Made by a program: the position numbers and the translations under genes. From assembly GCA_965243395.1 (NCBI GenBank), contig CBDEUS010000001.1, positions 224,001-288,000 of the forward strand: a stretch of DNA of 64,000 bases, given 5' to 3'. Positions 1 through 64,000 of this stretch are shown piece by piece. The number at the start of each line of letters is the position of its first letter. Position 1 is the first letter of the stretch. This stretch comes from Gammaproteobacteria bacterium (lineage in GTDB: Bacteria; Pseudomonadota; Gammaproteobacteria; UBA4575). Under the pieces are notes generated by a model. It saw only the letters and a list, made by a program, of their open reading frames with translations. It was not told the DNA's origin and did not search any database.

Positions 1-566
1 TAACCAAAATATTTGGGCAATAAAAATCCTGCTACAAATGCACCCAGTGAAGCACCAATAATGTTTATGGCATAGATAACGGATACATGTTTACCAAGGG
101 TAGATTTATTGCGGACTAAGTATTGACTTATTGCCGGGAGGGTTCCGCCCATAAAAAATGCTGGAGGAAATAATATAACTAAAGCAAGTATAAATTTAAC
201 AAGCAAAAACGCCCAATGTCCTGAGCCAAAAGTATTGAATAGAATAGGATATAAATAATTATAAAGATCAGACAATAAAAAGTAGAGAAGAGCGCTAATA
301 GCAACGAAGAATTCTAGAAACGCGTAAATGCGTAGTGGTTTTTGTATTCTAGAAAGAAATTTTCCTAATACAAAACTTCCACATCCTATGCCTATAAAAA
401 AAGCTGAAAGTGTTGTCGAAGCAGCATGAGCCGTATTGCCAAATATTAATCCTAACTCTTTCATCCACAGGACTTCGTATACCAGGCCTGTAAAGCCAGA
501 GGTGAAAAAGAAGATTGAAACGATTACAAAATCGAGCTTGGGTGAAACGATACGTAATGTGCCCAT
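1..566 (-). CDS. Fused MFS-like/spermidine synthase family membrane protein (5' part only, runs off window)
   Basis: Manual translation from ATG at 566: MGTLRIVSPKLDFVIVSIFFFTSGFTGLVYEVLWMKELGLIFGNTAHAASTTLSAFFIG; the SGFxGLVYEVLW...FGNT pattern is typical of this family. Confidence 0.75.
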   Translation of the reverse strand, partial: MGTLRIVSPKLDFVIVSIFFFTSGFTGLVYEVLWMKELGLIFGNTAHAASTTLSAFFIGIGCGSFVLGKFLSRIQKPLRIYAFLEFFVAISALLYFLLSDLYNYLYPILFNTFGSGHWAFLLVKFILALVILFPPAFFMGGTLPAISQYLVRNKSTLGKHVSVIYAINIIGASLGAFVAGFLLPKYFG

Positions 567-987
567 GAGTAGATATTAGATATGTTTTTTAAAGGTTTTG
601 AATATTGCTGAATAAGCTTTGTACTGATGCAGTCTAGTTTCGCTTGATTATCATGCTAAATAATATTTTCTGTGAGTTATAGCACTGATATACTATCCAC
701 AATACAATAAACTATATATAAATACATATTTTAGGAGCGGGTATCAATTAGCAGGCTTCATGCTTCTATTAACTAATTGAACAATAATAAGGTTCCAAGA
801 TAGCATGAAGTGGGCTGGGCCTGTCAGTTTTAATTTAAAAACTAATCGTTCTCATATAAAAATAATTATTTACCGAACCTAATTTCAATAGTCTTTAGCT
901 ATATATCAATGACTCTTAGTTAGATTTGGTAAGTTATATATTTTATAAACCTGTTCTTATAAAATTTTAAAAATATATAGAGAATAG

Positions 988-3336
988 ATGACATACACTC
1001 TCAAGTTAAAAGATGTAGGGATCAGTGATGTATCTGTAGTGGGTGGGAAAAATGCATCGCTTGGTGAGATGATTCATCATCTTACAGAAAAGGGTGTTCG
1101 TGTTCCTGGTGGTTTTGCAACAACTGCCGATGCATTTCAAGAATTTTTAGATACAAACAAATTAACATCATCAATAAATCAATTATTAGATGGTTTAGAT
1201 GTTAATAATATACAAGAGCTTTCAAAAACAGGTCGAGAGATTCGCGATTTAATTGCAAATGCTCCTTTGCCTGATAACCTTCTAAATGCAATAAGAGATT
1301 CCTATGCAGAAATGGAAAAGGAATTGGGTGAAAACATTGCAGTCGCTGTTCGATCATCTGCAACGGCTGAAGATTTGCCCGAAGCATCTTTCGCTGGCCA
1401 GCAAGAAAGCTATTTAAATATCTCAGGTATAGACGCAGTTATAAAGTCGGTGAAGCAAGTGTATTCTTCCTTGTTTAACGATCGGGCGATTGCTTATCGT
1501 GTTCATAAAGGTTTTCAGCATAGTGATGTCTCCATTTCTGTTGGAGTACAGCAAATGGTTCGTAGCGATTTAGCTTCAAGTGGCGTTATGTTTACACTTG
1601 ATACGGAATCAGGTTTTCGAGACGCTGTTTTTATTACCGCAAGTTATGGATTAGGAGAGGCAGTTGTACAAGGCGAAGTAAATCCAGATGAATTTTATGT
1701 CTTTAAGCCAACCTTAAAACTTAATAAACCAGCTATTACTTTTCGTTCGCTTGGAAGTAAAAGAATGAAAATGATTTATGACACCAGCGGTGGCGTGAAG
1801 AAGGTTGATGTTTCTGTAGAAGAGCAAAATAACTTCTGTATTTCTGACGATGATGTTGAAGAACTTGCACGTATAGGTTGTTTAATTGAAGAAAAATATC
1901 AATGCCCAATGGATATTGAATGGGCGAAAGATGGAGTTACAGAGAAGTTATATATTGTACAAGCACGTCCCGAAACCGTAATGAGTCAAAACCATCAAGC
2001 TGTTGAACGTTATACCTTGAATAACAGGTCTGACGTTTTGGTAACAGGAAGAAGTATCGGTCAGAAAATTGCAAAAGGCACAGTCAGTGTAATTGACAGT
2101 ATTGAAAACATTGAAGACTTAAAAGATGGAGAAGTTTTAGTTACAGATATGACTGATCCGGATTGGGAGCCTGTAATGCAACGTGCTTCTGCAATCGTAA
2201 CGAATCGGGGTGGTCGAACATGTCATGCTGCAATTATTGCGCGTGAACTTGGTGTACCCGCAATTGTAGGGTGTGGTGATGCTACAGAAAAGTTGTCCCA
2301 AAAACAGAGTGTGACAATTTCCTGTGCAGAGGGTGATACAGGATACGTTTATAGCGGCGAACTTGATTATGAGATAAACCGTTTTGAATTGAATAATGTT
2401 CCTGAAATTGACTGCAAAATCATGGCGAATGTTGGCAATCCTTTTAGAGCATTTTCATTTTCACAAATTCCCAATGATGGGGTCGGTTTGGCAAGACTGG
2501 AATTTATAATTAACAAAATGGTCGGTGTGCATCCCCAAGCATTGTTGGAATTTAATTCATTAACAAAAGAACTTCAGGAAAATATTAAATCATTGATGGT
2601 TCCTTATCAGGACCCCATTGAATTTTATATTGATAAGTTACGGCAAGGAGTATCAACAATAGCCGCCGCATTTTATCCAAAACCGGTAATCGTGCGTTTA
2701 TCTGATTTTAAATCAAATGAATACGCGCATATGACAGGCGGGAATCTTTATGAGCCTAGAGAAGAAAACCCCATGATTGGTTTTCGTGGGGCATCGCGAT
2801 ACATATCTGATTCATTTAAATCATCTTTTGAACTTGAATGCAGGGCTCTTAAAATCGTTCGTGAAGAAATGAATCTGACAAATGTAAAAATTATGGTTCC
2901 TTTTGTACGAACAACGAAAGAAGCCAAACAGGTCATTGAACTGCTTAAGCAGAATGGACTTGAGAGGGGCAAAGATGGTTTAGAAGTTATTATGATGTGC
3001 GAGATTCCAAGTAACGCGATACTTGCTGAAGCATTTTTAGAGTACTTTGACGGTTTTTCAATTGGTTCTAACGATCTCACTCAGATGACATTAGCTTTAG
3101 ACCGAGACTCAGAAATCATTGCAGATAAATTTGATGAAAGAAACGAAGCTGTGAAAGTTTTAATCCAGAATGTAATTCAGGCGTGTAAAAAATCTAAAAA
3201 ATATATTGGTATCTGTGGTCAAGGGCCATCTGACTACCCTGATTTTGCTGAATGGCTATTAGATGCAGGTATAGACAGTATATCGCTCAACCCAGATTCA
3301 ATTGTTGATACGATGATGCAGTTAGGAAAAAACTAA
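988..3336 (+). CDS. ppsA: Phosphoenolpyruvate synthase
   Basis: VGGKNASLGEM, VRSSATAEDLPEASFAGQQE, GGRTCHAAIIARELG phospho-His motif, EENPMIGFRGASRY. Confidence 0.98.
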   Translation: MTYTLKLKDVGISDVSVVGGKNASLGEMIHHLTEKGVRVPGGFATTADAFQEFLDTNKLTSSINQLLDGLDVNNIQELSKTGREIRDLIANAPLPDNLLNAIRDSYAEMEKELGENIAVAVRSSATAEDLPEASFAGQQESYLNISGIDAVIKSVKQVYSSLFNDRAIAYRVHKGFQHSDVSISVGVQQMVRSDLASSGVMFTLDTESGFRDAVFITASYGLGEAVVQGEVNPDEFYVFKPTLKLNKPAITFRSLGSKRMKMIYDTSGGVKKVDVSVEEQNNFCISDDDVEELARIGCLIEEKYQCPMDIEWAKDGVTEKLYIVQARPETVMSQNHQAVERYTLNNRSDVLVTGRSIGQKIAKGTVSVIDSIENIEDLKDGEVLVTDMTDPDWEPVMQRASAIVTNRGGRTCHAAIIARELGVPAIVGCGDATEKLSQKQSVTISCAEGDTGYVYSGELDYEINRFELNNVPEIDCKIMANVGNPFRAFSFSQIPNDGVGLARLEFIINKMVGVHPQALLEFNSLTKELQENIKSLMVPYQDPIEFYIDKLRQGVSTIAAAFYPKPVIVRLSDFKSNEYAHMTGGNLYEPREENPMIGFRGASRYISDSFKSSFELECRALKIVREEMNLTNVKIMVPFVRTTKEAKQVIELLKQNGLERGKDGLEVIMMCEIPSNAILAEAFLEYFDGFSIGSNDLTQMTLALDRDSEIIADKFDERNEAVKVLIQNVIQACKKSKKYIGICGQGPSDYPDFAEWLLDAGIDSISLNPDSIVDTMMQLGKN

Positions 3337-3372
3337 AATTGCGTCAAGTACTGATTCTTTATTTTCTTAATT

Positions 3373-4206
3373 CTACCAGTTGCGTTCAATTTTCAAATGT
3401 AACGCATGGATAATTTTTGTTGCAATTTCTTCAATTGATATTGATGTAGTATCTATATTAATTATATTTTGTTTTGCAAAGATTTCTTCAGTGTGGCGAA
3501 TTTCAAAAGCACATTGTTTTAACGTTGCGTAGTTACTATTGGGTCTTCTTTTTTCTCGAATGTCAGAAAGTTGTTCTGGTGAAATTGTAAGCCCAATAAG
3601 TTTGTGTTTTACTTTTTTTATTGCTTCCGGTAATTCCAGTGATTCAAAATCTGAATCGGCGATAGGGTAATTAGCCGTTTTTAGTTCATAATGCATTGCT
3701 AGATATAAACAGGTCGGTGTTTTTCCACTTCTTGATACTCCTGTTATTACAACATCAGCGTCTTGCAAGTCATCAGCAAGCAAGCCATCGTCATGGCTTA
3801 AGGCATAATTAAATGCATCCATTCGATGGTTATAGGAATTATGATTACCTAATCCATGCATAATACCTGATGCTGAAGAGGCTTGAGTTGCCAAATCTGA
3901 TTCCATGGAAGGAATGAATGTTGAGAAAATATCATATACAGGTATGTTTTCTTCAGTGAATAACGATTTTATTTCAGTATTGGTCAAGCTTGTGAAAACT
4001 AAAGGCTGTAATCCAGTTTGTTCTTTTTGTAAATGAATTTGTTGAATTACATCTTTTGCAATTTCAGTGTCAGACACAAATGGAAAAACAACTTCATTAA
4101 TTTCGACATCTGGAAACTGAGTAAATAATGATTCAGCCAATGCGGTGATGGTTATTGCGGTACCATCAGAGACAAACACTACGTTTTGTTTGCGTTTCTC
4201 AGTCAT
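3373..4206 (-). CDS. ppsR: PEP synthase regulatory kinase/pyrophosphorylase
   Basis: VSDGTAITI, DDG, GVSRSGKTPTCLYLA, ANYP motifs; adjacent to ppsA; start moved to MTEKRKQ. Confidence 0.93.
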   Translation of the reverse strand: MTEKRKQNVVFVSDGTAITITALAESLFTQFPDVEINEVVFPFVSDTEIAKDVIQQIHLQKEQTGLQPLVFTSLTNTEIKSLFTEENIPVYDIFSTFIPSMESDLATQASSASGIMHGLGNHNSYNHRMDAFNYALSHDDGLLADDLQDADVVITGVSRSGKTPTCLYLAMHYELKTANYPIADSDFESLELPEAIKKVKHKLIGLTISPEQLSDIREKRRPNSNYATLKQCAFEIRHTEEIFAKQNIINIDTTSISIEEIATKIIHALHLKIERNW

Positions 4207-4585
4207 CGAAAATGAGCCTATCAAAATTATTACGAGAAATAAAAATATATTATCTATATATGAATCTTATAAAATTTAATTGAAGCTATTGAGTAATATG
4301 GGCAAACAGCTTAGCTTAGTAAGTCAAAATTTTGATTCGTAAAGATTGTTAATATGCAAATTACTGAAAATACATAATCTAACTTCTCACAAAGTATTAG
4401 TATCTGAAATTTACCAGTTTTGGTCCTGTGAAAAATTCAATATGTATCACCTCTGCTATGGTTATGTTTATTACGTATTTGAGTGATATAATCACCCGCG
4501 CCCAAATTAGGCTTAAAAAGACTGGAGATTAGGGCAATAAGATTAATTGACTATTTTATTAATTATCTAGGACCGAACTTTTATC

Positions 4586-5560
4586 ATGATTCGCCAAAGA
4601 ATCTTACCCGCTGACAGTAATTTAATGGTGTTCACAGGCAATGCACACCCAAAACTTGCACAAGACATTTGTGATGATTTGAACATACCGCTAGGCAAAG
4701 CATTAGTCAGCAATTTCAGTGATGGAGAAGTACAGGTTGAAATCCAGGAAAATGTTCGTGGTAAAGATGTCTTTTTAGTCCAGCCAACGTGTATGCCAAC
4801 CAATGATAATGTCATGGAGTTGCTGATCATGGTGGATGCCTTAAAACGATCTTCGGCTGAGCGTATTACCACGGTGATTCCATATTTTGGTTACTCCAGA
4901 CAGGATCGACGTGTTCGCTCTATACGAGTGCCGATCTCAGCTAAAGTTATCGCAAACCTCTTGCAAGTTGCGGGCGCAGACCGCGTATTAACCGTTGATT
5001 TACATGCTGACCAAATTCAAGGCTTCTTCGATATTCCAGTAGACAATATTTATGCATCTCCCATTTTGTTAGGCGATGTATATAAACGTAAAGACCCTAA
5101 TTTAATTGTGGTCTCGCCGGATGTGGGCGGTGTTGTGCGTGCACGTGCACTTGCGAAGCGGTTAGATGATGCAGATCTTGCCATTATCGATAAACGACGT
5201 CCGGAGGCCAACAAAGCCGAAGTCATGCATATCATCGGTGAGGTGGAAGGAAAATCTTGTTACATCATTGATGATCTGGTGGATACGGCGGGCACACTGT
5301 GCCAGGCGGCTAAAGCCTTAAAAGAACATGGGGCAGAGAGTGTGAGAGCCTATGCCACGCATCCTGTGCTCTCGGGTAGGGCAGTAGAAAATCTTGAGAA
5401 TTCTATGCTGGATGAATTGGTGGTAACTGATACAATTCCGCTCCGCGAAGAAGCTACCCACTGTACCCGGATTCGCCAGGTTGGCGTGTCAGGTTTGGTA
5501 GCCGAATCAATGCGCCGAATCAACCAAGAGGAATCTGTGAGTACCTTATATATGGATTAA
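4586..5560 (+). CDS. prs: Ribose-phosphate pyrophosphokinase
   Basis: [37 protein letters not shown]; prs-rplY-pth-ychF synteny. Confidence 0.98.
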
Positions 5561-5619
5561 GGTATATGGGCATGTTGAGGCTTAGTAGCAGAAAATAAAG
5601 AAAGTTTGGAGAAATATTA

Positions 5620-6327
5620 ATGAGTGCCGATTTTACATTAAATGCCGAAATGCGTGACGATTCGCAGCTAGGCAAAGGAGCGAGTCGCAGATTACGTCGT
5701 ATGGGCAAAGTACCTGCAGTTATATATGGAGGTGGAGAAGACCCCGTTTCCGTAACATTTGATCACGACTCATTGATGCATAGCTTAGACCAAGAAGCTT
5801 TCTATTCCCATATTCTAACTGTCGATGTTGCAGGTAAATCACAGCGTGCGATCTTGCGTGATTTACAACGCCATCCTTATAAACCAACTGTTTTACATAT
5901 GGATCTTTTGCGGGTTCGTGAAGACACCGCAATTAATGTGCATGTACCTTTACACTTTTTAAACGAAGATACTTGTCATGGTGTAAAAATGGAAGGCGGC
6001 GCAATCAGCCATAACATTGTTGAAATTGAAATTTCATGCTTACCAAAAGATTTGCCAGAGTTTATTGAAGTAGATACTGCTGACCTGAAGTTAAATGAAG
6101 CTATTCATCTCAGTGAGATCAAAGTTCCAGAAGGCGTTACTATCGTCGAGTTATCTCATGGAGAAGGGCATGATCACGTAGTTGTTTCGGTTCATGTTAA
6201 ACGCGCTGTAGAGGAAGAAGAACCTGTGGTCGCTGAAGAAGGTGAAGAGGTTGCAGAAGAGGATACTGAAACTAAAGCGGAAGGTGATGACAAGGAAGAA
6301 GAAAAATCATCAGGAGATGATTCATAA
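5620..6327 (+). CDS. rplY: 50S ribosomal protein L25/Ctc
   Basis: [26 protein letters not shown], acidic C-terminal tail. Confidence 0.97.
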
Positions 6328-6339
6328 CTAATCTCACTT

Positions 6340-6924
6340 GTGTCTAATCATAAAGGCATACGACTGATTGTCGGACTTGGCAATCCAGGAGAAAAGCATG
6401 AACAAACCCGGCATAACGCCGGGTTTTGGTTTGTGGATGCTCTGGCTCGCAGAGAAAATTCAATATTCAAACACGAAGTTAAGTTCAAAGGCGAAGTAAC
6501 GCATTTTAGTTGCCATGGGCAAAAAATCTGGTTGCTTAAACCTCAAACCTATATGAATGATAGTGGCGAATCACTTCGACCATTTTGTGATTTTTATAAA
6601 ATCCCCACCGAACAAATTTTAGTAGCCCATGATGAAATAGATTTACCCAATGGTGAGGTTAAAATTAAATGGTCAGGGGGTCATGGTGGGCACAATGGTT
6701 TGCGTAGTATTTTTGCACATTTAAATAAAGACTTTTGGCGTTTACGTATTGGTGTTGGGCATCCTGGCCATAAAGACCAAGTTGTCAACTACGTATTAAA
6801 AAGAGTGAATCAACAAGACCGTGCAGAAATTGATAACGCGATTATTGATGTCATGAACTGTGTAGAAGAATTTGTTGAGGGCAATATTGATTCTGCAATG
6901 AAAAAATTGCACACAAAAGGTTGA
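6340..6924 (+). CDS. pth: Peptidyl-tRNA hydrolase
   Basis: [40 protein letters not shown]. Confidence 0.98.
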
Positions 6925-6928
6925 TGCA

Positions 6929-8020
6929 ATGGGATTCAAGTGTGGAATTGTAGGTATGCCTAACGTTGGCAAATCAACACTCTTTAATGCTTTAACTGCA
7001 ACTGAAATTGCAGCAGAAAATTATCCGTTCTGCACTATTGATCCAAATGTAGGCATTGTTCCAGTGCCGGATTCACGCTTAGACACACTCGCCAAGATTG
7101 CATCTTCAGCGGAAGTCATTCCAACGACTATAGAGTTTGTAGATATTGCAGGGTTGGTTGCAGGAGCATCTAAAGGCGAAGGATTGGGTAATCAATTTTT
7201 AGGGCATATTCGCGAAACCGATGCTATAGCACATGTGGTGCGTTGTTTTGATGATGAAAATATTGTTCATGTAGATGGAAAAGTTGATCCAATTTCAGAC
7301 CTTGAAACCATTTATACAGAATTAATATTGGCAGATTTAGAATCCGTTGATAAAGCGATTGCAAAAGTAGAACGTATTGCCAAGTCTGGAAATAAAGAAG
7401 CTTTAGCACAAGTAGAACTTTATAAAAAACTAAAAGATCATCTCGAAAACGAAAAAGATGCTTTTAGTTTTGAAATAAGTAAAGAACAAGCACCGCTTCT
7501 TCGCGAGCTTCATTTGATTACCGCTAAACCGGTATTTTATATTGCTAATGTTGCAGAAGATGGTTTTGAGAATAATGAGCATTTGAAAAAACTTGAAGAG
7601 TTAGCAAAAAAAAGATCAGTTCAAGTGATTCCAGTCTGTGCGCAAATTGAAGCCGAACTTGCTCAGTTAGATGATGCAGAACAAAAAGAATATTTAGCAG
7701 AATTAGGTTTAGAAGAACCAGGTTTAAACCGGGTAATACGCGCAGGTTACGAGTTGCTCGGGCTGCAAACATTTTTTACTGCTGGTCCAAAAGAAGCGCG
7801 TGCCTGGACAGTTGCAAAGGGTGCAACCGCACCACAAGCGGCAGGCAAGATTCACACCGATTTTGAAAAAGGATTTATCCGCGCCGAAGTAGTGGCCTAT
7901 CAGGACTATGTGGATGCCAACGGTGAGGCAGGGGCCAAAGATGCCGGTAAATGGCGCCTGGAAGGGAAAGAATATGTAATGCAGGAAGCGGATGTGGTCC
8001 ACTTTAGGTTTAATGTTTAA
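6929..8020 (+). CDS. ychF: Redox-regulated ATPase YchF
   Basis: [48 protein letters not shown]-terminal FRFNV. Confidence 0.98.
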
Positions 8021-8099
8021 TACTTTTGGGTAGAATTGACAGTTTGCAGGGCGTTATATAAGGTCCGCTATCCCAAATCATGGGTCAATCTAAGCATAT

Positions 8100-8176
8100 G
8101 GCTATGTAGCTCAGTTGGTTAGAGCACAGCATTCATAATGCTGGGGTCATTGGTTCAAGTCCAATCATAGCCACCA
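8100..8176 (+). tRNA. tRNA-Met (CAT), elongator-like
   Basis: GGCTATG acceptor stem pairs with CATAGCC, then ACCA; D arm AGCTCAGTTGGTTAGAGC; anticodon arm CAGCA-TTCATAA-TGCTG; T loop GGTTCAAGTCC. Confidence 0.96.
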
Positions 8177-8180
8177 TTTA

Positions 8181-8193
8181 AATCAATAAGTTA
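8181..8193 (+). promoter_or_regulatory. Putative IHF site next to the left att
   Basis: AATCAATAAGTTA matches the WATCAANNNNTTR consensus, 4 bp after the tRNA end. Confidence 0.55.
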
Positions 8194-8233
8194 TATGATT
8201 ATTGATCATTATCAAGAATGGCTGATCTAGTCA

Positions 8234-8252
8234 TTCCTGCACAATTCCTGCA
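8234..8252 (+). repeat. Putative integrase arm-type sites (left copy)
   Basis: TTCCTGCACAATTCCTGCA (tandem TTCCTGCA), identical at 28500-28518. Confidence 0.7.
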
Positions 8253-8294
8253 AACAGTTCGAATTTGCGCCTTTTTATACTTATATACTGTTTT

Positions 8295-8322
8295 ATGTTT
8301 TCTTTCAGCTAATAGCAATCAT
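8295..8322 (-). repeat. Degenerate 28-bp site (A-like)
   Basis: atgttttcttt-cagcta-atagcaatcat. Confidence 0.55.
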
Positions 8323-8326
8323 TTAG

Positions 8327-8716
8327 TTATTTCTTGGAGACAACTACCATTTCTTTAATTTCAAGTTCTACTTCTGTGCCATATCCTAACTTCCATGTTG
8401 GGAATGGAGCTATTAACAAAGCAATCCAGCCTTGCATCGTTGTTACTTTAACTAATCCGAGATTTTGGTCCTCATCTGAAATCTGGTATGTGTCAATGCA
8501 ATGTGTAGGAATAATGCCGAGTGTTAGTACATAGAACATTGGTTCAAAACAATGAGCACCCTCTGGAAATTCGTTCTCTTTTGTTACTGAAATTTCTTCG
8601 AGACCTTTTTGTGATAATTGTAATTCGCTCTCTGGAACGACCTTATACGTGGCACAAGCAGGCAGAAATAATGCCAAAATAAGTGGAATAAGTACTTTTA
8701 TATTGTATTGCTTCAT
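8327..8716 (-). CDS. Cassette gene: hypothetical lipoprotein
   Basis: Lipobox-like LFLPAC after a hydrophobic leader; fills the interval between two sites. Confidence 0.7.
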   Translation of the reverse strand: MKQYNIKVLIPLILALFLPACATYKVVPESELQLSQKGLEEISVTKENEFPEGAHCFEPMFYVLTLGIIPTHCIDTYQISDEDQNLGLVKVTTMQGWIALLIAPFPTWKLGYGTEVELEIKEMVVVSKK

Positions 8717-8729
8717 ACAGACCTAATAA

Positions 8730-8757
8730 ATTTCCGCTTTCGGCCAATAACGGACAT
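8730..8757 (-). repeat. Solo 28-bp site (A type)
   Basis: atttccgcttt-cggcca-ataacggacat. Confidence 0.85.
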
Positions 8758-8767
8758 TTGTTCAAAA

Positions 8768-9139
8768 TTAATTACGACGTTTTCGTGGTTTAGCAACTAC
8801 TTGCCAACCATCTTCATAAATAATGATTCCTGGATCATCTGTTTTTAATGTATCTATGATAATTCCATGTTCTTCAAGTATAGCTTTTATAGCCCAAATT
8901 CTTTTTAGTGGCTCCTTAGCCTCGGGTTTAAACCAAGAAATTGCTCTAAAATGCTCTTCATCCTTTAATTCTGGAGGACTCTTTAAATGCTCCTTCAACC
9001 ATTCAATATTTTTTAATAATTCATTTTCTAAATACGTTTCTAGCTTTAAGCTATCTCTTAGCTCAAATGCAATTTGGAAAATTCCTAGATAGCTATTACT
9101 GCCTTTATTCTTAATTCGTCCTTGAAATCGGATAAACAT
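8768..9139 (-). CDS. Cassette gene: hypothetical protein
   Basis: 123-aa ORF bounded by sites. Confidence 0.7.
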   Translation of the reverse strand: MFIRFQGRIKNKGSNSYLGIFQIAFELRDSLKLETYLENELLKNIEWLKEHLKSPPELKDEEHFRAISWFKPEAKEPLKRIWAIKAILEEHGIIIDTLKTDDPGIIIYEDGWQVVAKPRKRRN

Positions 9140-9162
9140 TCTTCAAATTATTTTAATTTACA

Positions 9163-9263
9163 ATGTCCGCTTTGGGTCGTTAGGAGACATTTTGCGCTTG
9201 TATGTAATTGATTCCAACCTACCACTTCTCATTTTATGACTGCTTTCGGCCATTAGCGGTCAT
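9163..9263 (-). repeat. Doublet site (45-bp linker)
   Basis: atgtccgcttt-gggtcg-ttaggagacat +45 bp+ atgactgcttt-cggcca-ttagcggtcat; the upstream gene's TGA lies in the arm. Confidence 0.9.
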
Positions 9264-9655
9264 TTGGAGTAATGAAATTGTTTATAAACTATCGTTGCAA
9301 CACTAATATTTATTAAAACAAATATTAACCCTGGGATAAGACTTATAATGCTGTTTTGAAATCCAAAAAACTTCCAGTCTGTATTTATAATTTCATATAT
9401 CCACCATCCAGTATTAAATAACACTATTAAGTAGAAAATATATTGAGACCAGTTTCTATTCGCGAATAAAGCAATACCAGCTACCAAATATGGCATAGCG
9501 TAAAAAACAAACTTCCAATGTTTGTAAACATAAGCACCCCACAGCAGATATACTCCAGCAAGAATAACAGCTAAAATTGCCAACCATTTTCCCAAAGAAC
9601 TTGTCTTGTTATTTTCTCCTAATTCACTATTTGGTGTTGAATACGGATTATCCAT
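9260..9655 (-). CDS. Cassette gene: membrane protein (~4 TM)
   Basis: MDNPYSTP leader and four hydrophobic segments; stop overlaps the site arm. Confidence 0.72.
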   Translation of the reverse strand: MDNPYSTPNSELGENNKTSSLGKWLAILAVILAGVYLLWGAYVYKHWKFVFYAMPYLVAGIALFANRNWSQYIFYLIVLFNTGWWIYEIINTDWKFFGFQNSIISLIPGLIFVLINISVATIVYKQFHYSK

Positions 9656-9674
9656 CTGATTTATTTTATTAATA

Positions 9675-9775
9675 ATGTCTGCTTTGGGTCGTTACCAGAC
9701 ATTTTGCTCTTGTATGCTGTTGAATCCAACCGATTGCGTCCCATTTTTTGTCTCCTTTCGGCCATAAGCGGACAT
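9675..9775 (-). repeat. Doublet site (45-bp linker)
   Basis: atgtctgcttt-gggtcg-ttaccagacat +45 bp+ ttgtctccttt-cggcca-taagcggacat. Confidence 0.9.
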
Positions 9776-10258
9776 TCAATAACCGTAATATTTTGGGTTC
9801 TCTAAAACAGAACGAGCAGTTTCTTTAGCTTGTTCAGAAGTAAACTTTGCGCGAATAAGAACACCAACAGCACAATTTTCGTCTTTTCTTTTTATGCAAT
9901 TTTCAAACTCATCAGATAAGTTGAAAAACCAAAGTCTTTCATTAACTGTCATTCCTTTGTAACTTTCACTAAACCAAATATCCCATTCAAAATCCTTATC
10001 ATCAATTTTATAACTATCCCCACCCATAACTACATCAATTGCTTGCAAGTATTCATTTTGAGTTAATTCGCATGGCTCCCATTTTATATCTGTACCCAAT
10101 TTCCCATCATCAAATCCTCTTTTAAGTAAAAAATTAATTGTCGTTAAAGAGGGCCAATGCGCCATTTTCTTACAGTAAATAAATGATAAACCCAACTCGA
10201 ATAATCTAGCAGTGCTCTGATGTCCAGATTCAATTATTTGCACATTGTGGAGTTTCAT
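9776..10258 (-). CDS. Cassette gene: hypothetical protein
   Basis: 160-aa ORF; stop abuts the site. Confidence 0.7.
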   Translation of the reverse strand: MKLHNVQIIESGHQSTARLFELGLSFIYCKKMAHWPSLTTINFLLKRGFDDGKLGTDIKWEPCELTQNEYLQAIDVVMGGDSYKIDDKDFEWDIWFSESYKGMTVNERLWFFNLSDEFENCIKRKDENCAVGVLIRAKFTSEQAKETARSVLENPKYYGY

Positions 10259-10273
10259 TTTTCTAAATTTAAA

Positions 10274-10374
10274 ATGTCCGCTTTGGGTCGTTACCTGACA
10301 TTTTGAACTGGTATGTCTTTGTTTCCAACCTGTTTCATCCTAAATTATGTCTTCTTTCGGCCAGAAGCGGTCAT
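10274..10374 (-). repeat. Doublet site (45-bp linker)
   Basis: atgtccgcttt-gggtcg-ttacctgacat +45 bp+ atgtcttcttt-cggcca-gaagcggtcat. Confidence 0.9.
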
Positions 10375-10805
10375 TCAATAGTTTTACAGAAAGGCGGATT
10401 GTTGTTTGCGGATTCCAAGCTATTTGGATTTGTAAATGGCCAAATATTTCTATCAAAACCGTTATATTCTTTTGGGAAAAAGCCAAACGTGAATATTCTA
10501 ACTATGCCTCTTACGCAAGCTTTTATTCCTGTTTTTTTAGGCCATAAATATTCATAGTCAGATTTCAAGAATAGAATTACCCTAGCTAATTCTCTTTTAT
10601 GTTCATCTGGTATGCGCCAGTCACCTTTGAGCTTGTGAGTCTTAAAATCATCGTAAAGTGGCCAGCCTGCTTGCCACCATATTTCGTAAATAGCAAGGTC
10701 ATCTGATTCAGGAAGACGGCTTTCAAATTCAAAATTATCTATTTGCCCAGAATAGAAATGTCTTAATAATTCAGCAAATTTGTCTCGTGCTTTTCTATCA
10801 ATCAT
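10371..10805 (-). CDS. Cassette gene: hypothetical protein
   Basis: 144-aa ORF; TGA inside the site arm. Confidence 0.7.
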   Translation of the reverse strand: MIDRKARDKFAELLRHFYSGQIDNFEFESRLPESDDLAIYEIWWQAGWPLYDDFKTHKLKGDWRIPDEHKRELARVILFLKSDYEYLWPKKTGIKACVRGIVRIFTFGFFPKEYNGFDRNIWPFTNPNSLESANNNPPFCKTIE

Positions 10806-10815
10806 TTTTTTGCGA

Positions 10816-10916
10816 ATGTCCGCTTTGGGTCGTTACCGGACATTTTGCTCTTGTATGTAATTGATTCCAATCTACTACTTCTCATTTTTTGACTGCTTTC
10901 GGCCAATAGCGGTCAA
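10816..10916 (-). repeat. Doublet site (45-bp linker)
   Basis: atgtccgcttt-gggtcg-ttaccggacat +45 bp+ ttgactgcttt-cggcca-atagcggtcaa. Confidence 0.9.
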
Positions 10917-11308
10917 AATCTATGTTCATTATCATGATTAATTTTTCCAGTTCCATCATGATATAAATCTAGAACTACTAATCCAGAACCATCGTTACAA
11001 AAGTGTCTTGTTCCATTTTCTAACTCTTCATTTCTGGGGCAAAATATAGCAAGGCTTGTTACTTTATCTGGATCATATTTAAAAGTCGCATACACCAAGT
11101 TCGTATCAATATTATGTTGTTCGTGTATATCAGTAGCGCTTTTCGGCAAGTACTCTGGTAGCCACCCAGCAATCATCATGCCTGCTTCTTTTGCTTCATC
11201 GTAAGTTGAAAAATGAGACTCTGTATTTTCCCAATTTTTGCACCACGAAATTGATAGAAGAATAAGAATTAAGCTACCCGCGATTACTATAATAGATGAC
11301 TTAACCAT
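10913..11308 (-). CDS. Cassette gene: exported hypothetical protein (YbbD-like)
   Basis: N-terminal anchor; GWLPEYLPKSATDIHEQHNIDTN; TGA inside the site arm. Confidence 0.65.
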   Translation of the reverse strand: MVKSSIIVIAGSLILILLSISWCKNWENTESHFSTYDEAKEAGMMIAGWLPEYLPKSATDIHEQHNIDTNLVYATFKYDPDKVTSLAIFCPRNEELENGTRHFCNDGSGLVVLDLYHDGTGKINHDNEHRF

Positions 11309-11329
11309 GATGGATTGCGTATTAAGCTA

Positions 11330-11440
11330 ATGTCCGCTTTGGGTCGTTAGCAGTCATTTTATGTTTGAGTTTTTGTGATTCCAACCTAATTTCCCCCTGA
11401 GTGGTCTAGATCATGTCCGCTTTCGGCCAATAGCAGTCAT
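11330..11440 (-). repeat. Doublet site (55-bp linker)
   Basis: atgtccgcttt-gggtcg-ttagcagtcat +55 bp+ atgtccgcttt-cggcca-atagcagtcat. Confidence 0.9.
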
Positions 11441-11444
11441 TTCT

Positions 11445-11945
11445 TTATTTATTCTCGAGTAATTGTTTTAACTTATCCTCTGCAGCTTGAAGTTCATTTT
11501 CTAAATTTTTAACACGATCATGATATCCTTGAGTAAACCTGGTCGATCCACTTGAAAGTATGCCTGATGTACCTATTCGCTCACCTGGAAGTGGCTCTAT
11601 TCCTTTTTCTAATACCTCTTTTTTATTGGCTATATCTTGCCTCGTTGCTTTTATCTCAGCATCGCGTTTTTTGCGAGCACTAATTCTTTCGTTTATACGC
11701 TGACTTATGTTGTCATGTTGTTTCTTAATCTCTTTCTGTTTTACCTTAGTTTTACTTGCAGGAATAGTATTCGCATCTTGTAAGTCTATCTCTTCAATAT
11801 TGTTTGTATTATTTGGTGGGACAGAGGTATAAACGGTTTTACCATTTTCATCCACATATTTATAAACTTTTGACTGCGAATAAGCAGCAATTGTATACAT
11901 GAGCAAAAAGACAACTATAATTGAATTATTGAATCTATTATTCAC
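11445..11945 (-). CDS. Cassette gene: DUF4124-like exported protein
   Basis: Signal peptide, then VYKYVDENGKTVYTSVPP and a coiled coil. Confidence 0.8.
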   Translation of the reverse strand: MNNRFNNSIIVVFLLMYTIAAYSQSKVYKYVDENGKTVYTSVPPNNTNNIEEIDLQDANTIPASKTKVKQKEIKKQHDNISQRINERISARKKRDAEIKATRQDIANKKEVLEKGIEPLPGERIGTSGILSSGSTRFTQGYHDRVKNLENELQAAEDKLKQLLENK

Positions 11946-12054
11946 TTGATTTCCAAATAAATTATTTAGATTGAAATCATTTTATAGGTCATTATCACTA
12001 CATTTAGATGTCCATTTCACAATAATACGAATGTAATGTATTTTTCTGTTGCAA

Positions 12055-12082
12055 ATATCCGCTTTAGATCGTTAGCAGGCAT
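12055..12082 (-). repeat. Degenerate 28-bp site (B-like) at the array head
   Basis: atatccgcttt-agatcg-ttagcaggcat. Confidence 0.7.
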
Positions 12083-12331
12083 CTTAACTTATTTGATCGA
12101 TAATACTCATTAGCACAAGTAAACTACTTATATAATTATATTTAACATTTAATTGGTTAAATATAAAAGTCTGAACTAGTTCTAGAGTTGAGATTAGTTT
12201 ATATAATTAAGTCCAATATTGGACCTAAGTGTTATATATCTTAATTAGCTTAGCTATTATCGTTGAGGCTATATTATTTTACATTTAAGAATAGTAATTA
12301 AACAGTCTACATTAATTTGGAATAGTTAATT

Positions 12332-12745
12332 ATGAAACGTATTTTGATACTGGTAATCCTTTTTACTACTAATACATATGCTGGGGAAGCTGCTGTAAGT
12401 AGCGATCAATACGGTGAGAAGTGGCCTTTCACTGTTTCTGAAGGAATTGTTAAATGCAAAAAATATCAAAGTGGGAATCATATTCTTGATGCTGTTACGT
12501 TTTTATCAGAAGGCAAAGAGTATGCAATTAACGGTCATGCTATAACGGTTTCAAAAGACTCAAGTCTTAAAATAAATCAATCCATTGATAGCATATGGAA
12601 AGAAGACCCTAAATATAATGAAACGGTAAAAGAGCTTGCTGTAGCTTTAAATAAATCAGAAAAAGAAATTAGAGATGAAATGGGTTCGCCAATGCGCGTA
12701 AGTATAAGTCCTGTTTTAGATAAAGGGTTAAAACTTTGTAATTAA
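12332..12745 (+). CDS. YebY/DUF2511-like exported protein
   Basis: Signal peptide; VSSDQYGEKWPFTV.EG.V.C, YAING, C-terminal GLKLC. Confidence 0.7.
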   Translation: MKRILILVILFTTNTYAGEAAVSSDQYGEKWPFTVSEGIVKCKKYQSGNHILDAVTFLSEGKEYAINGHAITVSKDSSLKINQSIDSIWKEDPKYNETVKELAVALNKSEKEIRDEMGSPMRVSISPVLDKGLKLCN

Positions 12746-12842
12746 AATTAGTAAGAGTTTAAGGTACTTTAGCACACAACATCAAGCCCCAAGAACTTTT
12801 GCTCTTGTCGTAATTCAACTAACCCAACAGTGTTTTAATATT

Positions 12843-13205
12843 ATGAAAAATTCAGATGAATATAAAGAATTTGTTACTGAACAACTTGATGAATGTTTTT
12901 TAAGCTATCGAGAATCAGTAAAGCAACACTTAAGCAAATTTGGGCCAGAAAACTTAGACAAGGTTTTAAACAAAATTGAAGCCGATATTAAAAATATTTT
13001 AGTTCAAAATTACATACATGATTATTCTAATATGTATGACAAATGGGATAAAGAAACTAGATCACTCTATATTAGAAATGAAGAAAAAAAGCAGGATTAC
13101 AAATGGTTGTTGCTTAAATTCTTAGGGTATGCGGTAACCATTATCTGTATTGGCTTTGTTTACAAATATTTTGGACTGTCGCCCTTCCTAAATCCTAATA
13201 GTTAA
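12843..13205 (+). CDS. Hypothetical protein with C-terminal TM
   Basis: 120-aa ORF. Confidence 0.5.
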   Translation: MKNSDEYKEFVTEQLDECFLSYRESVKQHLSKFGPENLDKVLNKIEADIKNILVQNYIHDYSNMYDKWDKETRSLYIRNEEKKQDYKWLLLKFLGYAVTIICIGFVYKYFGLSPFLNPNS

Positions 13206-13223
13206 TTTCTTAAAAACTCAGTT

Positions 13224-13424
13224 ATGAGATACAGAAAGCCAAGCCTAAAAACCTTACTCGGTATTACCAAAGCCAAACGTCGTGTGAAAAAGGATCTTGG
13301 TATATATAAAGTGACCAAGTACACCAATGCGCCAAAAAACGCTAAGAGACGTGTAAAAAGAAAGCTTGGCTATTACTCAGAACCTATGAAGATATTTCGA
13401 TTTATTAAAAGACTATTGAAATAA
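13224..13424 (+). CDS. Small very basic hypothetical protein
   Basis: K/R-rich 66 aa with an internal AKRRVK repeat. Confidence 0.55.
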   Translation: MRYRKPSLKTLLGITKAKRRVKKDLGIYKVTKYTNAPKNAKRRVKRKLGYYSEPMKIFRFIKRLLK

Positions 13425-13691
13425 TACGGAAACATTTTCACATATTTTGGTCCGAAAACGGACCTAACACTTTTACTTTAATAACAAAGGCTATATGAGT
13501 TTTCTTTTAGAATATTTTTCATACAACATTTTTTGAATCTGAATTCAACAATAAAATAATTGTTATTTATAAATTCATTCACACACAATTACGAATAAAA
13601 ATTTCTTAATGTAAATTGTGACGATGTCAATTATTTGTCGTTGCTACAAATACTTCTGTAATTAAACTATCGTAATTAACAATTATCATAA

Positions 13692-16600
13692 TTGTTAGTT
13701 AATAAAAACAACAATTCAGATTTGGGGAGTGTGAGTATGAGGCCGTTCAATCTTGTTCGTTCAGTTTGTAAGAATTTAAAAGCGAGAAATGAGAGTTCAT
13801 TCTCTAATCTTCCAAATGATATTTTAATTCGATTTAAATTTTTAACATTACTTGTAATTCTATATTCATCATTGTTGCAACCATTGCACGCTCTTGAATT
13901 TTGCGGAGGTTCTTATGGTTCATGCAGTGCAGCGCAAGACGCATGTGATACAGTAACCGGTCACAGTAATTGTGACAGCCCGCCAACTAATAGCAGTAAT
14001 AATCATTGTCAGTCTGGAACTCATTATCACTCTGGAAATGTATTCAAAAGTGGCGGTTTTGATAACTATCACTTTACCTGCCTATCCGGCGGAGGTTGTG
14101 GTACGGGTATTACAGAATACACAATCAATAGTTTATGTTTACCAGAAGGGTTTAAAGTTGGAAATACGAAAGGTGCTCCACAAATGTGTGTGGGCAATCC
14201 TCTTAATCCTGCGACTGGAAATAAATTTCAGGCAGAACAAGACATCTCCATCCCGAATAGCGATTTATCCTTTTCGCGTTACTACAATTCAGTAGACGAA
14301 GGGCATGCGGGTGAATTAATCATTAAGGGAAGATGGACTTATGATTATCTTCAAAGACTAGATCCTTCTAATGGATTTGTAACCGTATATCGTCCTGATG
14401 GGAAGGAACTCGTATTCGATTGCCCAGCCACAACTGGGTCTTGTACAGGAGACACCGATCTCAAAATAGAACTTGAGAAAACTTCTACAGGATATTCGCT
14501 ATTAACTTCCAGTAATAACACAGAAGACTATGATACGAATGGAAAACTGCAATCCATTACCTCACTCGCGGGCCAAACACAAACATTATCTTATAACAGC
14601 ACATCTGGATTACTGGAAACCGTTACTGATCATTTTAATCGTACCTTAACGTTTACTTTTGGGACAAGTAGTCGAATAGAAACCATTACCGATCCAAATG
14701 GCGAAGTCTACACATATGATATAGACACGGATAAAAATCTACTATCGGTAACGTATCCCGATGACACACCTGGTACCACAACGGATAATCCAAAACGTGA
14801 GTTTCAATACAACGATACAAATTTTGATTCATTACTCACAGGTATTGTGGATGAGAATGGAAACTTATATGCCGAATTTGATTACGACACCCAAGGACGG
14901 GCGATTCAATCAAAACATGCGGGAGGTGTGGAGCAAGTTGATTTAGTTTATAACGTGGATGGCACTACAACTGTCACGGATTCATTAGGTGCAACGAACA
15001 CCTTCACCTTTGATATCGTGGCATTTGTTCCCAAAACAACGGCTATATCCGGTGGCCAATGTGGCAGCGGTTGTAGTTCACAAGCACAAGCGCAAACTTA
15101 TGACACGAATGGTTATATTGCATCCAGTACCGATTTTGAAGGGAATGTAACTAACTTTGTCAATAACAGTCGGGGACTACAAACTTCAAGAACCGAAGCG
15201 GTGGGAGAATTAGAAGAGCGCACGATAACGACTGACTGGCATTCGACTCTCAGGCTACCTACCAAGATCACAGACAATGGTAAAGAAACTTCCATTACTT
15301 ATAACACTAATGGTCAGGTTCTTACCCGAACTGAAAAAGATTTATCCAATAACAATACGCGCACGACAACGTTTACCTATGATAGTAATGGGAATGTGTT
15401 GACTATCAATGGACCGCGCACTGATATTGATGACATTACCACCTTCACCTATGACACGTCTGGCAATCGTGCCAGCATGAGCGTTGACCCCGATGGCGCA
15501 GGATCTGCACCTGCACAAGTCACTAACTATACTTCTTATGATAATAGCGGGCGTTTGCTCTCCATGACCGATCCTAATGGCGTGGTCACAACGATGGACT
15601 ATGACCCACGTGGGCGCTTAGAGTCGCGTACGGTTGCAAGTGGAACATCCGAAGCTGCAACCACTACTTTTGAATACGATGGCGTGGGGAATGTCACAAA
15701 AATCACATTGCCAAATAATAGTTATCTTTCTTACACGTACGATACTGCACAACGCTTAACGAACATTGAAGACAATCTTGGAAATAAAATTACCTATACC
15801 TTAGATGACTTGGGTAATCGCACCAAAGAAGATGTGTTTGATACCAGCAGCACCTTACGCCGTACACAAAGCCGTGTGTTTGATCAACTCAGTCGAATGA
15901 CCCAGCACACAGGAGGAGCAAGTCAAGTAAGCATTTTTGGTTATGATGGTAATGGTAATCAGGTTTCTGTACTAGACCCTTTAAGCCGAAGCTCTACCTC
16001 TTCCTTTGATGCGTTGAATCGTCTCATTACTTCAACCGATCCGGCATTAAGTGATACAGACTATACGTATGATGATCGCGATAACTTGATCAGTGTATCG
16101 GATGCACGAAGTCTTACTACCACCTACACCTATGATGATTTAGATAACTTAACTCAACTCGTTAGTCCAGACACAGGAACAACTACCTATACGTATGATG
16201 ATGCTGGGAATCGACTTACCCAAACCGATGCCAGAAGTAAAACTACAACCTATACCTATGATGCGTTAAATCGAGTCAGTTCTATAACTTATCCTGATAC
16301 TAGTTTGAATGTCACGTTTACATATGACTCAGGAACGAATGGTAAAGGTCGTTTAACGGGCATGACCGACGCATCAGGTACGACAACATACACCTATGAC
16401 AAGCGTGGAAATCTTGCGAGTGAATCAAAAGTCATCAGCGGTCAAACGTATCTTACGAGTTATGCGTATGATGATGCAGACAATGTCACACAATTAACCT
16501 ATCCAAGTGGGCGCACGGTTGATTACGAATACAATAGCATCGGACAAGTGGTTCAAGTGGAGACTACCTTAGGCAGTAATACCAACATTGTTGCATTTGA

Positions 16601-18815
16601 TATTAACTACCACCCATTTGGACCTATTAAAAGTTTAATCTTTGGTAACGGGTTAAGCACTGCATACACATTTGATCAAGACTATCGACTTACCGATGCG
16701 GTTACAGACAATAATACTCATTCATTGACGTACGCTTATGATCTTGGCGATAACATTTCTACGATCACTGACAATAATGATTCAACGCGTAATCAATCTT
16801 TCACGTATGACAATTTAGATCGCTTATTAAGTGGTAACGGGATTTATGGTTCACTGAGTTACACTTATGATGTAGTCGGTAACCGTCTCACGGAAACAAA
16901 AAATTCAGTAACCGATACTTATAGTTATGCGACTACCAGTAATCAAGTACAAACTATCACTGGTGGTCAAATTAATTCGTTTACTTACGATGCTGCAGGA
17001 AATATCACAGTTGGAAGCGGGGATACCTTCACGGTAAATGATGCCAATCGTATGGCAACCGCAGCAAGTGGTTCGACAACAGCTACGTATACCTATAACG
17101 GCAAAGGCGAACGTACTATAAAAGTAGTGGGTTCTACGACAACGATTTACCACTATGACCAAAATGGACAGCTAATAGCTGAGTCCGATGCACTCGCAAA
17201 TTCACAAGCTGAATATATCTATCTCAATGGGCAACGCCTTGCGTTAATTGATCCTAATGGAACAGGAACGGGCGCATCGGGTATTGTCATCGATAACAGT
17301 GATTCTAGCTCGACTAGTACGATTGGAAATTGGACGACTACCGTAACGGGTACGGGAGATTACGAAGGATCTGATGTTGCGCAGTCAGCATTGAATAGCA
17401 TTGAAATCATTATTGATGATGTTGATTCTTCAACGTCATCTGTAGGTAATTGGTGGCTTAGCACAGCTTCTCATTGGTATGGAGGTACGGCTCAGCATAT
17501 AAGATGGCCAGGCTCAGGTAGTCAAATTTTTACTTGGAATTTTTCTTCTATATCAAGTGGTAATTATGAGGTAGCTGCCCAATGGTGGGCTCACCCGCAA
17601 TATACATCAATTGCACCCTATACTATAAATCACACACAAGGCAGCACGCTTGTATTGGGAGATCAAACCCAAAATCCGGGCTGGAATGTGCTCGGAACAT
17701 TTTCGCTTGATTCCACCAGCAGTATCGAACTAAGCGATGATGCAAATAATAAATATGTCATGGCCGATGCGATACGCTTAATTGATAACACCATACCCAC
17801 ATTCACTTGGGATGCACCGGTGGGCACGTTTGATGTGTATGCAGAATGGACACAAGATTCGAGTCATGCAACGGATTCAACTTATACACTTCATCATTCA
17901 ACAGGACAGACAACTGTAACGGTGAATCAACAAACCAATGGTATAGGTTTGAATTATTTAGGTACAGCAACTTTTGATGCAACAGGAAAAGTTGTTTTGG
18001 CTAGCGGGTCAGATGGAAATGTCATTGCCGATGCAATTCATTTTATAGGGACTTCCACATCCACCACTGCATTGTATTACATTCACAGTAATCACTTAGA
18101 CACCCCTCAAGCCATTACCGACGGAAGTAAAACGGTTGTTTGGAGTGCGGATTATGAACCGTTTGGGGAGACAAATATAACCGTTAATACTTTAACGAAT
18201 AATCTACGATTCCCTGGCCAATATGCTGATAGTGAAAGTGGATTACATTACAACTACTTTAGAGATTACAACCCTAGTATTGGGCGCTATATGCAATCAG
18301 ATCCGATTGGGTTACTTGGCGGATTTAATACCTATGTTTATGTGAAAGCAAATCCACAAAAATTTACCGACAACTTAGGTTTATATGATTCTGATTTTGA
18401 TGCAGCAGAACAAACAATCAATAGATTATTCAAAGGATACAATATTCCTCCTATTTCGACATGTAGCGGTGGTGTAGATTGTACAAGACGCGGATTAGAT
18501 ACATTTGATGAAGGTGGTTATTTACCAGAAACAGATGAAATTATTATAAATGAATTAGATTTTGGTACTGGAGATAATATGAGAGACATAGCTCTCAATG
18601 ATGTACAAGCATATAATCTACTGAACACTTATATCCATGAAATCTTGCATGCAAATCAAAACTTGTTTGGTGATTTCGCAATGAGAAACTTACAAAATGG
18701 ACGAGGTTCTCCGGGAGCATTTTTGCATGACACAATTTATCGATGGGCAGACATTCTAACAAAAAGAAACTTTCAGTCATTCAATGAGTTGAGAGAGCAA
18801 TGCGAAATTAAGTAA
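13692..18815 (+). CDS. RHS/YD-repeat polymorphic toxin with inserted beta-sandwich domains and a C-terminal HExxH domain
   Basis: GNPLNPATGNKF (DUF6531-like), many TYTYD repeats, RHS core LRFPGQY...HYNYFRDY...QSDPIGL, end-of-core DNLGL, then IHEILH; true start may be downstream (e.g. 13737). Confidence 0.9.
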   Translation: MLVNKNNNSDLGSVSMRPFNLVRSVCKNLKARNESSFSNLPNDILIRFKFLTLLVILYSSLLQPLHALEFCGGSYGSCSAAQDACDTVTGHSNCDSPPTNSSNNHCQSGTHYHSGNVFKSGGFDNYHFTCLSGGGCGTGITEYTINSLCLPEGFKVGNTKGAPQMCVGNPLNPATGNKFQAEQDISIPNSDLSFSRYYNSVDEGHAGELIIKGRWTYDYLQRLDPSNGFVTVYRPDGKELVFDCPATTGSCTGDTDLKIELEKTSTGYSLLTSSNNTEDYDTNGKLQSITSLAGQTQTLSYNSTSGLLETVTDHFNRTLTFTFGTSSRIETITDPNGEVYTYDIDTDKNLLSVTYPDDTPGTTTDNPKREFQYNDTNFDSLLTGIVDENGNLYAEFDYDTQGRAIQSKHAGGVEQVDLVYNVDGTTTVTDSLGATNTFTFDIVAFVPKTTAISGGQCGSGCSSQAQAQTYDTNGYIASSTDFEGNVTNFVNNSRGLQTSRTEAVGELEERTITTDWHSTLRLPTKITDNGKETSITYNTNGQVLTRTEKDLSNNNTRTTTFTYDSNGNVLTINGPRTDIDDITTFTYDTSGNRASMSVDPDGAGSAPAQVTNYTSYDNSGRLLSMTDPNGVVTTMDYDPRGRLESRTVASGTSEAATTTFEYDGVGNVTKITLPNNSYLSYTYDTAQRLTNIEDNLGNKITYTLDDLGNRTKEDVFDTSSTLRRTQSRVFDQLSRMTQHTGGASQVSIFGYDGNGNQVSVLDPLSRSSTSSFDALNRLITSTDPALSDTDYTYDDRDNLISVSDARSLTTTYTYDDLDNLTQLVSPDTGTTTYTYDDAGNRLTQTDARSKTTTYTYDALNRVSSITYPDTSLNVTFTYDSGTNGKGRLTGMTDASGTTTYTYDKRGNLASESKVISGQTYLTSYAYDDADNVTQLTYPSGRTVDYEYNSIGQVVQVETTLGSNTNIVAFDINYHPFGPIKSLIFGNGLSTAYTFDQDYRLTDAVTDNNTHSLTYAYDLGDNISTITDNNDSTRNQSFTYDNLDRLLSGNGIYGSLSYTYDVVGNRLTETKNSVTDTYSYATTSNQVQTITGGQINSFTYDAAGNITVGSGDTFTVNDANRMATAASGSTTATYTYNGKGERTIKVVGSTTTIYHYDQNGQLIAESDALANSQAEYIYLNGQRLALIDPNGTGTGASGIVIDNSDSSSTSTIGNWTTTVTGTGDYEGSDVAQSALNSIEIIIDDVDSSTSSVGNWWLSTASHWYGGTAQHIRWPGSGSQIFTWNFSSISSGNYEVAAQWWAHPQYTSIAPYTINHTQGSTLVLGDQTQNPGWNVLGTFSLDSTSSIELSDDANNKYVMADAIRLIDNTIPTFTWDAPVGTFDVYAEWTQDSSHATDSTYTLHHSTGQTTVTVNQQTNGIGLNYLGTATFDATGKVVLASGSDGNVIADAIHFIGTSTSTTALYYIHSNHLDTPQAITDGSKTVVWSADYEPFGETNITVNTLTNNLRFPGQYADSESGLHYNYFRDYNPSIGRYMQSDPIGLLGGFNTYVYVKANPQKFTDNLGLYDSDFDAAEQTINRLFKGYNIPPISTCSGGVDCTRRGLDTFDEGGYLPETDEIIINELDFGTGDNMRDIALNDVQAYNLLNTYIHEILHANQNLFGDFAMRNLQNGRGSPGAFLHDTIYRWADILTKRNFQSFNELREQCEIK

Positions 18816-18847
18816 ATCTAGGCATTGCTTGGTATAATCATCTCAAT

Positions 18848-19249
18848 ATGAAAGGATCAATAAAAGTATTTATAGTTGTACTTATACTATTGGCATTACC
18901 AATTTACCCTAAGTTTCCGGTACAAGTTGCAGATCCTGTGGGAGTGGAAGATTCTCGAATTAAAGTAAATATAAATACCGATGAGTTAGAAGTAATACTC
19001 CATACGATTAGAGGAAAAAAATTTGATTTTTTATATAGTAGATTAAAAAATAGGAATACAAGACCTCTTATTGGAATCTACGACATATCTGGCAAAAGTA
19101 CTGATGAAAAATTATCTCAATTAGATAATTCAATAAAAGATTCTGAAATAATAGCTATTACTGGATCGAAAGGTTATAGAGAGTCGTATTATTTTAATAG
19201 AGATGGTGCATCACTAAAATTTATCACTTCACGAGATATCATGATCTAA
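18848..19249 (+). CDS. Putative immunity protein of the RHS toxin
   Basis: Small gene 32 bp after the RHS stop, with an N-terminal hydrophobic segment; role inferred from position. Confidence 0.5.
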   Translation: MKGSIKVFIVVLILLALPIYPKFPVQVADPVGVEDSRIKVNINTDELEVILHTIRGKKFDFLYSRLKNRNTRPLIGIYDISGKSTDEKLSQLDNSIKDSEIIAITGSKGYRESYYFNRDGASLKFITSRDIMI

Positions 19250-19309
19250 TATCAATATTTTATCATTTTCACTTTTTCCTAACATCTATCAGTCGCATAT
19301 CCAATCTCT

Positions 19310-19345
19310 CTAACGATTAAAAGTAGCCCCACATAGAGCAGGGCT
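19310..19345 (+). repeat. 36-bp direct repeat, copy 1
   Basis: CTAACGATTAAAAGTAGCCCCACATAGAGCAGGGCT; 33/36 identical to 21969-22004. Confidence 0.75.
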
Positions 19346-19613
19346 AGATGTCTTAACATTAAATGGTTGATTCAGAAAGTTGAGTGAATTTTAGCTAAGT
19401 CTTGATGTGTAATTTCAGAACTTAAATAAATTTGAAAGAGTATCTCCAAATGCCGTATGGTCAAAGTGGACGATGCGTGTGCTTTAATAGCTTTCATAGT
19501 AGTCAAACAACCAGCAATCACATCATGGTCATTTCCCATGTATACGAACCTAATCTGTTACCAAGAGATTTATCATAATCAAAATTAATGATAACTTGTG
19601 CATAAAGATAAAC

Positions 19614-20285
19614 TTACACTTTTGCCTCATCTTCTATAGGTAATCCTTCTAATTTCCATTCTGGAAACCCATCTTGCAATCGACGAGCTTTATAGCCTTT
19701 TGCTCGAAGCTTAGCGACTGCATCAAATGCTAGTAGGCAATGAGGACCCCTACAATACGCTATTACTTCTTTTGATTTTGGAATTTCATTTAATTTACTT
19801 TTTAATTCTGTAAGAGGAATGCTCTTAGAATTAGGGATATGTCCCAATTGAAATTCACTTCGTGGACGCACGTCTATAACTGTTACGACACCCTTACTTG
19901 CTCGCTTTAACAGCTCTTCCCTCGTAATAGGTTCTAATCCATCTTTACTCGTCAAATACTTGGATATTAATACTTGTATTTCAGCCAAGTTAGCTTCAGC
20001 AATTTCTCGTAACAATGTCATAAGCGCAATTATTGAATTATCGCTTAAGCTGTAATAGGACTTTTGGCCTTGAGATCTAGATTTTACCAGCCCAGAGCGT
20101 CTAAGCCCTTGTAAATGTTGGGACGTATTCGCAACCGTAAGCCCGGACTTTTTTGCAAGATTTTCTACTGTAGCTTCTCCTTGTGCCAAAAATTCCAGTA
20201 ATTCTAAGCGGTTACCGCTACTTAGAGATTTACCAATCATCGCAAACTGAGAAAAAAGCTCTTTCTTGAAGTGATTTGTTTCCAT
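19614..20285 (-). CDS. ArsR/SmtB regulator fused to a rhodanese domain
   Basis: RLELLEFLAQGE..VE.LA...ANTSQHLQ HTH; DVRP..EF..GHIP and AYCRGPHC rhodanese motifs. Confidence 0.92.
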   Translation of the reverse strand: METNHFKKELFSQFAMIGKSLSSGNRLELLEFLAQGEATVENLAKKSGLTVANTSQHLQGLRRSGLVKSRSQGQKSYYSLSDNSIIALMTLLREIAEANLAEIQVLISKYLTSKDGLEPITREELLKRASKGVVTVIDVRPRSEFQLGHIPNSKSIPLTELKSKLNEIPKSKEVIAYCRGPHCLLAFDAVAKLRAKGYKARRLQDGFPEWKLEGLPIEDEAKV

Positions 20286-20299
20286 ATATATAATTCTAT

Positions 20300-20321
20300 T
20301 ATTCAATAGATTAATTGAATA
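20300..20321. promoter_or_regulatory. Putative ArsR-family operator
   Basis: Perfect inverted repeat TATTCAAT-AGATTA-ATTGAATA just upstream of the regulator in a divergent region. Confidence 0.6.
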
Positions 20322-20457
20322 TTTATTGTGTGCTTAGAAAGAAATTATATCACTGCCATATATGAAATATGCGCTATTTCTAAGGTTGATATTAATTACT
20401 GCTTTCGACTCTGAGTCAATCAAAAAAAAGTCAATAAAAATGTTAGGAGGTAGTTTT

Positions 20458-20538
20458 ATGGATGGGCTTGCATACAACATCATATATTTAGTCTTTGTAG
20501 TTGGGCTTGCATATATTTTCTATGCCAATCTAAGTTAA
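20458..20538 (+). CDS. 26-aa single-TM peptide
   Basis: MDGLAYNIIYLVFVVGLAYIFYANLS* preceded by AGGAGG. Confidence 0.5.
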   Translation: MDGLAYNIIYLVFVVGLAYIFYANLS

Positions 20539-20615
20539 ATATATCTTTTGATAATTTACATAGTTGTACACATATCGTATTTACAAATGCTACAGATCAA
20601 TAAAAAGGTAAGTCT

Positions 20616-21119
20616 ATGAATCGGACACAAAGTATTTTCATTTATCTATACATTTTTGGAGTGCTTTTTTTTACGAATATAGCCAATGCAAGTAAACCAC
20701 CTGATGTAGATGCATTAAAAAATGTGAACGAGGGAAAAGTTGTATGGGATGTGACTGTAGGTAACCCTAAAAAGCTTTTGTTAATGCTAAAAGTAATCGA
20801 AGAAACATATTATGACCTTATAAATCAGAATGTTAAACCGGATATGGTTTTTGCCTTTCACGGACCTGTTATGAAACTGATAACTACAGAATCACCCGAT
20901 TTAGCACTTGATGAAGAAGAGGCGCATGAGGAAGTTTTGGAGTTATTGACAAGCTTCAGCCAAAAGCGAGGGGTAAAAATGGAATCATGTTCGATTTCAT
21001 CAAGATTACTCAATATTGAAAATGACACAATAATTTCTGAGATCAAACCTGTAGGTAATACCTTTGTGTCGTTAATTGGGTATCAAAAACAAGGCTATTC
21101 GCTCATACCAATTTACTAG
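20616..21119 (+). CDS. DsrE-like exported protein
   Basis: Signal peptide, KVVWDV, FHGP, ESCSIS, SLIGYQKQGY. Confidence 0.7.
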   Translation: MNRTQSIFIYLYIFGVLFFTNIANASKPPDVDALKNVNEGKVVWDVTVGNPKKLLLMLKVIEETYYDLINQNVKPDMVFAFHGPVMKLITTESPDLALDEEEAHEEVLELLTSFSQKRGVKMESCSISSRLLNIENDTIISEIKPVGNTFVSLIGYQKQGYSLIPIY

Positions 21120-21204
21120 TAACTATTTTATTTTTTTTAATATTAACAAATATTCATAAAACTAATCTATCGGCAATTCTCATCCATTATTTAGGAGCTC
21201 GTCT

Positions 21205-21318
21205 ATGACTGAAGAAGAATACAAACATGCTATTAAAAACCTCGTAATTAGCGTATTTGCAGCGGGCGTGCCACTTTATTTGTTCTTTTTTTTAGCTATT
21301 ATTTTAGATAATCATTAG
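21205..21318 (+). CDS. 37-aa single-TM peptide
   Basis: MTEEEYKHAIKNLVISVFAAGVPLYLFFFLAIILDNH* preceded by AGGAG. Confidence 0.5.
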   Translation: MTEEEYKHAIKNLVISVFAAGVPLYLFFFLAIILDNH

Positions 21319-21332
21319 GATATAGAGTTTGT

Positions 21333-21443
21333 ATGTATGCATTGGATAATAAGCAGACATTTTAAGTTTATAAATTATTGAATCTAACCTGACATTCTCC
21401 TCAATGGTTTAATTTATGACAACTTACGGCCAATAGCAGGCGT
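21333..21443 (-). repeat. Degenerate orphan doublet site (55-bp linker)
   Basis: atgtatgcatt-ggataa-taagcagacat +55 bp (contains ttgaatctaacc)+ atgacaactta-cggcca-atagcaggcgt. Confidence 0.7.
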
Positions 21444-21508
21444 GAATTAATCATCTTATACGCTTTGATTATGGCATTTTTCTTTTAATTTTTAGCAAGA
21501 TAACCTAT

Positions 21509-21877
21509 ATGAATCTTAAATCAGTTATTTTTTTAATTTTGTTTAATATTATTTTAGTTTTGTCTGGATGCTCATCACCTGAAGAAATGGCAGCCAACAA
21601 GGCTGAAAAGGAAGCACTTAAGCATCTTCACTCAGCGCAAAATGGTGCAGCAATTTCTCAGTTAAAACTTGGTAATGCGTACCATGTTGGTAATGGCGTA
21701 ACCCAAGACAATAAATACGCGTACATGTGGGTAAGCTTTGCAGTGGAGCAAGGATTAGGCGCTTCTGCGGATGAATCTTTTGAAAAAATAAAAGCGGATA
21801 TGACCTCTTCTGAAATTGAGGAAGCTAAAAAATTAGCATTAACATGTAAGAAAGAAAAAGGTTACAGAGACTGCTGA
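21509..21877 (+). CDS. Sel1-repeat lipoprotein
   Basis: LSGC lipobox; SQLKLGNAYHVGNGVTQDNKYAYMW Sel1 repeat. Confidence 0.82.
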   Translation: MNLKSVIFLILFNIILVLSGCSSPEEMAANKAEKEALKHLHSAQNGAAISQLKLGNAYHVGNGVTQDNKYAYMWVSFAVEQGLGASADESFEKIKADMTSSEIEEAKKLALTCKKEKGYRDC

Positions 21878-21968
21878 ATTGCATAAATTCTTACTCTGGT
21901 CTAATTATGACCTATTGAAAATATTTACTTTGGATTAAATGCTTTCCTTGTATATATATCTACTATAC

Positions 21969-22004
21969 CTAACGATAAAATGTAGCCCCACATTGAGCAG
22001 GGCT
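21969..22004 (+). repeat. 36-bp direct repeat, copy 2
   Basis: CTAACGATAAAATGTAGCCCCACATTGAGCAGGGCT. Confidence 0.75.
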
Positions 22005-22120
22005 TACTTAGTTAGTTATTATTGCTTAGCAAAGTCTTCATATTTATCCATAAATGCACGTACTTCGCTCGTAATGTTCTATCCTAAAAGAAGCACTTTT
22101 ATATGAGTTTGAAATGACCG

Positions 22121-22411
22121 CTACTGCTCAAACGGCAATTCAAGTTGACGGTCTACAATTGCCTGTAATGAGTCTTGCAGTTGTTGCGTAGAGATTTCTT
22201 GTCGATTGTATAAATCTAGTAGACAAAACGATTTATTGCCATCGATACCATGTGCTTTTGAAAACAGGTACATGCAATCATCGTGGTTAACTGCGTATTC
22301 GGGGTATTTTTTATCTAATTCGATCTGCTCAGTTTGTGTTGCAGCCTCGCGGGCACGAAGATATTGAATATATGGAGACTTCTCAGCTTCCCATTGATTA
22401 TTTATGTTCAT
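22121..22411 (-). CDS. Hypothetical protein
   Basis: 96-aa ORF with an AGGGG SD-like sequence. Confidence 0.55.
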   Translation of the reverse strand: MNINNQWEAEKSPYIQYLRAREAATQTEQIELDKKYPEYAVNHDDCMYLFSKAHGIDGNKSFCLLDLYNRQEISTQQLQDSLQAIVDRQLELPFEQ

Positions 22412-22587
22412 ATCAAACCCCCTTTTAAAAAAATCAAATGATTGTCTGATAACAGAAAACTGATTAATTCCATAAATTAATAACGGAACTCTTGTGATTT
22501 CCCGTTACTTAATATTTATTGTACCCTCATTAATAAATTTCAGTCAATCGTTTTTGAGCCCTCATAAATTGTTGATACAATTCACAA

Positions 22588-22770
22588 ATGAGAAAACGTA
22601 AACCGGGTAGACCAAAATCTGAAAACCCTGCAACTAAAAAGCTACCTATGGTGCGGGTTACACCAGACCAGTTAGAAAACTATAAGGAAGCTGCCGAAAT
22701 TGAAGGGTTGGCTTTCAGTGCTTGGGTTAGGACTGTACTGGATAAGGCTGCGAAGCGCGTTCTTAAATGA
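22588..22770 (+). CDS. Small ribbon-helix-helix-like DNA-binding protein
   Basis: GRPK...MVRVTPDQLENYKEAAEIEGLAFSAWVRTVL pattern. Confidence 0.65.
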   Translation: MRKRKPGRPKSENPATKKLPMVRVTPDQLENYKEAAEIEGLAFSAWVRTVLDKAAKRVLK

Positions 22771-22777
22771 AACAAGT

Positions 22778-23704
22778 ATGAGTCATGGCCCAACTAGAAT
22801 TAGTACTAAAGGATTATGCATTTATTGTCATTCTACAAATGTAGACTTAACTGATGAACATATACTTCCGTATTTCATTGGTGGTTTTCATATTATTAAT
22901 AATGCTAGTTGTAAAGAGTGTGCAAAAATTACAACTAAATTTGAAAGAGATGTAGCGCGAGGTTTTTGGGGAGATGCTAGAAACGCTTATGGAGCACCTA
23001 CTCGAAGAAAAAAGAAACGAAAGAAATTTATTTATCTAGATGATCAGATAAATATAGGGGGAAAGTTAAAAATACCGTTTAATGAATATCCTGCGCCTAT
23101 GATTTTTTATTGCATGGGCACTGCGGGGTTATTACTTGGAAACTCCGAATCCGTTGACAGCGCGAGCAATTGGACTTTTAAGGCGATAGTAGATCAAAAA
23201 AAACTTGAGGCTTTTGAGAAAAAATATCCTGGTCAATTAACTACAAAAGTTCGGTTCCCACATGATAGTTTTGCAAAATTAATAATAAAAATTGGTTATG
23301 GACAAATTTTGTGTTCTCTTGACCCAGGAGATTTTCGCCCGATTTGTTTGCCGTACCTTTTTGGCAAGAAAACTAATTATTCGTACATAGTTGGTAGCAG
23401 GAAAAGCATACCGGAACCAGAGCCAGGATTAGGTTATATAATGAGAAGTCATTGTATTGGGACTTCAGATTACTTACTGCTAGTTGCTGAAATAAGAATC
23501 ATCGCTAATAATCATACTCCTGCTTATCATGTAGTAGTGGGTGATGTATCTGGGGAAAATCAAGTAAGTTATGTACGCAAAAAAATTCAAGCAGTTTACG
23601 ATGTTATCATTCCAGATAACTCAGCAGGACCGCAATACACTTCTGATGAATTTCATTGGGCGCCACAAATCTGGCCATTACCAGTTCAGACTGAATGTAG
23701 CTAA
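22778..23704 (+). CDS. HNH-endonuclease-like protein
   Basis: CIYC...TDEHILP..IGG...CKEC zinc/HNH pattern at the N-terminus; start moved to MSHGPT. Confidence 0.7.
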   Translation: MSHGPTRISTKGLCIYCHSTNVDLTDEHILPYFIGGFHIINNASCKECAKITTKFERDVARGFWGDARNAYGAPTRRKKKRKKFIYLDDQINIGGKLKIPFNEYPAPMIFYCMGTAGLLLGNSESVDSASNWTFKAIVDQKKLEAFEKKYPGQLTTKVRFPHDSFAKLIIKIGYGQILCSLDPGDFRPICLPYLFGKKTNYSYIVGSRKSIPEPEPGLGYIMRSHCIGTSDYLLLVAEIRIIANNHTPAYHVVVGDVSGENQVSYVRKKIQAVYDVIIPDNSAGPQYTSDEFHWAPQIWPLPVQTECS

Positions 23705-23736
23705 GAGAAATTTGCAATCTAAATCATCTAAATTAA

Positions 23737-23925
23737 ATGAATAAGAAAAGAGGCATGCAAAGGCTTGGGTTATTGTTAGGGACGATAGGACTACTCTGGC
23801 TCTTTGTAATGTGGAATGCTTTTAGCGGCAGTAGTTTTTGGGAGGGGTTTTTAGCTGCAGGAGTTTTCCCCGTTGCTGTAGTGATGGGAATTTATTGGGT
23901 TATATATGGGTTTGTTGTAGATTAA
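23737..23925 (+). CDS. Small 2-TM membrane protein
   Basis: Two hydrophobic helices. Confidence 0.5.
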   Translation: MNKKRGMQRLGLLLGTIGLLWLFVMWNAFSGSSFWEGFLAAGVFPVAVVMGIYWVIYGFVVD

Positions 23926-23935
23926 ATTTGTCATT

Positions 23936-24244
23936 TTATTTACCTTCTCTAATAATTGCATATAATTCTTCATCAGATAGTTCCTCAACTGGACGATCAT
24001 CTTGGTACGTATCTATAATTTTTGTCGCTTTCCCATCAAGCCGATCGCCAATTTCTTTTATTGCTTGCATATCACCGGCAAGTGCTTTTGAAATAAGCTG
24101 ATTAGCAATTTCACGTAATGCTTGGCCTCTATTAATTGAATTATTCTCAAAGTTATCTAATGCATGCTTAAGTGCATATCTCCATTCACTCGCTTTGCGA
24201 GCATTTTGATTGCCTTTTGGTGCTCCACCTTTATTCACTGACAT
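23936..24244 (-). CDS. Terminase-small-subunit-like phage protein
   Basis: GGAPKGNQNARK N-terminus, AIKEIGDRLDGK, C-terminal ELSDEEL; these motifs are common in TerS-like proteins. Confidence 0.55.
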   Translation of the reverse strand: MSVNKGGAPKGNQNARKASEWRYALKHALDNFENNSINRGQALREIANQLISKALAGDMQAIKEIGDRLDGKATKIIDTYQDDRPVEELSDEELYAIIREGK

Positions 24245-24293
24245 AGTTGATTCAACCTTAAGTTTCTGTTTTATAGAATGATATTATTTGTCT

Positions 24294-25649
24294 TCAAACA
24301 TAAGTCACCATTTCTGGATAATATGATTCTGCAATTAACCTAATTGCATTGCTGTCTAATTGCCCATTTTCAATGTCATCAAAATCTTTATCGTCAAGCT
24401 TTGTCATGAATTCATCACAATCTACATCAGTATTTTGCAATGCAGCCTCAATTTTTATTCGGTTCACTTCATTCCTAGTCTGATCCGGGTGAACTTTCTG
24501 GACTTTGTGGTCCAAGTGAACCAGATTAGAGAGATGATTAGGTTCAGAAGGTTCAGGAAGTTCAGAAAGCTCATTAGTTTCTTCTTGGGGGTCTTTTGAA
24601 CCGAATCGTTCTGCATTGAGTTTATTAACAAGTGCCTCAGGTAACTGCCAGATACATTCACGACCATTAGGGATCGACTCAATACCTAACTTACATGCTG
24701 CTCGCTTGATCGTGCTATCAGTAAAGTCTTGTTTTTTTAAATCCCTGAAGACATCTGCACGCTTTCTTGCTCCGTTTATGAGTAGTTCTATTAGTGCTGC
24801 TTTTGTTTCTTCGAGTATAAATTTTCGGTCAATTTGTTCTTCTGTAGAAAAAGCTTCTTCAGCACTTTGTGTGACTGGCTCCAATTCCCATTGCACAATT
24901 GGAAGACCGTCATGATCAATCACGCTATATGCTAAACCCGGTGTTTCTTTTGATAGGTTCGCCTTCAATGGAAGCATTAGTCTTCTAGTGGGATCATCTT
25001 GATCTTTTGTAATGGCGAACGCTGCACGAGCAGCGGCTACGAATGCAATGGAACCACTTAAACGGTGTAGAGGCGTTTCACTAGTTGATTTATTTAAGTG
25101 TTCTATTCCTATGACTGCGATTTCCAACCTTGCTGCCATTTGCGTAAGTGGCGCGAGGATTGCGCGTGTATCTGCATTTTTATGCGTGTCGACACCTGCG
25201 CAATACTGTTTGAGAGGGTCAATAACCAGCAAACGGATATTAGGAATTGATCGTAATACTTCTTCCAGTAAACTAATATTTTGCAGTGAATAAGAAGTTA
25301 TTCTTCCATTGGGTTCGATTACATCACCTAAAAGCATAACTTGATTCAAGTCCGCACCTGCAGCCTGCAATCTTGGAGCGATGGTATCGGCTGCGTCGTC
25401 TTCTGATGCAAGGATTGCACAGGCTCCACGGGGACATTCTCCTTTATCAGGGAAACTTCTACCCGTAGTGACTCTTGCAATAATGTCAATAGACACGAGC
25501 GTCTTACCTAAACCAGGATCACCCCCAAGCAAACTTAACTTGCCTAAAGGTATTCGATTATTCCAAAGCCAATTCAAGGGTTTTATTTCTACACTGGATG
25601 CATTTGTGCATTCAATATGTCTTGCTTTCCTTATGGGCGTTGGGTTCAT
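24294..25649 (-). CDS. AAA_25/RepA-like replicative helicase
   Basis: WLW..RIP.GKLSLLGGDPGLGKT Walker A, LLVIDP Walker B, HLNK, GSIAFVAAAR. Confidence 0.85.
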   Translation of the reverse strand: MNPTPIRKARHIECTNASSVEIKPLNWLWNNRIPLGKLSLLGGDPGLGKTLVSIDIIARVTTGRSFPDKGECPRGACAILASEDDAADTIAPRLQAAGADLNQVMLLGDVIEPNGRITSYSLQNISLLEEVLRSIPNIRLLVIDPLKQYCAGVDTHKNADTRAILAPLTQMAARLEIAVIGIEHLNKSTSETPLHRLSGSIAFVAAARAAFAITKDQDDPTRRLMLPLKANLSKETPGLAYSVIDHDGLPIVQWELEPVTQSAEEAFSTEEQIDRKFILEETKAALIELLINGARKRADVFRDLKKQDFTDSTIKRAACKLGIESIPNGRECIWQLPEALVNKLNAERFGSKDPQEETNELSELPEPSEPNHLSNLVHLDHKVQKVHPDQTRNEVNRIKIEAALQNTDVDCDEFMTKLDDKDFDDIENGQLDSNAIRLIAESYYPEMVTYV

Positions 25650-26113
25650 GCAGCCTTCCTTTGCTGAATATCAGGTTGTTCTTCAGGATTAGGTTGCTTC
25701 CAAAAAACGGTTTCGTTGTTAACAACTCCATAAACTTCTGCAGCTCCACATATAATTAATGCTTTTCCTAATTCATAGATATGTTGATTACATTCGCCGC
25801 GTGAAAGTATTTGTACCTTTCTATTTCTTACAGGCCAGGTGAATTCAAATGCACTCCTATTAGGTGGTAACGCCATTGCTGCAACTGGGAAGTCATCTGG
25901 TGTGTAAAAGTAAGCTTCTGCACAACGTTCTAAGGCTTCGTCTCCTACATATATATGTGTTATTGGATCTCGGTTATCTACTTCATTTGCATGCGGTGGA
26001 TTTTTACTTCCACATCGTTTGTTAGTAGTGGTATCATTCGACGTGTCCTTGATGCCGTCTGTAAAAGCATCTTTAGAAAAGCCCGATTGCCCGATCGGGT
26101 TTTTTGTTTCCAT
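25646..26113 (-). CDS. Hypothetical protein translationally coupled to the helicase
   Basis: ATGA-type overlap with the helicase start. Confidence 0.6.
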   Translation of the reverse strand: METKNPIGQSGFSKDAFTDGIKDTSNDTTTNKRCGSKNPPHANEVDNRDPITHIYVGDEALERCAEAYFYTPDDFPVAAMALPPNRSAFEFTWPVRNRKVQILSRGECNQHIYELGKALIICGAAEVYGVVNNETVFWKQPNPEEQPDIQQRKAA

Positions 26114-26137
26114 AGTATATTTCCTCTTGTTGGTTCA

Positions 26138-26368
26138 TTAAGCTGCTGCTGTATTGGCTTGCTCAGCAAATTGAGAATTAAACTTTTCTAGTGTCTCTTT
26201 ACGGTATAGAACTTTTTTCCCACGTTTTTCAAATGCAGGAGCTTGCTTACCAAATAACTCGCCAGACATTCGAGATTGTTTTAATGTATTAGGTGAACAA
26301 CCGATTTCAATTGCTGCCTCGTGTGTAGATAGCAATTGTTTGAGAGTAAGATTTGTTTGCTGTTTCAT
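26138..26368 (-). CDS. Excisionase/AlpA-like HTH protein
   Basis: LLSTHEAAIEIGCSPNTLKQSR...PAFEKRGKKVLYRKETLEKF. Confidence 0.8.
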   Translation of the reverse strand: MKQQTNLTLKQLLSTHEAAIEIGCSPNTLKQSRMSGELFGKQAPAFEKRGKKVLYRKETLEKFNSQFAEQANTAAA

Positions 26369-26533
26369 ATATCACCGCATATATAAGTATCTGAGGTGAT
26401 TAGGTTGTATCCGCGATTTCCGCGAATCAATATGCAAGACTAAATTTATTCATTTCCAAATGATTGAAAATTAAAAGAAATATTGCATTGGTGAAAAAAG
26501 TTCCGCGCGCGGGTTTGCGCGAACGATAGAAGT

Positions 26534-27247
26534 TTATTTTTTGCGAGGACTTCGGGTAAGCCTGGCAATTCTACTAGCAGATTTACCTCTACTTTTATCT
26601 GTTCCTTCTAGTTTTTCACATAGCTGTTCATGAGAGAGATTAGGAAATTTTTTATGAAGATCATTTACAGCTTCTTGTAGCTGAGGGTCTCTATCTGAAC
26701 TACCAGCGAAAAATTCATTAAAGTGATTAAAAGGGATTTGCATTTCTTCTGGAATAGACAAATTAGCTTTTCCCGCAGTAGAAATTATTTCATTAGGAGA
26801 TAATTTTTCGTCTCTATCAATAAATGTATTAAACCTATGGTAGTCTTCGTTTTGCTCTTGTGACCATTGTGCTTCACTACGTGTTATAGGTATTTTAGAT
26901 AAATAACAGAATGCTTCTTGAACAGAGAATTTCCTTTCGCAATAAACAGCTTCAGCAAATAATGTGTAATCGGGTTCATTCGATGTTGAAAATGAAATTG
27001 GTGGGTCATTGAGTAGGCCCGGAAAACCATAACCATACTTCTCGTAAAACCAACCTGAAAATATTTCTTTATTAATATAGTTTGACTTAACACATTCAAG
27101 TTTCCCTTCATTAATTGCGTTTCTAATATCTTCTTTGAGCTCATTGCTGGATTTTGGAGATTCATCTTCATCAGGATCGTAGACCTCTAGAATTTCATCT
27201 ATCTTCCAATATTTTATAAGTGGGAGTTTTTCAGGTAGGTCTAACAT
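26534..27247 (-). CDS. Hypothetical protein (possible regulator) downstream of integrase
   Basis: 237-aa ORF starting 5 bp after the int stop. Confidence 0.6.
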   Translation of the reverse strand: MLDLPEKLPLIKYWKIDEILEVYDPDEDESPKSSNELKEDIRNAINEGKLECVKSNYINKEIFSGWFYEKYGYGFPGLLNDPPISFSTSNEPDYTLFAEAVYCERKFSVQEAFCYLSKIPITRSEAQWSQEQNEDYHRFNTFIDRDEKLSPNEIISTAGKANLSIPEEMQIPFNHFNEFFAGSSDRDPQLQEAVNDLHKKFPNLSHEQLCEKLEGTDKSRGKSASRIARLTRSPRKK

Positions 27248-27252
27248 AGTTT

Positions 27253-28497
27253 TTAAATATCATTTAACAAAGCCACAGCCGCAGCCTTATGCTCAGGCGC
27301 TAAATGTGCATAGCGTAGCGTCATGGATAGCTCTGAATGACCAAGCAATTCACGTACAGTATTTAAATCAACACCTGCCATGACTAACTTGCTCGCAAAG
27401 TGGTGTCGTAAATCATGAAAGCGAAAGTCTTTTATCTGAGAAGTCTTTCGTAGGTTTTCCCAAGCGGTTTGAATGTTATCGAAACGTTTACCTGTATTAG
27501 GATTAGGGAATACAAATCTCTTTGATTCAGTCTGATTTCTCCAAGCGATTAACGTACCCAGTGCTTCATCGTTTAGAGGGATGTGACGTGTTGAACCTGA
27601 TTTAGATGAAACACCTTCAACAGTTATGTTTCTTTTCTTGAGATCGACGTTTTCCCATCGAAGATCAAACAACTCACCTCTGCGCATACCTGTGTTTATG
27701 GCTACTAGAATCATGGGCTTTAAGTAATCAGCAAATGACTTTTTGCTTAAATCTTCTAATAGTTTCTTGCCTCTAGCTGCTCTCCAATCATTTCCAGATT
27801 GTCTATCCTTGATAATACTTTTCTCTCTAGAATCTAATGCTTTTCTGAGTCTCTTTTCTTCATCATCCGTCAAGTAGCGTATCTTTCCTTTACTATCGAC
27901 CTTTAAAGGTTTGACCTTTGTAAGAGGGTGCTTGTTAATAACTCCCCATTCGAGTGCTTTAGATAAGACGGCTTTCAACGCCATCAACTGACGATTAACC
28001 GTTGAGGGTTTGAGACCCTCCTTAATTTCCACAGTCCGCCACTTTTGTATTTCCCATGGAGTGATTTCTTCCATATTGTGTTTCATAAGATGAGGGAAGG
28101 CGAGGTTAAGTTTCTTGAGAGTTTCCTCACCCGATTTACGTTCGACGAGTACCCAAGGTTTATATTTATTCTCGATGAACTTGCCTAGGACTTGATGCTT
28201 TCTGGCTTCACTTCTTTTCTTGGCTGATTTTTTGTTTTCTTGAATGTCCTGGCCTTTGGCTAATTCACCTATTTTGATCTTTGCATGTTCACGAGCTTGA
28301 TCAGCAGTCAGTTTGCCATACTTGCCTAAGGTGTATTCTTTACCTGAACCATTGTGACGATAGTAAATACAAAAGCTTTTCACTCCGCTTGGCATGACGC
28401 GTAAGAAGAATCCAGGCTGTTCGGTATCCCAAACCTTGTAGTACTTAGATCGTGGCTTAAAAGCCTTTACAGTGCGTGTCGTAAGCTTCTCTTTCAC
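27253..28497 (-). CDS. int: Tyrosine integrase with N-terminal arm-binding domain
   Basis: TGMRRGEL (R), SKSG (K), FHDLRH (HxxR), LLGHS, RYAH (Y); N-terminal WD...GFFLRV.PSG.KS...TLGKYG. Confidence 0.96.
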   Translation of the reverse strand: MKEKLTTRTVKAFKPRSKYYKVWDTEQPGFFLRVMPSGVKSFCIYYRHNGSGKEYTLGKYGKLTADQAREHAKIKIGELAKGQDIQENKKSAKKRSEARKHQVLGKFIENKYKPWVLVERKSGEETLKKLNLAFPHLMKHNMEEITPWEIQKWRTVEIKEGLKPSTVNRQLMALKAVLSKALEWGVINKHPLTKVKPLKVDSKGKIRYLTDDEEKRLRKALDSREKSIIKDRQSGNDWRAARGKKLLEDLSKKSFADYLKPMILVAINTGMRRGELFDLRWENVDLKKRNITVEGVSSKSGSTRHIPLNDEALGTLIAWRNQTESKRFVFPNPNTGKRFDNIQTAWENLRKTSQIKDFRFHDLRHHFASKLVMAGVDLNTVRELLGHSELSMTLRYAHLAPEHKAAAVALLNDI

Positions 28498-28499
28498 CG

Positions 28500-28518
28500 T
28501 TCCTGCACAATTCCTGCA
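28500..28518 (+). repeat. Putative integrase arm-type sites (right copy)
   Basis: TTCCTGCACAATTCCTGCA directly upstream of the integrase start codon. Confidence 0.7.
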
Positions 28519-28650
28519 TAATTAAAATACACTCATATACCTTGAGTGACTAAAATAAGGTTAATAAAAGCCTATAAATATAGGGATTATAACGAATATT
28601 AGGTATATAAAGGTATCTTACAGGATAGGGAAGGATAAGGCTATAACGCT

Positions 28651-28695
28651 TTCATAATGCTGGGGTCATTGGTTCAAGTCCAATCATAGCCACCA
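28651..28695 (+). repeat. att site: duplicate of the tRNA-Met 3' 45 bp
   Basis: TTCATAATGCTGGGGTCATTGGTTCAAGTCCAATCATAGCCACCA identical to 8132-8176. Confidence 0.97.
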
Positions 28696-28730
28696 CTCTT
28701 TCGAGTGGATTTTACTCGCAAAAATTATTT

Positions 28731-29933
28731 TTAAGAGGCCATTGCAAGTTTTGGTTTCTTGCGATGATCTTTTTGGCCCGGGATATATTTAGCGATGCGA
28801 GGAACGGAATGAGCAAGCACGCAAATATCATTTATACCTCGTTGTTCTGCGGTAGTTTCGATGTTTTCAGTAATTAAGTCTGCAATATTTTGATTCGTTA
28901 TACAGCGTATCGTCGCGTATTCCTGATTTACATTTGCGTGTGCAAGTTCATAGTCGTCATCACCCATTGCAACAAAGCGTGAATAACTGACATTCACACC
29001 GGGTGCTCCTGAATCCAACATTAAGTCCATGAATTGTTGTGACTGATCACGATTGACTACAGATGAAAAACACACTTGATTGGTTTGAGTTGTTTTATTT
29101 TGTTCCAAAAATTTAAGCCCTGTGCCTTTGCCTTGTCCTCCTACATCAAAAACTGCTTGATCACGCCAATGCGTGTGACCGGTTAAATGATCAATAGCGT
29201 GAATAATTTGTTGGGTGTTTGCAGGATAGTGAGGATTAGCGATGCGGCTAGGTAAATTAAACATGCCTTTATCAATCGGTAAGCTATACATGAAGCCGCG
29301 TGCGGGCAAATGAAATTCTCCGGCTTTTGCCATTGCGGTAAAGATTCCTTCTACATCCGAATTGTCCGCAAGAACCATTAATACTTCTTGTTCACTATCT
29401 TTTGTAATACGTAGCCAACCGAGTCGATCACGAAGACCTTTACCTTCTGCATAATAGACTACAGGGCCGTGTGCACCGGCATTGATGGCTGCTTTAGCGA
29501 TGCGGTCACTTAAGCTATGACTCACGCTACAAAAAATTGCACTTAAATTTTCTGAAAGCTTATGAGAATCTTTTGTGGTGTTTAAAGCTTCAGTTGTTCG
29601 TAAATTATGAAAGTTAGAACCCACATAAGCACTTTCACAAGGTGTGCTAAAGACGGCGCCCGTTGCTTGTAAGTCTAATTTGCCTTCTTCAATAACAAGT
29701 CCAAGAACACGATCGACATCATGTACGGGAACAACCATTTGTAACATGGTTTTTGAAGGGCTAATAGGAGGCACCCACGACTTCCACCAGTGCTCGCGTA
29801 ATAAAGTACCGCGTGCTTTTGACACTAATACATCAGTGACTTCTCGAGATGTTAGTGTATTAACAACTGTATCTGCTGATTGGTTAGGCAATACAGCTGT
29901 GATGAGTGAGATTTCGTGCTTACTATTAAACAT
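28731..29933 (-). CDS. Multi-domain P-II-like protein associated with DUF1538
   Basis: Repeated P-II-like segments (AAINAGAHGPVVYYAEGKGLRDRLG...EQEVL); in operon with the DUF1538 gene. Confidence 0.6.
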   Translation of the reverse strand: MFNSKHEISLITAVLPNQSADTVVNTLTSREVTDVLVSKARGTLLREHWWKSWVPPISPSKTMLQMVVPVHDVDRVLGLVIEEGKLDLQATGAVFSTPCESAYVGSNFHNLRTTEALNTTKDSHKLSENLSAIFCSVSHSLSDRIAKAAINAGAHGPVVYYAEGKGLRDRLGWLRITKDSEQEVLMVLADNSDVEGIFTAMAKAGEFHLPARGFMYSLPIDKGMFNLPSRIANPHYPANTQQIIHAIDHLTGHTHWRDQAVFDVGGQGKGTGLKFLEQNKTTQTNQVCFSSVVNRDQSQQFMDLMLDSGAPGVNVSYSRFVAMGDDDYELAHANVNQEYATIRCITNQNIADLITENIETTAEQRGINDICVLAHSVPRIAKYIPGQKDHRKKPKLAMAS

Positions 29934-29935
29934 GA

Positions 29936-31879
29936 CTATGCGGGTCCTAATTGTGTAGAGTCGCTATCGATTTCGGTAGCAGGGTCCGGTAAATTTTCTT
30001 TCTGCGCTTTTTTCTCATTTCTTTGTGTGTATAGGCCTACAGTCAAAACCGTCATGATCGGGCCCACTGAAGCAAGGGCTAAAATACCAAAACCGTCACT
30101 TACACCGGGAATATTCGCACCCACACCAAGACCCATTGCTAATACGAGGGGTACCGTTATAGGGCCTGTTGTAACACCCGCGCTGTCCCATCCGAAATTA
30201 ACAAAGCTGTTTGGTGCGCGCCAAGTAAGAATCAATACAAGCAAATAAGGAGGCATCAACATCCAAATTAAAGGTAAGTTGTAGGCCATCTTTACAATGC
30301 CTGCACCGATGCCTAATCCCACGCCAATTGCCACAGCTTGCATTAACAATTTCTTACGGAACGCACCCACCGTAATTCGTTCCACGGTGTCACCTAATGC
30401 ATTGAGTGCGGGTTCGGCAAGTGTTGCACCATAACCGAGGAAAAACGCGAAACCTATGGCAACGAGTTTGCCTGCATGACCATCGCCAAATAATGGACCT
30501 TCAACATGATCAAACCCCCAAGGAACAATTTCTGCAAAGGCGAGTGGAATATTACTGCCTAGTTGCCCACCTAGTGGTGTAAGCCCAAGCGCGATACCCA
30601 AACCAAACAATGCCATGCCCACCAGCGCAAAGGTTACTCCTATGCCTACATCACTATCTTTATCTAAGCGTTGTTTGAGGATCAAACGTAAGACGAAATA
30701 TAAAAACAAACATAAGGGGATAATTGCACGAAGTGCTCCCATAAATGCTTCCCACATTTGTTCTGAAAGAGAAGTTTCTTTATCCCAGGTTTTATCACTG
30801 ATTAATTCAAAATTTCGGGTATATATTTTTTTAACAACGAGATTTGGATCAGTTACTACAATTTGTCCATCAACAAGCTCTGCTTTTCCACCCTTAAAAT
30901 CTAATTCATAGCCATTTGGTAAAGCACCCGTTTCTAAGTAAGTCGCAAATTCTTCATCCGTAATTGCTTCTAATTTAGGATCTAGTGCTTCAGCGCTGTC
31001 AGCAACTTCTGATTGGCTTTGAACAATTTCAGAGCCTTTATAATTTGAAGCACCATAGTAATCATTACTAGTGTAGTGGTATAAAGCGAGTAGCAGTACG
31101 GCCAGAATAGGGAATAGAGAGGCTAGTGTGACAATTCCAAATCCAGAATGACCGCTGCCCCCAGAACCACTACTCACAACTCGACAAACCCCAATTCCCA
31201 AAGCAAGTACAAGAGGAACGGTTACAGGACCTGTAGTTACCGCACCGCAGTCCCATGCTAAACCTAAAACATCGCGTAATTCTGGAACTTGACTAAAATA
31301 AAAAGACATTGCGAGCAATCCGAGTACTGCAGGGATAGCCAGAAATTTCAATGGCCATGCATAAAAAAATCGCAACACACCCAACATAACCGCAAGACCG
31401 ACGCCCACTCCAACACTTGTTACAAGTTGATTAGAAAAATCATTCAGTAGGCTGTATAACAATGGCGCTTCACTGGCTATTACACCACTTCCTGCAGCTT
31501 TTAGTACTGCGATGGCTGGTTCTGCAAATGTAGCACCCGCTCCAAGTAAGAATGCAAAGAGTAAAATAAGTGGCATTCCACTTTTACGTGGAAGCATACT
31601 TCCAATTATTTCGCCAAGCGGCATTAGACCTAACCGCAGGCCTTCCATGAAAAACATTAATCCGATTGCAACAATGAATATTCCAACTGCAATCATCGCT
31701 GCATATACGATTGGTAGTTGTAAAACGAGTAATTGGAAAATGATGAGATAAAAAACGATAAACCAAATGCCTTCAATTTGGCTTAAAAAATTCCGTTTTC
31801 CATATGGCCATAAAACTCGAAATGTGTCACGTAGACCCAAACGAAAACGAGGGTTATCCGGAAGCTGAGAGGATGCCAT
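29936..31879 (-). CDS. Tandem DUF1538 membrane protein
   Basis: Two copies each of AT(F/L)AEPA and D(C/S)(G/A)xVTTGP(V/I)TVPLVLA(L/M)G. Confidence 0.85.
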   Translation of the reverse strand: MASSQLPDNPRFRLGLRDTFRVLWPYGKRNFLSQIEGIWFIVFYLIIFQLLVLQLPIVYAAMIAVGIFIVAIGLMFFMEGLRLGLMPLGEIIGSMLPRKSGMPLILLFAFLLGAGATFAEPAIAVLKAAGSGVIASEAPLLYSLLNDFSNQLVTSVGVGVGLAVMLGVLRFFYAWPLKFLAIPAVLGLLAMSFYFSQVPELRDVLGLAWDCGAVTTGPVTVPLVLALGIGVCRVVSSGSGGSGHSGFGIVTLASLFPILAVLLLALYHYTSNDYYGASNYKGSEIVQSQSEVADSAEALDPKLEAITDEEFATYLETGALPNGYELDFKGGKAELVDGQIVVTDPNLVVKKIYTRNFELISDKTWDKETSLSEQMWEAFMGALRAIIPLCLFLYFVLRLILKQRLDKDSDVGIGVTFALVGMALFGLGIALGLTPLGGQLGSNIPLAFAEIVPWGFDHVEGPLFGDGHAGKLVAIGFAFFLGYGATLAEPALNALGDTVERITVGAFRKKLLMQAVAIGVGLGIGAGIVKMAYNLPLIWMLMPPYLLVLILTWRAPNSFVNFGWDSAGVTTGPITVPLVLAMGLGVGANIPGVSDGFGILALASVGPIMTVLTVGLYTQRNEKKAQKENLPDPATEIDSDSTQLGPA

Positions 31880-32168
31880 TTTTTTATAAATTCGAATTAA
31901 GTTAATGAGTTGTATCGGCTGTAGCTGATATTCCTTAAATCAAACTCTGAAATTGCGCAAAATGGTTAATAATTAAATTGTTGAAATGAGCAAATAGAAG
32001 AATGAGGAAGAATGTGTGAAGGAAAGGGAATTTATTATGGTTTCATCGGCTTTTTTATACATGTCGGTACGCACAGCTTGACCATAGGGTAACCAAGCGT
32101 AAACAATTGAATTTTAATAGAATAATGATTGTTCAAAAATCTTAAGCGATTTCAATTAGGGAAAATTC

Positions 32169-32591
32169 GTGTCCGTATTAGAGACTATTATCGGTAAGAG
32201 GAAACCGAAGTTTGATTCTTATGAAGTCATCTTAGACTTGCTGCAAAAATTTATGATTGAGAGTAAATCTCAAGCATCAATGCGCAGCTTCACACCACCT
32301 CAACAAGTAATGTTGACCATGTACACTTTTGGTGCACTTACATTTTTATCAGAGTTTAATGAAGTTCCAGAAGCAGAACATATTTTTGTTTTGGACGCAT
32401 ATCTACAACGCCAGGGTTTAACGGATAAACAATCAGTAGCCGAAGCAAGAACTATAGTTGAGCAAGCTAAAGATTCCAGTATGCAATGGGGTGTTGAAAT
32501 AGGTTATAACGCTGCAATGTACTGGCATAAAGATAAAGATACAAATGCTCCGAAAGCACTTGCACGTCTTTTAAAAACGACTCGAAAATAA
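32169..32591 (+). CDS. Hypothetical protein
   Basis: 140-aa ORF, GTG start with SD. Confidence 0.6.
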   Translation: MSVLETIIGKRKPKFDSYEVILDLLQKFMIESKSQASMRSFTPPQQVMLTMYTFGALTFLSEFNEVPEAEHIFVLDAYLQRQGLTDKQSVAEARTIVEQAKDSSMQWGVEIGYNAAMYWHKDKDTNAPKALARLLKTTRK

Positions 32592-32610
32592 AATAAAGTT
32601 TTATAGTGGT

Positions 32611-33303
32611 TTACCCACCACTTTTGATTGCAAGGTTTGCTACCGCATTACGCAATTTGTCAGCATGTGAGTTGGTTGCGGATCCCTCAATGAGAATTTC
32701 TCGTGGAGATGTTTGATCTCCATAGTAATCATGATTCCAGTCGTTACGTGTTTTGAGTACTGCGCCTTCTATATTGATGCCGCCATATATGCCTTTGGTT
32801 CTTGAGAACGCAAGAATATCTGCGGTTTGTGCTTTTGCTCCAGCACCAATCGGACCTGCAGCAATGCTGACATCTCCTCCAAGTTTGAAGGATGATGTAA
32901 GTAAAGCGTCTACACCTTTATCGGTCATAATCATGAGTATTATTTCCGATACCTCAACTCCAATTTGAAAACCTACGGTACCAGAACCCATGGTGTAAAA
33001 TGCTGGATCGCTCCAGATGTTGCCATCTCCTTTTACTAATAGAACACCGCTCCCACCAGAACCACCAAAGATAAGCCCTCCTTTTACTAATGAGGGAACA
33101 ATCAAAACACCTTTTGCTTTGCTCATATTGTCACGAAACCACGTCATATCCGGGTCAATGGTAAACGTATTTACTGATTCAGCAGCAGCATCAACTAGTG
33201 CTTCTGCTGTTGCAGTGGATGCATGTAATTGTGAGGAAGAAACAAATAGAAAACATGTAAATACGATTATTGTTGTGAAATATTTACGAGCAATCTTATT
33301 CAT
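32611..33303 (-). CDS. Lipid-binding SYLF/Ysc84 domain protein
   Basis: KGGLIFGGSGGSGVL, GFQIG, LGGDVSIAAGPIG, FSRTKGIYGG; signal peptide. Confidence 0.88.
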   Translation of the reverse strand: MNKIARKYFTTIIVFTCFLFVSSSQLHASTATAEALVDAAAESVNTFTIDPDMTWFRDNMSKAKGVLIVPSLVKGGLIFGGSGGSGVLLVKGDGNIWSDPAFYTMGSGTVGFQIGVEVSEIILMIMTDKGVDALLTSSFKLGGDVSIAAGPIGAGAKAQTADILAFSRTKGIYGGINIEGAVLKTRNDWNHDYYGDQTSPREILIEGSATNSHADKLRNAVANLAIKSGG

Positions 33304-33393
33304 TTGAATGTCCTTTATATTAGGAGAGTAATTGGTGTGAATTATAACCTTAAACCACAGTAAAGCGATAAAGTTCAATTTTTTTGATTAAGT

Positions 33394-34146
33394 TTACAAT
33401 TCTCTTATGTAACGCATTGCCCAACATGCAATATTTTGGGAGATATATTCTGCATCAGCTTTTTTGGATACTAAATGATCAGTTTCATCTAGCGAGATAA
33501 AACTTTTAGGGTGTTTAGCTTCCATGAAAATTTTAGCCGCTTCGTCGATTGAAACGATATCATCAAATGGCGAATGAAAAATAAGAATAGGTTTGTTTAA
33601 TTTTTTAATAAATTGTTTTTCGTCATAGCTTTTTAGGTCCTGAATATATTCTTTGGTAAGTCTAAAGGGCCGATCAAAAATACTTACATCATCAAAACCC
33701 TGTTTTAAAATTTTAGGAATATGTTGTTCAAAGTGATCAAGAACATGTGCAGGTCGACTTGGAGAAGCAATTGTAGTTACTGCCTGAATTTCATCTAATT
33801 CACAAGCGGCCGCTGTAGCAGCGATACCACCCAGGCTGTGTCCTATAAGCAGCTTGGGCTTTTGGTAATTCTTCGTTAAAAAATCTACAGCCGCTTTAAT
33901 ATCATTAATATTGCTGGAGAAATCTGTACTAGAAAAATCTCCCTGGCTTTTCCCTAGTCCGGTAAAATCAAAACGTAATACTTGTATATCTTGTTTGGCT
34001 AGCGCTTTACATATGCGGTAGCTTGACGAGTGGTCTTTTGAGCATGTAAAGCAATGGGTATAAATGGCTTGTACTCTCGGCATTTCAACTTCATCGATAA
34101 CTCCTGCAAGGATTTCGCCGCGATTATTTGAAAATGTAACATCCAT
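33394..34146 (-). CDS. Alpha/beta hydrolase (similar to the N-terminal domain of OsmC fusions)
   Basis: HCFTCSKD, RFDFTGLG.S.GDF, GHSLGG, HPKSFISLD..DHL. Confidence 0.88.
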   Translation of the reverse strand: MDVTFSNNRGEILAGVIDEVEMPRVQAIYTHCFTCSKDHSSSYRICKALAKQDIQVLRFDFTGLGKSQGDFSSTDFSSNINDIKAAVDFLTKNYQKPKLLIGHSLGGIAATAAACELDEIQAVTTIASPSRPAHVLDHFEQHIPKILKQGFDDVSIFDRPFRLTKEYIQDLKSYDEKQFIKKLNKPILIFHSPFDDIVSIDEAAKIFMEAKHPKSFISLDETDHLVSKKADAEYISQNIACWAMRYIREL

Positions 34147-34288
34147 GTATTAATTTTCGACTTTTCAATTTGGGAAGGAACATTTTGCTATGAGTTAAAC
34201 TTTCTTCTATATTCACCGTCAATTCTACATCTTTGCTTGATTAAGTCTATTATTCGATATGTTTGGTTCTTAGAAACTGGAGGAACAA

Positions 34289-34648
34289 ATGAAAACTATT
34301 TTTTTCGCTATTTTGGTAATTATGTTTTTAGTTACACCTGTGCATGCAACGGTGTATCACTTTTTTAATGGAGAAGGTATAACAGAAGCGGCTTTGGAAT
34401 GGGAAAATGCACAATCAAACTCCAAGGAAGCAAATTTACTATTGGTTTCGGAATATGTGGGCTATGTGGGTGCACTATTTGATCATTTATCTGAAAAGCA
34501 ACATATTTGTGTACCAGATGAAATTACTAAAAATGATGTTTTACAAGTTGTAGCTGATTATTTGAAATATACGAGTAAAGGTAAAAAAAATGCTGGTTCA
34601 GTTCAGGTAGAAGATGCACTTTACAAGCAGTATACCTGTAAGAAATAG
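34289..34648 (+). CDS. Rap1a/Tai-like exported protein
   Basis: Signal peptide; GYVGALFD....ICVP...V..YL...A...V..AL...Y.C pattern. Confidence 0.6.
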   Translation: MKTIFFAILVIMFLVTPVHATVYHFFNGEGITEAALEWENAQSNSKEANLLLVSEYVGYVGALFDHLSEKQHICVPDEITKNDVLQVVADYLKYTSKGKKNAGSVQVEDALYKQYTCKK

Positions 34649-34698
34649 AATTATTGTTCAAACAATTATATATAGCGGTTAGAAATGAGGAGTTGGTA

Positions 34699-35502
34699 AT
34701 GAAATATTTAAGTATATTTTTCATTTTAGTCTTTTTTGTGTTGGACGTATATGCAAAAGAGGCAACTGAATCGAACATCATTACACATGAGATTGAGTAT
34801 GAAGTTGAGAATACAAAGTTAACAGGGTATTTAGCTTTTGATGTATCAACAAAAGATAAACGCCCTGGTGTACTCGTTGTGCATGAATGGTGGGGTCATA
34901 ATCAATACGCAAGAAATCGCGCAGAAATGCTAGCAAAACTAGGTTATGTGGCATTCGCCGTCGATATGTATGGTGATGGCAAGTTAGCACAGCATCCTGA
35001 TGATGCCGGTAAATTTATGAAAGAAGTAACCAGTAATATGCCATTAGCGGAAAAACGAATGGCGGCTGCACTCGATGTATTAAATGAACAAGCATTAACA
35101 GATACTTCAAAAACTGCTGCAATCGGTTATTGTTTTGGTGGAGCAATGGTATTGCATCTTGCACGTATTGGTACTGATATTGATGGCGTTGTTAGCTTTC
35201 ATGGTAGTTTGGGAACAGGAAGCCCAGCGCAAAAAGATACTGTCATAGCGAAAGTATTAGTATTGCATGGCGATGCAGATCCATTTATCCCGAAAGAACA
35301 AGTCGATGCATTTAAGGAAGAGATGCAGAACGCTGGTGTGAGGTATGAATTTGTTGGTTATCCAAATGTGAAACATAGTTTTACTAACCCACAGGCTGAT
35401 GAATTCAGCGAGAAGTTTGATTTACCAGCTTTAGAATATAACCAACATGCCGATGAAGATTCATGGCGGCGTATGCAAGCTTTTTTTGAGCAAATTTTTT
35501 AA
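34699..35502 (+). CDS. Dienelactone hydrolase family protein
   Basis: PGVLVVHEWWG, IGYCFGG, SFHG, HSFTNP. Confidence 0.92.
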   Translation: MKYLSIFFILVFFVLDVYAKEATESNIITHEIEYEVENTKLTGYLAFDVSTKDKRPGVLVVHEWWGHNQYARNRAEMLAKLGYVAFAVDMYGDGKLAQHPDDAGKFMKEVTSNMPLAEKRMAAALDVLNEQALTDTSKTAAIGYCFGGAMVLHLARIGTDIDGVVSFHGSLGTGSPAQKDTVIAKVLVLHGDADPFIPKEQVDAFKEEMQNAGVRYEFVGYPNVKHSFTNPQADEFSEKFDLPALEYNQHADEDSWRRMQAFFEQIF

Positions 35503-35554
35503 CTAATTTAATTTAAATGTAAAAATTCGTTACTTTAATAAAGTATGTCTGCAT

Positions 35555-35584
35555 AAAAAAAGCCCCTGGAAAGGGGCTTTTTTT
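35555..35584. terminator. Bidirectional intrinsic terminator
   Basis: AAAAAAAGCCCCT-GGAA-AGGGGCTTTTTTT between convergent genes. Confidence 0.88.
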
Positions 35585-35603
35585 ATTATAAAAATTAATT
35601 AGC

Positions 35604-37361
35604 TCAGGCAGCTTTACTTTGTAAAGCGTCTGTAATTTTTGCTAATTCATCTTTCAAGGTTTGTGGTGTACGGGCACCAAACTCATCAAGATACTCGCTA
35701 ATAGCTTGAACTTCATCTTGCCATTGAGCAACATTGACACCTAAAAGTGCTTCCATGGTTTCTTTAGAAACGTCGAGGCCTTCTGTGTCAATATCTTCAA
35801 CATTTGGTAGGTAACCGATTGGTGTTTCACGCGCATCTACTTTTCCTTCAACACGATCAAGTATCCAAGAAAGTACACGCATGTTCTCACCAAATCCAGG
35901 CCACATAAATTTGCCATCTTCGTCACGACGGAACCAATTGCAATGGAAAATTTTAGGTAGTTTGTCAGATTTAGGTCCAAACGTTAACCAATGTGCAAAG
36001 TAGTCTGCAAAGTTATAACCACAGAATGGTTTCATCGCCATAGGGTCGCGTCGAACTTGACCCGCACCGCCAATCGCAGCAGCCGTCATTTCAGAGGCAC
36101 AAGAAGCACCGACTAATACACCATGATCCCAGTCTTTAGCTTCATAAACTAGCGGAGCCAATTCTTTTCTTCGTCCACCAAAAACAATTGCACTGATAGG
36201 TACGCCATCAGGACTATCTGCCATTGGTGAATAAACCGGATTATTTTTTGCGGATACGGTAAATCGACCATTAGGATGTGCTGCTGGCCCCACTTCCGGG
36301 TCATAAGGATTACCTTTCCAGTCAGTCACAGGCTCCATGCCATCATCTTTATCTTCCCACCATGGTTGGTTATCTGCAGTTACACCGGCGTTAGTGAAGA
36401 TTGCATCCGACTTTAAACATTCATAGGCATTTTTGTTGGACCATTCGTTAGTGCCTGGAATCACGCCAAAGTATCCAGACTCAGGGTTGATCGCCCATAA
36501 ACGACCATCTTCACGTAAATGTAACCAGCAAATGTCATCGCCTACTGTTGTCACTTTCCAGCCTTTGTACTGTTCTGGTGGTATTAACATTGCAAGGTTT
36601 GTTTTTCCGCATGCAGAAGGGAATGCGCATGCAACGTAATGAGTTTCACCTTCAGGACTTTCAAGACCCATAATTAACATATGCTCTGCAAGCCATCCTT
36701 CTGTTCTAGCTTGCCAGCTAGCAATGCGAAGAGCGTGACACTTCTTACCAAGAAGTGCGTTACCACCGTAACCGGAACCAATACTTCTAATTAGAAGTTG
36801 TTCTGGGAAGTGCATAATGAAACGCTTTTCAGGATCTAGGTCACCTGTTGAATGCACACCTTTTACAAAGGTGCCTTCTTTTTCAATTCTTTTTAAAGCG
36901 GGTGTTCCAATGCGGCACATAATTTTCATATTGGCCACTACGTAAGGGCTGTCTGTAATTTCTACGCCGTTACGTGAAAGTGGAGAATCAATTGGGCCCA
37001 TGCAGTAAGGAATGACATACATGGTGCGGCCCTTCATGCAGCCATCAAACAACTCATCTAATTTTTTAGTTGCTTCTACAGGATCCATCCAGTGGTTATT
37101 TGGACCCGCATCTTCTTCATTTTTTGAACAAACAAAAGTTAAGTGTTCAACACGTGCAACATCAGAAGGGTCTGATCGATGTAAGTAGCAATTAGGGTGA
37201 GTTTCTTCATTGAGTTTAAGCAGCGTTCCGGATTCCAACATCATGTCAACCATACGGTTGTATTCTTCATCGCTGCCGTCACACCAAACAATATTATCGG
37301 GTTTGGTTAGCGCCGCTGTTTCCTCTACCCATTTCGCCAGGGCATCATTCGTCGTACTCAT
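35604..37361 (-). CDS. pckG: Phosphoenolpyruvate carboxykinase (GTP)
   Basis: DVARVE, GSGYGGNALLGKKC, AFPSACGKTNLAM, VGDDI, RRDPMAM.PFCGY. Confidence 0.97.
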   Translation of the reverse strand: MSTTNDALAKWVEETAALTKPDNIVWCDGSDEEYNRMVDMMLESGTLLKLNEETHPNCYLHRSDPSDVARVEHLTFVCSKNEEDAGPNNHWMDPVEATKKLDELFDGCMKGRTMYVIPYCMGPIDSPLSRNGVEITDSPYVVANMKIMCRIGTPALKRIEKEGTFVKGVHSTGDLDPEKRFIMHFPEQLLIRSIGSGYGGNALLGKKCHALRIASWQARTEGWLAEHMLIMGLESPEGETHYVACAFPSACGKTNLAMLIPPEQYKGWKVTTVGDDICWLHLREDGRLWAINPESGYFGVIPGTNEWSNKNAYECLKSDAIFTNAGVTADNQPWWEDKDDGMEPVTDWKGNPYDPEVGPAAHPNGRFTVSAKNNPVYSPMADSPDGVPISAIVFGGRRKELAPLVYEAKDWDHGVLVGASCASEMTAAAIGGAGQVRRDPMAMKPFCGYNFADYFAHWLTFGPKSDKLPKIFHCNWFRRDEDGKFMWPGFGENMRVLSWILDRVEGKVDARETPIGYLPNVEDIDTEGLDVSKETMEALLGVNVAQWQDEVQAISEYLDEFGARTPQTLKDELAKITDALQSKAA

Positions 37362-37583
37362 CAGTAATTCCTTGTTTTAATTGAAAGTTATGTGGCTTGT
37401 TTAGTAAAAATAATTATTATCAACAAGCTAAAAATTCGGAGTTCCCGATTATACATAGCGAAGATGAAGATTTAAGCTTAAGGAAAGAATTATTATGAGG
37501 ATCCTAAGTCTTATATCTCATAATAGGTATAAATTTGTGTTTATTTTTTAGCCAAACACACTAAGCGTATACAAAACATGGAA

Positions 37584-38141
37584 TTAGATCGGTCCGACCA
37601 TAAGAATCATCAATCCGGGCGGGATTTGATCAGATGCTCCATTTTGGCGCGTTTCATCCATTTCAATTGAAAGCGAAAGACCAGAATTTTTACAATTTTC
37701 ACGTAAATTTTGGTTTGAGCTGATGTTACTTTGTTTAGGTAAAGTCATTCCTGCCGCAAGATGTAATTTAGAACTACGCAAGCTTTGATCTTCTAAATAA
37801 ATTTTATATGGAAAGGAATTGTTAGGGAGAGTGGAAGAGAGCTTATCGACTTTTAGCTCATAGGGAACTCCAGCGTTTTGATCAAAACCATGATGCGCAA
37901 TACAAAACGGTTTTGAATTTACAGGTTCTAAAATTTTTGATTGATCCAGCAATAATTCATTTGGACTTTCAGTACTGAGTGTTTGGCTTACATAAACAGA
38001 AATGTCAACGGATGCAGAAGAGGACTTGCCTCTTTTACCTTGGGAAGCAGCTAAAACCGCGTTACTTGTGAACACAAATAGCGATAACAATAAAATAAAT
38101 TTAAATATTAATTTTAAATAAATTTTTTCCGAAGTATCCAT
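37584..38141 (-). CDS. Exported protein, possibly fimbrial/adhesin subunit-like
   Basis: Signal peptide then AASQG..G.SSS.SVDISV; two Cys; lies downstream of the riboswitch. Confidence 0.55.
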   Translation of the reverse strand: MDTSEKIYLKLIFKFILLLSLFVFTSNAVLAASQGKRGKSSSASVDISVYVSQTLSTESPNELLLDQSKILEPVNSKPFCIAHHGFDQNAGVPYELKVDKLSSTLPNNSFPYKIYLEDQSLRSSKLHLAAGMTLPKQSNISSNQNLRENCKNSGLSLSIEMDETRQNGASDQIPPGLMILMVGPI

Positions 38142-38221
38142 CTCACATTTCCAATATGCAAAGTACACAGAAATGTGAGACCACTCGAAGAGATATATTG
38201 AATAACTATCTCGCTGCTTTA

Positions 38222-38340
38222 TTCGGCGGTCCCGCTGCCTTAGATATTTTCATTTGCATGCATAGTTAATACGCCGCTTATAAAAATAACCTTAGGTCGG
38301 TGACTTTGCGTCCCCATCTTTCAATGGGTTTGCCTTTTAC
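38222..38340 (-). ncRNA. c-di-GMP-I (GEMM) riboswitch
   Basis: Minus strand reads AAAGGCAAACCCATTGAAAGATGGGGACGCAAAGTCACCGACCTAAGG...CTAAGGCAGCGGGACCGCCGAA, carrying the GGCAAACC-GAAA-GGGACGCAAAG hallmark. Confidence 0.88.
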
Positions 38341-38633
38341 ATTTCTATGTAACGGCACGAACTGAATAAAGTTGATTAATTGTTATTGTTTTAAATAGCG
38401 ATTTAATCATTACACACACAAGTAGTAGCAAACAAGTAACCTTATAATTTGATTAGAGTTACATGATGAATAGTAATGATTTAATAATTAAATCGTTTTT
38501 ACAGTGTGTATAACGAATTAATTTTATTTATGTTTATTTGCTTATATTTTTTACTAAAACTGTGAGCAAATTCCGTTATAGTTGGTAACGTATTGAAAAT
38601 TTTCTTTCAGAATCGTTCAAAAGGAGGATAAAT

Positions 38634-38960
38634 ATGTACAAAAAACTCTGGATTATTTTGTTTGCAGCTACTTTATTAGTGCCATTCAATGCATTAGCAA
38701 GTGGTTCTTCGCATATACATTACAGCTATCATGCAGGCGGGTTTGCAGAGTCAGGTTCGGCAGAGGCTATGGTCGCAGATGTAGTGATAGCAAGACCCAT
38801 AGGTTTAGTGTCCACAATTGTGGGTTCTACTGTGTATGTTGTTTCTTTACCTTTTAGTTTATTAGGTGGTAACGAAAAGCAAGCCAGAGAAAAGTTAGTT
38901 AAAGAACCAACTGCATTTACATTTAAGCGACCTTTGGGGGAATTTCGGAGTTTAGATTGA
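38634..38960 (+). CDS. Conserved exported/membrane hypothetical protein
   Basis: Signal peptide; D.VIARPIG...SLPFS...F.RPLG; strong AGGAGG SD. Confidence 0.75.
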   Translation: MYKKLWIILFAATLLVPFNALASGSSHIHYSYHAGGFAESGSAEAMVADVVIARPIGLVSTIVGSTVYVVSLPFSLLGGNEKQAREKLVKEPTAFTFKRPLGEFRSLD

Positions 38961-38979
38961 GCTGAGAAAAATTTATAAA

Positions 38980-40089
38980 CTAAATTGTGCTATGTAATAC
39001 CACTCTATTACGGCCATCTTGCTTAGCTTGATAGAGGGCCTTGTCAGCTTTGCGTAATAATTCGCGACCTAAATCAAATGTATTCATTTTGATATCTGGT
39101 TTTTCGAGTGTGGATACACCGATAGAAACCGTAAGTGAGCAATTTTCTCCATCTACAAAAGTAGTTTCAGAGATACTATGTTGAATTCGTTCTGCCACTT
39201 CTTCTGCATAGTCTTGCCCAGATTGTTCTAGTAAAACAGCAAACTCTTCACCACCATAACGTGCTACTACATCTATATTGCGGAGTTGTGCACGAATTAA
39301 TTCAGCAACTTTAGTTAAGACAACATCTCCAGTTTCGTGTCCAAAGCTGTCATTAACAACTTTGAAGTGATCAATATCGATAAACAAACAGCTAACTGAT
39401 GACTGCAAACGTTGTGCACGGGAAATTTCTTCATTTAAACGTTGATCGAAAAACCTTCGATTATTTACGCCGGTTAAAGCATCCGTTAAACCTGCCTGCT
39501 TAAGTTTTTCTTGCGCAATAGTAGTGTCGAGGCAAGTAGCTAAAACGGCTGCTAAATGTTCGAGAAAATCTGTAGCGTCCTGTTTGTTAAATCTGCGCAG
39601 TTGAAAACTACCCAAGTTAAGACTGCCTAATAACTTATTTTTTCTAAATAACGGCAACAAAGCTACACTGCGCGGATACTTTCGATCACTTAAAAATAAA
39701 TCTTCATGATGATTGATATCAAAAGCGCCCAGTAAGGGCTTTTTATATCGTCCGTAATATTTTTTTAGATTTAAGATATCGCTTGTAAAGATTAATTCAG
39801 GATAGCGGCTGGTGTCTTCGCCCACATCACGTAACAACCTTTTAATGTCTTGGTGTTCATCATGTAAAACGATAGTTAATACATCCCAACCAAAAGTGGA
39901 TTTACTTTTGTGCGCTATTAACTGCATGAGCTCAGCAAGAGAGCTACAGCTCAATAATCTCAATTCTAAGTTTTGAAATTTACGCAAAGTAACTTCGTTT
40001 CTGCGTGCGTCATGCACTAATGACTCAAGTCGATTACGTAATGCGTCAATCTCAGTTAATTCTTCTTCAAGATGAGGGAGCGTAGACAT
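38980..40089 (-). CDS. DUF484/GAF-like diguanylate cyclase
   Basis: TDALTGVNNRR, DIDHFK.VND.FGH, RNID I-site, RYGGEEF. Confidence 0.92.
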   Translation of the reverse strand: MSTLPHLEEELTEIDALRNRLESLVHDARRNEVTLRKFQNLELRLLSCSSLAELMQLIAHKSKSTFGWDVLTIVLHDEHQDIKRLLRDVGEDTSRYPELIFTSDILNLKKYYGRYKKPLLGAFDINHHEDLFLSDRKYPRSVALLPLFRKNKLLGSLNLGSFQLRRFNKQDATDFLEHLAAVLATCLDTTIAQEKLKQAGLTDALTGVNNRRFFDQRLNEEISRAQRLQSSVSCLFIDIDHFKVVNDSFGHETGDVVLTKVAELIRAQLRNIDVVARYGGEEFAVLLEQSGQDYAEEVAERIQHSISETTFVDGENCSLTVSIGVSTLEKPDIKMNTFDLGRELLRKADKALYQAKQDGRNRVVLHSTI

Positions 40090-42594
40090 TTAATTTACCT
40101 GTTTTAAACCTTCGATTGGAACCGGTGAACCCATTGCAAATCCTTGTGCATAATCCACGCCAAGCTCGCGCAGCATTTCAACTACTTCTTCGCTCTCAGC
40201 ACATTCCGCTATAGTGCCAATCCCCATAATGTGTCCTACCTGATTAATAGCTTCTACCATTGCATGGTCAATCGTGTCATCAATCATGTCATGAACAAAA
40301 CTGCCATCAATTTTTAAATAATCGACAGGGAGATTTTTTAAGTATGTAAACGATGATAAACCGCTACCAAAATCATCTAATGCAAATCGACAACCAATGC
40401 GCTTGAGTTCAAGAATTAATTGGCTAACTTGATCAAGATTGCTAATCGCTGCCGTTTCTGTAATTTCAAAGCAAACGTTTGAAGGTTCAATTTCAGTTTT
40501 ATTTATTTCGCCTTTAATAAAATCTAATAGTGAATCATCGTTTAACGAATTTCCGGACAAGTTTATGGCTATCTGCACTCCTGAATCTTTACCAAATATG
40601 TCGTTGTAGCTTCGAAATGCGGTGCTAATCATCCAACGGTCTAGGCTCGTCATTAATCCATAGCGTTCAGCAGCCGGTATAAAACTTGCTGGCATAATTA
40701 AATCGCCTTTAGGATCTGTTAAACGAATAAGTAATTCATAATGCAAAGATTCCTGGTTCTGAGGTGAGAGGGCAACAATAGGTTGACAATAAATTCGAAA
40801 ACGATCTTCTTGCAGGGCACCGGTAACGCCTGCTGCACGCATCATTTCTGTGTGTCTGCGTGTGAGCTCATCATCTTCCTGTCTATAAATATGTAATTTA
40901 TTACGACCATGATCTTTGGCGGTAAAGCATGCGAGTTCGGCACGGGTTAACATATGTGCAGGATCTTGAGAGTTTTTATCAATCGTAATCAGGCCAATGC
41001 TAAGACCAATTTCAAAATGTTGATCACGCCACTTAAATGTAGCGCTACGAATAGTGTTAATGAGTTCTTGTGCTATGAGCTTGGCTTGATCAACTGTAGT
41101 GTTAACAAGTAACAGTGAAAATTCATCGCCGCCCAAACGAGCAAATATATCTATACTGCGTATATGTTCCTTCATTTGGTCTGCAGCTTGTTTAAGAATA
41201 ATGTCTCCTGCTGTATGCCCAGCTTGAGCATTAATAATCTTGAATTGATTTAGATCCAGGTAACACAATACATGTTGCACATCATGTGTTGCTGCACTTG
41301 AAATCGCTTCTTCCAGTCGGAATTCAAATTCTTGTCTGTTTAACAAGCCAGTTAATGAGTCGTGTGAGGCCTGGTGGCTAATTTCTTGGGTAAGTCGCTT
41401 GGTTTCCGAGGCATCTTTAAAGATGACAACTAATCCACCAGTCTCAAGGTTTAATGAACTGCTGGGTGTGATGGATAATTCAATAGGATGTTCGTTATTA
41501 AATCTATCTAGCAGAACGAGATTATTTTTGGACTCAATAGGTTTGCCTGTATCTAAACAATCTTTGCCTAAGTTTGTTATGCGTTCACGTGTGTTGGCAT
41601 CGATAAGTTTTAGAATACTATCAAGATGATTACCTTTTGCCTCGTAGCTGGGCCAGCCGGTTAAGCCTTCAGCCACAGGATTCATCGATTCGATATTACA
41701 ATTTATATCGGTAGCGACTACTCCATCTTTAAGTAGCTTTAAAGTAATTCGATTACGTTGTTTTTCTTGCTCAAGTTTATTCTCGGTAACAGCTGTTTTG
41801 GTAATATCTTGTAAAATTAAATTAAAGAAATTTTGGTCGTTTTCATTTTCATTATAAGCAGAAACACGAAAAAACTTTATTGTGTTGTCAAGACCAACAA
41901 ACTTAATGTCTGGTACGAGTTCATTGGCATCATCATCACAGGTGTTAATAATATGATGCAGCTTTATGATTTCAGACTGTTCAAAGACTAATGCTAGAGG
42001 TGTTCCTAATGAATCTTGTTCATCTAACCCCAACATCATTGCTGCAGGAGTATTGAGTTCTACAATTGTATCTTCTTCGTCGACACTAAGAAGTCCAATT
42101 GCAGCGACTTCTAAAATGGTATCTAGTTTGTTATCAGAAGTGAATTGATCTTCTATTGAGGTAACTTCCTGTTCAGAAGTTGAAGAAGAATCAAAATCGA
42201 TAAGTTTTTCTTTAGCGAGCTTAGATTCATCTATCGAGTTTTTTAATGCACTGGGTAAAGCCTTGATATTAGCGGTTGACCATACTTCTACATCATTTGC
42301 GAGCGCAGGATTTTTTTTGATGGTTTCATCTATTAAGCTAAATTCAGTTGGCTTACGTAACAAAAATATTTTAATGTTATTGTCATGTTCTAGTATCCAG
42401 TTAATAACATGCAAAGGTTCTTTCATATGATGCCCAAGTACAATCACTCGGCTATCAATATGCCCATCATGTAGAATTTCAGTAAGTTGTTGTTCACTAG
42501 CCAGGTTAGAAATTGCAAGTGGGGGCGGAGTGTGGCGACAAAGATATGTCCACAAATCTTTGCCGACGTTAACAAGAGATACTTTTATAGCCAT
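40090..42594 (-). CDS. PAS-PAS-GGDEF-EAL protein
   Basis: HDSLTGLLNR, RLGGDEF, YELLIRL, FEITE, LDDFGSG, LKIDGSF; start uncertain (42594 or 42669). Confidence 0.92.
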   Translation of the reverse strand: MAIKVSLVNVGKDLWTYLCRHTPPPLAISNLASEQQLTEILHDGHIDSRVIVLGHHMKEPLHVINWILEHDNNIKIFLLRKPTEFSLIDETIKKNPALANDVEVWSTANIKALPSALKNSIDESKLAKEKLIDFDSSSTSEQEVTSIEDQFTSDNKLDTILEVAAIGLLSVDEEDTIVELNTPAAMMLGLDEQDSLGTPLALVFEQSEIIKLHHIINTCDDDANELVPDIKFVGLDNTIKFFRVSAYNENENDQNFFNLILQDITKTAVTENKLEQEKQRNRITLKLLKDGVVATDINCNIESMNPVAEGLTGWPSYEAKGNHLDSILKLIDANTRERITNLGKDCLDTGKPIESKNNLVLLDRFNNEHPIELSITPSSSLNLETGGLVVIFKDASETKRLTQEISHQASHDSLTGLLNRQEFEFRLEEAISSAATHDVQHVLCYLDLNQFKIINAQAGHTAGDIILKQAADQMKEHIRSIDIFARLGGDEFSLLLVNTTVDQAKLIAQELINTIRSATFKWRDQHFEIGLSIGLITIDKNSQDPAHMLTRAELACFTAKDHGRNKLHIYRQEDDELTRRHTEMMRAAGVTGALQEDRFRIYCQPIVALSPQNQESLHYELLIRLTDPKGDLIMPASFIPAAERYGLMTSLDRWMISTAFRSYNDIFGKDSGVQIAINLSGNSLNDDSLLDFIKGEINKTEIEPSNVCFEITETAAISNLDQVSQLILELKRIGCRFALDDFGSGLSSFTYLKNLPVDYLKIDGSFVHDMIDDTIDHAMVEAINQVGHIMGIGTIAECAESEEVVEMLRELGVDYAQGFAMGSPVPIEGLKQVN

Positions 42595-42672
42595 ATTTGA
42601 TAGCTGGCTAGAAGATGTTTGGTTAGCGCTCAATTTGTTTTTGTAGCGTTTGTCGATAGTTCGAATCACGAG

Positions 42673-42867
42673 TTATACAGATTCCCTTTTGAACAAGTTG
42701 CTCTGGGAATTAGCTTTTATGTATTGTCGAATCCACTGCCGTACCAAGCGCGAGGCGCTGTCATCCTCCTCTTTAACCTGGCGCATAAATTCATCGCGTA
42801 AATCACGTGAAATTCTGACTTGTAGTAGTGCTGATTCTGAGGGCTTTTTTACATCGGGTGGTGTCAT
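42673..42867 (-). CDS. Small RHH-type DNA-binding protein
   Basis: LLQVRISRDLRDEF...ASRLVRQWIRQYI. Confidence 0.65.
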   Translation of the reverse strand: MTPPDVKKPSESALLQVRISRDLRDEFMRQVKEEDDSASRLVRQWIRQYIKANSQSNLFKRESV

Positions 42868-43080
42868 AGCATTATCATTCGATTATCATGATAATAGTAT
42901 GACAAATTTCACATTACTATACAAAAAAAGTGGTTTGAAAAGTTACTGGAACGTATTGATATATATTGATATATAAAGAGGCATTCCAGGCATTTGTAGC
43001 TAATTTAGCCTCAATACTACGATATAAATAAGTATATTATTAATAACTAATATATAGAAATCTATGCTTGGTATAGCTAG

Positions 43081-43854
43081 TTGTTGATGGAAAATCTGCA
43101 CCGTTTAATCCAAATTATGCAAAAACTGAGAGATCCCGAGACGGGCTGTCCTTGGGATTTACAGCAAACATTTGCTTCCATCCTCCCATATACCCTGGAG
43201 GAGGTTTATGAAGTGGCTGATGCAATTGATGAGCAAGATTTTATACAGCTTGAAAATGAATTGGGTGATTTGTTGTTGCAAATTGTTTATTACACGCAAC
43301 TGGCCGCAGAGCAAAATTTATTTGATTTTGAAGATGTTGCTAAGAGTATCAGCGATAAGTTAGTGCGTCGGCATCCACATGTATTTAATAAAGAAAATAC
43401 AGATCAACACAAAACCTGGGAACAAATTAAGCAACAAGAACGCGTTGAAATATCAAATTCCAAATGTTTATTGAATGATATTCCTAATGCGATGCCTCAA
43501 TTATTACGCGCAAAAATAATTCAAAAAAGAGTTGCTGCAGTTGGATTTGATTGGTCAGAGTTAAATTCTGTAATTGCAAAAGTTGAAGAAGAGTTAAATG
43601 AATTAAGAGAAGTGATTAATTCGGATAATCAACCAGACAAACTAGAAGAAGAATTAGGTGATTTGTTGTTTTCTGTTGTAAATCTGAGTCGTCATATAAA
43701 AGTTAATGCTGAAAATGCGCTGCGTAAAAGTAATAAGAAATTTACAAAACGGTTTCAATATATTGAAGAATGCCTGGAACAAGAAGACAAGAGCATTAAC
43801 GAGTGTTCGTTAGATGAATTAGAAGCTTATTGGCAACAAGCAAAGTCTGAGTAA
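43081..43854 (+). CDS. mazG: Nucleoside triphosphate pyrophosphohydrolase
   Basis: LRDP..GCPWD..QT, EE.YEV.DAI, ELGDLL twice, RRHPHVF. Confidence 0.96.
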   Translation: MLMENLHRLIQIMQKLRDPETGCPWDLQQTFASILPYTLEEVYEVADAIDEQDFIQLENELGDLLLQIVYYTQLAAEQNLFDFEDVAKSISDKLVRRHPHVFNKENTDQHKTWEQIKQQERVEISNSKCLLNDIPNAMPQLLRAKIIQKRVAAVGFDWSELNSVIAKVEEELNELREVINSDNQPDKLEEELGDLLFSVVNLSRHIKVNAENALRKSNKKFTKRFQYIEECLEQEDKSINECSLDELEAYWQQAKSE

Positions 43855-43907
43855 GAGGCTTCATATAAAAAGCTTTCTCAACCAAACTGCGATTAAATAA
43901 ATCTCCC

Positions 43908-44756
43908 TCAAACAAATCGCATAGAAAAATCTACAGCCTGCACATGTTTAGTGATGGCACCTATGGAAATATAATCCACGCCCGTTTTTGCAACTTCACG
44001 TATATTTTCTAATGTCATATTTCCAGAAGCTTCAAGTTTCTTTTTCCCATCCGTCATAGAAACGGCTGTTTCCATTTCAGCTAATGAAAAATTATCTAAA
44101 AGAATAACATCAGCTTGTGTGTTTAATGCTTCTTTGAGTTGTTCTGTGCTTTCCACTTCTACTTCTAGCTTAAGAGCAGGGTGTTGTTGCTTGGCTGAAT
44201 TTACTGCGTTGGAAACAGAACCTGAAGTGGCGATATGGTTTTCTTTTATTAAAATTGCATCGTATAAACCCATCCGATGATTTTTTCCGCCTCCACAGCG
44301 CACTGCGTATTTTTGTGCATAGCGCATTCCGGGTACAGTTTTACGTGTATCTAGAATTTCCGCACCTGTCCCTGCTATGCGGTCAACATAAGTTTTAGTT
44401 GTTGTTGCTGTGCCGGATAAGGTCTGTAAAAAGTTTAGTGCGGTACGTTCGCCAGTTAAGATTGCTTGTGCGTTTCCGTTAAGTTGGCATACCTTTGCAT
44501 CGACTTCCATAATATCCCCATCATGATAAGTCCACTCTAGGTTAATGTTAGGGTCCAGTTGATGAAATGTTAGCTCGAACCATTTTTGTCCACACAATAC
44601 AGCTTCTTCACGGCAAATTACGATTGCCGAAGCCGTTTCATTATTGCTGAATGAAGCTGCTGTAACATCGCCCGTACCAACATCTTCTTTTAGTGCAATG
44701 CTGACCGATTGGCTGATTTCTTGCAAAGCATCCTTGCTATGGCTGGTTAATTCCAT
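43908..44756 (-). CDS. nadC: Nicotinate-nucleotide diphosphorylase
   Basis: ERTALNFLQTLSG, DTRKT.PG.R, NHRMGLYD, LIKENH, EVEVE, LLDNF. Confidence 0.97.
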   Translation of the reverse strand: MELTSHSKDALQEISQSVSIALKEDVGTGDVTAASFSNNETASAIVICREEAVLCGQKWFELTFHQLDPNINLEWTYHDGDIMEVDAKVCQLNGNAQAILTGERTALNFLQTLSGTATTTKTYVDRIAGTGAEILDTRKTVPGMRYAQKYAVRCGGGKNHRMGLYDAILIKENHIATSGSVSNAVNSAKQQHPALKLEVEVESTEQLKEALNTQADVILLDNFSLAEMETAVSMTDGKKKLEASGNMTLENIREVAKTGVDYISIGAITKHVQAVDFSMRFV

Positions 44757-44786
44757 TTTTCATTATTATTTTAAGTTGTAAATGAA

Positions 44787-46121
44787 TTAATTTTTATTCA
44801 AATAATCTTTAGTAACTTTAAAGATTACCGGGCTCAATAGTGCGAGCGCGATTAAGTTAGGTATTGCCATAAAGCCATTCATAACATCCGCAAGCAACCA
44901 AACAAAATTGAGTTTAATTAATGCGCCTGTCATCACCGCTACAACCCAAACTATTCTGTAAGGAATTATGATGGCAGTACCGAAAATAAATTCAGCACAG
45001 CGTTCACCGTAGTAACTCCAGCCTAAGAGAGTGGTAAATGCAAAAACGACTAAACCAATGGTGACAATATAATTTCCTCCCGTAATTCCTTGTCCAAATG
45101 CAAGAGTGGAGAGTGAAGCGCCGTTTTCACCGCTTGTCCAAGCGCCCGTTAATATAATAACCAGTGCGGTCATGGTGCATATGATAATAGTGTCAATAAA
45201 AGTTCCCAGCATACCAATCATGCCTTGACGCACGGGATCGTTTGTTTGTGCAGCAGCATGTGCTATAGGAGCGCTGCCTAAACCTGCTTCATTAGAAAAT
45301 ACACCTCGTGCGACACCAAATCGAATCGCTGCCCAAACAGCTGCACCTGCAAACCCACCTGTTGCAGCAGTGCCACTGAATGCGCTAGTAAATATTAGGC
45401 TAAATGCATTTCCAACTTGTCCTATGTTGGCAATAATTACAATTAAAGAACCTACGATATAAGCAACGGCCATAATTGGAACAAGTTTGCCAGCCACTTC
45501 ACCTATACGTTTAACACCACCAATTATCACTAAGCCCACAAGTATTGCTAAAACAATTCCAGTGATCATAGGGTCTATGTTGAAGTTACTTTTCAATGCA
45601 TCGGCGACTGAATTGGATTGCACCATGTTTCCTATTCCAAACGCGGCAATAGTCCCGAACAATGCAAATGAAAATCCTAACCATTTCCAGTTTTCACCTA
45701 AACCATTTTTAATGTAGTACATGGGGCCACCTTGGCGTTTGCCACGCGAATCTACTTCTCTGTATTTCACCGCGAGGACGGCTTCTCCATATTTTGTTGC
45801 CATGCCAAACAAGGCGGTTATCCACATCCAAAAAATTGCGCCAGGACCACCCAAGAAAATAGCAGTTGCTACACCAGCAATATTTCCTGTACCAATTGTT
45901 GCCGAGAGTGCGGTCATTAATGCCTGGAAGGGACTAATGTCACCTTGATCTTTATCTGCTTGCCCGGAAAAAAGTAACTTAAATCCATGACCCAGTTTTC
46001 GCCAAGGCATGAGTTTTAAGCCGATGCTTAAATAAACACCAACACCCAATAGCAGTGCCAACATGATAGGGCCCCAGATGAAACTACTGAGCTGATTTAA
46101 AAGCGACGTAATGGCTTCCAT
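44787..46121 (-). CDS. Sodium:alanine/glycine symporter (AGCS family)
   Basis: ATIGTGNIAGVA, GGPGAIFWMW, GGPMYY, RGVFSNEAGLGS. Confidence 0.95.
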   Translation of the reverse strand: MEAITSLLNQLSSFIWGPIMLALLLGVGVYLSIGLKLMPWRKLGHGFKLLFSGQADKDQGDISPFQALMTALSATIGTGNIAGVATAIFLGGPGAIFWMWITALFGMATKYGEAVLAVKYREVDSRGKRQGGPMYYIKNGLGENWKWLGFSFALFGTIAAFGIGNMVQSNSVADALKSNFNIDPMITGIVLAILVGLVIIGGVKRIGEVAGKLVPIMAVAYIVGSLIVIIANIGQVGNAFSLIFTSAFSGTAATGGFAGAAVWAAIRFGVARGVFSNEAGLGSAPIAHAAAQTNDPVRQGMIGMLGTFIDTIIICTMTALVIILTGAWTSGENGASLSTLAFGQGITGGNYIVTIGLVVFAFTTLLGWSYYGERCAEFIFGTAIIIPYRIVWVVAVMTGALIKLNFVWLLADVMNGFMAIPNLIALALLSPVIFKVTKDYLNKN

Positions 46122-46234
46122 TAACTCCTCCCTTCTACAGAGTGTAGAGAATTATTTTTATATTTTAAGTCCTGAAAAGTGATGCTTATTATTCTATTTT
46201 TTACTTTTCATGTAATGAACAATATTGCTCATTT

Positions 46235-47293
46235 TTGCCATCATTAGACAGTGTACAAGCGCAATGCTACCCTGAATTCAAAGGGATATCTATGGATACG
46301 CCAACCCTCAATAAACGCTTCCATTTGCGGCAATTGTCCTCTCAAGACAATCTAGAAATGCTGCGTCAAGATGTAAAGCTGGGATTAATAGAACGACCAC
46401 GCACTTTACCGCCAAAATATTTTTACGATGAGGCAGGATCTAAACTATTCGATTTGATATGTAAAACTCAAGATTATTATCCCACGCGTACAGAACTGGC
46501 ATTAATACAAAAGCATGCGAATGAAATTGTTGCCTTAGCAAATTCTCATAATTGTGTAGAGCTTGGTGCCGGCACTTCTGCAAAAACTGAAGTATTACTT
46601 TCTGAGATCAGCACTTATTTTAATAAAAGAAAATTTAGTTATGTAAGTATTGATGTTTGTGAAGAAGTATTAGTCGAAACTGCACAGCGCTTATTAAGTA
46701 AATTTGAAAATTTAATTATTCAATCTATAGTTGGAGAATATATTCCTTCTATCCAGGTTTTGCCCAAATTTGATGCTCCGGTTTTGTATACATTTATTGG
46801 CAGCTCAATTGGGAACTTTACAGAGCAAGAATCAATTAAGCTTTTATCTAGCGTAGCGAAAAAAATGACATACGATGACCATTTTTTAATTGGCATGGAT
46901 AGAGTCAAGGATAAAAAAGTTCTTGAACAGGCTTATGATGATAGTGAAGGTGTGACAGCAAAGTTTAACCTAAATGTATTAACGGTTCTTAATAATAGTT
47001 TGGGAGCGGATTTCGATTTGGAGAACTTTTCACATCAAGCTGTTTATAATGAAGATGACGAACAAATTGAAATGTATTTAATTTCAAACTCTGATCAGCA
47101 AGTGCATTTTGTTGACCTAAATGAAACGCTACACTTTGAAAAAGATGAGAAAATTCTTACTGAGATAAGTCGCAAGTACTCAAAAGAATCTATACATAAG
47201 TTATTGGGAAAAAGCGGACTTGTTGAAGTAAAGCATTATGAGCCAGATAACAAATACTTTTCGTTAGTATTGGCCAAGCGAAAAAAAGAATAG
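46235..47293 (+). CDS. egtD: L-histidine N-alpha-methyltransferase
   Basis: LPPKYFYD..GS.LF, YYPTRTE, ELGAG, GSSIGN, AYDD..GVT..FN, TEIS.KY; start may be 46292. Confidence 0.9.
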   Translation: MPSLDSVQAQCYPEFKGISMDTPTLNKRFHLRQLSSQDNLEMLRQDVKLGLIERPRTLPPKYFYDEAGSKLFDLICKTQDYYPTRTELALIQKHANEIVALANSHNCVELGAGTSAKTEVLLSEISTYFNKRKFSYVSIDVCEEVLVETAQRLLSKFENLIIQSIVGEYIPSIQVLPKFDAPVLYTFIGSSIGNFTEQESIKLLSSVAKKMTYDDHFLIGMDRVKDKKVLEQAYDDSEGVTAKFNLNVLTVLNNSLGADFDLENFSHQAVYNEDDEQIEMYLISNSDQQVHFVDLNETLHFEKDEKILTEISRKYSKESIHKLLGKSGLVEVKHYEPDNKYFSLVLAKRKKE

Positions 47294-47301
47294 TTTTTAG
47301 A

Positions 47302-48204
47302 TTAGGCTAGCAAATTTTCCATTAGTGCTTTTTGCGCATGTAAACGATTTTCTGCTTCGTCCCACACTACGCTTTGTGCACCATCTAACACATCCGCTGT
47401 TACTTCTTCTCCACGGTGTGCGGGCAAACAATGCATAAATAACGCATCTTTATTGGCTATGGACAGCAATTCTTTATTTACCTGAAACGCTTGAAATACT
47501 TTTACTCTCTCGTTTTGTTCTTCTTCTTGGCCCATGCTGGCCCATACATCTGTAACCACTAGATCGGCCTGCTCGATAGCCTGTTTAGCGTCATGTGAAA
47601 TTTGAACACAATCGTTTGCATTCTTAACAATTTCTGCATTAGGGCAATAGTTTTGTGGGCAAGCAATGTTGAGTTGAAAGCCAAGTTGTTTTGCAGCGTT
47701 AATATAAGAGTGGCACATGTTGTTTCCATCACCAATCCAGGCGACTTTGGCGCCTTTGATGTCGCCACGGTGCTCAAACCAAGTCTGCATATCAGCCAGT
47801 AGCTGACAAGGATGGTATAAGTCTGTGAGACCATTAATGACGGGTATAGAAGAGTGAGCGGCAAAAATTTCTACATTTTTGTGTTCAAAAGTTCTAATCA
47901 TCACACCATCTACCATTCTTGATAGCACTCTTGCACTGTCTTCAATCGGTTCGCCGCGTCCAAATTGAGTATCTTTTGGAGATAAAAACAAGGCATGACC
48001 ACCTAACTGAACCATACCTGCTTCAAATGAAACCCGTGTTCGTGTGGAAGATTTATCAAAAATCATTGCCAGTGTTTTATTTTGCAAAGGGGTGTGATGT
48101 TCGCCGACCTTGAGCATCTTTTTAAGCTCGATAGCACGTGCTAACAATGCCCGAATTTCATCTGGGCTGTAATCCAGCAATGTTAAAAAATGGCGTGTGT
48201 TCAT
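47302..48204 (-). CDS. argF: Ornithine carbamoyltransferase
   Basis: [30 protein letters not shown]. Confidence 0.97.
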
Positions 48205-48212
48205 TAAAATAG

Positions 48213-49403
48213 TTATTTCAAGTCATCAGTGAATGCTTCGATACAATCAACAAGGGTTTCAATCATGTCGTTAGCATTATTTTTATCAAAAATTAACGGG
48301 GGTAATAATCTAATAACACGTTCCGCAGTTACATTTATGAGCAGCTTTTTATTCAAACAATGGTCAACTAATTCTATACAAGGTGTATCCATTTCTATGC
48401 CAATCATCAAACCTTTTCCACGCACTTCTTTTATATGTGCATTTGTTGAAAGTTTATTCTTTAATGTATCAACAATATAGTTTCCGATTAAATTTGCATT
48501 TTCAATTAGATTTTCTTGTTCAATGACGTTAATGGTTTCAAGCGCTGCCCGACATGCTAAGGGGTTACCGCCAAATGTAGACCCATGAGAGCCTGGTGCA
48601 AATAAATCGGCTACATATTTTTTTGCTAAACATGCGCCAATGGGTAGACCATTACCTAGCCCTTTGGCCGTAATAAGTACATCGGGTTGTATTGAATCGT
48701 GTTGAAAGCAGAACCATTTTCCAGTACGACCGTTCCCAGTTTGCACTTCATCCAGCATCAGTAATATTTCATGTTGTTCACATAAGGCTTTTAATTCAGC
48801 AAGGTAAGAAGATGCAGGAATATTAATGCCACCTTCACCTTGAATCGGTTCTACTAAAATTGCAGAAATATTAGTGTGGTTTTTTAATATATTTTTTATT
48901 GCAGATACATCATTGAAAGGTGCTCTTACAAATCCTGGGACAAGTGGTTCAAATCCTGCTTGTACTTTTCTATTACCCGTAGCCGTAAGTGTTGCCATGG
49001 TGCGGCCATGGAAACTATTTTCCATTACAATGATAGTAGGTTCGTTAATTCCTTTATGGTGTCCGTACACTCGAGCAAGTTTAATAGCTGCTTCATTTAC
49101 TTCTGCGCCTGAATTACCAAAGAACGCTGCATCCATGCCGGAGAGTTCACAAAGTTTGTTTCCAAGCATTTCTTGTAATTCAATATGATAAATATTTGAA
49201 GTGTGTGTCAGAGTTGCAGCTTGATCGGAAACGGCATGTGTAATCTTAGGATGAGCGTGGCCCAAACCACACACTGCGATACCTGATAAGGCATCCATGT
49301 ATTTTTCATTATTATCCGAGTACAGCCACACGCCTTCCCCTTTCACAAACGTTACGGGTTTACGCGCATAAGTACTCATCAAGCTATTTGCTGATTTAGG
49401 CAT
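48213..49403 (-). CDS. argD: Acetylornithine aminotransferase
   Basis: [47 protein letters not shown]; upstream of argF. Confidence 0.93.
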
Positions 49404-49486
49404 ATCGATTCATATAAATAAAAACGGCAGCCATATAGCTGCCGAAAGCGAGATTATACTGCTGCCTAAAAAATAAGCAAAATATA

Positions 49487-49520
49487 ATAAGCCTGCCCAA
49501 TAGTTATAAGGCAGGCTTAT
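49487..49520 (-). terminator. Putative terminator hairpin
   Basis: ATAAGCCTGCC...GGCAGGCTTAT downstream of the 49550 gene. Confidence 0.55.
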
Positions 49521-49549
49521 ATAAAGCTTATGCAGTTGTTAGATAACGG

Positions 49550-50131
49550 TTAGAAAAACAATCCGTGTCCTGCCGCAACCATGCACGCAAGCATTGGGAT
49601 AGATAACAAAGTGTTGGTTCGTGATGCCATAAAAGCGATTTTCTTAGCTTTAGCTTTTTCATCATCACTTGCTTCTTTAATGCCAAGCACTTTTTTCTGG
49701 TTTGGCCAAATTAAGCCCCAAACATTTAATAGCATAATGGTGCCTAACCATGCTCCAACGCCGATTACAGTAACACCATTAGTGAAGAAAAAGTTTTCCA
49801 TAATTCCACCTACATAGTGCAAAGCTGCTGCACCGGTTAACCAGGTGACAACTGCACCCCAGCGAAACCAAGCTAGAGCACGTGGTGCTACATATTTTCC
49901 AATAGCAGCAGGTCCAGGTCCGCTACTATCTGCTGTTGCTTCACCCATTGCGGGTACTTGCACAAAATTGAAATAATATAGAAGGCCAATCCAAACAATA
50001 CCTGCTAATACATGGAACCATACAATAAGTGACCAAGTATTTATTGCATTAGGATCAAACGCAAATGCAATGATGATTGCAAGAATAAAGCCCGCAATTA
50101 TTGTGCCAAGGATAGAATTTAAAGGATTCAT
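49550..50131 (-). CDS. PuuD/urate-oxidase N-terminal-like membrane protein
   Basis: HVLAGIVWIGLLYYFNFVQ, WFRWGA, NVW..IWPNQK, SRTNT.LS.PM. Confidence 0.8.
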   Translation of the reverse strand: MNPLNSILGTIIAGFILAIIIAFAFDPNAINTWSLIVWFHVLAGIVWIGLLYYFNFVQVPAMGEATADSSGPGPAAIGKYVAPRALAWFRWGAVVTWLTGAAALHYVGGIMENFFFTNGVTVIGVGAWLGTIMLLNVWGLIWPNQKKVLGIKEASDDEKAKAKKIAFMASRTNTLLSIPMLACMVAAGHGLFF

Positions 50132-50366
50132 AAGACGCGCCTCACTGAAATAAATATCGTTATTATTATGAATGTGCCATATTTGGCTTAATTCTTATAA
50201 GTGATAATTATAACGAACCTGCAAGGCTAACTTAAAGTTTAATTTTAAGTGTATGAATCTTCTCCAATTAATTTATATGTTCTTTAGTAGATATTTGAGT
50301 TGTCATAGGTTGGTCATGGGTATAGGCACCCGTTCGTTTTCATTCAAAAAATTATGATTCAGTAGT

Positions 50367-52154
50367 ATGTGTGGTATTTGTGGCGAATTACGCTTGGATA
50401 ATAAAGCAGCAGATCAGGAAACTATTCAGCGTATGTTAGTGCCTTTGCGGAGGCGTGGTCCAGATAATGAAGGCGTTTTCATTTCTAAGATGATTGGTTT
50501 TGGGCATCGGCGTTTATCAATTATTGATTTGTCGAATAATGCAAACCAGCCTATGCACGATAATGTCCATAACTTAACTATCGTATTCAATGGAACCATT
50601 TATAACTACCCTGAATTACGAGAACAACTTAAACAGAAAGGGCATAAATTTAATTCTACGGGAGATACAGAAGTTATTCTCAAGGCCTATGCCGAATGGG
50701 GGAAAGAAAGTGTAGCCAAATTAATTGGCATGTTTGCATTTGCAATATGGGATGCGAACAAACAAGAAATGTTCTTAGCGCGTGATCGTTTAGGGATCAA
50801 ACCACTTTATTTTTCAAAACATAAAAATTTTTTTCGGTTTGCATCTAATTCGCAAGCATTATTGGCAGCAGGTGACATCAATACAGAATTTGATCCTATT
50901 GGTTTACATCATCATTTAAGTTTACATGCGGTGGTGCCAGCACCTACTACAATCTTAAAAGGTTTGCGCAAGGTGCCGCCCGCGCATTACATGATAATTA
51001 ATTTAAAAGGTGAGGTGATCACGCAACGCTATTGGTACTTAGATGCAAATCAAGTTGATGATCAGCGTAGTGAACAAGATTGGATTGAGGCTATTCAAGC
51101 TTCATTAAACACTGCAGTAGAACGCAGATTAAATATTGCAGATGTCCCGGTTGGTGTGTTGCTGTCCGGAGGTTTAGATTCAAGCCTGCTAGTGGGGTTG
51201 CTTGCTGATTCTGGTGTTGAAAATCTTCAGACTTATTCGGTTGGTTTTGAGGATCAGCCAGAAGAACAGGGCAATGAATTTGAATATTCTGATGCAGTAG
51301 TAGAAAAATTTTCTACTCAGCATCATAAGTTCTATATCAAGAATGGTGATGTATTAAATAGATTGCCTGAAGCCATTGAGCAAATGGCCGAACCTATGGT
51401 GGGCCAGGATGCTATTGCATTTTATTTATTAGCTGAGCAAGTGAGCCAACATATTTCGGTGGTGCAATCAGGTCAGGGGGCGGACGAAGTATTTGGGGGC
51501 TACTTTTGGTATCCGCTGATGCAAGCAGAAAATGATTTTTCGGTGGAAAATTTTGCTAAGCACTATTTTGATCGTGATCATAAAGAAATGTCAGAAGCGC
51601 TTCGTACAGAGTTAATTAGTGAAGACTTTACATCTCAAAAAGTTGCTCAATTATTAGATACTACAAATACTAAAGACTTTTTAGCAGCCGTTTTGCAAAT
51701 GGATATAACTACTTTGATTGTAGACGACCCCGTTAAACGCGTGGATAACATGACAATGGCATATGGTTTGGAAGCACGTGTGCCTTTTTTAGACCATGAA
51801 TTGGTTGAATTAGCAATGCAAATGCCTAACCAGTACAAAACAAGTAGTGGCGGTAAACATATACTTAAAAAGATTGCGCGTGGTTTATTGCCAGATAAAG
51901 TGATCGATCGACGGAAAGGGTATTTTCCGGTGCCCGCACTTAAGTATGTACGCGGTGAATTTTTAGAGTTCATGCGTGATATTTTGAATTCTGATGCATG
52001 TAAAAAACGCAGATTGTTTCAGTCTTCTTACGTGAATAAGTTATTGAATAAACCAGAAGACTATATGACACCACTGCAAGGCAGTAAGCTATGGCACTTG
52101 GCCTTATTAGAGCTATGGTTGCAGCGCAATGTGGATACATCTATTGCTACGTAA
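50367..52154 (+). CDS. AsnB-family amidotransferase (N-acetylglutaminylglutamine amidotransferase-like)
   Basis: MCGICG, RGPD, GHRRLSIID, LLSGGLDSS, GQGADE, subfamily-type L.VDDPVKRVDNMTMA. Confidence 0.88.
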   Translation: MCGICGELRLDNKAADQETIQRMLVPLRRRGPDNEGVFISKMIGFGHRRLSIIDLSNNANQPMHDNVHNLTIVFNGTIYNYPELREQLKQKGHKFNSTGDTEVILKAYAEWGKESVAKLIGMFAFAIWDANKQEMFLARDRLGIKPLYFSKHKNFFRFASNSQALLAAGDINTEFDPIGLHHHLSLHAVVPAPTTILKGLRKVPPAHYMIINLKGEVITQRYWYLDANQVDDQRSEQDWIEAIQASLNTAVERRLNIADVPVGVLLSGGLDSSLLVGLLADSGVENLQTYSVGFEDQPEEQGNEFEYSDAVVEKFSTQHHKFYIKNGDVLNRLPEAIEQMAEPMVGQDAIAFYLLAEQVSQHISVVQSGQGADEVFGGYFWYPLMQAENDFSVENFAKHYFDRDHKEMSEALRTELISEDFTSQKVAQLLDTTNTKDFLAAVLQMDITTLIVDDPVKRVDNMTMAYGLEARVPFLDHELVELAMQMPNQYKTSSGGKHILKKIARGLLPDKVIDRRKGYFPVPALKYVRGEFLEFMRDILNSDACKKRRLFQSSYVNKLLNKPEDYMTPLQGSKLWHLALLELWLQRNVDTSIAT

Positions 52155-52208
52155 CAACATCACAGTAAAATATTGCCTAAATCTTTAGATCATTTGGAGC
52201 ATAGTAAA

Positions 52209-52523
52209 ATGGATGTATTGGAACGTATTAAAGAACAAGTGGAGTCGAATTCTGTAATTCTATACATGAAGGGCACACCGCAAATGCCACAGTGTGGTTT
52301 TTCAAGTCGTACTGCAGAAGCATTAAAATCTTGTGGAAAAGAATTTGCGTATGTAAATGTGTTAATGGATCCCGAGATTTTTGAGAACTTGCCAAGATTT
52401 GCAGACTGGCCAACATTCCCTCAGTTGTACATTAATGGTGAGCTCGTTGGAGGATGTGATATTACTCTGGAGTTACATGAAAAAGGTGATTTGCAAAAAA
52501 TGGTCGACGAAGCCTCGGCTTGA
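52209..52523 (+). CDS. grxD: Monothiol glutaredoxin Grx4
   Basis: MKGTP..PQCGFS, WPTFPQLY, GGCDI. Confidence 0.96.
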   Translation: MDVLERIKEQVESNSVILYMKGTPQMPQCGFSSRTAEALKSCGKEFAYVNVLMDPEIFENLPRFADWPTFPQLYINGELVGGCDITLELHEKGDLQKMVDEASA

Positions 52524-52530
52524 ATACAAG

Positions 52531-53160
52531 TTACTCAGAGGCTTTTAGTTCTTTCCATAAATTCATTATTTTACAAAATACATCTGCCGTTTTTTCGGCA
52601 TCATAAATTGCAGAGTGGGCGTTGTTATTATCCCACTCTATTTCTGCTGCCTCTGCAATTCTGGATAATACTGTTTGACCATATGCTAATGCGCCAAGGG
52701 TTACCGTATCTAAACTGCTAAAAGGGTGAAAAGGACTATTTTTAATATTATTGCGTGCAGCAGCAGCGTTGAGAAATCCAAGGTCAAAAAATGCATTGTG
52801 ACCGACAAGTATGGCACGCGTACATTTATTCTCTTTTACATGTTTGCGTATGGGTTTGAAAATTTCAGGTAGTGCTTGTTTTTCATCAAGCGCAATTCTT
52901 AAAGGGTGAAAGGGGTCAATACCATTTATTTCTAAAGAGGCTTGTTCCAGATTTGCACCCTCAAATGGTTTGACATGTGTAGATATAGTTTCTTTTCTAT
53001 ATAGCTCGCCATCTTGATTCATGCTGATGAGCACCGCAGCAATTTCGAGTAATGCATCCGTTTCTGAATTGAAACCTCCAGTTTCAACGTCAATCACTAC
53101 CGGGCAAAATCCACGTAAATGATTGGCGAAAGGGATAAATTCTTGTGCTTCTTCGCTCAC
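52531..53160 (-). CDS. rnt: Ribonuclease T
   Basis: [36 protein letters not shown]. Confidence 0.95.
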
Positions 53161-53244
53161 CTAGATTTTCTTTTGCTAGCTAATGAGTACATTCAAGTTA
53201 TAATTCTCATAAATTCAAACTATTCATCTAACAGATTACATACT

Positions 53245-54465
53245 ATGCCATCAGTTCAAAAAGTTGTACTCGCCTATTCGGGTGGTTTAGATACTTCTGT
53301 GATTCTCAAATGGCTGCAAGAAGTCTACAGCTGTGAAGTTGTAACGTTTACAGCCGATATTGGCCAGGGTGAAGAAGTCGAGCCTGCACGTGCAAAAGCA
53401 CAAGCATTAGGGATCAAAGAGATTTTTATCGAAGATCTCACGGAAGAATTTGTAAGTGACTATGTTTTTCCAATGTTTAGAGCAAATACCATATACGAAG
53501 GTGAATATTTGTTAGGCACCTCAATTGCCCGACCTTTAATCGCAAAGCGACTAGTTGAAATTGCGGCCGAAACTGGTGCAGATGCAATTTCTCACGGAGC
53601 AACAGGAAAAGGGAATGATCAGGTTCGTTTTGAGTTAGGTGCTTATGCACTAAATCCGGATATTAAAATTATCGCGCCATGGAGAGAGTGGGATTTAAAC
53701 TCACGCGAAAAGTTACTGGATTATGCGGATAAACATGGAATATCAGTAGAGCAAAAGCGCGGTAAGAAATCGCCATATTCTATGGACGCAAATTTATTAC
53801 ATATTTCATATGAAGGCGGGCCGCTTGAAGACCCATGGAATGAGCCAGAAGAGGATATGTGGAAACTGAGTGTTTCTCCCGAGCAGGCACCCAATGAACC
53901 AGCATATATTGAAATTGGTTTTGAACAAGGTGATGCCGTAAGCATAGAAGGTGAAAAGAAAACACCTGCACAGTTATTAACATTGTTAAACAAGATAGCT
54001 TGTGAGCATGGCGTAGGGCGACAAGACATAGTGGAAAACCGTTATGTAGGGATGAAATCACGTGGATGTTATGAAACACCGGGCGGCACTATTTTGTTGA
54101 AAGCACATCGCGCAATGGAATCTTTAACCATGGATAGAGAGATAGCGCATTTAAAAGATGAGCTCATGCCACGTTACGCTAAGTTAATCTACAACGGTTA
54201 TTGGTGGAGCCCGGAGCGTTTAGCTATGCAACAATGCATTGATGCTACACAAGGGAACGTAACGGGTACTGTACGAGTCAAATTATACAAAGGAAATGTC
54301 ATAGTCGTTGGTCGCAAATCAGACAGTCATAGCTTGTTTGATGCAAATATCGTCACATTTGAGGATGATGAAGGTGCCTATAATCAACAAGATGCCGAGG
54401 GTTTTATTAAATTAAATGCCCTAAGAATGAGAATTGCGGCAAAATCTTCTAGACATCGCGACTAA
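53245..54465 (+). CDS. argG: Argininosuccinate synthase
   Basis: [52 protein letters not shown]; start moved to MPSVQ. Confidence 0.98.
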
Positions 54466-54508
54466 ATCAATTTAAAACAATAACTATTATTATTTGATCT
54501 AACTCATT

Positions 54509-55237
54509 ATGACTAAATATTTTGCAGTTCTCGTACTTATTTCATTGCTTGGCAGTGGTTGCGCAACATCACCGGAATACACGCCCGATGAGCGAGATCC
54601 ATGGCAGGGATTCAATCGTAAAGTCTACAGTTTTAATGATGCATTGGATCGTTCATTTTTAGTACCTGCAGCGGCTAGTTATCGTGCAGTGACTCCTGAC
54701 ATCGCCGAACAAGGCATTAGTAATTTTTTCTCCAATATAGGAGATTTGGGTGTAGCGTTTAACAATACCTTACAGTTTAAGTTTTTAGATGCCGCTTCCG
54801 ATATCGGTCGGATAATCGTGAATTCAACTATTGGCCTATTAGGTTTTATGGATGTTGCCAGTCATATGGGATTAGAAAAACATGATGAAGATTTTGGGCA
54901 AACACTTGGATACTGGGGTATGGATTCTGGACCTTATTTAATGTTGCCATTTTTTGGTCCGAGTAATTTACGTGATGGACCAGGAAAAGTGGTAGACACT
55001 CTCATTTACCCGCCTAATTGGGCAGACATTAAAACTTCAGAACGTAATGGTTTGTTTGCACTCAATCTAATCAATACGCGTGCAGAATTAATGCAGTTGG
55101 AAGAAAAAGCAGGTGACTTAAGTCGTGATCGTTACGTGTTTATTCGTGACGCATATTTGGATCGTCGAGAATTTCTGGTTAATGATGGTGAAATTTCAAC
55201 GGATGATGATCTTTACGAAGAACTCGAAGACGAATAG
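54509..55237 (+). CDS. mlaA: MlaA/VacJ lipoprotein
   Basis: GSGC lipobox, DPWQGFNR, EDFGQTLG.WG..SGPY..LP..GPS..RD. Confidence 0.93.
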   Translation: MTKYFAVLVLISLLGSGCATSPEYTPDERDPWQGFNRKVYSFNDALDRSFLVPAAASYRAVTPDIAEQGISNFFSNIGDLGVAFNNTLQFKFLDAASDIGRIIVNSTIGLLGFMDVASHMGLEKHDEDFGQTLGYWGMDSGPYLMLPFFGPSNLRDGPGKVVDTLIYPPNWADIKTSERNGLFALNLINTRAELMQLEEKAGDLSRDRYVFIRDAYLDRREFLVNDGEISTDDDLYEELEDE

Positions 55238-55254
55238 TTGCTAAATAATGCATC

Positions 55255-56058
55255 GTGGGTAAGTGCATCGTCTGCAATAAATCAGCAGGACCCTTTTACT
55301 CTCTACATAAAGTTTGTTTACCTGTTTACCGGGATGCCCAGCAGTGTTTGAAAGCAAAATTATCTAGCTATCTTGAATCTGAAGAAGAGACATCAATAGC
55401 AGATATTAAAACATGTCGACCTTCTGAAGGTTTTTCGGAATATCACTTTAAACAAATATGCATTAAAGCCTGGCAAGAACATGCCAGAAATGTCGTAAGT
55501 CAAAAATCTTTAAATGTCCCTCTAACAAAGAAGCTTTTAAATTTTGCTAATGAGTTTGATATTTATAAAAATGAAACAGAACCTTATCTGATTTCACGCT
55601 TGATGAACATTGAATATTTGCAGGTCTTACAAAATGATCAGTCAATAGAATTTCACTCTAGCTTTGATATGACAGCGATAGAGCTTAATCAGGGTGAGCA
55701 TGCAATTTGGCAATTTGATGAGATAGATAAATCAGAACAGCATCAATATTCACAACAAAAGTCTTCGACGATATTTAATACGCTATTAGACAATTTATTC
55801 ATGAAGTCGCGATATAAACCCTTAGATGTGAAGCTAGAAAAGTCAGGAAAATTATTAATCACTAATCAAGCACTACATTATTTGTTAGATAACTCAGTAA
55901 AAGAAACAAAATTCTCAGATATTCACTCTGTAACGCCTATGAAAAATGGCATAAGAGTTCAAGCAGCAACAAGGAATGCATCACCAGATACCTACATAAC
56001 TGGAGATGGGCGTTTTACATATGCCTTGCTGCAATATGCGCAAGGTAAAGAAATCTAG
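55255..56058 (+). CDS. Hypothetical protein with N-terminal Cys/His cluster
   Basis: CIVC...H..C; C-terminal GKLLITNQ PH-like segment. Confidence 0.6.
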   Translation: MGKCIVCNKSAGPFYSLHKVCLPVYRDAQQCLKAKLSSYLESEEETSIADIKTCRPSEGFSEYHFKQICIKAWQEHARNVVSQKSLNVPLTKKLLNFANEFDIYKNETEPYLISRLMNIEYLQVLQNDQSIEFHSSFDMTAIELNQGEHAIWQFDEIDKSEQHQYSQQKSSTIFNTLLDNLFMKSRYKPLDVKLEKSGKLLITNQALHYLLDNSVKETKFSDIHSVTPMKNGIRVQAATRNASPDTYITGDGRFTYALLQYAQGKEI

Positions 56059-56064
56059 ATAAGC

Positions 56065-56205
56065 TTAACCGCCAAATAGTTTTTTGAGCCAACCCATGAA
56101 GCCACCACTATCACTACTTTGTGACGATTTTGATTGGGTGGTTCGCCCGTTCTGAGCTTCATAGTGACGGCGTAAAACCGAATCAGTAGGAACTGCGTTA
56201 TCCAT
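56065..56205 (-). CDS. Small hypothetical protein
   Basis: MDNAVPTDSVLRRHYE...GWLKKLFGG with AGGAG SD. Confidence 0.6.
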   Translation of the reverse strand: MDNAVPTDSVLRRHYEAQNGRTTQSKSSQSSDSGGFMGWLKKLFGG

Positions 56206-56450
56206 TTTTTCTCCTTTTGACCTTAGTTGAACAAGGATAGGTATTGTTATAGTTATGGAGACTGCGTGTACCTGGGTACAACTAGCGATTTTGTGCTTTG
56301 TTTGGCAAAGGGTCAACTAAGAATGCAGTACTATGCAAAGAAATTTGGTCTATTTTTGTAGTGGTTAAGTTTTAACTACTTGCTAATAAGCTGGTATTAT
56401 AATCAGGCATAAATTATTAAATAATCATAACGAGTTTAAGGATTTAACGG

Positions 56451-57077
56451 ATGAATAGAAAAGCGCTAGAAGTGCTGGCGGGTGGCAGATATCTCGAAGA
56501 CACGGTTATTCATGACAAGGACCGAGATCCAGAACTTGAAAGCCATGTTCGTAAAATGCTTGAGCTCATAGGTGAAGACCCAACTCGTGAAGGACTATTG
56601 GATACCCCAAAACGCGTTGCTAAAGCGATGCATTTTTTAACGGGGGGATATCAGCTTGGTGTAGAAGATGTTGTTCGTGAAGCATTGTTCGAAGAACAAT
56701 GTGAAGAAATGGTGATTGTTAAGGATGTTGAATTTTATTCTTTATGTGAACATCACATGCTGCCATTTTTTGGTCGTGCACATGTAGGCTATTTGCCAAA
56801 AAATAAAGTCATTGGTTTAAGCAAAATTGCACGTGTTGTGGATGTATTTGCAAGACGTTTACAAGTTCAGGAAAGACTCACTACGCAAATTGCTAGAGGA
56901 TTAATTGACGTATTAGATGCACATGGCGTTGCAGTTGTAATTGAAGCAAGTCACTTCTGTATGGTGATGCGCGGTGTGCAAAAGCAAAATAGTAAAACGG
57001 TTACCAGTTCTATGCTTGGGGCATTCCGGGATGATTCTCGTTCACGCTCAGAATTTATGGAGCATATTCGTGATTAA
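56451..57077 (+). CDS. folE: GTP cyclohydrolase I
   Basis: [47 protein letters not shown]. Confidence 0.97.
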
Positions 57078-57399
57078 CTGATCACATAGATGCGCGATTA
57101 TGACGCTCATCAGGAATGATGCATCCAATAAAAGTTAAGTCGGTTAAAAAAATATTCAGGTTGGAAATTTCAATTCAGATCTCTAAAGTGTTCGCAGTTA
57201 ATTAAATATTTCCATTATGGGAATAATTGCAAATTGTCCAAAGCAGACAAACGGTAGCTTTCAAAAAATTAATTTCACGAATAATGAGAGGTTTACCTCT
57301 CTTTTTTCCACTGCATAGAATCAATGTATAATTTAATCAAGATGAATGGATAAATATCTTTAATTCCCATACGTTAATTAACTAACACTGTACTGAGGT

Positions 57400-57672
57400 T
57401 TGTCTGCAATGGAACTGCATGGTTGGAATAGTTGTAAACACATAACTCCAGAAATAAAACAGCAACCAAATAATAGAATCGCATCTGATCCTATTTGGTT
57501 ATTACTTGTAGATGGTACCGTTCTAGGTCATACGGTACGGTGTTTTTTAGATAGTAAAACAGAAATATCATGGGGCGGGATTAAAAAAGAGCTTGTTTCA
57601 CATTGGGCTTACAACATTCCTCCACCACTTCCTAATGAATTTACACCTAAAAAAATAAAGAAAACTGTTTAA
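57400..57672 (+). CDS. Hypothetical protein
   Basis: 90-aa ORF; start uncertain. Confidence 0.4.
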   Translation: MSAMELHGWNSCKHITPEIKQQPNNRIASDPIWLLLVDGTVLGHTVRCFLDSKTEISWGGIKKELVSHWAYNIPPPLPNEFTPKKIKKTV

Positions 57673-57868
57673 GGTTTGATTGACGAGTGATAAATATAAA
57701 TATTTGGATCTCGCAGACATTGATAAGTTAAACTTAAGCTCAGAAGCGGGGATTAGGACTGTAGAAAAATTATAATTTCTTTGAAGTTTGGGAGAAGTGA
57801 TAATGTTTACTTAAGACTCAAAGTAGACATTTTCTGTAAGTGTTATGCCAACATAATATAGGTGCTTT

Positions 57869-58225
57869 ATGCGAAATATAGTAAATATTGTCGTTGTATA
57901 TATTACAGTCACAACTTTGATTATTGGCCAAACTATGCCAGCTTATGCAGGGCTTGTGGGTACAGATCAAATTTTACTAGAGGAAGTGACAAGTCAGGAT
58001 CGAGAAGTTCTGTATGAAATTTTCAATCGTAGCGATGCTCAGAAATTATTAGAAAAGAGTGGTGTTTCTAATAAACAAGCACATGAGCGAATAGCAGCTC
58101 TTACCGATGAGGAAGTAAGGATGTTCGCACAAAATTTTGAAGAACTTCCAGCAGGCGGTGTAGGCAATGCTGCGGCCATACTAATTTTAGTTTTGCTAAT
58201 AATTGTTCTTGCACTTGGAAATTGA
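57869..58225 (+). CDS. PA2779-like exported protein
   Basis: AGLVGT.Q, GVS...A..RIAALTDEE, LPAGG followed by a hydrophobic tail. Confidence 0.75.
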   Translation: MRNIVNIVVVYITVTTLIIGQTMPAYAGLVGTDQILLEEVTSQDREVLYEIFNRSDAQKLLEKSGVSNKQAHERIAALTDEEVRMFAQNFEELPAGGVGNAAAILILVLLIIVLALGN

Positions 58226-58335
58226 GAGCATTAGCGGATTTAGACATGTCCGCTCTCGAGCCAAAGTATGAGCACATAGAAGTGCGAACATGATGTACAT
58301 CGTGGACGATGTCTCTGGTTCTGTTCTTAATTAGA

Positions 58336-58363
58336 ATGTCTGCTTTCGGCCCAAAGCGGACAT
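58336..58363 (+). repeat. Solo 28-bp site (B-like)
   Basis: atgtctgcttt-cggccc-aaagcggacat. Confidence 0.85.
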
Positions 58364-58394
58364 AATTTGGTTTAATAATTCTTGGAATACTCCT

Positions 58395-58967
58395 ATGAAG
58401 CATCATGCCCTTGGTCTAGCGTTAATCTTAATTTTTACGATCCCAAAAATATGTTTAAGTGTAGATCAAGATTTCTATACAAACTTACGGTTAGAATTTT
58501 CTCAACGTGAAAATTATGATGCACTCTGGCATGTATCCTCGGAGCGGAAAGATATTTTTCAAGCTATTAAAGATAAAAACTATGAACTTACGGCAAGCAA
58601 GTCCAAAGTTTGGTTAGATAAATATCCAATCGATGCTGAAATTCATTATATTGCTGCACTTTCCAACGATAATTTAGGTAATCTTCAAGAATCAACTTAC
58701 CATTATTCGAATTTTTATGGTTTATTGAACTCTTTATTGCAATCAGGTGACGGATTATCATCAGAAACAGCGATACAAGTTATTTCAACAGCAGAGGAAT
58801 ATTTAGTAATCCAATTTATTGGTGGAAAATTTATTGAGCAATCTTTGATTCAAGGTAAATGCACTGCATATGATCAAATGGAGATTGAGATTAATGGCGA
58901 AAAGAGAAAAATGTATTTTGATGTAGCAATTCCTCTAACAGGAAAACCCGCCAAGCTTGATTGCTAA
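58395..58967 (+). CDS. Cassette gene: DUF4919-like exported protein
   Basis: Signal peptide; LL.S.L.SGDG.S.ETA..VI...EEY, YD, YFDV. Confidence 0.7.
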   Translation: MKHHALGLALILIFTIPKICLSVDQDFYTNLRLEFSQRENYDALWHVSSERKDIFQAIKDKNYELTASKSKVWLDKYPIDAEIHYIAALSNDNLGNLQESTYHYSNFYGLLNSLLQSGDGLSSETAIQVISTAEEYLVIQFIGGKFIEQSLIQGKCTAYDQMEIEINGEKRKMYFDVAIPLTGKPAKLDC

Positions 58968-58981
58968 TTCAATTTTAATAA

Positions 58982-59082
58982 TTGACCGCTTTTGGCCGAA
59001 AGGAGACATAAAATGGTATGCAGTTGGTTGGTATCAACAAATTACAAACTTAAAATGTCCGGTATCGACCCGAAGCGGACAT
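58982..59082 (+). repeat. Doublet site (45-bp linker)
   Basis: ttgaccgcttt-tggccg-aaaggagacat +45 bp+ atgtccggtat-cgaccc-gaagcggacat. Confidence 0.9.
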
Positions 59083-59130
59083 AAACTTGAATCATAATTA
59101 ATCTCTGTAAAGAAATCTGGAAGTTTTAAA

Positions 59131-59514
59131 TTGGCACATAATCTTGAAATAAATAAGCAGAATGCCATTGCATTTTATAAGACTGCCTATAACGGTGAAC
59201 CACGAAAAGCAGTTGAGCAATATGTCGGTGATGAATACATACAACACAATCCTGATGTAAAAGATGGTAAAGAGGGATTTATTGAATACTTTGAAGCAAT
59301 GGCAAGAGAGTATCCAAACAAAAGCATTGAATTTGTTCGCTCAATTGCAGAAGGCAACTTGGTGTCATTACACACTTACCAAACTTGGCCAGGAAATGAT
59401 GAATATGTAACGATGGATTTTTTCAGGTTTGATGATAATGGAAAAATTGTGGAGCATTGGGATTCAGTGCAACAGATACCAAACGAATCAGCGAATGATA
59501 ATAATATGTACTGA
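59131..59514 (+). CDS. Cassette gene: SnoaL/NTF2-like protein
   Basis: YIQHNP.V.DG..GF, IAEGNLV..H, DFFRFD..GKIVEHWD. Confidence 0.88.
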   Translation: MAHNLEINKQNAIAFYKTAYNGEPRKAVEQYVGDEYIQHNPDVKDGKEGFIEYFEAMAREYPNKSIEFVRSIAEGNLVSLHTYQTWPGNDEYVTMDFFRFDDNGKIVEHWDSVQQIPNESANDNNMY

Positions 59515-59530
59515 TAGTTGTTCTTTTTAC

Positions 59531-59558
59531 ATGTCCGTTATCGACCCAAAGCGGACAT
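59531..59558 (+). repeat. Solo 28-bp site (B type)
   Basis: atgtccgttat-cgaccc-aaagcggacat. Confidence 0.88.
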
Positions 59559-59575
59559 TTTTACGAAGTATAAAG

Positions 59576-60268
59576 ATGAAAAGTATAAGGAATATTTTAT
59601 ACAGTTTATCAATGGCTTTTGTTGTAAGTTGCGGTACTCCTGGTGTTGTTAATGAAATTAAAGTTGAACCTGTTAAAGAATCTAAGTGGGAGAATACTAG
59701 TTGGTCGCTAAATTTTATGTTTATTTGGCCAGTATATGAGAAAAAAGAACAAACTAATAAGGATTTGAGTGTTAGCGAAACAAATGAAAAAGAATTAGTG
59801 ATACACGGCCCGAAGCCAGCAAGTGAATTTGACCTAAGCGAAAATTTAAAAGCTGGCTTATCACGTTTTAGAGAAGATTTTTTCAATCAGCTGCCAATGA
59901 GTGCATCACTTAAAAAATCAGATGCTGATTACGATGTTGTTATAACTTTTACAATCAAAGACACACGTGGTCCTATTTATGTTGATGAAAAGGATTTAGA
60001 AATTGCAAAAAGAGCAGTAGATATAGATTTACTTACACCTATTGATCTTTTAGTAAAAGCTGACTTTGATGTGCTATATGATTTAACTACAAGCACAGGT
60101 GATGTGTTTCAAAAAAGCTACACTGTAATTGATTCAGTTGATCATCAGGAAAGTAGGTATGGAAGAAAATCAAATAGCCATATAGAACTATTGTCTAAGA
60201 AGATTTTTCGCAATCAAACTTTGAAAACTTCTAATAAATTTCTTGAAGAAGCTGCTAAAAAATTATAA
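59576..60268 (+). CDS. Cassette gene: hypothetical lipoprotein
   Basis: Start moved to MKSIRN (17 bp after the site); VVSC lipobox. Confidence 0.7.
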   Translation: MKSIRNILYSLSMAFVVSCGTPGVVNEIKVEPVKESKWENTSWSLNFMFIWPVYEKKEQTNKDLSVSETNEKELVIHGPKPASEFDLSENLKAGLSRFREDFFNQLPMSASLKKSDADYDVVITFTIKDTRGPIYVDEKDLEIAKRAVDIDLLTPIDLLVKADFDVLYDLTTSTGDVFQKSYTVIDSVDHQESRYGRKSNSHIELLSKKIFRNQTLKTSNKFLEEAAKKL

Positions 60269-60272
60269 ATAA

Positions 60273-60373
60273 ATGTCCGCTATTGGCCGAAAGTAGTCAT
60301 AAAACAGGATGAACTAGGTTGGAATCAATAAGATGCAATCTTAAAATGTCCGGTAACAAACCATAGCAGACAT
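60273..60373 (+). repeat. Doublet site (45-bp linker)
   Basis: atgtccgctat-tggccg-aaagtagtcat +45 bp+ atgtccggtaa-caaacc-atagcagacat. Confidence 0.88.
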
Positions 60374-60407
60374 TGCTTGTTTGCATCTTGTATGAGGTAT
60401 ATTCCAA

Positions 60408-60905
60408 ATGAATAAAGTAATAATACTTACGTTAATTATTTCAATATCGACTCTTTGTTTTGCAGACGAACTTACTCAGGAGAAGAGAGAAGATATTTTG
60501 TATTTATTAGAAAGATCAGGAAGTTTAGATGTTGGGTTAGAACTAGCTACAAATATTACCCAACAATTTAATCAAGTTTTAAGTCAAACAAATAAAGATA
60601 TTCCTAAGAATGTGTTCGTAGTTTTGCAAGAAGAATTAGAAATACTTTTGAAAGAAGAAACAGGCAAAAATGGGGGGCTTACTGATATTTCAATTAATGT
60701 GTATCACGATCACTTTACTCACGATGAAATAAAGCAACTCAATAAGTTCTATGATTCACCTATTGGTCAAAAACTGGCAGCTCGCACGCCCACGATAGCG
60801 AGAGAATCAATGATCGCAAGTCAGAAATGGGCTGAGAACATGCAGCCTTTGCTAGTAGATCGTGCGTTAACTGTTTTACGTTCTCAAGGCTATAATTTTG
60901 AATGA
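60408..60905 (+). CDS. Cassette gene: DUF2059-like exported protein
   Basis: Signal peptide; VY..HFT..EI..L..FY.SP.GQK; TGA in the site arm. Confidence 0.85.
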   Translation: MNKVIILTLIISISTLCFADELTQEKREDILYLLERSGSLDVGLELATNITQQFNQVLSQTNKDIPKNVFVVLQEELEILLKEETGKNGGLTDISINVYHDHFTHDEIKQLNKFYDSPIGQKLAARTPTIARESMIASQKWAENMQPLLVDRALTVLRSQGYNFE

Positions 60906-60929
60906 CCGCTAACGATCCAAAGCGGACAC
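60902..60929 (+). repeat. Solo 28-bp site (B-like)
   Basis: atgaccgctaa-cgatcc-aaagcggacac. Confidence 0.88.
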
Positions 60930-60935
60930 TATTTA

Positions 60936-61247
60936 GTGAAATATCAACTTGTTATTCAATTTCCAGCTGAGTCTCAAAATGACTTCGACAATCTTATCGA
61001 AATTGAGAATGAATTAATAAAAAAGTTAACTGGTGACTCAGAAGTTGATGGGCATGATTTCGGAAGTGGAGAAATGAATATATTCATCTTCACGAATGAG
61101 CCTAATAAAACATTTAGTCATGTCATTACTATGTTAACAAGTAGAGATGAAAATATTTCGAATATGAAAGCTGGCTATAGAGTCATTGAAGATGAGGATT
61201 TCACTGTACTGTGGCCTAATGATCTAACAGAATTTGTAGTACGATGA
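60936..61247 (+). CDS. Cassette gene: hypothetical protein
   Basis: 103 aa, VDGHDFGSGEMNIFI; TGA in the site arm. Confidence 0.75.
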   Translation: MKYQLVIQFPAESQNDFDNLIEIENELIKKLTGDSEVDGHDFGSGEMNIFIFTNEPNKTFSHVITMLTSRDENISNMKAGYRVIEDEDFTVLWPNDLTEFVVR

Positions 61248-61271
61248 CCGCTAACGACCCAAAGCGGATAT
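61244..61271 (+). repeat. Solo 28-bp site (B type)
   Basis: atgaccgctaa-cgaccc-aaagcggatat. Confidence 0.88.
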
Positions 61272-61303
61272 TAGTTAATATTAATATCTAACAAAATACT
61301 ACT

Positions 61304-61645
61304 GTGTCTATTAAATTTCACTTCATGCTTGGATTGATATTATTGGCATTGTATGGATTATTTTTATTTAAAATTGAATCTATTCTTCCGTATTTTTATG
61401 ATGTATTAAGTGGAGATGTGCGCTCCAGTGGCCCTAGATACACCTATTGGGCCATTTGTATAGTTCTTGTTTTACCTTCAGTTTCAGTGTTCTTCTTTCT
61501 TTTTGGAAATAAAGTCAGTGATTGGTTATCTATGTACGTAAGACATGGTGATTTTTATACTAAAGGAGTGATTTATTTATTTGGATACATCAGTCTAATG
61601 TTTTCAGTAATAGTTATATTCTTATTTAAGTTAATAGAATATTAA
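61304..61645 (+). CDS. Cassette gene: 3-TM membrane protein
   Basis: Three hydrophobic segments; TAA overlaps the first base of the next site. Confidence 0.65.
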   Translation: MSIKFHFMLGLILLALYGLFLFKIESILPYFYDVLSGDVRSSGPRYTYWAICIVLVLPSVSVFFFLFGNKVSDWLSMYVRHGDFYTKGVIYLFGYISLMFSVIVIFLFKLIEY

Positions 61646-61672
61646 TATCTGCTATTGGTCGAAAGGAGACAA
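61645..61672 (+). repeat. Solo 28-bp site (A-like)
   Basis: atatctgctat-tggtcg-aaaggagacaa. Confidence 0.78.
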
Positions 61673-61678
61673 ATTTAA

Positions 61679-61834
61679 ATGGCTAAAGATGAATCGTTAG
61701 AAAAGTTTGAAAAAGAATACGAAGAAACTCGTAAGAAAATTGAAGAGATTGAAGATAAGGCGCTTCGGAAAATTAGGAAAAAAGACCGATCAAACAGTAA
61801 CGGTGATAATGGAATTGGTGACCGCCCTGAATGA
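61679..61834 (+). CDS. Cassette gene: 51-aa peptide resembling sigma70 region 4.2
   Basis: Manual translation MAKDESLEKFEKEYEETRKKIEEIEDKALRKIRKKDRSNSNGDNGIGDRPE*; AGGAG SD supplied by the site arm; TGA in the next site arm. Confidence 0.7.
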   Translation: MAKDESLEKFEKEYEETRKKIEEIEDKALRKIRKKDRSNSNGDNGIGDRPE

Positions 61835-61858
61835 CCGCTAATGGCCGAAAGCAGAAAT
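61831..61858 (+). repeat. Solo 28-bp site (A type)
   Basis: atgaccgctaa-tggccg-aaagcagaaat. Confidence 0.85.
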
Positions 61859-61870
61859 TACACTAAATAA

Positions 61871-62284
61871 ATGTTCAATCTAAAAAATAAAATTTTCTTG
61901 ATTGCTCTGATCGTTGGATTAGTGCTTTTATTAATTGGTTGTTCAAAATCTCATGATCTCGATATAGATAAAATTACCTCAATTACTGTTACCCATCTTG
62001 GTGACAATGATTCATTAAATGATCTGATAGAGTTTTGTGTGGGGACGTCAGAACTATCCAATACTAAGAAATGGCTTAGACACAATAGGGACGATTGGAA
62101 ATCTCACATAGATACAGAACCAGCAGGAAAATTATTAATATCAGGTCACGGATTTAGGCTAAATGTTGGTGATTCGTGGGTGATAATGATTTGTGATCAT
62201 GATGACGGAGAAACTCATCGATTAACAAAAACTATATCTCCTGCGGAATTTAGTTATTTGGATAAATCTGAAAAATTACAATGA
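61871..62284 (+). CDS. Cassette gene: hypothetical lipoprotein
   Basis: LIGC lipobox; TGA in the site arm. Confidence 0.72.
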   Translation: MFNLKNKIFLIALIVGLVLLLIGCSKSHDLDIDKITSITVTHLGDNDSLNDLIEFCVGTSELSNTKKWLRHNRDDWKSHIDTEPAGKLLISGHGFRLNVGDSWVIMICDHDDGETHRLTKTISPAEFSYLDKSEKLQ

Positions 62285-62381
62285 CCGCTTATGGCCGAAA
62301 GCAGTCATAATTTAAGGTGAACTAGGTTGGATTCAATAAAATACCGGCACAAGATGTTTGGCATTGACCCAAAGATGACAT
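62281..62381 (+). repeat. Doublet site (45-bp linker)
   Basis: atgaccgctta-tggccg-aaagcagtcat +45 bp+ atgtttggcat-tgaccc-aaagatgacat. Confidence 0.88.
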
Positions 62382-62482
62382 GATTTATGCCATTCAGTAT
62401 TTAGCTGATTGGTTGGAATAAAATTTAGTGCCAATATCATTATCTTCGCACATAGGGGAAATTCACATATCGGGAGTATTCC

Positions 62483-63148
62483 ATGAAAACTAAGTTAGCT
62501 TTTGTAATTGTATTATTACTTGGTGGTTGCCAAACACCAAATGTTCCAGATGATTTTAGCTTTGAGCCAAGCGCTGATAAAAATACAGGAATTATAATTG
62601 GTTCAGTGACTCAAAATAATGATGTTTCGAATGCTACTGTGGCAGATTTCAGAATTGATCATCAATTAAAAAAAGATACAAAACTTTTGTACTCAATGAA
62701 CACTAATGAGCTGTTGGGCGGATTTGCAAATAAGTTTGGATTTGAAGAAGGAAATCTTGGTGGACGTATGTTCGTTGTGGAAGTTGAAGAAGGAGATCAC
62801 CAGTTAGATTACTGGTCGATAAATCACAACAATAACTACCTCATTATTTATCCAAAAGTACCGCCGCCAAAACTTGAATTTAGTTTAGAACATGGACAAA
62901 TTATGTATATTGGTAATTTTCATATAGATATCGTAGCAGAAAAGAATTTTTTAGGCGCGTTATTGCCCCTAGGTGGAGAGCCATCAATAAATAATAAATA
63001 TCCTAGAGATATAGAATTAATATATGAAAAATACCCTCAGCTTAAGGATAAAGAAATAACCATAAATGTCTTACATGAAGGCACATGGATAAACGAGATT
63101 CATGAAGAGGAAGAATTAGAAATACCTACATCCAAAGAACAGTCATGA
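62483..63148 (+). CDS. Cassette gene: hypothetical lipoprotein
   Basis: LGGC lipobox; GIIIGSV...F....G...YIG. Confidence 0.72.
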   Translation: MKTKLAFVIVLLLGGCQTPNVPDDFSFEPSADKNTGIIIGSVTQNNDVSNATVADFRIDHQLKKDTKLLYSMNTNELLGGFANKFGFEEGNLGGRMFVVEVEEGDHQLDYWSINHNNNYLIIYPKVPPPKLEFSLEHGQIMYIGNFHIDIVAEKNFLGALLPLGGEPSINNKYPRDIELIYEKYPQLKDKEITINVLHEGTWINEIHEEEELEIPTSKEQS

Positions 63149-63828
63149 AAAATATCATTATTTTTTTAGCATGTATTTTATTGGTCAAATTCGCTTATGC
63201 AAATGAGTCGAATCGAGATATTCCAGACCCTCAAAAAATTATAGATGCATATAATAATGCCGAGTGCTGCATTTTCATTGATCAACTTAAACCTACAAAG
63301 CTAGATAAACGGACCAGACTAGATTTATATCTCTATGAGTCAAAAAATCTTCTTGAACTATCTACTGGACCAACTTTTGCAGCCCTTGTGGAAATTCCAC
63401 TAAGTAATAAAAAAGAGAGATACGAAGTCGAGACTAACGTTATGCATGTAGGTGATGATTTATATGTATATTTTCCTTATGTAGCATTTTTGAATGATGA
63501 ACTAAAGTTATTAGGCACATCTGATTTCACACATAGTAATTATAGTGGTAAGTCTTTATTTCAACCAACAGGAATTTTGAATTTTAATTTCAATCTTGAT
63601 CCAAATTTAAAAGGCGATGAAGCAGTAAGATATCTCTTAATCTACACACGTAAAAAACATTTTTCACAAAATACTACAGATCAATTGAAAGAAGAATCTC
63701 GAAATGTCAGATTGAAAGAAATATCTCTAGAGTATGCAAACACTGTAAGCGAATACATTCAAAGAGACTTGCTTTATGGATTGCCTGGAGGAAAGGTGAG
63801 CGTATCAAATAAAGGCAAGTTTTTTTAA
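63145..63828 (+). CDS. Cassette gene: exported protein (weak MalM-like resemblance)
   Basis: Signal peptide; ATGA overlap with the previous gene; YFP.VAFL, RYLLIYT. Confidence 0.6.
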   Translation: MKNIIIFLACILLVKFAYANESNRDIPDPQKIIDAYNNAECCIFIDQLKPTKLDKRTRLDLYLYESKNLLELSTGPTFAALVEIPLSNKKERYEVETNVMHVGDDLYVYFPYVAFLNDELKLLGTSDFTHSNYSGKSLFQPTGILNFNFNLDPNLKGDEAVRYLLIYTRKKHFSQNTTDQLKEESRNVRLKEISLEYANTVSEYIQRDLLYGLPGGKVSVSNKGKFF

Positions 63829-63860
63829 GTCAATAAATATCTAATTATAATTTGAATTGA

Positions 63861-63888
63861 TTGGCCGCTTACGACCCAAAGCGGACAT
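63861..63888 (+). repeat. Solo 28-bp site (B type)
   Basis: ttggccgctta-cgaccc-aaagcggacat. Confidence 0.85.
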
Positions 63889-64000
63889 CCGACTATTGCC
63901 ATTCGAGCTATAAAATTATCCATACACACCATTTTGCTTACATTGAAGAATTGTTGGAGTATGCTGAATTCTCAATAATTTAAAAATAATTAGTATTAAT

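Follow-up and report, generated by a model that had tools for sequence, protein, structure and literature searches.

The window analysed here, a stretch of 64,000 nucleotides from the genome G000, carries between positions 8295 and 12082 an array (array 1) of seven co-oriented minus-strand open reading frames (ORFs) of 123–166 aa, which bear no resemblance to one another and of which one has a Pfam family (DUF4124) (Table 1). A preliminary description of this locus had reported seven short, unrelated, co-oriented genes bracketed by copies of a 28-bp imperfect palindrome, and both this arrangement and the 13 palindromes counted between these positions are recovered by our ORF calls, Pfam scan, and site search, with the first palindrome starting at 8295 and the last ending at 12082. 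Six of the seven start codons had been placed 10–23 bp past a site, in agreement with measured gaps of 13, 23, 19, 15, 10, 21, and 109 bp, the last of these belonging to the seventh start. Stop codons had likewise been placed in or adjoining the following site, with the TGA of three ORFs found inside it (within ATGAC/TTGAC at 9260, 10371, and 10913) and the remaining stops ending 0–10 bp short of it. Five junctions of the array are composites of 101–111 bp, in which an a-type site and a b-type site are joined by a linker of 45 or 55 bp that is itself conserved. The earlier statement that no room is left for a promoter is correct as regards the stretch from b-site to start codon. The linker, however, contains a weak −35/−10-like pair, with only one of the five linkers passing the scanner, so that the cassettes may or may not be promoterless.

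Table 1. Features of array 1, of the island that bears it, and of array 2 (window coordinates).
Feature	Position	Strand	Description
tRNA-Met	8100..8176	+	attachment site of the ~20.5-kb island bearing array 1
Degenerate a-type site	8295..8322	-	closes array 1; 4 mismatches; 4 bp past ORF 1 stop
Cassette ORF 1	8327..8716	-	129 aa; lipoprotein-like signal (LPAC); no Pfam family
Single a-type site	8730..8757	-	common to ORF 2 and ORF 1; ORF 2 stop 10 bp before, ORF 1 start 13 bp after
Cassette ORF 2	8768..9139	-	123 aa; no Pfam family
Composite junction	9163..9263	-	a-site 9236-9263 (0 mismatches), 45-bp linker, b-site 9163-9190
Cassette ORF 3	9260..9655	-	131 aa; predicted membrane protein
Composite junction	9675..9775	-	a-site 9748-9775, 45-bp linker, b-site 9675-9702
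Cassette ORF 4	9776..10258	-	160 aa; no Pfam family
Composite junction	10274..10374	-	a-site 10347-10374, 45-bp linker, b-site 10274-10301
Cassette ORF 5	10371..10805	-	144 aa; no Pfam family; G003 has a partial DNA homologue where a contig ends
Composite junction	10816..10916	-	a-site 10889-10916, 45-bp linker, b-site 10816-10843; 94 bits
Cassette ORF 6	10913..11308	-	131 aa; no Pfam family; N-terminal hydrophobic segment; TGA within next a-site
Composite junction	11330..11440	-	a-site 11413-11440, 55-bp linker, b-site 11330-11357
Cassette ORF 7	11445..11945	-	166 aa; DUF4124; predicted secreted
Degenerate b-type site	12055..12082	-	upstream end of array 1; ATGCCTGCTAA CGATCT AAAGCGGATAT; 3 mismatches; 109 bp ahead of first ORF
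Solitary degenerate a-linker-b composite	21333..21443	-	within the island; 58 bits
P4-type island integrase	27253..28497	-	Arm-DNA-bind_3, Int_N, Phage_integrase
Direct repeat of tRNA-Met 3' end	28648..28695	+	98% over 48 bp; far island boundary
Array 2	57803..63888	+	array 1 grammar; runs past the window to G000:C1:292675

Both types of site share the arms ATGWCCGCT and AGCGGWCAT, which are inverted copies of one another around a 6-bp centre, with spacer TGGCCG in type a, positioned after the stop codon, and spacer CGACCC in type b, positioned ahead of the start codon. The 28-bp geometry fits two 11-bp arms around a 6-bp spacer (11-6-11), which may point to a tyrosine recombinase, a 12-4-12 reading being equally possible. 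Only the centre and the two arm bases nearest to it tell which way a site is oriented, the centre of type a being almost symmetric. The pattern given in the preliminary description, at up to 3 mismatches, yields 40 strand matches at 24 distinct positions in the window and none in 100 dinucleotide-preserving shuffles of it; up to 4 mismatches, the window has 27 sites, of which array 1 accounts for 13, against none in block shuffles, and up to 5 mismatches, 30 sites against 0.9 expected, figures with which the 29 sites previously claimed for the window are consistent. The whole genome holds 85 sites (39 a and 46 b) across 23 loci, mostly arrays of accessory ORFs. The polarity of the sites follows the genes, with a same-strand stop at 28 of the 39 a-sites and an opposite-strand stop at two, and a same-strand start within 130 bp downstream of 33 of the 46 b-sites, 31 of these 33 lying 2–56 bp ahead of the start. 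No Watson-Crick covariation was found inside the sites or between a and b, and on this basis the sites are read as duplex rather than as hairpin.

The basic unit of the arrays is a b-site, an ORF (rarely two or three), and an a-site, with neighbouring units joined either by the conserved linker or by one common site. In array 1 the two site types take turns, such that modules with an ORF are interleaved with linker modules, but runs of b-ORF-b and a-ORF-a also occur; array 2 has composite, single-a, and single-b junctions, and some of its ORFs lie between directly repeated b-sites. The grammar of array 1 recurs in four other arrays of G000, which has about ten arrays in all, array 1 among them, plus solitary units, so that the integron-like cassette logic proposed earlier, one short co-oriented ORF per site with polarity following gene direction, is upheld. 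The P4-type integrase listed in Table 1 serves the island around array 1, and is not common to other site-rich genomes.

The content of the cassettes is varied, with no Pfam family occurring twice over 47 cassette ORFs (GNAT, OsmC, and SnoaL being among those present), and it differs between relatives at fixed positions. The flanks of array 1 are kept in all 15 genomes of the genus, with homology in the closest relative stopping at the tRNA, and array 2 has a DNA homologue in none of five relatives. One conserved locus holds unrelated cassettes in G000 (one), G011 (one), and G001 (two), and none in three other relatives. The homologue of cassette ORF 3 (48% aa identity, dN/dS 0.34) lies in a different array of G011, with other neighbours and with homology ending at the sites, and that of cassette ORF 7 (57% aa identity, dN 0.29, dS 3.1) stands alone as a b-ORF-a unit in an unrelated part of G011; on these estimates, both of the cassettes tested are under purifying selection. 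One array of G011 has at least 12 cassettes of the same grammar. Dispersal of the sites between housekeeping genes, and an identical gene order lacking site-bounded indels, both named in the preliminary description as observations that would speak against it, were not seen; the sites are clustered in accessory arrays, and changes of content between relatives are bounded by them. The only sequencing runs that contain the array, which are contigs of one metagenome sample, showed no excision products or rearrangements, and apparent joints in them proved to be cross-mapping between repeat copies.

The sites extend well beyond the genus, with the b-site 20-mer found at at least 117 loci in many phyla and b-ORF(s)-a units present in Nitrospirota and Nitrospina metagenome-assembled genomes (MAGs). 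A Lysobacter genome has 27 strand matches and a Nitrospinaceae genome 28, and an alphaproteobacterial MAG has 234 to a variant in which identical arms stand one base further apart. From phylum to phylum the arms stay conserved, and the spacers are lineage-specific.

Further evidence comes from linkage within the repeats. In a set of 90 distinct composites, the right arm of the a-site, the linker, and the left arm of the b-site form a single linkage block (Fisher p 1e-3 to 1e-9), to which the left arm of the a-site (a4, a10, a11) and the right arm of the b-site (b23), 6–15 bp off, are unlinked; in this test stop-codon use also bears on a4, a10, and a11, minor alleles at b23 number only 13, and the composite copies are phylogenetically non-independent. 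We give an even chance to the proposal that conservative recombination, acting on duplex DNA and crossing over at the centres of like sites, is what adds, removes, and rearranges the site-delimited cassettes. Under the site-specific catalysis that we infer, an ORF and its adjoining linker between two directly repeated like sites would leave as a one-site circle, and this putative circular intermediate would enter at any like site. The candidate enzyme would act in trans, and would be neither IntI, RAYT, a serine recombinase, nor a transposase of the rve, DDE_Tnp_1, or DDE_3 families.

The preliminary description had supposed a recombinase proper to the system, and this part is not supported, as none lies beside the arrays and no dedicated tyrosine recombinase is common to the site-rich genomes. 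Genes beside the b-site 20-mer loci show no recurrent neighbour (at most 5 of 117 loci), and no gene family lies beside the sites of G000 at three or more distinct loci, nor is a recombinase encoded there in cis. A small recombinase beside sites in two distant genomes was considered and set aside, as no general link to them emerged (1 of 71 loci). A res-type site of a serine resolvase was likewise ruled out, with PF00239 not tracking the sites: it is absent from G000 and from G001, G003, and G005, and present in 4 of 14 congeners. The only tyrosine recombinases common to three site-rich genomes (G000, G011, and G001) are XerC and XerD, which are canonical in G000 and which, with one unrelated integrase, make up the full set of G011; this sharing would be only permissive for Xer-driven recombination. 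The host dif site at G000:C1:959290 (ACTTCGCATAA TATATA TTATGTTAAAT) lies ~39 kb from the cumulative GC-skew maximum of the contig, and comparison by eye finds the a/b arms to agree with its arms at 6/11 and 4/11 positions, bearing out against the host's own dif the earlier observation that the sites do not match XerC/XerD arms. A role for Xer would therefore be unorthodox. Furthermore, the centres of a and b differ, and exchange of a by b is therefore unexpected of a tyrosine recombinase.

BIMEs are ~100-bp repeat mosaics of palindrome subtypes with a linker, and the sites described here, short extragenic palindromes of two subtypes at gene ends, sometimes set with a conserved linker in mosaics of ~100 bp, resemble them. 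It is possible, though in our judgement unlikely, that the sites are REP/BIME-like palindromes gathering between accessory genes, with the shuffling a by-product of RecA exchange or transformation; the repeat copies are 75–90% alike and could support homologous (RecA-mediated) exchange. Our searches found no dedicated enzyme, and CGTC-type REPs are also reported without a dedicated transposase in PMC3733652, where a REP is defined as a palindrome with the tetranucleotide GTAG or CGTC at one of its ends. Such tags are, however, nearly absent from the ends of the 85 sites (GTAG/CTAC at three and CGTC/GACG at none), and RAYT (PF01797) is found in neither G000 nor the four genomes richest in a-site matches (G005, G003, G019, and G002), with 1 of 13 site-positive congeners possessing it. 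In contrast to REP/BIME elements served by a RAYT, the sites are clustered at 23 loci rather than dispersed, bound variable genes, and keep a strict polarity with the gene (28 against 2). Homologous exchange does not predict that linkage is lost within 6–15 bp at the centre yet held over a 45–55-bp linker, and the conservation of arms across phyla while spacers remain lineage-specific also argues against this explanation.

The fixed positions of the sites, b shortly before the start and a at the stop, would suit protein operators or transcript elements (for silencing, insulation, processing, or stabilising) that travel with cassettes brought by islands or transformation, an explanation we regard as improbable. 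The arms look protein-read because they show no covariation, and array 1, carried by an island that sits at a tRNA gene and encodes its own integrase, yielded no terminator-like sites in a search for them, and may therefore be one transcript in need of internal signals. However, the folding predicted for the sites is weak and equivocal (z between −0.9 and −4.0), an Rfam scan matched no family at them, and both the site-bounded changes of content at conserved loci and the linkage break inside the sites are left unexplained.

The attC site of integrons is an imperfect inverted repeat of 55–140 bp with complementary RYYYAAC and GTTRRRY end boxes, and a reading of the present sites as atypical attC, and of the arrays as CALINs served by an IntI that was lost or acts in trans, is highly improbable and already largely refuted. 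It draws on the integron-like logic and content of the cassettes, namely one short ORF per site in co-oriented arrays, mostly lacking an obvious promoter, a highly diverse pool mostly of no known function, and site repeats typical of the lineage; on the inner left arm of the b-site (GCTAAC and a 5-nt gap), which resembles the 5' end of the attC of G014; and on the occurrence of IntI in the family, in G014 and G015. The best score for IntI (TIGR02249) in G000 is, however, 83 bits against a cutoff of 265, and IntI exceeds the cutoff in 6 of 41 relatives, in none of 13 site-positive congeners, and in just one of five distant site carriers; the sole congener with IntI, G014, has no a-site matches. 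The arrays adjoining intI in G014 and G015 contain no a/b sites at up to 5 mismatches, that of G014 using classical attC with TAAC...GTTA ends, and the 33 a-site matches of G015 lie away from its intI-adjoining array. In the a-linker-b unit AAC is missing from the 5' end and GTT from the 3' end; its sole AAC falls within the b-site, on the 3' side, which is the wrong end given the direction of the gene. Covariation between a and b is absent as well, and the earlier claim that these are not attC sites is supported. Lone 28-bp sites also act as junctions, and the cassettes of the arrays, unlike those of integrons and CALINs, bear a site on both sides, these being duplex-type palindromes with neither complementary attC ends nor a variable hairpin.

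MITE-like units are very improbable too; on this reading the 11-bp arms would be the terminal inverted repeats recognised by a transposase in trans, of the DDE or another type, and pairs of sites would mobilise the DNA between them. The arms do start with TG and finish with CA, and an ORF or linker between any two sites is framed by inverted ends. However, G000 lacks rve, DDE_Tnp_1, and DDE_3 (present in 3, 2, and 0 of 14 congeners respectively) and has no multi-copy genes (three duplicate pairs were scanned, none a transposase), inspection by eye found no target duplications at solitary cassettes, and the polarity of the sites goes with that of the gene.

Conservative recombination between like sites, the explanation we favour, has a close parallel in the dif modules of Acinetobacter. 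PMC13141974 describes 28-bp 11-6-11 pdif sites that bound genes, often single, as well as modules without an ORF, in arrays where two site configurations tend to alternate and from which modules are shuffled between replicons, an adjacent pair of modules between directly oriented sites of like spacer being excisable. The arrays described here share the site geometry, the site-bounded genes, and the ORF-less (linker) modules; an alternation of two configurations is seen in array 1, next to single-type runs in the arrays. Unlike the plasmid modules of Acinetobacter, they are chromosomal, with identical arms recurring across phyla; the two arms of a site are almost the same sequence in inverted form and differ from those of the host dif, orientation resides only in the centre and the pair of arm bases closest to it, and the arrays include single-type b-ORF-b runs. 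A second parallel is offered by the minimal mobile elements of Neisseria, in which differing cassettes occupy one position between conserved flanking genes according to strain, and whose exchange is attributed to homologous recombination within those flanking genes. Alternative cassettes at one conserved locus are common to both, but the cassettes described here carry their own conserved sites and form arrays of many cassettes. The arrays point to a gene-shuffling system other than the integron, and this cassette system is real and apparently undescribed, and may work in the manner of integron cassettes or Acinetobacter dif modules.

The 28-bp imperfect palindrome of the preliminary description is matched at 24 window positions with three or fewer mismatches (40 strand matches), compared with 0 in 100 shuffles, and allowing four mismatches gives 27 window sites, 13 of which cover exactly positions 8295–12082 (array 1). 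This interval is filled by seven minus-strand ORFs of 123–166 aa, one of which contains DUF4124, the sole Pfam family found among them. Start codons lie 13, 23, 19, 15, 10, and 21 bp after a site, with one outlier at 109 bp, and stop codons fall within the next site or 0–10 bp ahead of it; the site span, the ORFs, and the start and stop placement originally noted by inspection were all recovered. Two types of site share the arms ATGWCCGCT and AGCGGWCAT, and in both the innermost two bases of the arms break the symmetry in the same direction: the a-site has the spacer TGGCCG and is placed at the stop codon, and the b-site has the spacer CGACCC and is placed ahead of the start codon. Five junctions of array 1 are composites, in which an a-site is joined to a b-site by a conserved linker (45 bp in four, 55 bp in one), and elsewhere the junction is one a-site or one b-site alone. 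As solitary units also exist, the basic element is a b-site, an ORF, and an a-site.

In gene orientation the linker carries the motif TTGGAA-17 nt-CAAAAT/TAAAAT, plus a small TTGGA...TCAA hairpin, and may serve as a weak promoter or as a site for a protein. One of the five linkers passes a promoter scan, with the whole region holding 8 promoter-like sites, fewer than the 17.6 of shuffled sequences. An Rfam search (E ≤ 5) matched no family at the sites. Single-strand folding of both strands of three composites was ambiguous, with long a:b hairpins competing with twin hairpins, and neither within sites nor between a and b did positions covary in Watson-Crick fashion; the sites are therefore read as duplex protein sites rather than as hairpins.

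The genome carrying the window (G000; 2.58 Mb, 38–39% GC, contigs C1 and C2) contains 85 sites (≤3 mismatches) in 23 loci, several of which are arrays of 5–12 sites, with the grammar of array 1 recurring in four more arrays. A stop codon on the site strand is found at 28 of 39 a-sites (opposite strand, 2 of 39), and a same-strand start codon lies within 130 bp of 33 of 46 b-sites, indicating that the polarity of the sites follows the gene. Site orientation relative to GC skew, compared by eye, is mixed, and permits no inference on replication-strand bias. No Pfam family is seen twice among 47 cassette ORFs, whose families include GNAT acetyltransferase, OsmC, SnoaL, nuclease, methyltransferase, and several DUFs. 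A second array (array 2) includes ORFs between directly repeated b-sites and a two-gene cassette (62483–63828). No gene of G000 reaches three copies at ≥80% identity, and the genome, which has no rve, DDE_Tnp_1, DDE_3, Y1, or resolvase genes, appears free of IS elements. Solitary sites outside the window, at C1:88216, C1:220902, and C1:1080625, have a spacer of a third type, CAGTCA or CAGTCG.

Array 1 occupies the end nearest the tRNA in an island of ~20.5 kb (window 8177–28695), which also encodes an AAA_25 protein and an HNH protein, and homology to the closest relative (91% identity) ends at the tRNA end. The array was found in four sequencing entries, none of them RNA and all of them contigs of one metagenome sample from one study, with island and flank on separate contigs of unlike depth (7.5 vs 4.2, 2.7 vs 4.9, 16.7 vs 14.1). 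Joints in these contigs have sides of 20–31 nt on the repeats themselves, and reflect cross-mapping of the repeats.

Coordinates of the arrays' features, the island, and classical integrons of relatives (window positions unless a genome is named)
Feature	Position	Strand	Remarks
tRNA-Met	8100-8176		island boundary
48-bp copy of tRNA-Met 3' end (att repeat)	28648-28695		other island boundary
P4-type integrase	27253-28497		in island
RHS-repeat protein	13692-18815		1707 aa, small ORF next; in island
Conserved linkers of array 1	9191-9235, 9703-9747, 10302-10346, 10844-10888, 11358-11412		composite junctions
Array 2	57803-63888, on to G000:C1:292675	+	mixed junction types
Classical integrons in relatives	G014:C20 (L159 11572-18006); G015:C29 (L158)		

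The content of these loci varies between relatives. The flank of array 1 is kept in all 15 genomes of the genus and array 1 itself is not, and array 2 has no DNA-level counterpart in any of five relatives, with synteny to the closest relative stopping ~600 bp ahead of array 2, followed by a b-like site with other content. A conserved locus near xerC holds one cassette in G000, a different one in the relative G011, and two others in the relative G001, none related to another by blastp, and three further relatives have no sites there. A homologue of the third ORF of array 1 by window position (48% amino acid identity, dN/dS 0.34) lies among other neighbours in G011, within an array that comprises at least 12 cassettes, with a homology block that extends to the outer edge of either flanking site and no further, and a homologue of the seventh (57%) forms a solitary b-ORF-a unit elsewhere in G011. 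The preliminary description had held that REP-like dispersal, identical order in relatives, or a match to attC would speak against a cassette system; the comparisons gave none of these, attC being judged by its terminal boxes, with the sites confined to their 23 loci, several of them arrays, and with cassette content and neighbours differing between relatives.

At the hotspots, cassettes are also flanked by an unrelated second inverted-repeat element, in the fetched loci L151 (G001), L150 (G011; ~1560), and L126 (~3450–3500). In L151, an identical 60 bp (1055–1114, 1756–1815) precedes both b-sites, with an inverted copy beyond the last a-site, and G014, a congener, also has a match to 50 bp of the related stretch in L126.

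The a-site is present in 13 of the 14 other genomes of the genus (9–89 strand matches per genome); outside the genus it was found in 5 of 10 genera from the same family and, among 16 further families sampled, in 1. At least 117 stretches contain the exact b-site 20-mer, their sources being Gammaproteobacteria, Alphaproteobacteria, Nitrospinota, Nitrospirota, and other bacteria, at any host GC content, with b-ORF(s)-a units found in a Nitrospirota MAG (three genes) and in a Nitrospina MAG. Strand matches number 27 in a Lysobacter genome (G041) and 28 in a Nitrospinaceae MAG, and an alphaproteobacterial MAG (G042) holds 234 strand matches to a 29-bp variant, which keeps the arms but has one more base separating them and falls into two types with near-inverse 7-nt spacers (ACCCCC-type or TGGGGG-type). 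These matches across phyla indicate that the arms are conserved and the spacers lineage-specific. In G042 (L034, L177–L183), the 29-bp variants are often paired 16–17 bp from a 28-bp site with the spacer TGGCAC or TGACCC. No composite was matched in the plasmid or phage collections searched, nor was the b-site 20-mer in IMG/VR (0 matches).

The main rival explanation is that the sites are REP/BIME-like repeats whose neighbours are exchanged by homologous recombination. Association between variable positions was tested in 90 distinct a-linker-b composites, drawn from the fetched loci as well as from G000, revealing that the right arm of the a-site, the linker, and the left arm of the b-site form one linkage block (p 1e-3 to 1e-9). 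The left arm of the a-site and the right arm of the b-site are unlinked to this block, although within either 28-bp site just 6–15 bp separate them from it; as limits on this test, positions a4, a10, and a11 are also part of stop codons, b23 has only 13 minor alleles, and the copies are mutually related. Such a pattern is predicted by crossover in the site centre, and exchange anywhere in the 101-bp repeat would not produce it. Furthermore, the GTAG/CGTC tag, given as the defining feature of REP in PMC3733652, is lacking from the sites, and a Y1 transposase is absent from G000 and found in 1 of 13 site-positive congeners. We consider the REP/BIME explanation unlikely.

An integron is largely ruled out by the distribution of IntI, which is absent from G000 and found above cutoff within the genus in G014 alone, the one congener without a-site matches; integron and a/b arrays are complementary in the genus, with 1 genome against 13. 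The arrays adjoining intI in G014 and in G015, a relative from another genus, contain no a/b sites, those of G014 carrying classical attC with TAAC...GTTA ends, which agrees with the earlier assertion that the sites are not attC. G015 has both integron and a/b sites, kept apart, and one of five distant carriers has IntI above cutoff. A serine resolvase, an idea suggested by the resolvase half-site consensus, is opposed by the absence of PF00239 from G000 and by its presence in relatives not tracking the sites. DDE transposases of the families rve, DDE_Tnp_1, and DDE_3 are likewise absent from G000 and do not track the sites in relatives.

The preliminary description had also proposed that the system has its own recombinase, a proposal that gained no support, with no gene recurring beside the sites and no non-Xer tyrosine recombinase common to G000, G011, and G001. 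Of the five tyrosine recombinases encoded by G000, two are the canonical XerD and XerC and three are island-type integrases, and the complete, site-rich genome of G011 encodes XerD, XerC, and one integrase. As that integrase shows no relationship to the integrases of G000 or G001, the island integrases are rejected as the catalyst, and XerC/XerD alone among recognisable recombinases are common to the three genomes. The canonical dif of G000 (C1:959290), ~39 kb from the cumulative GC-skew maximum of that contig, is unlike the a/b arms. Each xer gene has a solitary cassette nearby, xerD at 3.0 kb (C1:422917–423419, L126) and xerC at 2.5 kb (C2:247855–248502, L127, a variable hotspot across the genus), with a rough, unadjusted estimate of ~0.6% for both genes lying this close to sites by chance; we treat this closeness as a lead only.

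No recurrent neighbour of the sites emerged, whether in the 117 loci from several phyla, where the commonest are GGDEF proteins (at most 5 of 117) and P4-type integrases account for 4 of 117, or bordering the 23 loci of G000. The one recurrence at G000 array borders is a paralogous gene pair at two distinct loci, taken, from its C-terminal motif, for a putative two-component regulator. A small tyrosine recombinase of 211–218 aa, consisting of the catalytic domain only, is encoded in G041 (L175:2199–2855) and G042 (L180:2318–2953), the two being 55% identical and beginning 20–65 bp past a site, and in the Lysobacter genome it has a site on each side, like a cassette. At least 586 relatives occur in metagenome contigs. 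It is rejected as a general partner, with this query finding none in the genus of G000 and a site adjoining it in 1 of 71 metagenome loci.

Nearest in logic to the a/b system are the dif modules of Acinetobacter, with integron cassette arrays also close. In PMC13141974, dif modules are described as bounded by 28-bp sites in two alternating configurations, some lacking an ORF, with an adjacent pair excisable between directly oriented sites of like spacer. The a/b system differs from both in its sites, in having no cognate enzyme gene in view, in being chromosomal, and in recurring across phyla. In the literature searched, no account of these sites emerged, nor of any similar chromosomal cassette system that is neither integron nor dif.

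The cassette system is real and sharply defined, and apparently undescribed so far. On balance, the a/b elements probably constitute a modular, site-bounded exchange system, a view we hold with modest confidence. That a site-specific recombinase, dedicated or housekeeping, drives the exchange we infer more tentatively. Slightly less assured still is the joint reading, in which the elements could represent a third bacterial gene-cassette system, independent of integrons and dif-like sites, that captures and shuffles short genes between 28/29-bp duplex core sites, with lineage-specific spacers and with conserved arms that Gammaproteobacteria share with Alphaproteobacteria, Nitrospinota, and Nitrospirota. 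It would be driven by housekeeping XerC/XerD acting on non-dif-like sites, or by a recombinase family missed by current domain models, in genomes with virtually no IS elements, and would replace the integron within this genus.

In textbooks, the storing and reshuffling of single genes by bacteria is the province of integrons, and to our knowledge the Acinetobacter dif modules, plasmid-borne and clinically framed, are the sole other well-known site-bounded module system. The economy seen here is the same as theirs: each site goes with one small gene, the units form arrays, and fixed loci vary in content. The element nevertheless relies on different sites, has no IntI and no enzyme gene in cis, and recurs across phyla in environmental bacteria. 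As the sites are short, sharply defined, and easily scanned, tests of binding, recombination, and circle formation can be designed directly. If the exchange is catalysed, either a housekeeping recombinase has a second, unrecognised class of substrate or a new recombinase family is to be discovered, and surveys centred on integrons would be overlooking a pool of mobile cassettes.

Follow-up and report, generated by a model that had tools for sequence, protein, structure and literature searches.

Two-class 28-bp palindromic sites as candidate junctions of single-gene cassette arrays in a gammaproteobacterial genome

The window, i.e. the whole stretch of 64,000 nucleotides analysed here, carries two arrays of small genes separated by copies of a short palindromic repeat. 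Array 1 lies at one end of a genomic island inserted at a tRNA gene, and array 2 continues beyond the window. The genome under study is designated G000 and its closest relative G012, while G011 and L149 refer to genomes or arrays of other relatives. Sites are assigned to two classes, A and B (defined below), and occur alone or in pairs. The features are as follows, in window positions unless preceded by C1 or C2.

8100 to 8176, plus strand: tRNA-Met gene (ARAGORN, Rfam), attachment point of the 20.5-kb island bearing array 1
8177 to 28647, no strand: genomic island absent from G012, which aligns up to 8176 and resumes at 28648
8295 to 12082, minus strand: array 1, at the tRNA end of the island, with seven small ORFs (123–166 aa) and 13 sites; solo sites at 8295 (weak and A-like, 23 bits, centre CAGCTA), 8730 (A) and 12055 (B-like)
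9163 to 9263, minus strand: pair 1, in gene order A (9236–9263), a 45-bp linker and B (9163–9190)
9675 to 9775, minus strand: pair 2, A (9748–9775), linker, B (9675–9702)
10274 to 10374, minus strand: pair 3, A (10347–10374), linker, B (10274–10301)
10816 to 10916, minus strand: pair 4, A (10889–10916), linker, B (10816–10843)
11330 to 11440, minus strand: pair 5, A (11413–11440) and B (11330–11357), with the 55-bp type of linker
21333 to 21443, minus strand: decayed pair with an 83-bp offset, within the island
27253 to 28521, minus strand: P4-type integrase at the island end far from the tRNA, scoring under all Xer and integron cut-offs
28648 to 28695: 48-bp repeat of the tRNA 3′ end (98% identity), directly after the island
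57803 to 63888, plus strand: array 2, continuing past the window to about C1:292675, its cassettes separated by sites at 57803 (b), 58336 (B-like, GGGCCG), 58982 (A)/59055 (B), 59531 (B), 60273 (A)/60346 (b), 60902 (B), 61244 (B), 61645 (A), 61831 (A), 62281 (A)/62354 (B) and 63861 (B)

The repeat is an imperfect palindrome of 28 bp with an 11-6-11 layout, its symmetry extending to the outermost ATG/CAT. It is present in about 120 copies in G000, where about a dozen dispersed arrays are found. Scanning the 2.58-Mb genome with a position weight matrix returned 137 sites at or above 12 bits, versus 7 with a reversed (not complemented) control, and the exact core pattern gave 28 matches with none in the backwards control; the sites listed in the initial annotation are all present and stand far above chance by the matrix comparison. 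Among the 123 sites scoring at least 16 bits, the central hexamer is bimodal rather than continuous, in line with the two spacer classes proposed initially. The dominant forms are CGGCCA (36/123) and GGGTCG (28/123) on the strand opposite the genes, equivalent in gene orientation to TGGCCG (class A) and CGACCC (class B). Within one mismatch of a class centre are 46 (CGGCCA) and 43 (GGGTCG) sites, the remaining 34 of the 123 being more degenerate. The three discriminating centre positions are linked, with the combinations C-C-A and G-T-G in 44 and 43 of the 123 sites, whereas about 12 and 14 are expected from single-position frequencies.

Sites of the two classes combine into a composite. All 15 pairs of G000 read, in gene orientation, upstream gene, A or decayed A, linker, and B or decayed B. 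Together with the arrays fetched from relatives, A precedes B in 39 of 41 pairs, two being unclassifiable and none reversed, which bears out the strict order claimed at first. One array of a relative shows an inverted B-type site occupying the A position (L149 8961/9034). Between 9163 and 11440, the two sites are offset by 73 bp in four pairs (9163/9236, 9675/9748, 10274/10347 and 10816/10889) and by 83 bp in the fifth (11330/11413); a full junction (A, linker and B) covers about 101–111 bp, and single 28-bp sites make up 77 of the 117 classifiable junctions. Linkers of 32 of the 41 pairs share GGTTGGA, an invariant-like core. WATCAA, the core of the IHF consensus, is found in 20 of them; the full 13-bp consensus matches nine of the 41 linkers on the gene strand and none on the other. 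In pairs, gene-facing arms match at 7.6–7.7 of 8 positions and linker-facing arms at 6.7–6.9. Solo sites are also asymmetric (6.4/7.3 for A and 7.5/6.8 for B), and for this reason the asymmetry is a property of the class and not of facing a linker; gene-facing arms are indeed better kept, as noted initially, but the drift ascribed to the linker side is not tied to it. Likewise, the idea that solo B sites are hybrids with an A-style arm is borne out somewhat at position 21 only, which is G in 34 of 42 solo B sites versus 22 of 42 paired ones, the other arm positions being unshifted. Covariation is absent between the arms of a site (312 versus 310 and 311 versus 307 in shuffles) and between A and B of the same pair (769 for the own partner versus 785 ± 4 for random partners), and palindrome pair 4–25 is T·T in 61 of 180 sites. 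Rfam gave no match on the sites at gathering or permissive thresholds.

The genes between the sites are tightly packed. Three of six cassettes of array 1 (ORF 9260–9655 at pair 1, ORF 10371–10805 at pair 3 and ORF 10913–11308 at pair 4) have their stop codon within the A site, and the gap from B to the next start codon is 10–23 nt. In array 2, stop codons fall inside four sites (60902, 61244, 61831 and 62281), and over both arrays the gaps from site to start codon are 6–33 nt. Five of the seven ORFs of array 1 (8327–11945) have no Pfam family. The families found in array 2 are DUF6627, DUF4919, SnoaL and DUF2059; five of its ten ORFs are without family, and the tenth has only a sub-threshold MalM match (20.5 bits versus a cut-off of 26). 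Array 1 contains 7 promoter-like sites versus 16.5 expected, only one of them within a linker, and no intrinsic-terminator-like site versus 2.0 expected. These units, termed cassettes, are co-oriented, of promoterless type and different between related genomes.

Comparison with G012 places the sites in variable DNA. Over the 166 kb compared, 55 of 61 sites lie in DNA that does not align with G012 (42% of the compared DNA); five of the remaining six are on edges of unaligned segments (a hand-corrected count) and one, weak, is inside aligned DNA. At the locus of array 2, G012 carries another array; the two share no cassette and match in the junction repeats only. Homology along the left border of array 2 fades ~70 bp ahead of the first site. 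Three cassettes are found at one locus in G000 and at another in G012, with homology that breaks off at or within the sites on either side: a GNAT cassette (90% identity, a half-site remaining in G012), a nitroreductase-like cassette (86% identity, homologous from the upstream site's arm as far as the downstream site's centre) and a DUF6627 cassette (81% identity, from site to site). Further, one cassette of array 1 lies within an array of G011 (68% identity), and no recent cassette duplicates were found within the genome (≤69% identity). Homology blocks between G000 and G012 end inside sites at C1:28689 (base 16 of 28), C2:248483 (base 9) and C1:116668 (base 15) and on the last base of a site at C1:422944, positions resolved to a few bases only since all comparisons are between species at ~88% identity; the initial expectation that breakpoints would map to sites is thus borne out by these four. 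Boundaries of variable DNA do not all coincide with sites, and at one locus homology seems to reach only the outer edge of a site, not its centre. Because the sites are confined to variable DNA and the homology of relocated cassettes ends at them, sequence comparison identifies them as apparent cassette junctions, i.e. the borders of exchangeable units that they had been supposed to be.

The element is not restricted to G000. Of the 14 other genomes of the genus, 13 contain its exact core (15–152 copies each) and show both classes in the same order; the core also occurs in one further genus. Twelve other families of the class were without it, and the control pattern read backwards scored 0 everywhere. 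Within the family, 5 of 11 sampled genera carry the paired junction. Other taxa, mostly alphaproteobacteria, contributed 119 loci with 565 sites. In other Proteobacteria, the composite reads B-(C)-A, an order kept by 95 of 103 neighbouring pairs and by 18 of 19 triplets. A third site, C, stands between the two classes in alphaproteobacteria and other groups; the linker of pair 5 contains a GGGGGA run that resembles the centre of this third class. The alphaproteobacterial sites flank ordinary-looking transporter and regulator genes and may be plain intergenic repeats. MAGs of other phyla gave scattered single matches with 1–3 sites per locus. Plasmid and phage collections held no match for the pair and one weak match for the alphaproteobacterial triplet. 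No description of the element was found in the literature on dif-like cassettes, Legionellales repeats and REPIN/RAYT in alphaproteobacteria, and a full-text search for arm sequences gave nothing relevant among the matches listed. The arm hexamers do not appear in the main text of a REP catalogue (PMC3733652), and prior cataloguing is possible.

The explanation that we favour, with confidence evenly divided between it and its rivals, is that the sites are sequence-specific junction elements that bound promoter-poor single-gene cassettes and at which these cassettes are exchanged. It builds on direct observations, namely the anatomy of the sites, their conservation, their confinement to variable DNA and the ending of homology blocks at them. 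The fixed order, the linker and the well-kept gene-facing arms suggest that A and B are two halves of one element; they would be fixed halves of one old composite rather than independent target sets. The sites would most likely be bound as double-stranded DNA by a protein, an argument that rests on the missing covariation between arms and between A and B and on the T·T at pair 4–25. Recombination at these junctions or within them would bring cassettes in, remove them and carry them from one array to another, and the arrays would thereby work like integron or dif-module arrays. We infer that a protein reads the sites and that exchange is site-specific, not homology-driven.

The enzyme of such an exchange was sought in the genome, which is 100% complete. 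It encodes five tyrosine recombinases: XerC, XerD and three integrases of tRNA islands. Scored with the integron-integrase model TIGR02249, the whole genome reaches 134.9 bits at best versus a cut-off of 265, and no RAYT/Y1 transposase (PF01797), IS110-type DEDD transposase or serine recombinase was found in G000. An array-rich relative has XerC, XerD and one other integrase only. No recombinase gene recurs beside the G000 arrays except the island integrases, xerC and xerD, and the nearness of the latter two is perhaps due to chance; by eye, the genes upstream of array starts include nothing recombinase-like. Elsewhere, a tyrosine recombinase accompanies only 3 of the 119 loci of other taxa, and these are of different kinds. 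Public sequencing runs, including the four source runs that contain the stretch, yielded no excision joint: ‘joints’ at sites in contigs had sides of 20–35 nt only and are explained by the repeats themselves, and thus lend no support to excision or circles (metagenome contigs X1–X3 of 150–650 bp, depth 2–8, patchy cover).

A different origin, somewhat unlikely in our judgement, is that of REP/BIME-like structural or regulatory repeats, acting as IHF/gyrase-type nucleoid-protein sites, mRNA 3′-end stabilisers or supercoil insulators, with cassette shuffling a by-product of homologous recombination between repeats of 28–110 bp. E. coli BIME-1 consists of a y and a z1 REP with a long, well-conserved linker L, often with an IHF site (PMC3333891). 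The present element resembles it in that two palindrome types flank, in a set order, a conserved linker of tens of bp (core in 32 of 41 pairs), which may carry an IHF-like core (20 of 41). Here too, sites are single or composite, extragenic, located at gene 3′ ends and high in copy number, and both the dedicated recombinase not found and the ordinary genes flanked in alphaproteobacteria fit such repeats. However, REP superfamilies, as catalogued, require a GTAG or CGTC tetranucleotide outside the stem (PMC3733652), and no conserved tag of either kind lies beyond the palindrome ends in G000 sites or pairs. RAYT is missing from G000, and a Y1 transposase occurs in one of five other carrier genomes, in a gene not flanked by sites. 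The units differ mainly in their 6-bp centre, unlike those of BIMEs. Their primary sequence is kept across bacterial classes without compensatory changes, whereas REPs are lineage-specific. Moreover, sites of this genus keep to the variable cassette arrays and are virtually lacking from core intergenic DNA (one weak site of 61), not spread over core operons. Array 1 showed no site resembling an intrinsic terminator.

The initial annotation had read A and B as separate core sites of a tyrosine recombinase, whose differing 6-bp overlaps block A × B exchange and protect the linker, with excision only of units bounded by A/A or B/B. This we consider improbable. Both the 11-6-11 layout and the bimodality of the centres are genuine, and three of the block ends lie near a site centre. 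In arrays made of pairs only, a cassette taken together with one junction has A/A as well as B/B borders, and there the model is uncontradicted. The same-class runs that had been cited do exist, but not above chance: 17 of 40 solo–solo neighbours, over 21 arrays, share a class. Over 91 genes, 5′ and 3′ flank classes are independent, with (B,A) 53, (A,A) 18, (B,B) 12 and (A,B) 8 versus 50.7, 20.3, 14.3 and 5.7 expected under independence; flanks of one class are no more frequent than chance and B-gene-A is the commonest unit. Rare centre variants never occur on both sides of one cassette, A and B travel across bacterial classes as one fixed-order element with a third centre class elsewhere, and the partly mixed arms of solo sites suggest that A and B, if anything, do exchange or delete the linker. 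Excision of a 73-bp circle would be disfavoured whatever the spacer, which also counts against the model. Its tyrosine-recombinase premise lacks a candidate enzyme, none of the five reaching the integron-integrase cut-off. With independent flank classes, a dominant B-gene-A unit and a single conserved composite, two non-cross-reacting channels are not supported.

Very improbable, finally, is a single-strand mechanism, in which the pair folds like attC (A with B) or each site is a hairpin read by an HUH enzyme, B marking the left end and A the right end of a one-gene element: four half-sites over ~100 bp with conserved outer and degenerate inner arms give the attC outline, B and A centres are largely complementary in consensus (four Watson–Crick pairs and one wobble of six) and B-gene-A is the commonest unit, but own partners pair no better than random ones, within-site covariation is lacking, a lone 28-bp site has too little length to fold into a two-box substrate, the genome has neither IntI nor a Y1 transposase, and array orientation relative to replication is not uniform (judged by reading).

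Returning to cassette junctions, the broader proposition that they represent a cassette system distinct from integrons and spread across Proteobacteria, with A/C/B protein-binding junctions and an enzyme other than IntI, RAYT, an IS110-type transposase or a serine recombinase, is put forward as a tentative possibility; the conserved centre classes might then act as a positional code within the junction. If these are true recombination sites, they would provide a second, integrase-independent route for stocking and swapping single accessory genes, in lineages such as the alphaproteobacteria, from which integrons are reportedly absent. The conserved 28-bp sequence offers a handle for fishing out the binding protein and could be used to mine metagenome cassette pools, as attC sites are. 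If the sites are BIME-like instead, it would still be unusual for a repeat family to be tied to accessory DNA as these are, by their restriction in this genus to horizontally acquired cassettes.

Among known systems, attC sites are imperfect palindromes of ~55–140 bp with conserved outer core motifs, active as folded single strands. The pair of 101–111 bp has their four-box outline, but there is no evidence of folding or A–B covariation, the single 28-bp sites that form most junctions are shorter than any known attC, and the 7-bp attC core motifs are absent by eye from site ends. Unlike an integron, with one platform and attI, G000 has its dozen or so dispersed arrays and no integron integrase. 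The missing integrase excludes an integron only; CALINs, which are attC clusters without an integrase (Cury et al. 2016, PMC4889954), are unaffected because they need none nearby. Integrons and CALINs share with the present arrays co-oriented, compact, mostly ORFan single-gene cassettes, an imperfect palindrome after each cassette with its outer parts best conserved, full cassette turnover at one locus between related species, and cassettes common to several arrays. As to Xer/dif, G000 has a conventional dif-like site at C1:959290, at the GC-skew maximum, which junction arms match at only 4/11 and 4/11 positions, and XerC/D do not track the sites, being present in 31/31 genomes of the family with or without them. 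Acinetobacter pdif modules are single genes bracketed by 28-bp 11-6-11 sites (PMC7399989, PMC12907356). The present element differs in being chromosomal and not found in the plasmid collection, and is like them in its 28-bp 11-6-11 sites bracketing genes, in modules stacked in arrays, and in one well-conserved and one variable arm per site.

The source genome G000 (2.58 Mb, 38% G+C, two contigs, with C1 and C2 prefixed to contig rather than window coordinates) carries copies of a 28-bp imperfect palindrome with an 11-6-11 layout, whose consensus on the strand opposite the genes is ATGTCCGC TTT [6 bp] WTA GCGGWCAT. A position-weight scan retrieved 137 of these sites genome-wide at ≥12 bits versus 7 in the reversed genome, grouped into ~12 clusters. 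The arrays and the island features of the window are as follows.

8295–12082, minus strand: array 1, seven small ORFs with copies of the 28-bp imperfect palindrome between them
57803 to beyond the window end, plus strand: array 2, a second array of the same sites
8177–28647 (20.5 kb): island in tRNA-Met, missing altogether from G012, the closest relative compared
27253–28521, minus strand: P4-type integrase, at the island end far from the intact tRNA-Met
28648–28695: 48-bp repeat of the tRNA 3′ end, bounding the tRNA-Met island

The island also holds a 1707-aa ORF (13692–18815, plus strand), and a second island on contig 2 has a matching layout, with its integrase at C2:500560–501858, a tRNA-like match at C2:543248–543336 and its array adjoining the tRNA. 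Elsewhere in the window (38221–38343, minus strand), a c-di-GMP-I-GGC riboswitch aptamer scores 62 bits versus a gathering score of 59.

Two spacer classes in a strict order had been proposed in the initial annotation, and this proved correct far beyond chance. Among the 123 sites scoring ≥16 bits, the centre is CGGCCA in 36 (class A, TGGCCG in gene orientation) and GGGTCG in 28 (class B, CGACCC), the remaining centres being mostly one base off one or the other; in this bimodal set the three class-distinguishing positions are tightly linked, the parental combinations occurring in 44 and 43 sites versus ~12 and 14 expected. At spacings of 73, 82–83 or 92 bp, gene orientation always gives upstream gene, A, linker, B, downstream gene. 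This order holds in all 15 pairs of G000, some with one decayed member, and in 39 of 41 pairs when arrays fetched from relatives are included, two being unclassifiable and none reversed; exceptionally, an inverted B-type site occupies the A position in one relative's pair. The linker, of which 45-bp and 55-bp forms exist, is itself conserved, with the core GGTTGGA in 32 of the 41 pairs and WATCAA, the core of the IHF consensus, in 20. Most of the observation is confirmed, and the pattern reaches far outside the window.

The relation of the sites to variable DNA was apparent from comparison with G012, whose flanking DNA is ~88% identical to that of G000. Six regions totalling 166 kb were compared, 58% being aligned and 42% unaligned. 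The unaligned part contains 55 of the 61 sites; five others, counted by hand from the alignment intervals, are at the edges of unaligned DNA (C1:28674, 41292, 118302 and 422917; C2:248475), and one, weak, is inside aligned DNA. Three homology blocks break off within a site, at C1:28689 (base 16 of the 28), C2:248483 (base 9) and C1:116668 (base 15); a fourth stops with the final base of a site, at C1:422944. At the array 2 locus G012 also has an array, with matches limited to the junction repeats. Single B-gene-A cassettes at C1:422917–423419 (~3 kb from xerD) and C2:247855–248502 (~3 kb from xerC) both lie within segments differing from G012; the chance of xerC and xerD both being ≤8 kb from a cluster is ~2%, and this may be coincidence.

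Three cassettes occupy different loci in G000 and G012. The first, assigned to GNAT acetyltransferases from the look of its motif (C1:45072–45538, outside the window), is 90% identical, the G012 copy keeping only a half-site after the stop codon; in the nitroreductase-like cassette (86%), homology begins in an arm of a degenerate site upstream and ends at the centre of the B site downstream; the DUF6627 cassette (81%) is conserved from site to site. In addition, one array 1 cassette is found inside another species' array, at 68% identity and with different neighbours. Cassettes are compact, start codons in array 1 being 10–23 nt past B and stop codons often falling within A, from its ATGAC. 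For ten of the 17 array ORFs scanned Pfam gave no family, and for an eleventh the only match is sub-threshold. Confinement to variable DNA, relocated cassettes and compactness together mark the sites as bounding single genes of accessory DNA that are exchanged as units; the initially suggested reading as recombination-type borders has comparative support. A 45-bp insert interrupts the centre of one B-type site of G012, with CGACC (5 bases) repeated on either side (fetched locus L167, ~1030–1120; C5:~17530–17620), and the insert end GGATGGCGGAAGTGC also adjoins a site remnant beside the GNAT cassette (fetched locus L141, ~18700–18770); the centre of the site seems to be the target of some small element.

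At the level of genome comparison, cassettes have demonstrably been exchanged at junctions, and we infer a site-specific mode for this exchange, with homologous recombination between the 28–110-bp repeats as a live alternative. In layout the sites are tyrosine-recombinase core sites, a 6-bp centre lying between two 11-bp arms in inverted orientation. Public reads contained no excision joints at sites, and recent cassette duplicates were not found within G000. The tyrosine recombinases of this 100%-complete genome are XerD, XerC and three tRNA-island integrases; none of the five reaches the integron-integrase cut-off, and no Y1/RAYT, IS110-type transposase or serine recombinase was found. In an array-rich relative whose genome is closed, the complement is limited to XerC, XerD and a single additional integrase, and XerC and XerD are present in all 31 family genomes sampled, with or without sites. 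A conventional dif-like 28-mer (C1:959290–959317) lies at the cumulative GC-skew maximum (~950 kb on contig 1), and its presence alongside xerC and xerD points to dimer resolution by an ordinary two-recombinase system; the junction arms are unlike this dif-like site.

As for recognition, the sites would be read by a protein as duplex DNA rather than as hairpins. Pairing between the two arms of a site is no better than pairing with arms taken from other sites, A pairs no better with its own B than with a random B, one stem position is T·T in a third of the sites, and conservation of the primary sequence from one bacterial class to another involves no compensatory changes, all of which argues for a duplex-reading protein.

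Within the genus, 13 of 14 other species-level genomes (15 to 152 copies) contain the exact core, with both classes, as does one additional genus; 12 other families of the class (one genome each) lacked it, and its backwards control gave 0 in every genome. The paired junction was found in five of the 11 genera sampled in the family. Scanning 185,579 species genomes with a degenerate 19-letter core, for which ~280 chance single matches are estimated, yielded at least 119 loci, 58 of the 119 listed having at least three sites within 8 kb. The listed loci belong to alpha-, beta- and gammaproteobacteria and, as single loci with 1–3 sites, to MAGs of Acidobacteriota, Verrucomicrobiota and Planctomycetota. 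IS110-family transposase genes, recognised by an N-terminal motif, lie in four of them, including L014 (1146–2213). In the listed loci of other taxa the two arms of a site form an almost perfect palindrome, and a 7-nt centre, ACCCCCR (class C), is present as a third class; at spacings of 38–52 bp, the order B, C, A is kept by 95 of 103 adjacent pairs and 18 of 19 triplets. The G-run in the 55-bp linker resembles the class C centre, and this linker form may, from its sequence, be a decayed C site. Since the B, C, A order is held across other taxa, the fixed order of centre classes is an old trait of a single composite element.

The two non-cross-reacting tyrosine-recombinase channels, shielding the linker from deletion, that had been postulated are not supported. 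Gene flank classes (5′/3′) are B/A in 53 cases, A/A in 18, B/B in 12 and A/B in 8 (n = 91), near the product of the margins, so that the 5′ class is independent of the 3′ class. The same-class runs described in the window do exist, but at chance level, 17 of 40 solo neighbours in 21 arrays sharing their class. Gene-facing arms are indeed conserved better than the drifting linker-facing arms, but this asymmetry is present in solo sites too, which makes it a property of the class. Solo B sites, some of them likened earlier to recombination hybrids, have an A-style arm somewhat more commonly than paired B sites, but at one position only; if real, this points to A/B exchange or slippage, the opposite of an A/B barrier. 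A and B are better explained as fixed halves of one old composite junction.

No published description of this junction element was found in the literature searched, although figures or supplementary tables of REP catalogues may list it; a dedicated protein, if found, would raise its significance. Cassette biology is shared with integron arrays and CALINs as presented in PMC4889954, but no IntI is present here, single 28-bp sites make up most of the junctions and no sign of folding was found. Acinetobacter pdif modules, as outlined in PMC7399989 and PMC12907356, likewise have 28-bp 11-6-11 sites, a conserved and a variable arm, and single genes, whereas the junction sites are not dif-like and had no match in the plasmid collection searched. 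REP systems differ in that the junction element has neither the RAYT nor the external GTAG/CGTC tag and, spanning bacterial classes, does not share their lineage specificity. Nevertheless, the nearest precedent for two classes in strict order is E. coli BIME-1, in which, in the account of PMC3333891, REP types y and z1 surround a long conserved linker, often with an IHF site.

Follow-up and report, generated by a model that had tools for sequence, protein, structure and literature searches.

Twenty-eight-nucleotide sites bordering putative mobile gene cassettes in a gammaproteobacterial genome

In the stretch of 64,000 nucleotides of gammaproteobacterial DNA which was analysed as a whole (the window), a gene for GTP cyclohydrolase I (folE) is followed by ten co-oriented plus-strand open reading frames lying between copies of a 28-nucleotide imperfect palindrome. 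The chance is about one in two that these 28-mers are recognition sites in double-stranded DNA which border mobile single-gene cassettes and at which an enzyme acting in trans would move them. A cassette system comparable to integrons or dif modules is the best reading of the data, its main rival being a REP- or MITE-like repeat possibly related to QMITE2 of Coxiella.

The array and its sites

The site has the layout ATGWCYGCT, a 10-nucleotide centre and AGCGGACAT, and can be read as 11-6-11 in the style of the core sites of tyrosine recombinases. The original prediction of 14 sites separating ten plus-strand genes downstream of folE holds, the first site being decayed. All 14 are 28-mers, but they fall into two classes according to their centre, CGACCC in class A and TGGCCG in class B. 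Within each class one arm is better conserved than the other. Class B may or may not be an inverted form of A: over the whole site its reverse complement outscored the forward sequence in 63 of 87 cases, but on the arms alone in only 39 of 87, which weakens a comparison with dif sites. A fuzzy consensus search yielded 19 matches in the window compared with none in 100 shuffles. With a scoring matrix derived from strong copies within the same genome, 13 of the 14 sites of this array were strong (17.7–46.5 bits), and the decayed site 1 (58246..58273, plus strand, repeat family D5), which has kept only its left arm and centre, reached 4.9 bits. A further weak copy (57803..57830, plus strand, 14.7 bits forward and 0.1 reverse) is possibly the true start of the array. 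Between this copy and site 1 lies a gene of the DUF6627 family (57869..58225, plus strand, Pfam PF20332, 4.9e-22), which has paralogues at C1:288083, just beyond the end of the window, and at C1:159096; its homologue is followed by a site in the related genome G012 and has no sites in G014.

All features of the array proper are on the plus strand. Site 2 (class A, 58336..58363, 46.5 bits) precedes the first cassette gene (58395..58967), an open reading frame assigned to DUF4919 by Pfam with a signal peptide-like N-terminus. Site 3 (class B, 58982..59009, 31.6 bits) and site 4 (class A, 59055..59082, 42.6 bits) form a doublet around a conserved 45-nucleotide spacer (59010..59054, TTGGTA-17-TAAAAT) and are followed by a SnoaL-like gene (59131..59514, Pfam), site 5 (class A, 59531..59558, 44.8 bits) and a lipoprotein-like gene without Pfam family (59576..60268). 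At the next junction site 6 (class B, 60273..60300, 35.8 bits), a 45-nucleotide spacer with TTGGAA-17-TAAAAT (60301..60345) and the partly decayed site 7 (class A, 60346..60373, 29.3 bits) lead to a DUF2059 gene (60408..60905, Pfam), the TGA stop of which is contained in site 8 (class A, 60902..60929, 40.2 bits). In the same way the fifth gene (60936..61247, 103 amino acids, without family) takes its TGA stop from site 9 (class A, 61244..61271, 44.6 bits). Then come a gene for a 113 amino acid membrane protein (61304..61645), the partly decayed B-like site 10 (61645..61672, 21.8 bits forward and 26.9 reverse), a frame of 51 amino acids without a family match (61679..61834) which has its TGA stop in site 11 (class B, 61831..61858, 39.2 bits), and a lipoprotein-like gene of 137 amino acids (61871..62284) which has its own in site 12 (class B, 62281..62308, 39.8 bits). 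A more diverged 45-nucleotide spacer (62309..62353) and the decayed A-like site 13 (62354..62381, 17.7 bits) complete the third doublet. The last unit (62483..63828) consists of two frames overlapping by 4 nucleotides, 62483-63148 for a lipoprotein-like protein of 221 amino acids and 63145-63828 for a weakly MalM-like protein of 227 amino acids, and is closed by site 14 (class A, 63861..63888, 40.1 bits). Pfam scanning of the ten proteins gave DUF4919, SnoaL, DUF2059 and the MalM-like match, the latter below threshold, and left five of the ten without a family.

Doublets composed of a B site, 45 nucleotides and an A site thus occur at three junctions of the array. They measure 101 nucleotides, with inverted repeat-like ends and a conserved core, and B stands before A in all ten doublets of the genome. 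Twenty-six copies of the spacer, taken from three genomes and two genera, show it to be conserved; it carries a promoter-like motif, in the two forms given above for two window doublets. The abundant doublets may represent 73-bp gene-less cassettes with an outward promoter-like motif, which would function as a promoter.

Intercistronic hairpins acting in the transcript, by termination, stabilisation or processing, might also be located at gene 3′ ends in the orientation of the genes, and a stem of 9 bp is possible in the site, with a terminator-like call on two copies. The pairing data speak against this explanation. No excess of pairing over shuffles was seen at any of 11 arm pairs, compensatory changes are absent, and pair 6-23 showed a deficit, being paired in 50 of 79 sites as compared to 56.7 ± 2.1 in shuffles. 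As the arms do not co-vary, recognition of duplex DNA by a protein is suggested, and not a hairpin maintained by selection. Single sites fold only weakly as DNA (−0.5 to −5.9 kcal/mol), one fold out of three being no better than shuffles, the site has no match in Rfam, and the unpaired centre is conserved to the same degree as the arms. RNA hairpins, which would moreover leave cassette turnover and sequence identity across phyla unexplained, are a very improbable explanation.

Copies in the genome, in relatives and in other phyla

The prediction that the sites occur at several loci is supported by about 100–120 copies in 24 clusters of the genome. The matrix scan found 119 positions scoring 12 bits or more compared with none in the shuffled genome, and 103 copies had at least 18 bits. 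Array 1 of the window (8730-12082) is on the minus strand and hence in the opposite orientation; the polarity of sites to genes is identical in both arrays, and blastp found no gene common to them at E≤1e-3, all as foreseen. In almost all copies of the genome the orientation of the site matches that of the flanking genes, and neighbouring sites point the same way in 70 of 76 pairs. A same-strand frame of at least 45 codons ended between −45 and +12 of the site at 53 of 79 strong sites versus 18 of 79 in mirror orientation, and in 12 of the 79 the TGA within the site is the stop codon of the upstream gene. Gene-sized intervals between sites (n=60, median 530 nucleotides) were filled to at least 60% by a sense frame in 47 cases and by an antisense frame in eight. 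Arrays form 3′ of housekeeping operons and in the orientation of the operon, as seen 3′ of rpoD in this genome and 3′ of nuoN in G012, where 16 kb hold about 30 regular units of A, gene, B and 45 nucleotides; classes A and B alternate in such regular arrays. One cassette of the G012 array contains the integron-associated Cass2 domain.

Content between the sites differs among relatives. The original prediction had asked for homologues enclosed by the same 28-mers with other neighbours, and two cassettes which have homologues in relatives provide them. The SnoaL gene has a homologue between sites in G004 (72.6% amino acid identity), and the 113 amino acid membrane protein gene has one in G010 (52%) as a lone insert of A, gene and B. 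The hot spot of this insert is empty in G009, G007 and G003, with 7–10 nucleotides and no site, while G008 holds a leader and a lone A site, G004 a leader, an A site and two genes, and G002 two opposite-strand cassettes. A doublet or lone site without a gene is found in G008 and in the genome of the window (at the hot spot as a lone site or decayed doublet). At an orthologous locus of the window's genome and G012 the flanks are 86% identical, the cassettes are different, and the aligned blocks stop at the first site. A metagenome contig of 649 nucleotides differs from cassette 3 at ten positions over 616 nucleotides and diverges from the window from base 7 of site 5, in the left arm, outward. 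Among 40 relatives no homologue was found at E≤1e-8 for the first gene of cassette 9 (221 amino acids), nor for the DUF2059 gene of cassette 4 except one weak 27% match. No target-site duplication was visible at the insertions read. Neither an excised circle nor a site-to-site deletion was seen; the joints found have sides of 20–31 nucleotides and perhaps belong to other loci.

With the cassette borders evidenced by one metagenome contig and two diverged homologue pairs (52–73% amino acid identity), these comparisons support the view that the units between sites behave as swappable gene cassettes. An enzyme encoded elsewhere, or lost from this genome, would cut and rejoin at the sites, and any unit lying between two of them could then drop out, be acquired or be exchanged for another. 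These few border data suggest that the left arm would remain with the upstream gene, which often takes the TGA of the site as its stop codon, and that centre and right arm would move with the downstream unit. As the empty alleles of the hot spot have no resident site, the first colonisation of a locus cannot be a simple site-by-site recombination, which counts against this view.

The same observations can be given another explanation, which is possible at odds below even: the 28-mers and the 101-nucleotide doublets would be selfish REP/BIME- or MITE-like repeats, possibly relatives of QMITE2, which colonise gene 3′ ends independently, the genes between them being ordinary accessory genes turned over otherwise, for example when repeats or flanks recombine homologously. 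Such elements would produce short imperfect palindromes at the 3′ ends of genes, two classes paired in doublets with a conserved spacer, and, at the hot spot, a lone site or decayed doublet with no gene beside it, as a self-mobile repeat would leave. The strict polarity of sites and genes in co-oriented arrays of up to about 30 units, the joint presence or absence of gene and sites at the hot spot, the flanking sites retained by homologous cassettes in new contexts, the arms free of compensatory changes and the lack of a visible target-site duplication at the insertions read count against the repeats.

The distribution over bacteria bears on both readings. The exact site was found in records of Alpha-, Beta- and Gammaproteobacteria, Acidobacteriota, Verrucomicrobiota and Chloroflexota; at least 119 stretches carry the exact pattern, and they come from several phyla. 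Within the genus 13 of 14 genomes have sites. As these stretches span phyla, and the exact pattern was met in only nine of 401 genomes sampled evenly across the class, the distribution is patchy and horizontally spread, in favour of the cassette reading. Near-identity across phyla is not known from REP families and was counted against the repeats. In high-GC Alphaproteobacteria, however, many copies adjoin ordinary large genes, such as those of ABC binding proteins and histidine kinases, as repeats would.

Search for the enzyme

No recombinase gene was found beside this array, as had been stated, nor beside four other arrays or the annotated single-cassette loci. The genome is 100% complete and gave no matches to Y1 transposases, resolvases, IS110 or rve. 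Five tyrosine recombinases (PF00589) are encoded, two of Xer type and three, probably of phage type, with 414–444 amino acids, and none of them borders an annotated array. The one of these three that was scanned, the integrase of the window (414 amino acids), is phage P4-like, with P4-type arm-binding domains according to Pfam. The suggestion that the enzyme may be encoded past position 64000 was not upheld: no recombinase was found in the next 14 kb, which hold a paralogue of DUF6627, a protein with a glycine zipper, an EAL-HDOD gene, a thiolase and a second mini-array of four genes. The further sites sought there are present, the series starting again 3.6 kb beyond the end of the window. Sites at many loci and no recombinase next to them agree with the prediction, but action in trans is an inference. 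That no enzyme was found counts against the cassette reading, as does G007, which has sites and only two tyrosine-recombinase matches.

Absence of a neighbouring recombinase would also suit selfish repeats. In G022 an IS110-family gene is separated from a doublet by about 85 nucleotides, and in G014 one lies about 170 nucleotides away from a degenerate site, as might be expected of repeats. The RAYT family, on the other hand, is absent from the genome of the window and occurs in one of 14 genus genomes, as against sites in 13 of 14; as stem pairing is not maintained either, RAYT-associated REPs were rejected as an identity of the sites.

The host recombinases XerC and XerD could move the units at dif-like sites, as in the dif modules of Acinetobacter. 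To this the 28 bp readable as 11-6-11, the better conserved arm of each class and the alternation of A and B around genes would correspond, and both Xer-type genes of the genome are located 2.5–3.5 kb from small site clusters. In some site-bearing genomes, such as G007 with two matches, Xer-type proteins are the sole tyrosine recombinases found. This explanation is nevertheless improbable. The canonical dif-like site of the genome, at C1:959290, shares with the A and B consensus 5–6 of 11 bases in one arm, 0–1 of 6 in the centre and 4 of 11 in the other arm, for which reason the sites were rejected as dif, and G014 has both Xer genes and no site at up to two mismatches.

Least probable of all, and hardly to be believed, is an ordinary array of integron cassettes lacking the integrase (CALIN), even if the cassette architecture, the Cass2 domain in G012 and a true integron integrase in the related genome G015 would fit it. 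The 16 kb surrounding the integrase of G015 contain no 28-mer reaching 14 bits, although 173 pattern matches were found elsewhere in that genome. An NCBIfam scan of one Xer-type gene (131 bits against the integron-integrase model, cut-off 265) and Pfam analysis of the window integrase disclosed no integron-integrase candidate in the genome of the window. Sites of the attC type measure 57–141 nucleotides and are conserved in structure. The present sites were rejected as attC since they have 28 nucleotides, are conserved in sequence, lack arm covariation and contain no inverse core sites (no GTTRRRY/RYYYAAC pair by direct reading). The comparison with attC clusters drawn in the original prediction is therefore retained as an analogy only.

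A more far-reaching form of the cassette reading is doubtful and is put forward tentatively. It would be a third bacterial system of cassette capture, free of IntI and Xer, with a 28-bp core site almost identical from phylum to phylum, a not yet recognised recombinase family or host factor acting in trans, numerous small arrays built 3′ of housekeeping operons, and 73-bp gene-less promoter cassettes.

Relation to known systems

Integrons are the textbook route for stockpiling and shuffling single genes; another, still poorly understood, is that of dif modules. A further cassette system would widen known gene capture if its own site, its reach across phyla and its dozens of insertion points hold. 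It would provide a simple sequence tag for accessory genes in metagenomes and would point to an activity that recombines DNA at a compact target of 28 bp.

With integron arrays and CALINs (IntI, attI, attC), for which see Cury et al. 2016 (PMC4889954), the arrays share rows of small genes which are mostly single, often orphan and all in one orientation, a recombination-type site abutting or overlapping the stop codon, content varying between relatives, and arrays without an adjacent integrase. Co-oriented, mostly promoterless single-frame cassettes varying among strains were found here as well, and the gene-less units with promoter-like motifs have a parallel in the promoter cassettes without open reading frame reported in integrons (PMC6557892). 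The differences are a 28-nucleotide site conserved in sequence across phyla, without inverse core motifs, arm covariation or IntI, and about two dozen loci per genome appended to housekeeping operons instead of one platform. The dif modules of Acinetobacter plasmids, with XerC/XerD and pdif sites and a mechanism of movement described as still debated (PMC6449649, PMC13141974, PMC7399989), are alike in their 28-bp two-arm sites with a short centre, their small accessory modules, two alternating forms and the lack of an adjacent dedicated enzyme gene. In contrast to them the present sites are unrelated to dif in sequence, chromosomal and found at many loci in several phyla, and the modules are strictly co-oriented single genes.

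REP/BIME repeats and Correia-type MITEs are short extragenic imperfect palindromes occurring in two classes and in doublets with a conserved linker; Correia elements carry outward promoter-like motifs, and REPs are insertion targets of IS110/IS1111. All these features have counterparts here, with short extragenic imperfect palindromes in many copies and in two-class doublets. Differences from REP/BIME repeats, for which see Tobes and Pareja 2006 (PMC1525189), are the missing RAYT, the pairing which is not maintained, the strict polarity with genes, the gain and loss of repeats together with genes, and the near-identity of sequence across phyla. QMITE2 of Coxiella burnetii is described by Wachter et al. 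2018 (PMC5896051) as a MITE of 150–190 bp with 7–11-nucleotide direct repeats, a very stable hairpin and conserved linkage between strains, located mainly in 3′ UTRs and overlapping the last 1–10 bp of genes, with about 50–78 copies, relatives in Bradyrhizobium and Rhodopseudomonas, and a role as IS1111 target. By this description, on which the comparison with the 28-mer is based, QMITE2 and its embedded REP are alike in being a palindromic 3′-UTR repeat over stop codons, in tens of copies and with no known transposase, and these likenesses, together with the IS1111 target, favour the repeat explanation. QMITE2 is, however, not described there as bounding swappable genes. Should the 28-mers be repeats of this type after all, they would link such repeats to a wholesale turnover of neighbouring genes.

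Sites and genes of the second array

The array studied here, array 2, lies at positions 58246-63888 on the plus strand downstream of folE, the gene for GTP cyclohydrolase I, in G000, the source genome (2.58 Mb, 38% G+C, two contigs, C1 and C2), of which the window covers C1:224001-288000. It contains 14 plus-strand copies of a 28-nucleotide imperfect palindrome with the consensus ATGWCYGCT, ten central bases and AGCGGACAT. With a matrix built from the strong copies of the genome, 13 of the 14 sites scored 17.7-46.5 bits; the first one, which has retained only its left arm and centre, scored 4.9 bits. The sites fall into two classes, A with the centre CGACCC and B with the centre TGGCCG, both always on the gene strand. 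The original prediction held that the same sites recur in this second array, and this is real and far beyond chance, a fuzzy consensus search of the window yielding 19 matches versus none in 100 shuffles. Array 1 (8730-12082, minus strand), which adjoins ychF, follows like site rules, and the two arrays have no protein in common, also as predicted.

Ten plus-strand open reading frames of 51-230 codons are located between the sites of array 2, the last two overlapping as a single unit (62483-63828). Pfam searches assigned DUF4919, SnoaL and DUF2059 domains, plus a MalM-like match below threshold, and found no family for five of the ten scanned proteins, nor for the 51 amino acid frame. Judged by eye, the N-termini of several of the proteins resemble signal peptides or lipoprotein signals. 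A weak site at 57803 (14.7 bits) precedes a DUF6627 gene, and array 2 may therefore start there. Three DUF6627 paralogues were found (window 57869-58225; 2026-2409 of locus L007, cut from the surrounding sequence; G000 C1:159096-159326), two of which bracket array 2, the downstream one being followed by a glycine-zipper gene (17-kDa antigen-like). It had been suggested that the enzyme may lie beyond position 64000, where more sites were also to be looked for. The 14 kb past the window end contain the second DUF6627 gene, the glycine-zipper protein, two small open reading frames, an EAL-HDOD gene and then a mini-array of four genes in which three sites are clear and two decayed, followed by a thiolase gene; no recombinase is present in this stretch.

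Occurrence of sites and doublets

A matrix search of G000 gave 119 positions of at least 12 bits, as compared to none in the shuffled genome, and the 103 sites of at least 18 bits formed 24 clusters. Neighbouring sites were co-oriented in 70 of 76 pairs, and all ten short pairs had the order B then A, with a spacer of 45 nt in eight and 55 nt in two. The 60 gene-sized intervals between sites had a median length of 530 nt; in 47 of them a sense open frame took up 60% or more of the length, and in eight an antisense frame did. At 53 of the 79 strong sites a same-strand open frame (at least 45 codons) ended between -45 and +12 of the site start, versus 18 of 79 in the mirror orientation, and at 12 of the 79 the TGA within the site serves as the stop codon. 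Regular arrays repeat the unit A-gene-B-45 nt, about 30 times after nuoN in the related genome G012 and 13 times or so after rpoD in G000. The genes flanking annotated arrays are housekeeping genes (ychF, folE, rpoD, nuoN, scpB/rluB, a response regulator). An AraC/GyrI-like cassette protein of the 30-unit array (146-1096 of locus L021, from contig C1 of G012) matched Cass2, the 'integron-associated effector binding protein' domain.

The 101-nt doublets consisting of a B site, 45 nt and an A site could be aligned without gaps in all 26 cases from G000, G012 and G022, the last belonging to a different genus. Their spacer is strongly conserved, with TTGGAA (21 of 26 by hand count of the alignment rows), 17 nt and a yAAAAT that overlaps the A site at its start, and alpha- and betaproteobacterial loci have the same two classes paired with a 17-nt spacer. 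A promoter/terminator consensus scan picked out the two best doublet motifs of array 2; the array 2 region as a whole had fewer promoter-like matches than shuffles (20 versus 31.9 +/- 5.4), and the promoter idea therefore rests on the conservation of the spacer and not on the scan. Should each stretch between two sites count as a unit, the one of 73 bp would be a gene-less promoter cassette. Folded as DNA the doublets gave z-scores of -0.4 to -2.2, which did not separate two hairpins from one long hairpin. From the ATG of a class B site followed by AA (e.g., window 62281-62312) a nine-codon frame runs to a TAA, and an ATG in the doublet spacer opens a frame running through the A site; such short frames are probably a by-product of the ATG...CAT arms.

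With up to two mismatches the pattern was found in 22 of 41 relatives (13 of 14 genomes of the genus, 19 of 24 of the family), and with up to one mismatch in only nine of the 401 genomes drawn evenly from the class, G000 included. The five family genomes without it are G014, G016, G017, G018 and G023. Among public genomes, at least 119 stretches had exact matches; the labels among those listed included alphaproteobacterial (Pseudolabrys, Xanthobacteraceae, Hyphomicrobiales, Rhizobium, Phenylobacterium, Sphingomonas), gammaproteobacterial (a Coxiellaceae metagenome-assembled genome (MAG), Lysobacter soli, Pseudoxanthomonas, Pseudomonas) and others (a betaproteobacterium, a deltaproteobacterium, Pyrinomonadaceae, Candidatus Udaeobacter, a Chloroflexota MAG). 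Eight metagenome contigs carried the pattern as regular arrays. It was also present on sixteen viral contigs, many of the matches being at contig ends; these are uninformative and likely stem from flanking host DNA or assembly breaks. A plasmid collection searched with the doublet gave no match, and among public sequencing runs no RNA run was listed as carrying the queried sequence.

The contig ends of G000 itself (C1:1-9348 and C2:1-10404; C1:1272337-1279210 and C2:1292134-1299313) consist of perfect tandem repeats over long stretches (periods 387 and 318 nt), and these are common to both contigs in reverse complement. Probably they are giant genes for repeat proteins, at which the assembly of a single circular chromosome was interrupted.

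Cassette homologues and the borders of the units

Homologues of cassette genes flanked by the same 28-mers and having other neighbours, as expected for moving units, were seen in two cases. The SnoaL gene has a homologue in the relative G004 (72.6% amino acid identity) which is located between an A and a B site next to different genes, and the gene for the 113 amino acid membrane protein has one in G010 (52% identity), a lone A-gene-B insert. The DUF2059 gene and the first gene of the overlapping two-gene unit had no homologue in 40 relatives at E<=1e-8, save one 27% match, and a DNA search of 24 relatives with array 2 returned mostly doublets, many per genome, and few cassette genes.

The state of the G010 insertion spot, which lies between two convergent conserved genes, varies with the species. 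Only 7-10 nt and no site are present there in G009, G007 and G003; G008 combines a leader with a lone A site; the same leader occurs with a decayed site in G000 and with an A site plus two genes in G004, and G002 has two cassettes on the other strand. At the response-regulator locus the flanks of G000 and G012 are 86% identical and the aligned blocks end at the first site, after which come a lipoprotein-like cassette and a glutaredoxin-like gene in G000, and a different 146 amino acid gene in G012. Downstream of folE nothing is conserved in six relatives beyond folE itself (and orf90 in G012), and there is therefore no empty-site comparison at this locus.

A sediment metagenome contig of 649 nt differs from the lipoprotein-like cassette of array 2 (59576-60268) at 10 positions in 616 nt, and the likeness stops at base 7 of the upstream site, with dissimilar sequence from there outward. 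In the SnoaL pair of G000 and G004 the upstream sites resemble each other in centre and right arm, and the downstream sites are of different classes. These few cases suggest that the left arm of a site goes with the upstream unit, and the remainder with the downstream unit. The sides of the joints in the metagenome contigs measure 20-31 nt, and other loci may be their source. A further cassette pair of 90% identity (G000 C1:1064714-1065175 and a metagenome contig), of which the G000 member lacks an upstream site, gave no sharper borders.

The best-supported reading of the arrays, whose probability we put at about one half, is a cassette system that resembles integrons and dif modules in its action, belongs to neither group, and is served by a putative enzyme in trans. 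Simple site-by-site recombination in such a system explains neither the first colonisation of site-free loci nor the gene-less copies, and a self-mobile repeat of the REP or MITE kind is a serious rival, possible rather than probable in our estimate. A RAYT-associated REP was rejected, as the RAYT family was absent from G000 and found in one of 14 genomes of the genus, 13 of which contain sites.

Candidate enzymes and known systems

As predicted, no recombinase adjoins array 2, nor any other annotated array; the trans-acting enzyme proposed along with this is putative. Searches of G000 for resolvases and for IS110-type, rve and Y1 transposases gave no match, and its dispersed repeats comprised tuf, a duplicated binding-protein gene and tandem repeats but no insertion sequence. 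Its five tyrosine recombinases are two Xer-type proteins and three of 414-444 amino acids, the scanned one of which, the window's integrase, is phage P4-like. At 6 kb from this P4-type gene (27253-28497; Arm-DNA-bind_3 and Phage_integrase) there is a decayed doublet (21333-21443; 14.8 and 16.0 bits). In the relative G007, which also carries sites, tyrosine recombinases gave only two matches. A weak lead came from integrases of 341-344 amino acids near sites in G012 and G005, homologous ones of 341-343 amino acids lying 1-2.5 kb off; they were rejected, with no consistent placing of integrase next to site in these genomes and none in G013.

Comparison of all G000 open reading frames with 96 distant loci gave generic families only, plus small FimB-like recombinases (about 200 amino acids) adjoining sites in four, likewise a weak lead. 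These FimB/FimE-like tyrosine recombinases, 51-89% mutually identical, are encoded on three viral contigs (L155 62-691, L162 3083-3688, L167 1685-2287) and at an alphaproteobacterial MAG locus (L065 412-1116). The small recombinases found within the genus (G005, G013, G009, G001) show no relation to them and have no sites nearby. At locus L090 a different 210 amino acid recombinase gene (1350-1982) is found between oppositely oriented sites. Clustering of 80 distant-locus neighbourhoods gave ABC binding proteins, kinases and cyclases as common families; two 'unknown' clusters were antisense artefacts. IS110/IS1111-family transposase genes, a further weak lead, occur at two places: one in G022 is about 85 nt away from a B-A doublet (913-2120 of L187, G022:C1:1730430-1733843), and the other, in G014, whose genome otherwise lacks sites, has a degenerate site at a distance of about 170 nt (1283-2517 of L182, from contig C15). 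IS1111 targets palindromic repeats and attC sites, a habit which these two genes recall.

Single sites fold weakly, and a selected hairpin was dismissed, as none of 11 arm pairs was paired above shuffles and pair 6-23 was below them (50 of 79 versus 56.7 +/- 2.1). All Rfam families searched against 57500-64000 at E<=1 gave only a chance miRNA match, and the sites belong to no known RNA family. The only dif-like match in G000, a canonical dif-like site at C1:959290-959317, has four mismatches to the E. coli motif; the class consensuses share 5-6 of 11, 0-1 of 6 and 4 of 11 bases with it, and a dif-like nature was rejected. An attC site was rejected on the length, motif and conservation pattern of the 28-mer. 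The relative G015 has a true integron integrase (6942-8018 of L194, contig C29; 483 bits on the TIGR02249 integron-integrase model) adjoining a row of small opposite-strand open reading frames; no 28-mer lies within 16 kb of it and 173 pattern matches lie elsewhere, so that a classical integron and the 28-mer system coexist in one genome.

Full-text literature searches on the site, integron-like arrays, MITEs, dif modules and IS1111 targets turned up neither this site nor arrays of the kind. The nearest printed description is that of QMITE2 from Coxiella burnetii, likened here by description and not by sequence (PMC5896051). As described, QMITE2 measures 150-190 bp, carries direct repeats and folds very stably, and it is not presented as a cassette border (PMC5896051). 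It is a palindromic repeat of 3' UTRs which extends over stop codons and serves as a target of IS1111; relatives of it are reported from Bradyrhizobium and Rhodopseudomonas (PMC5896051).
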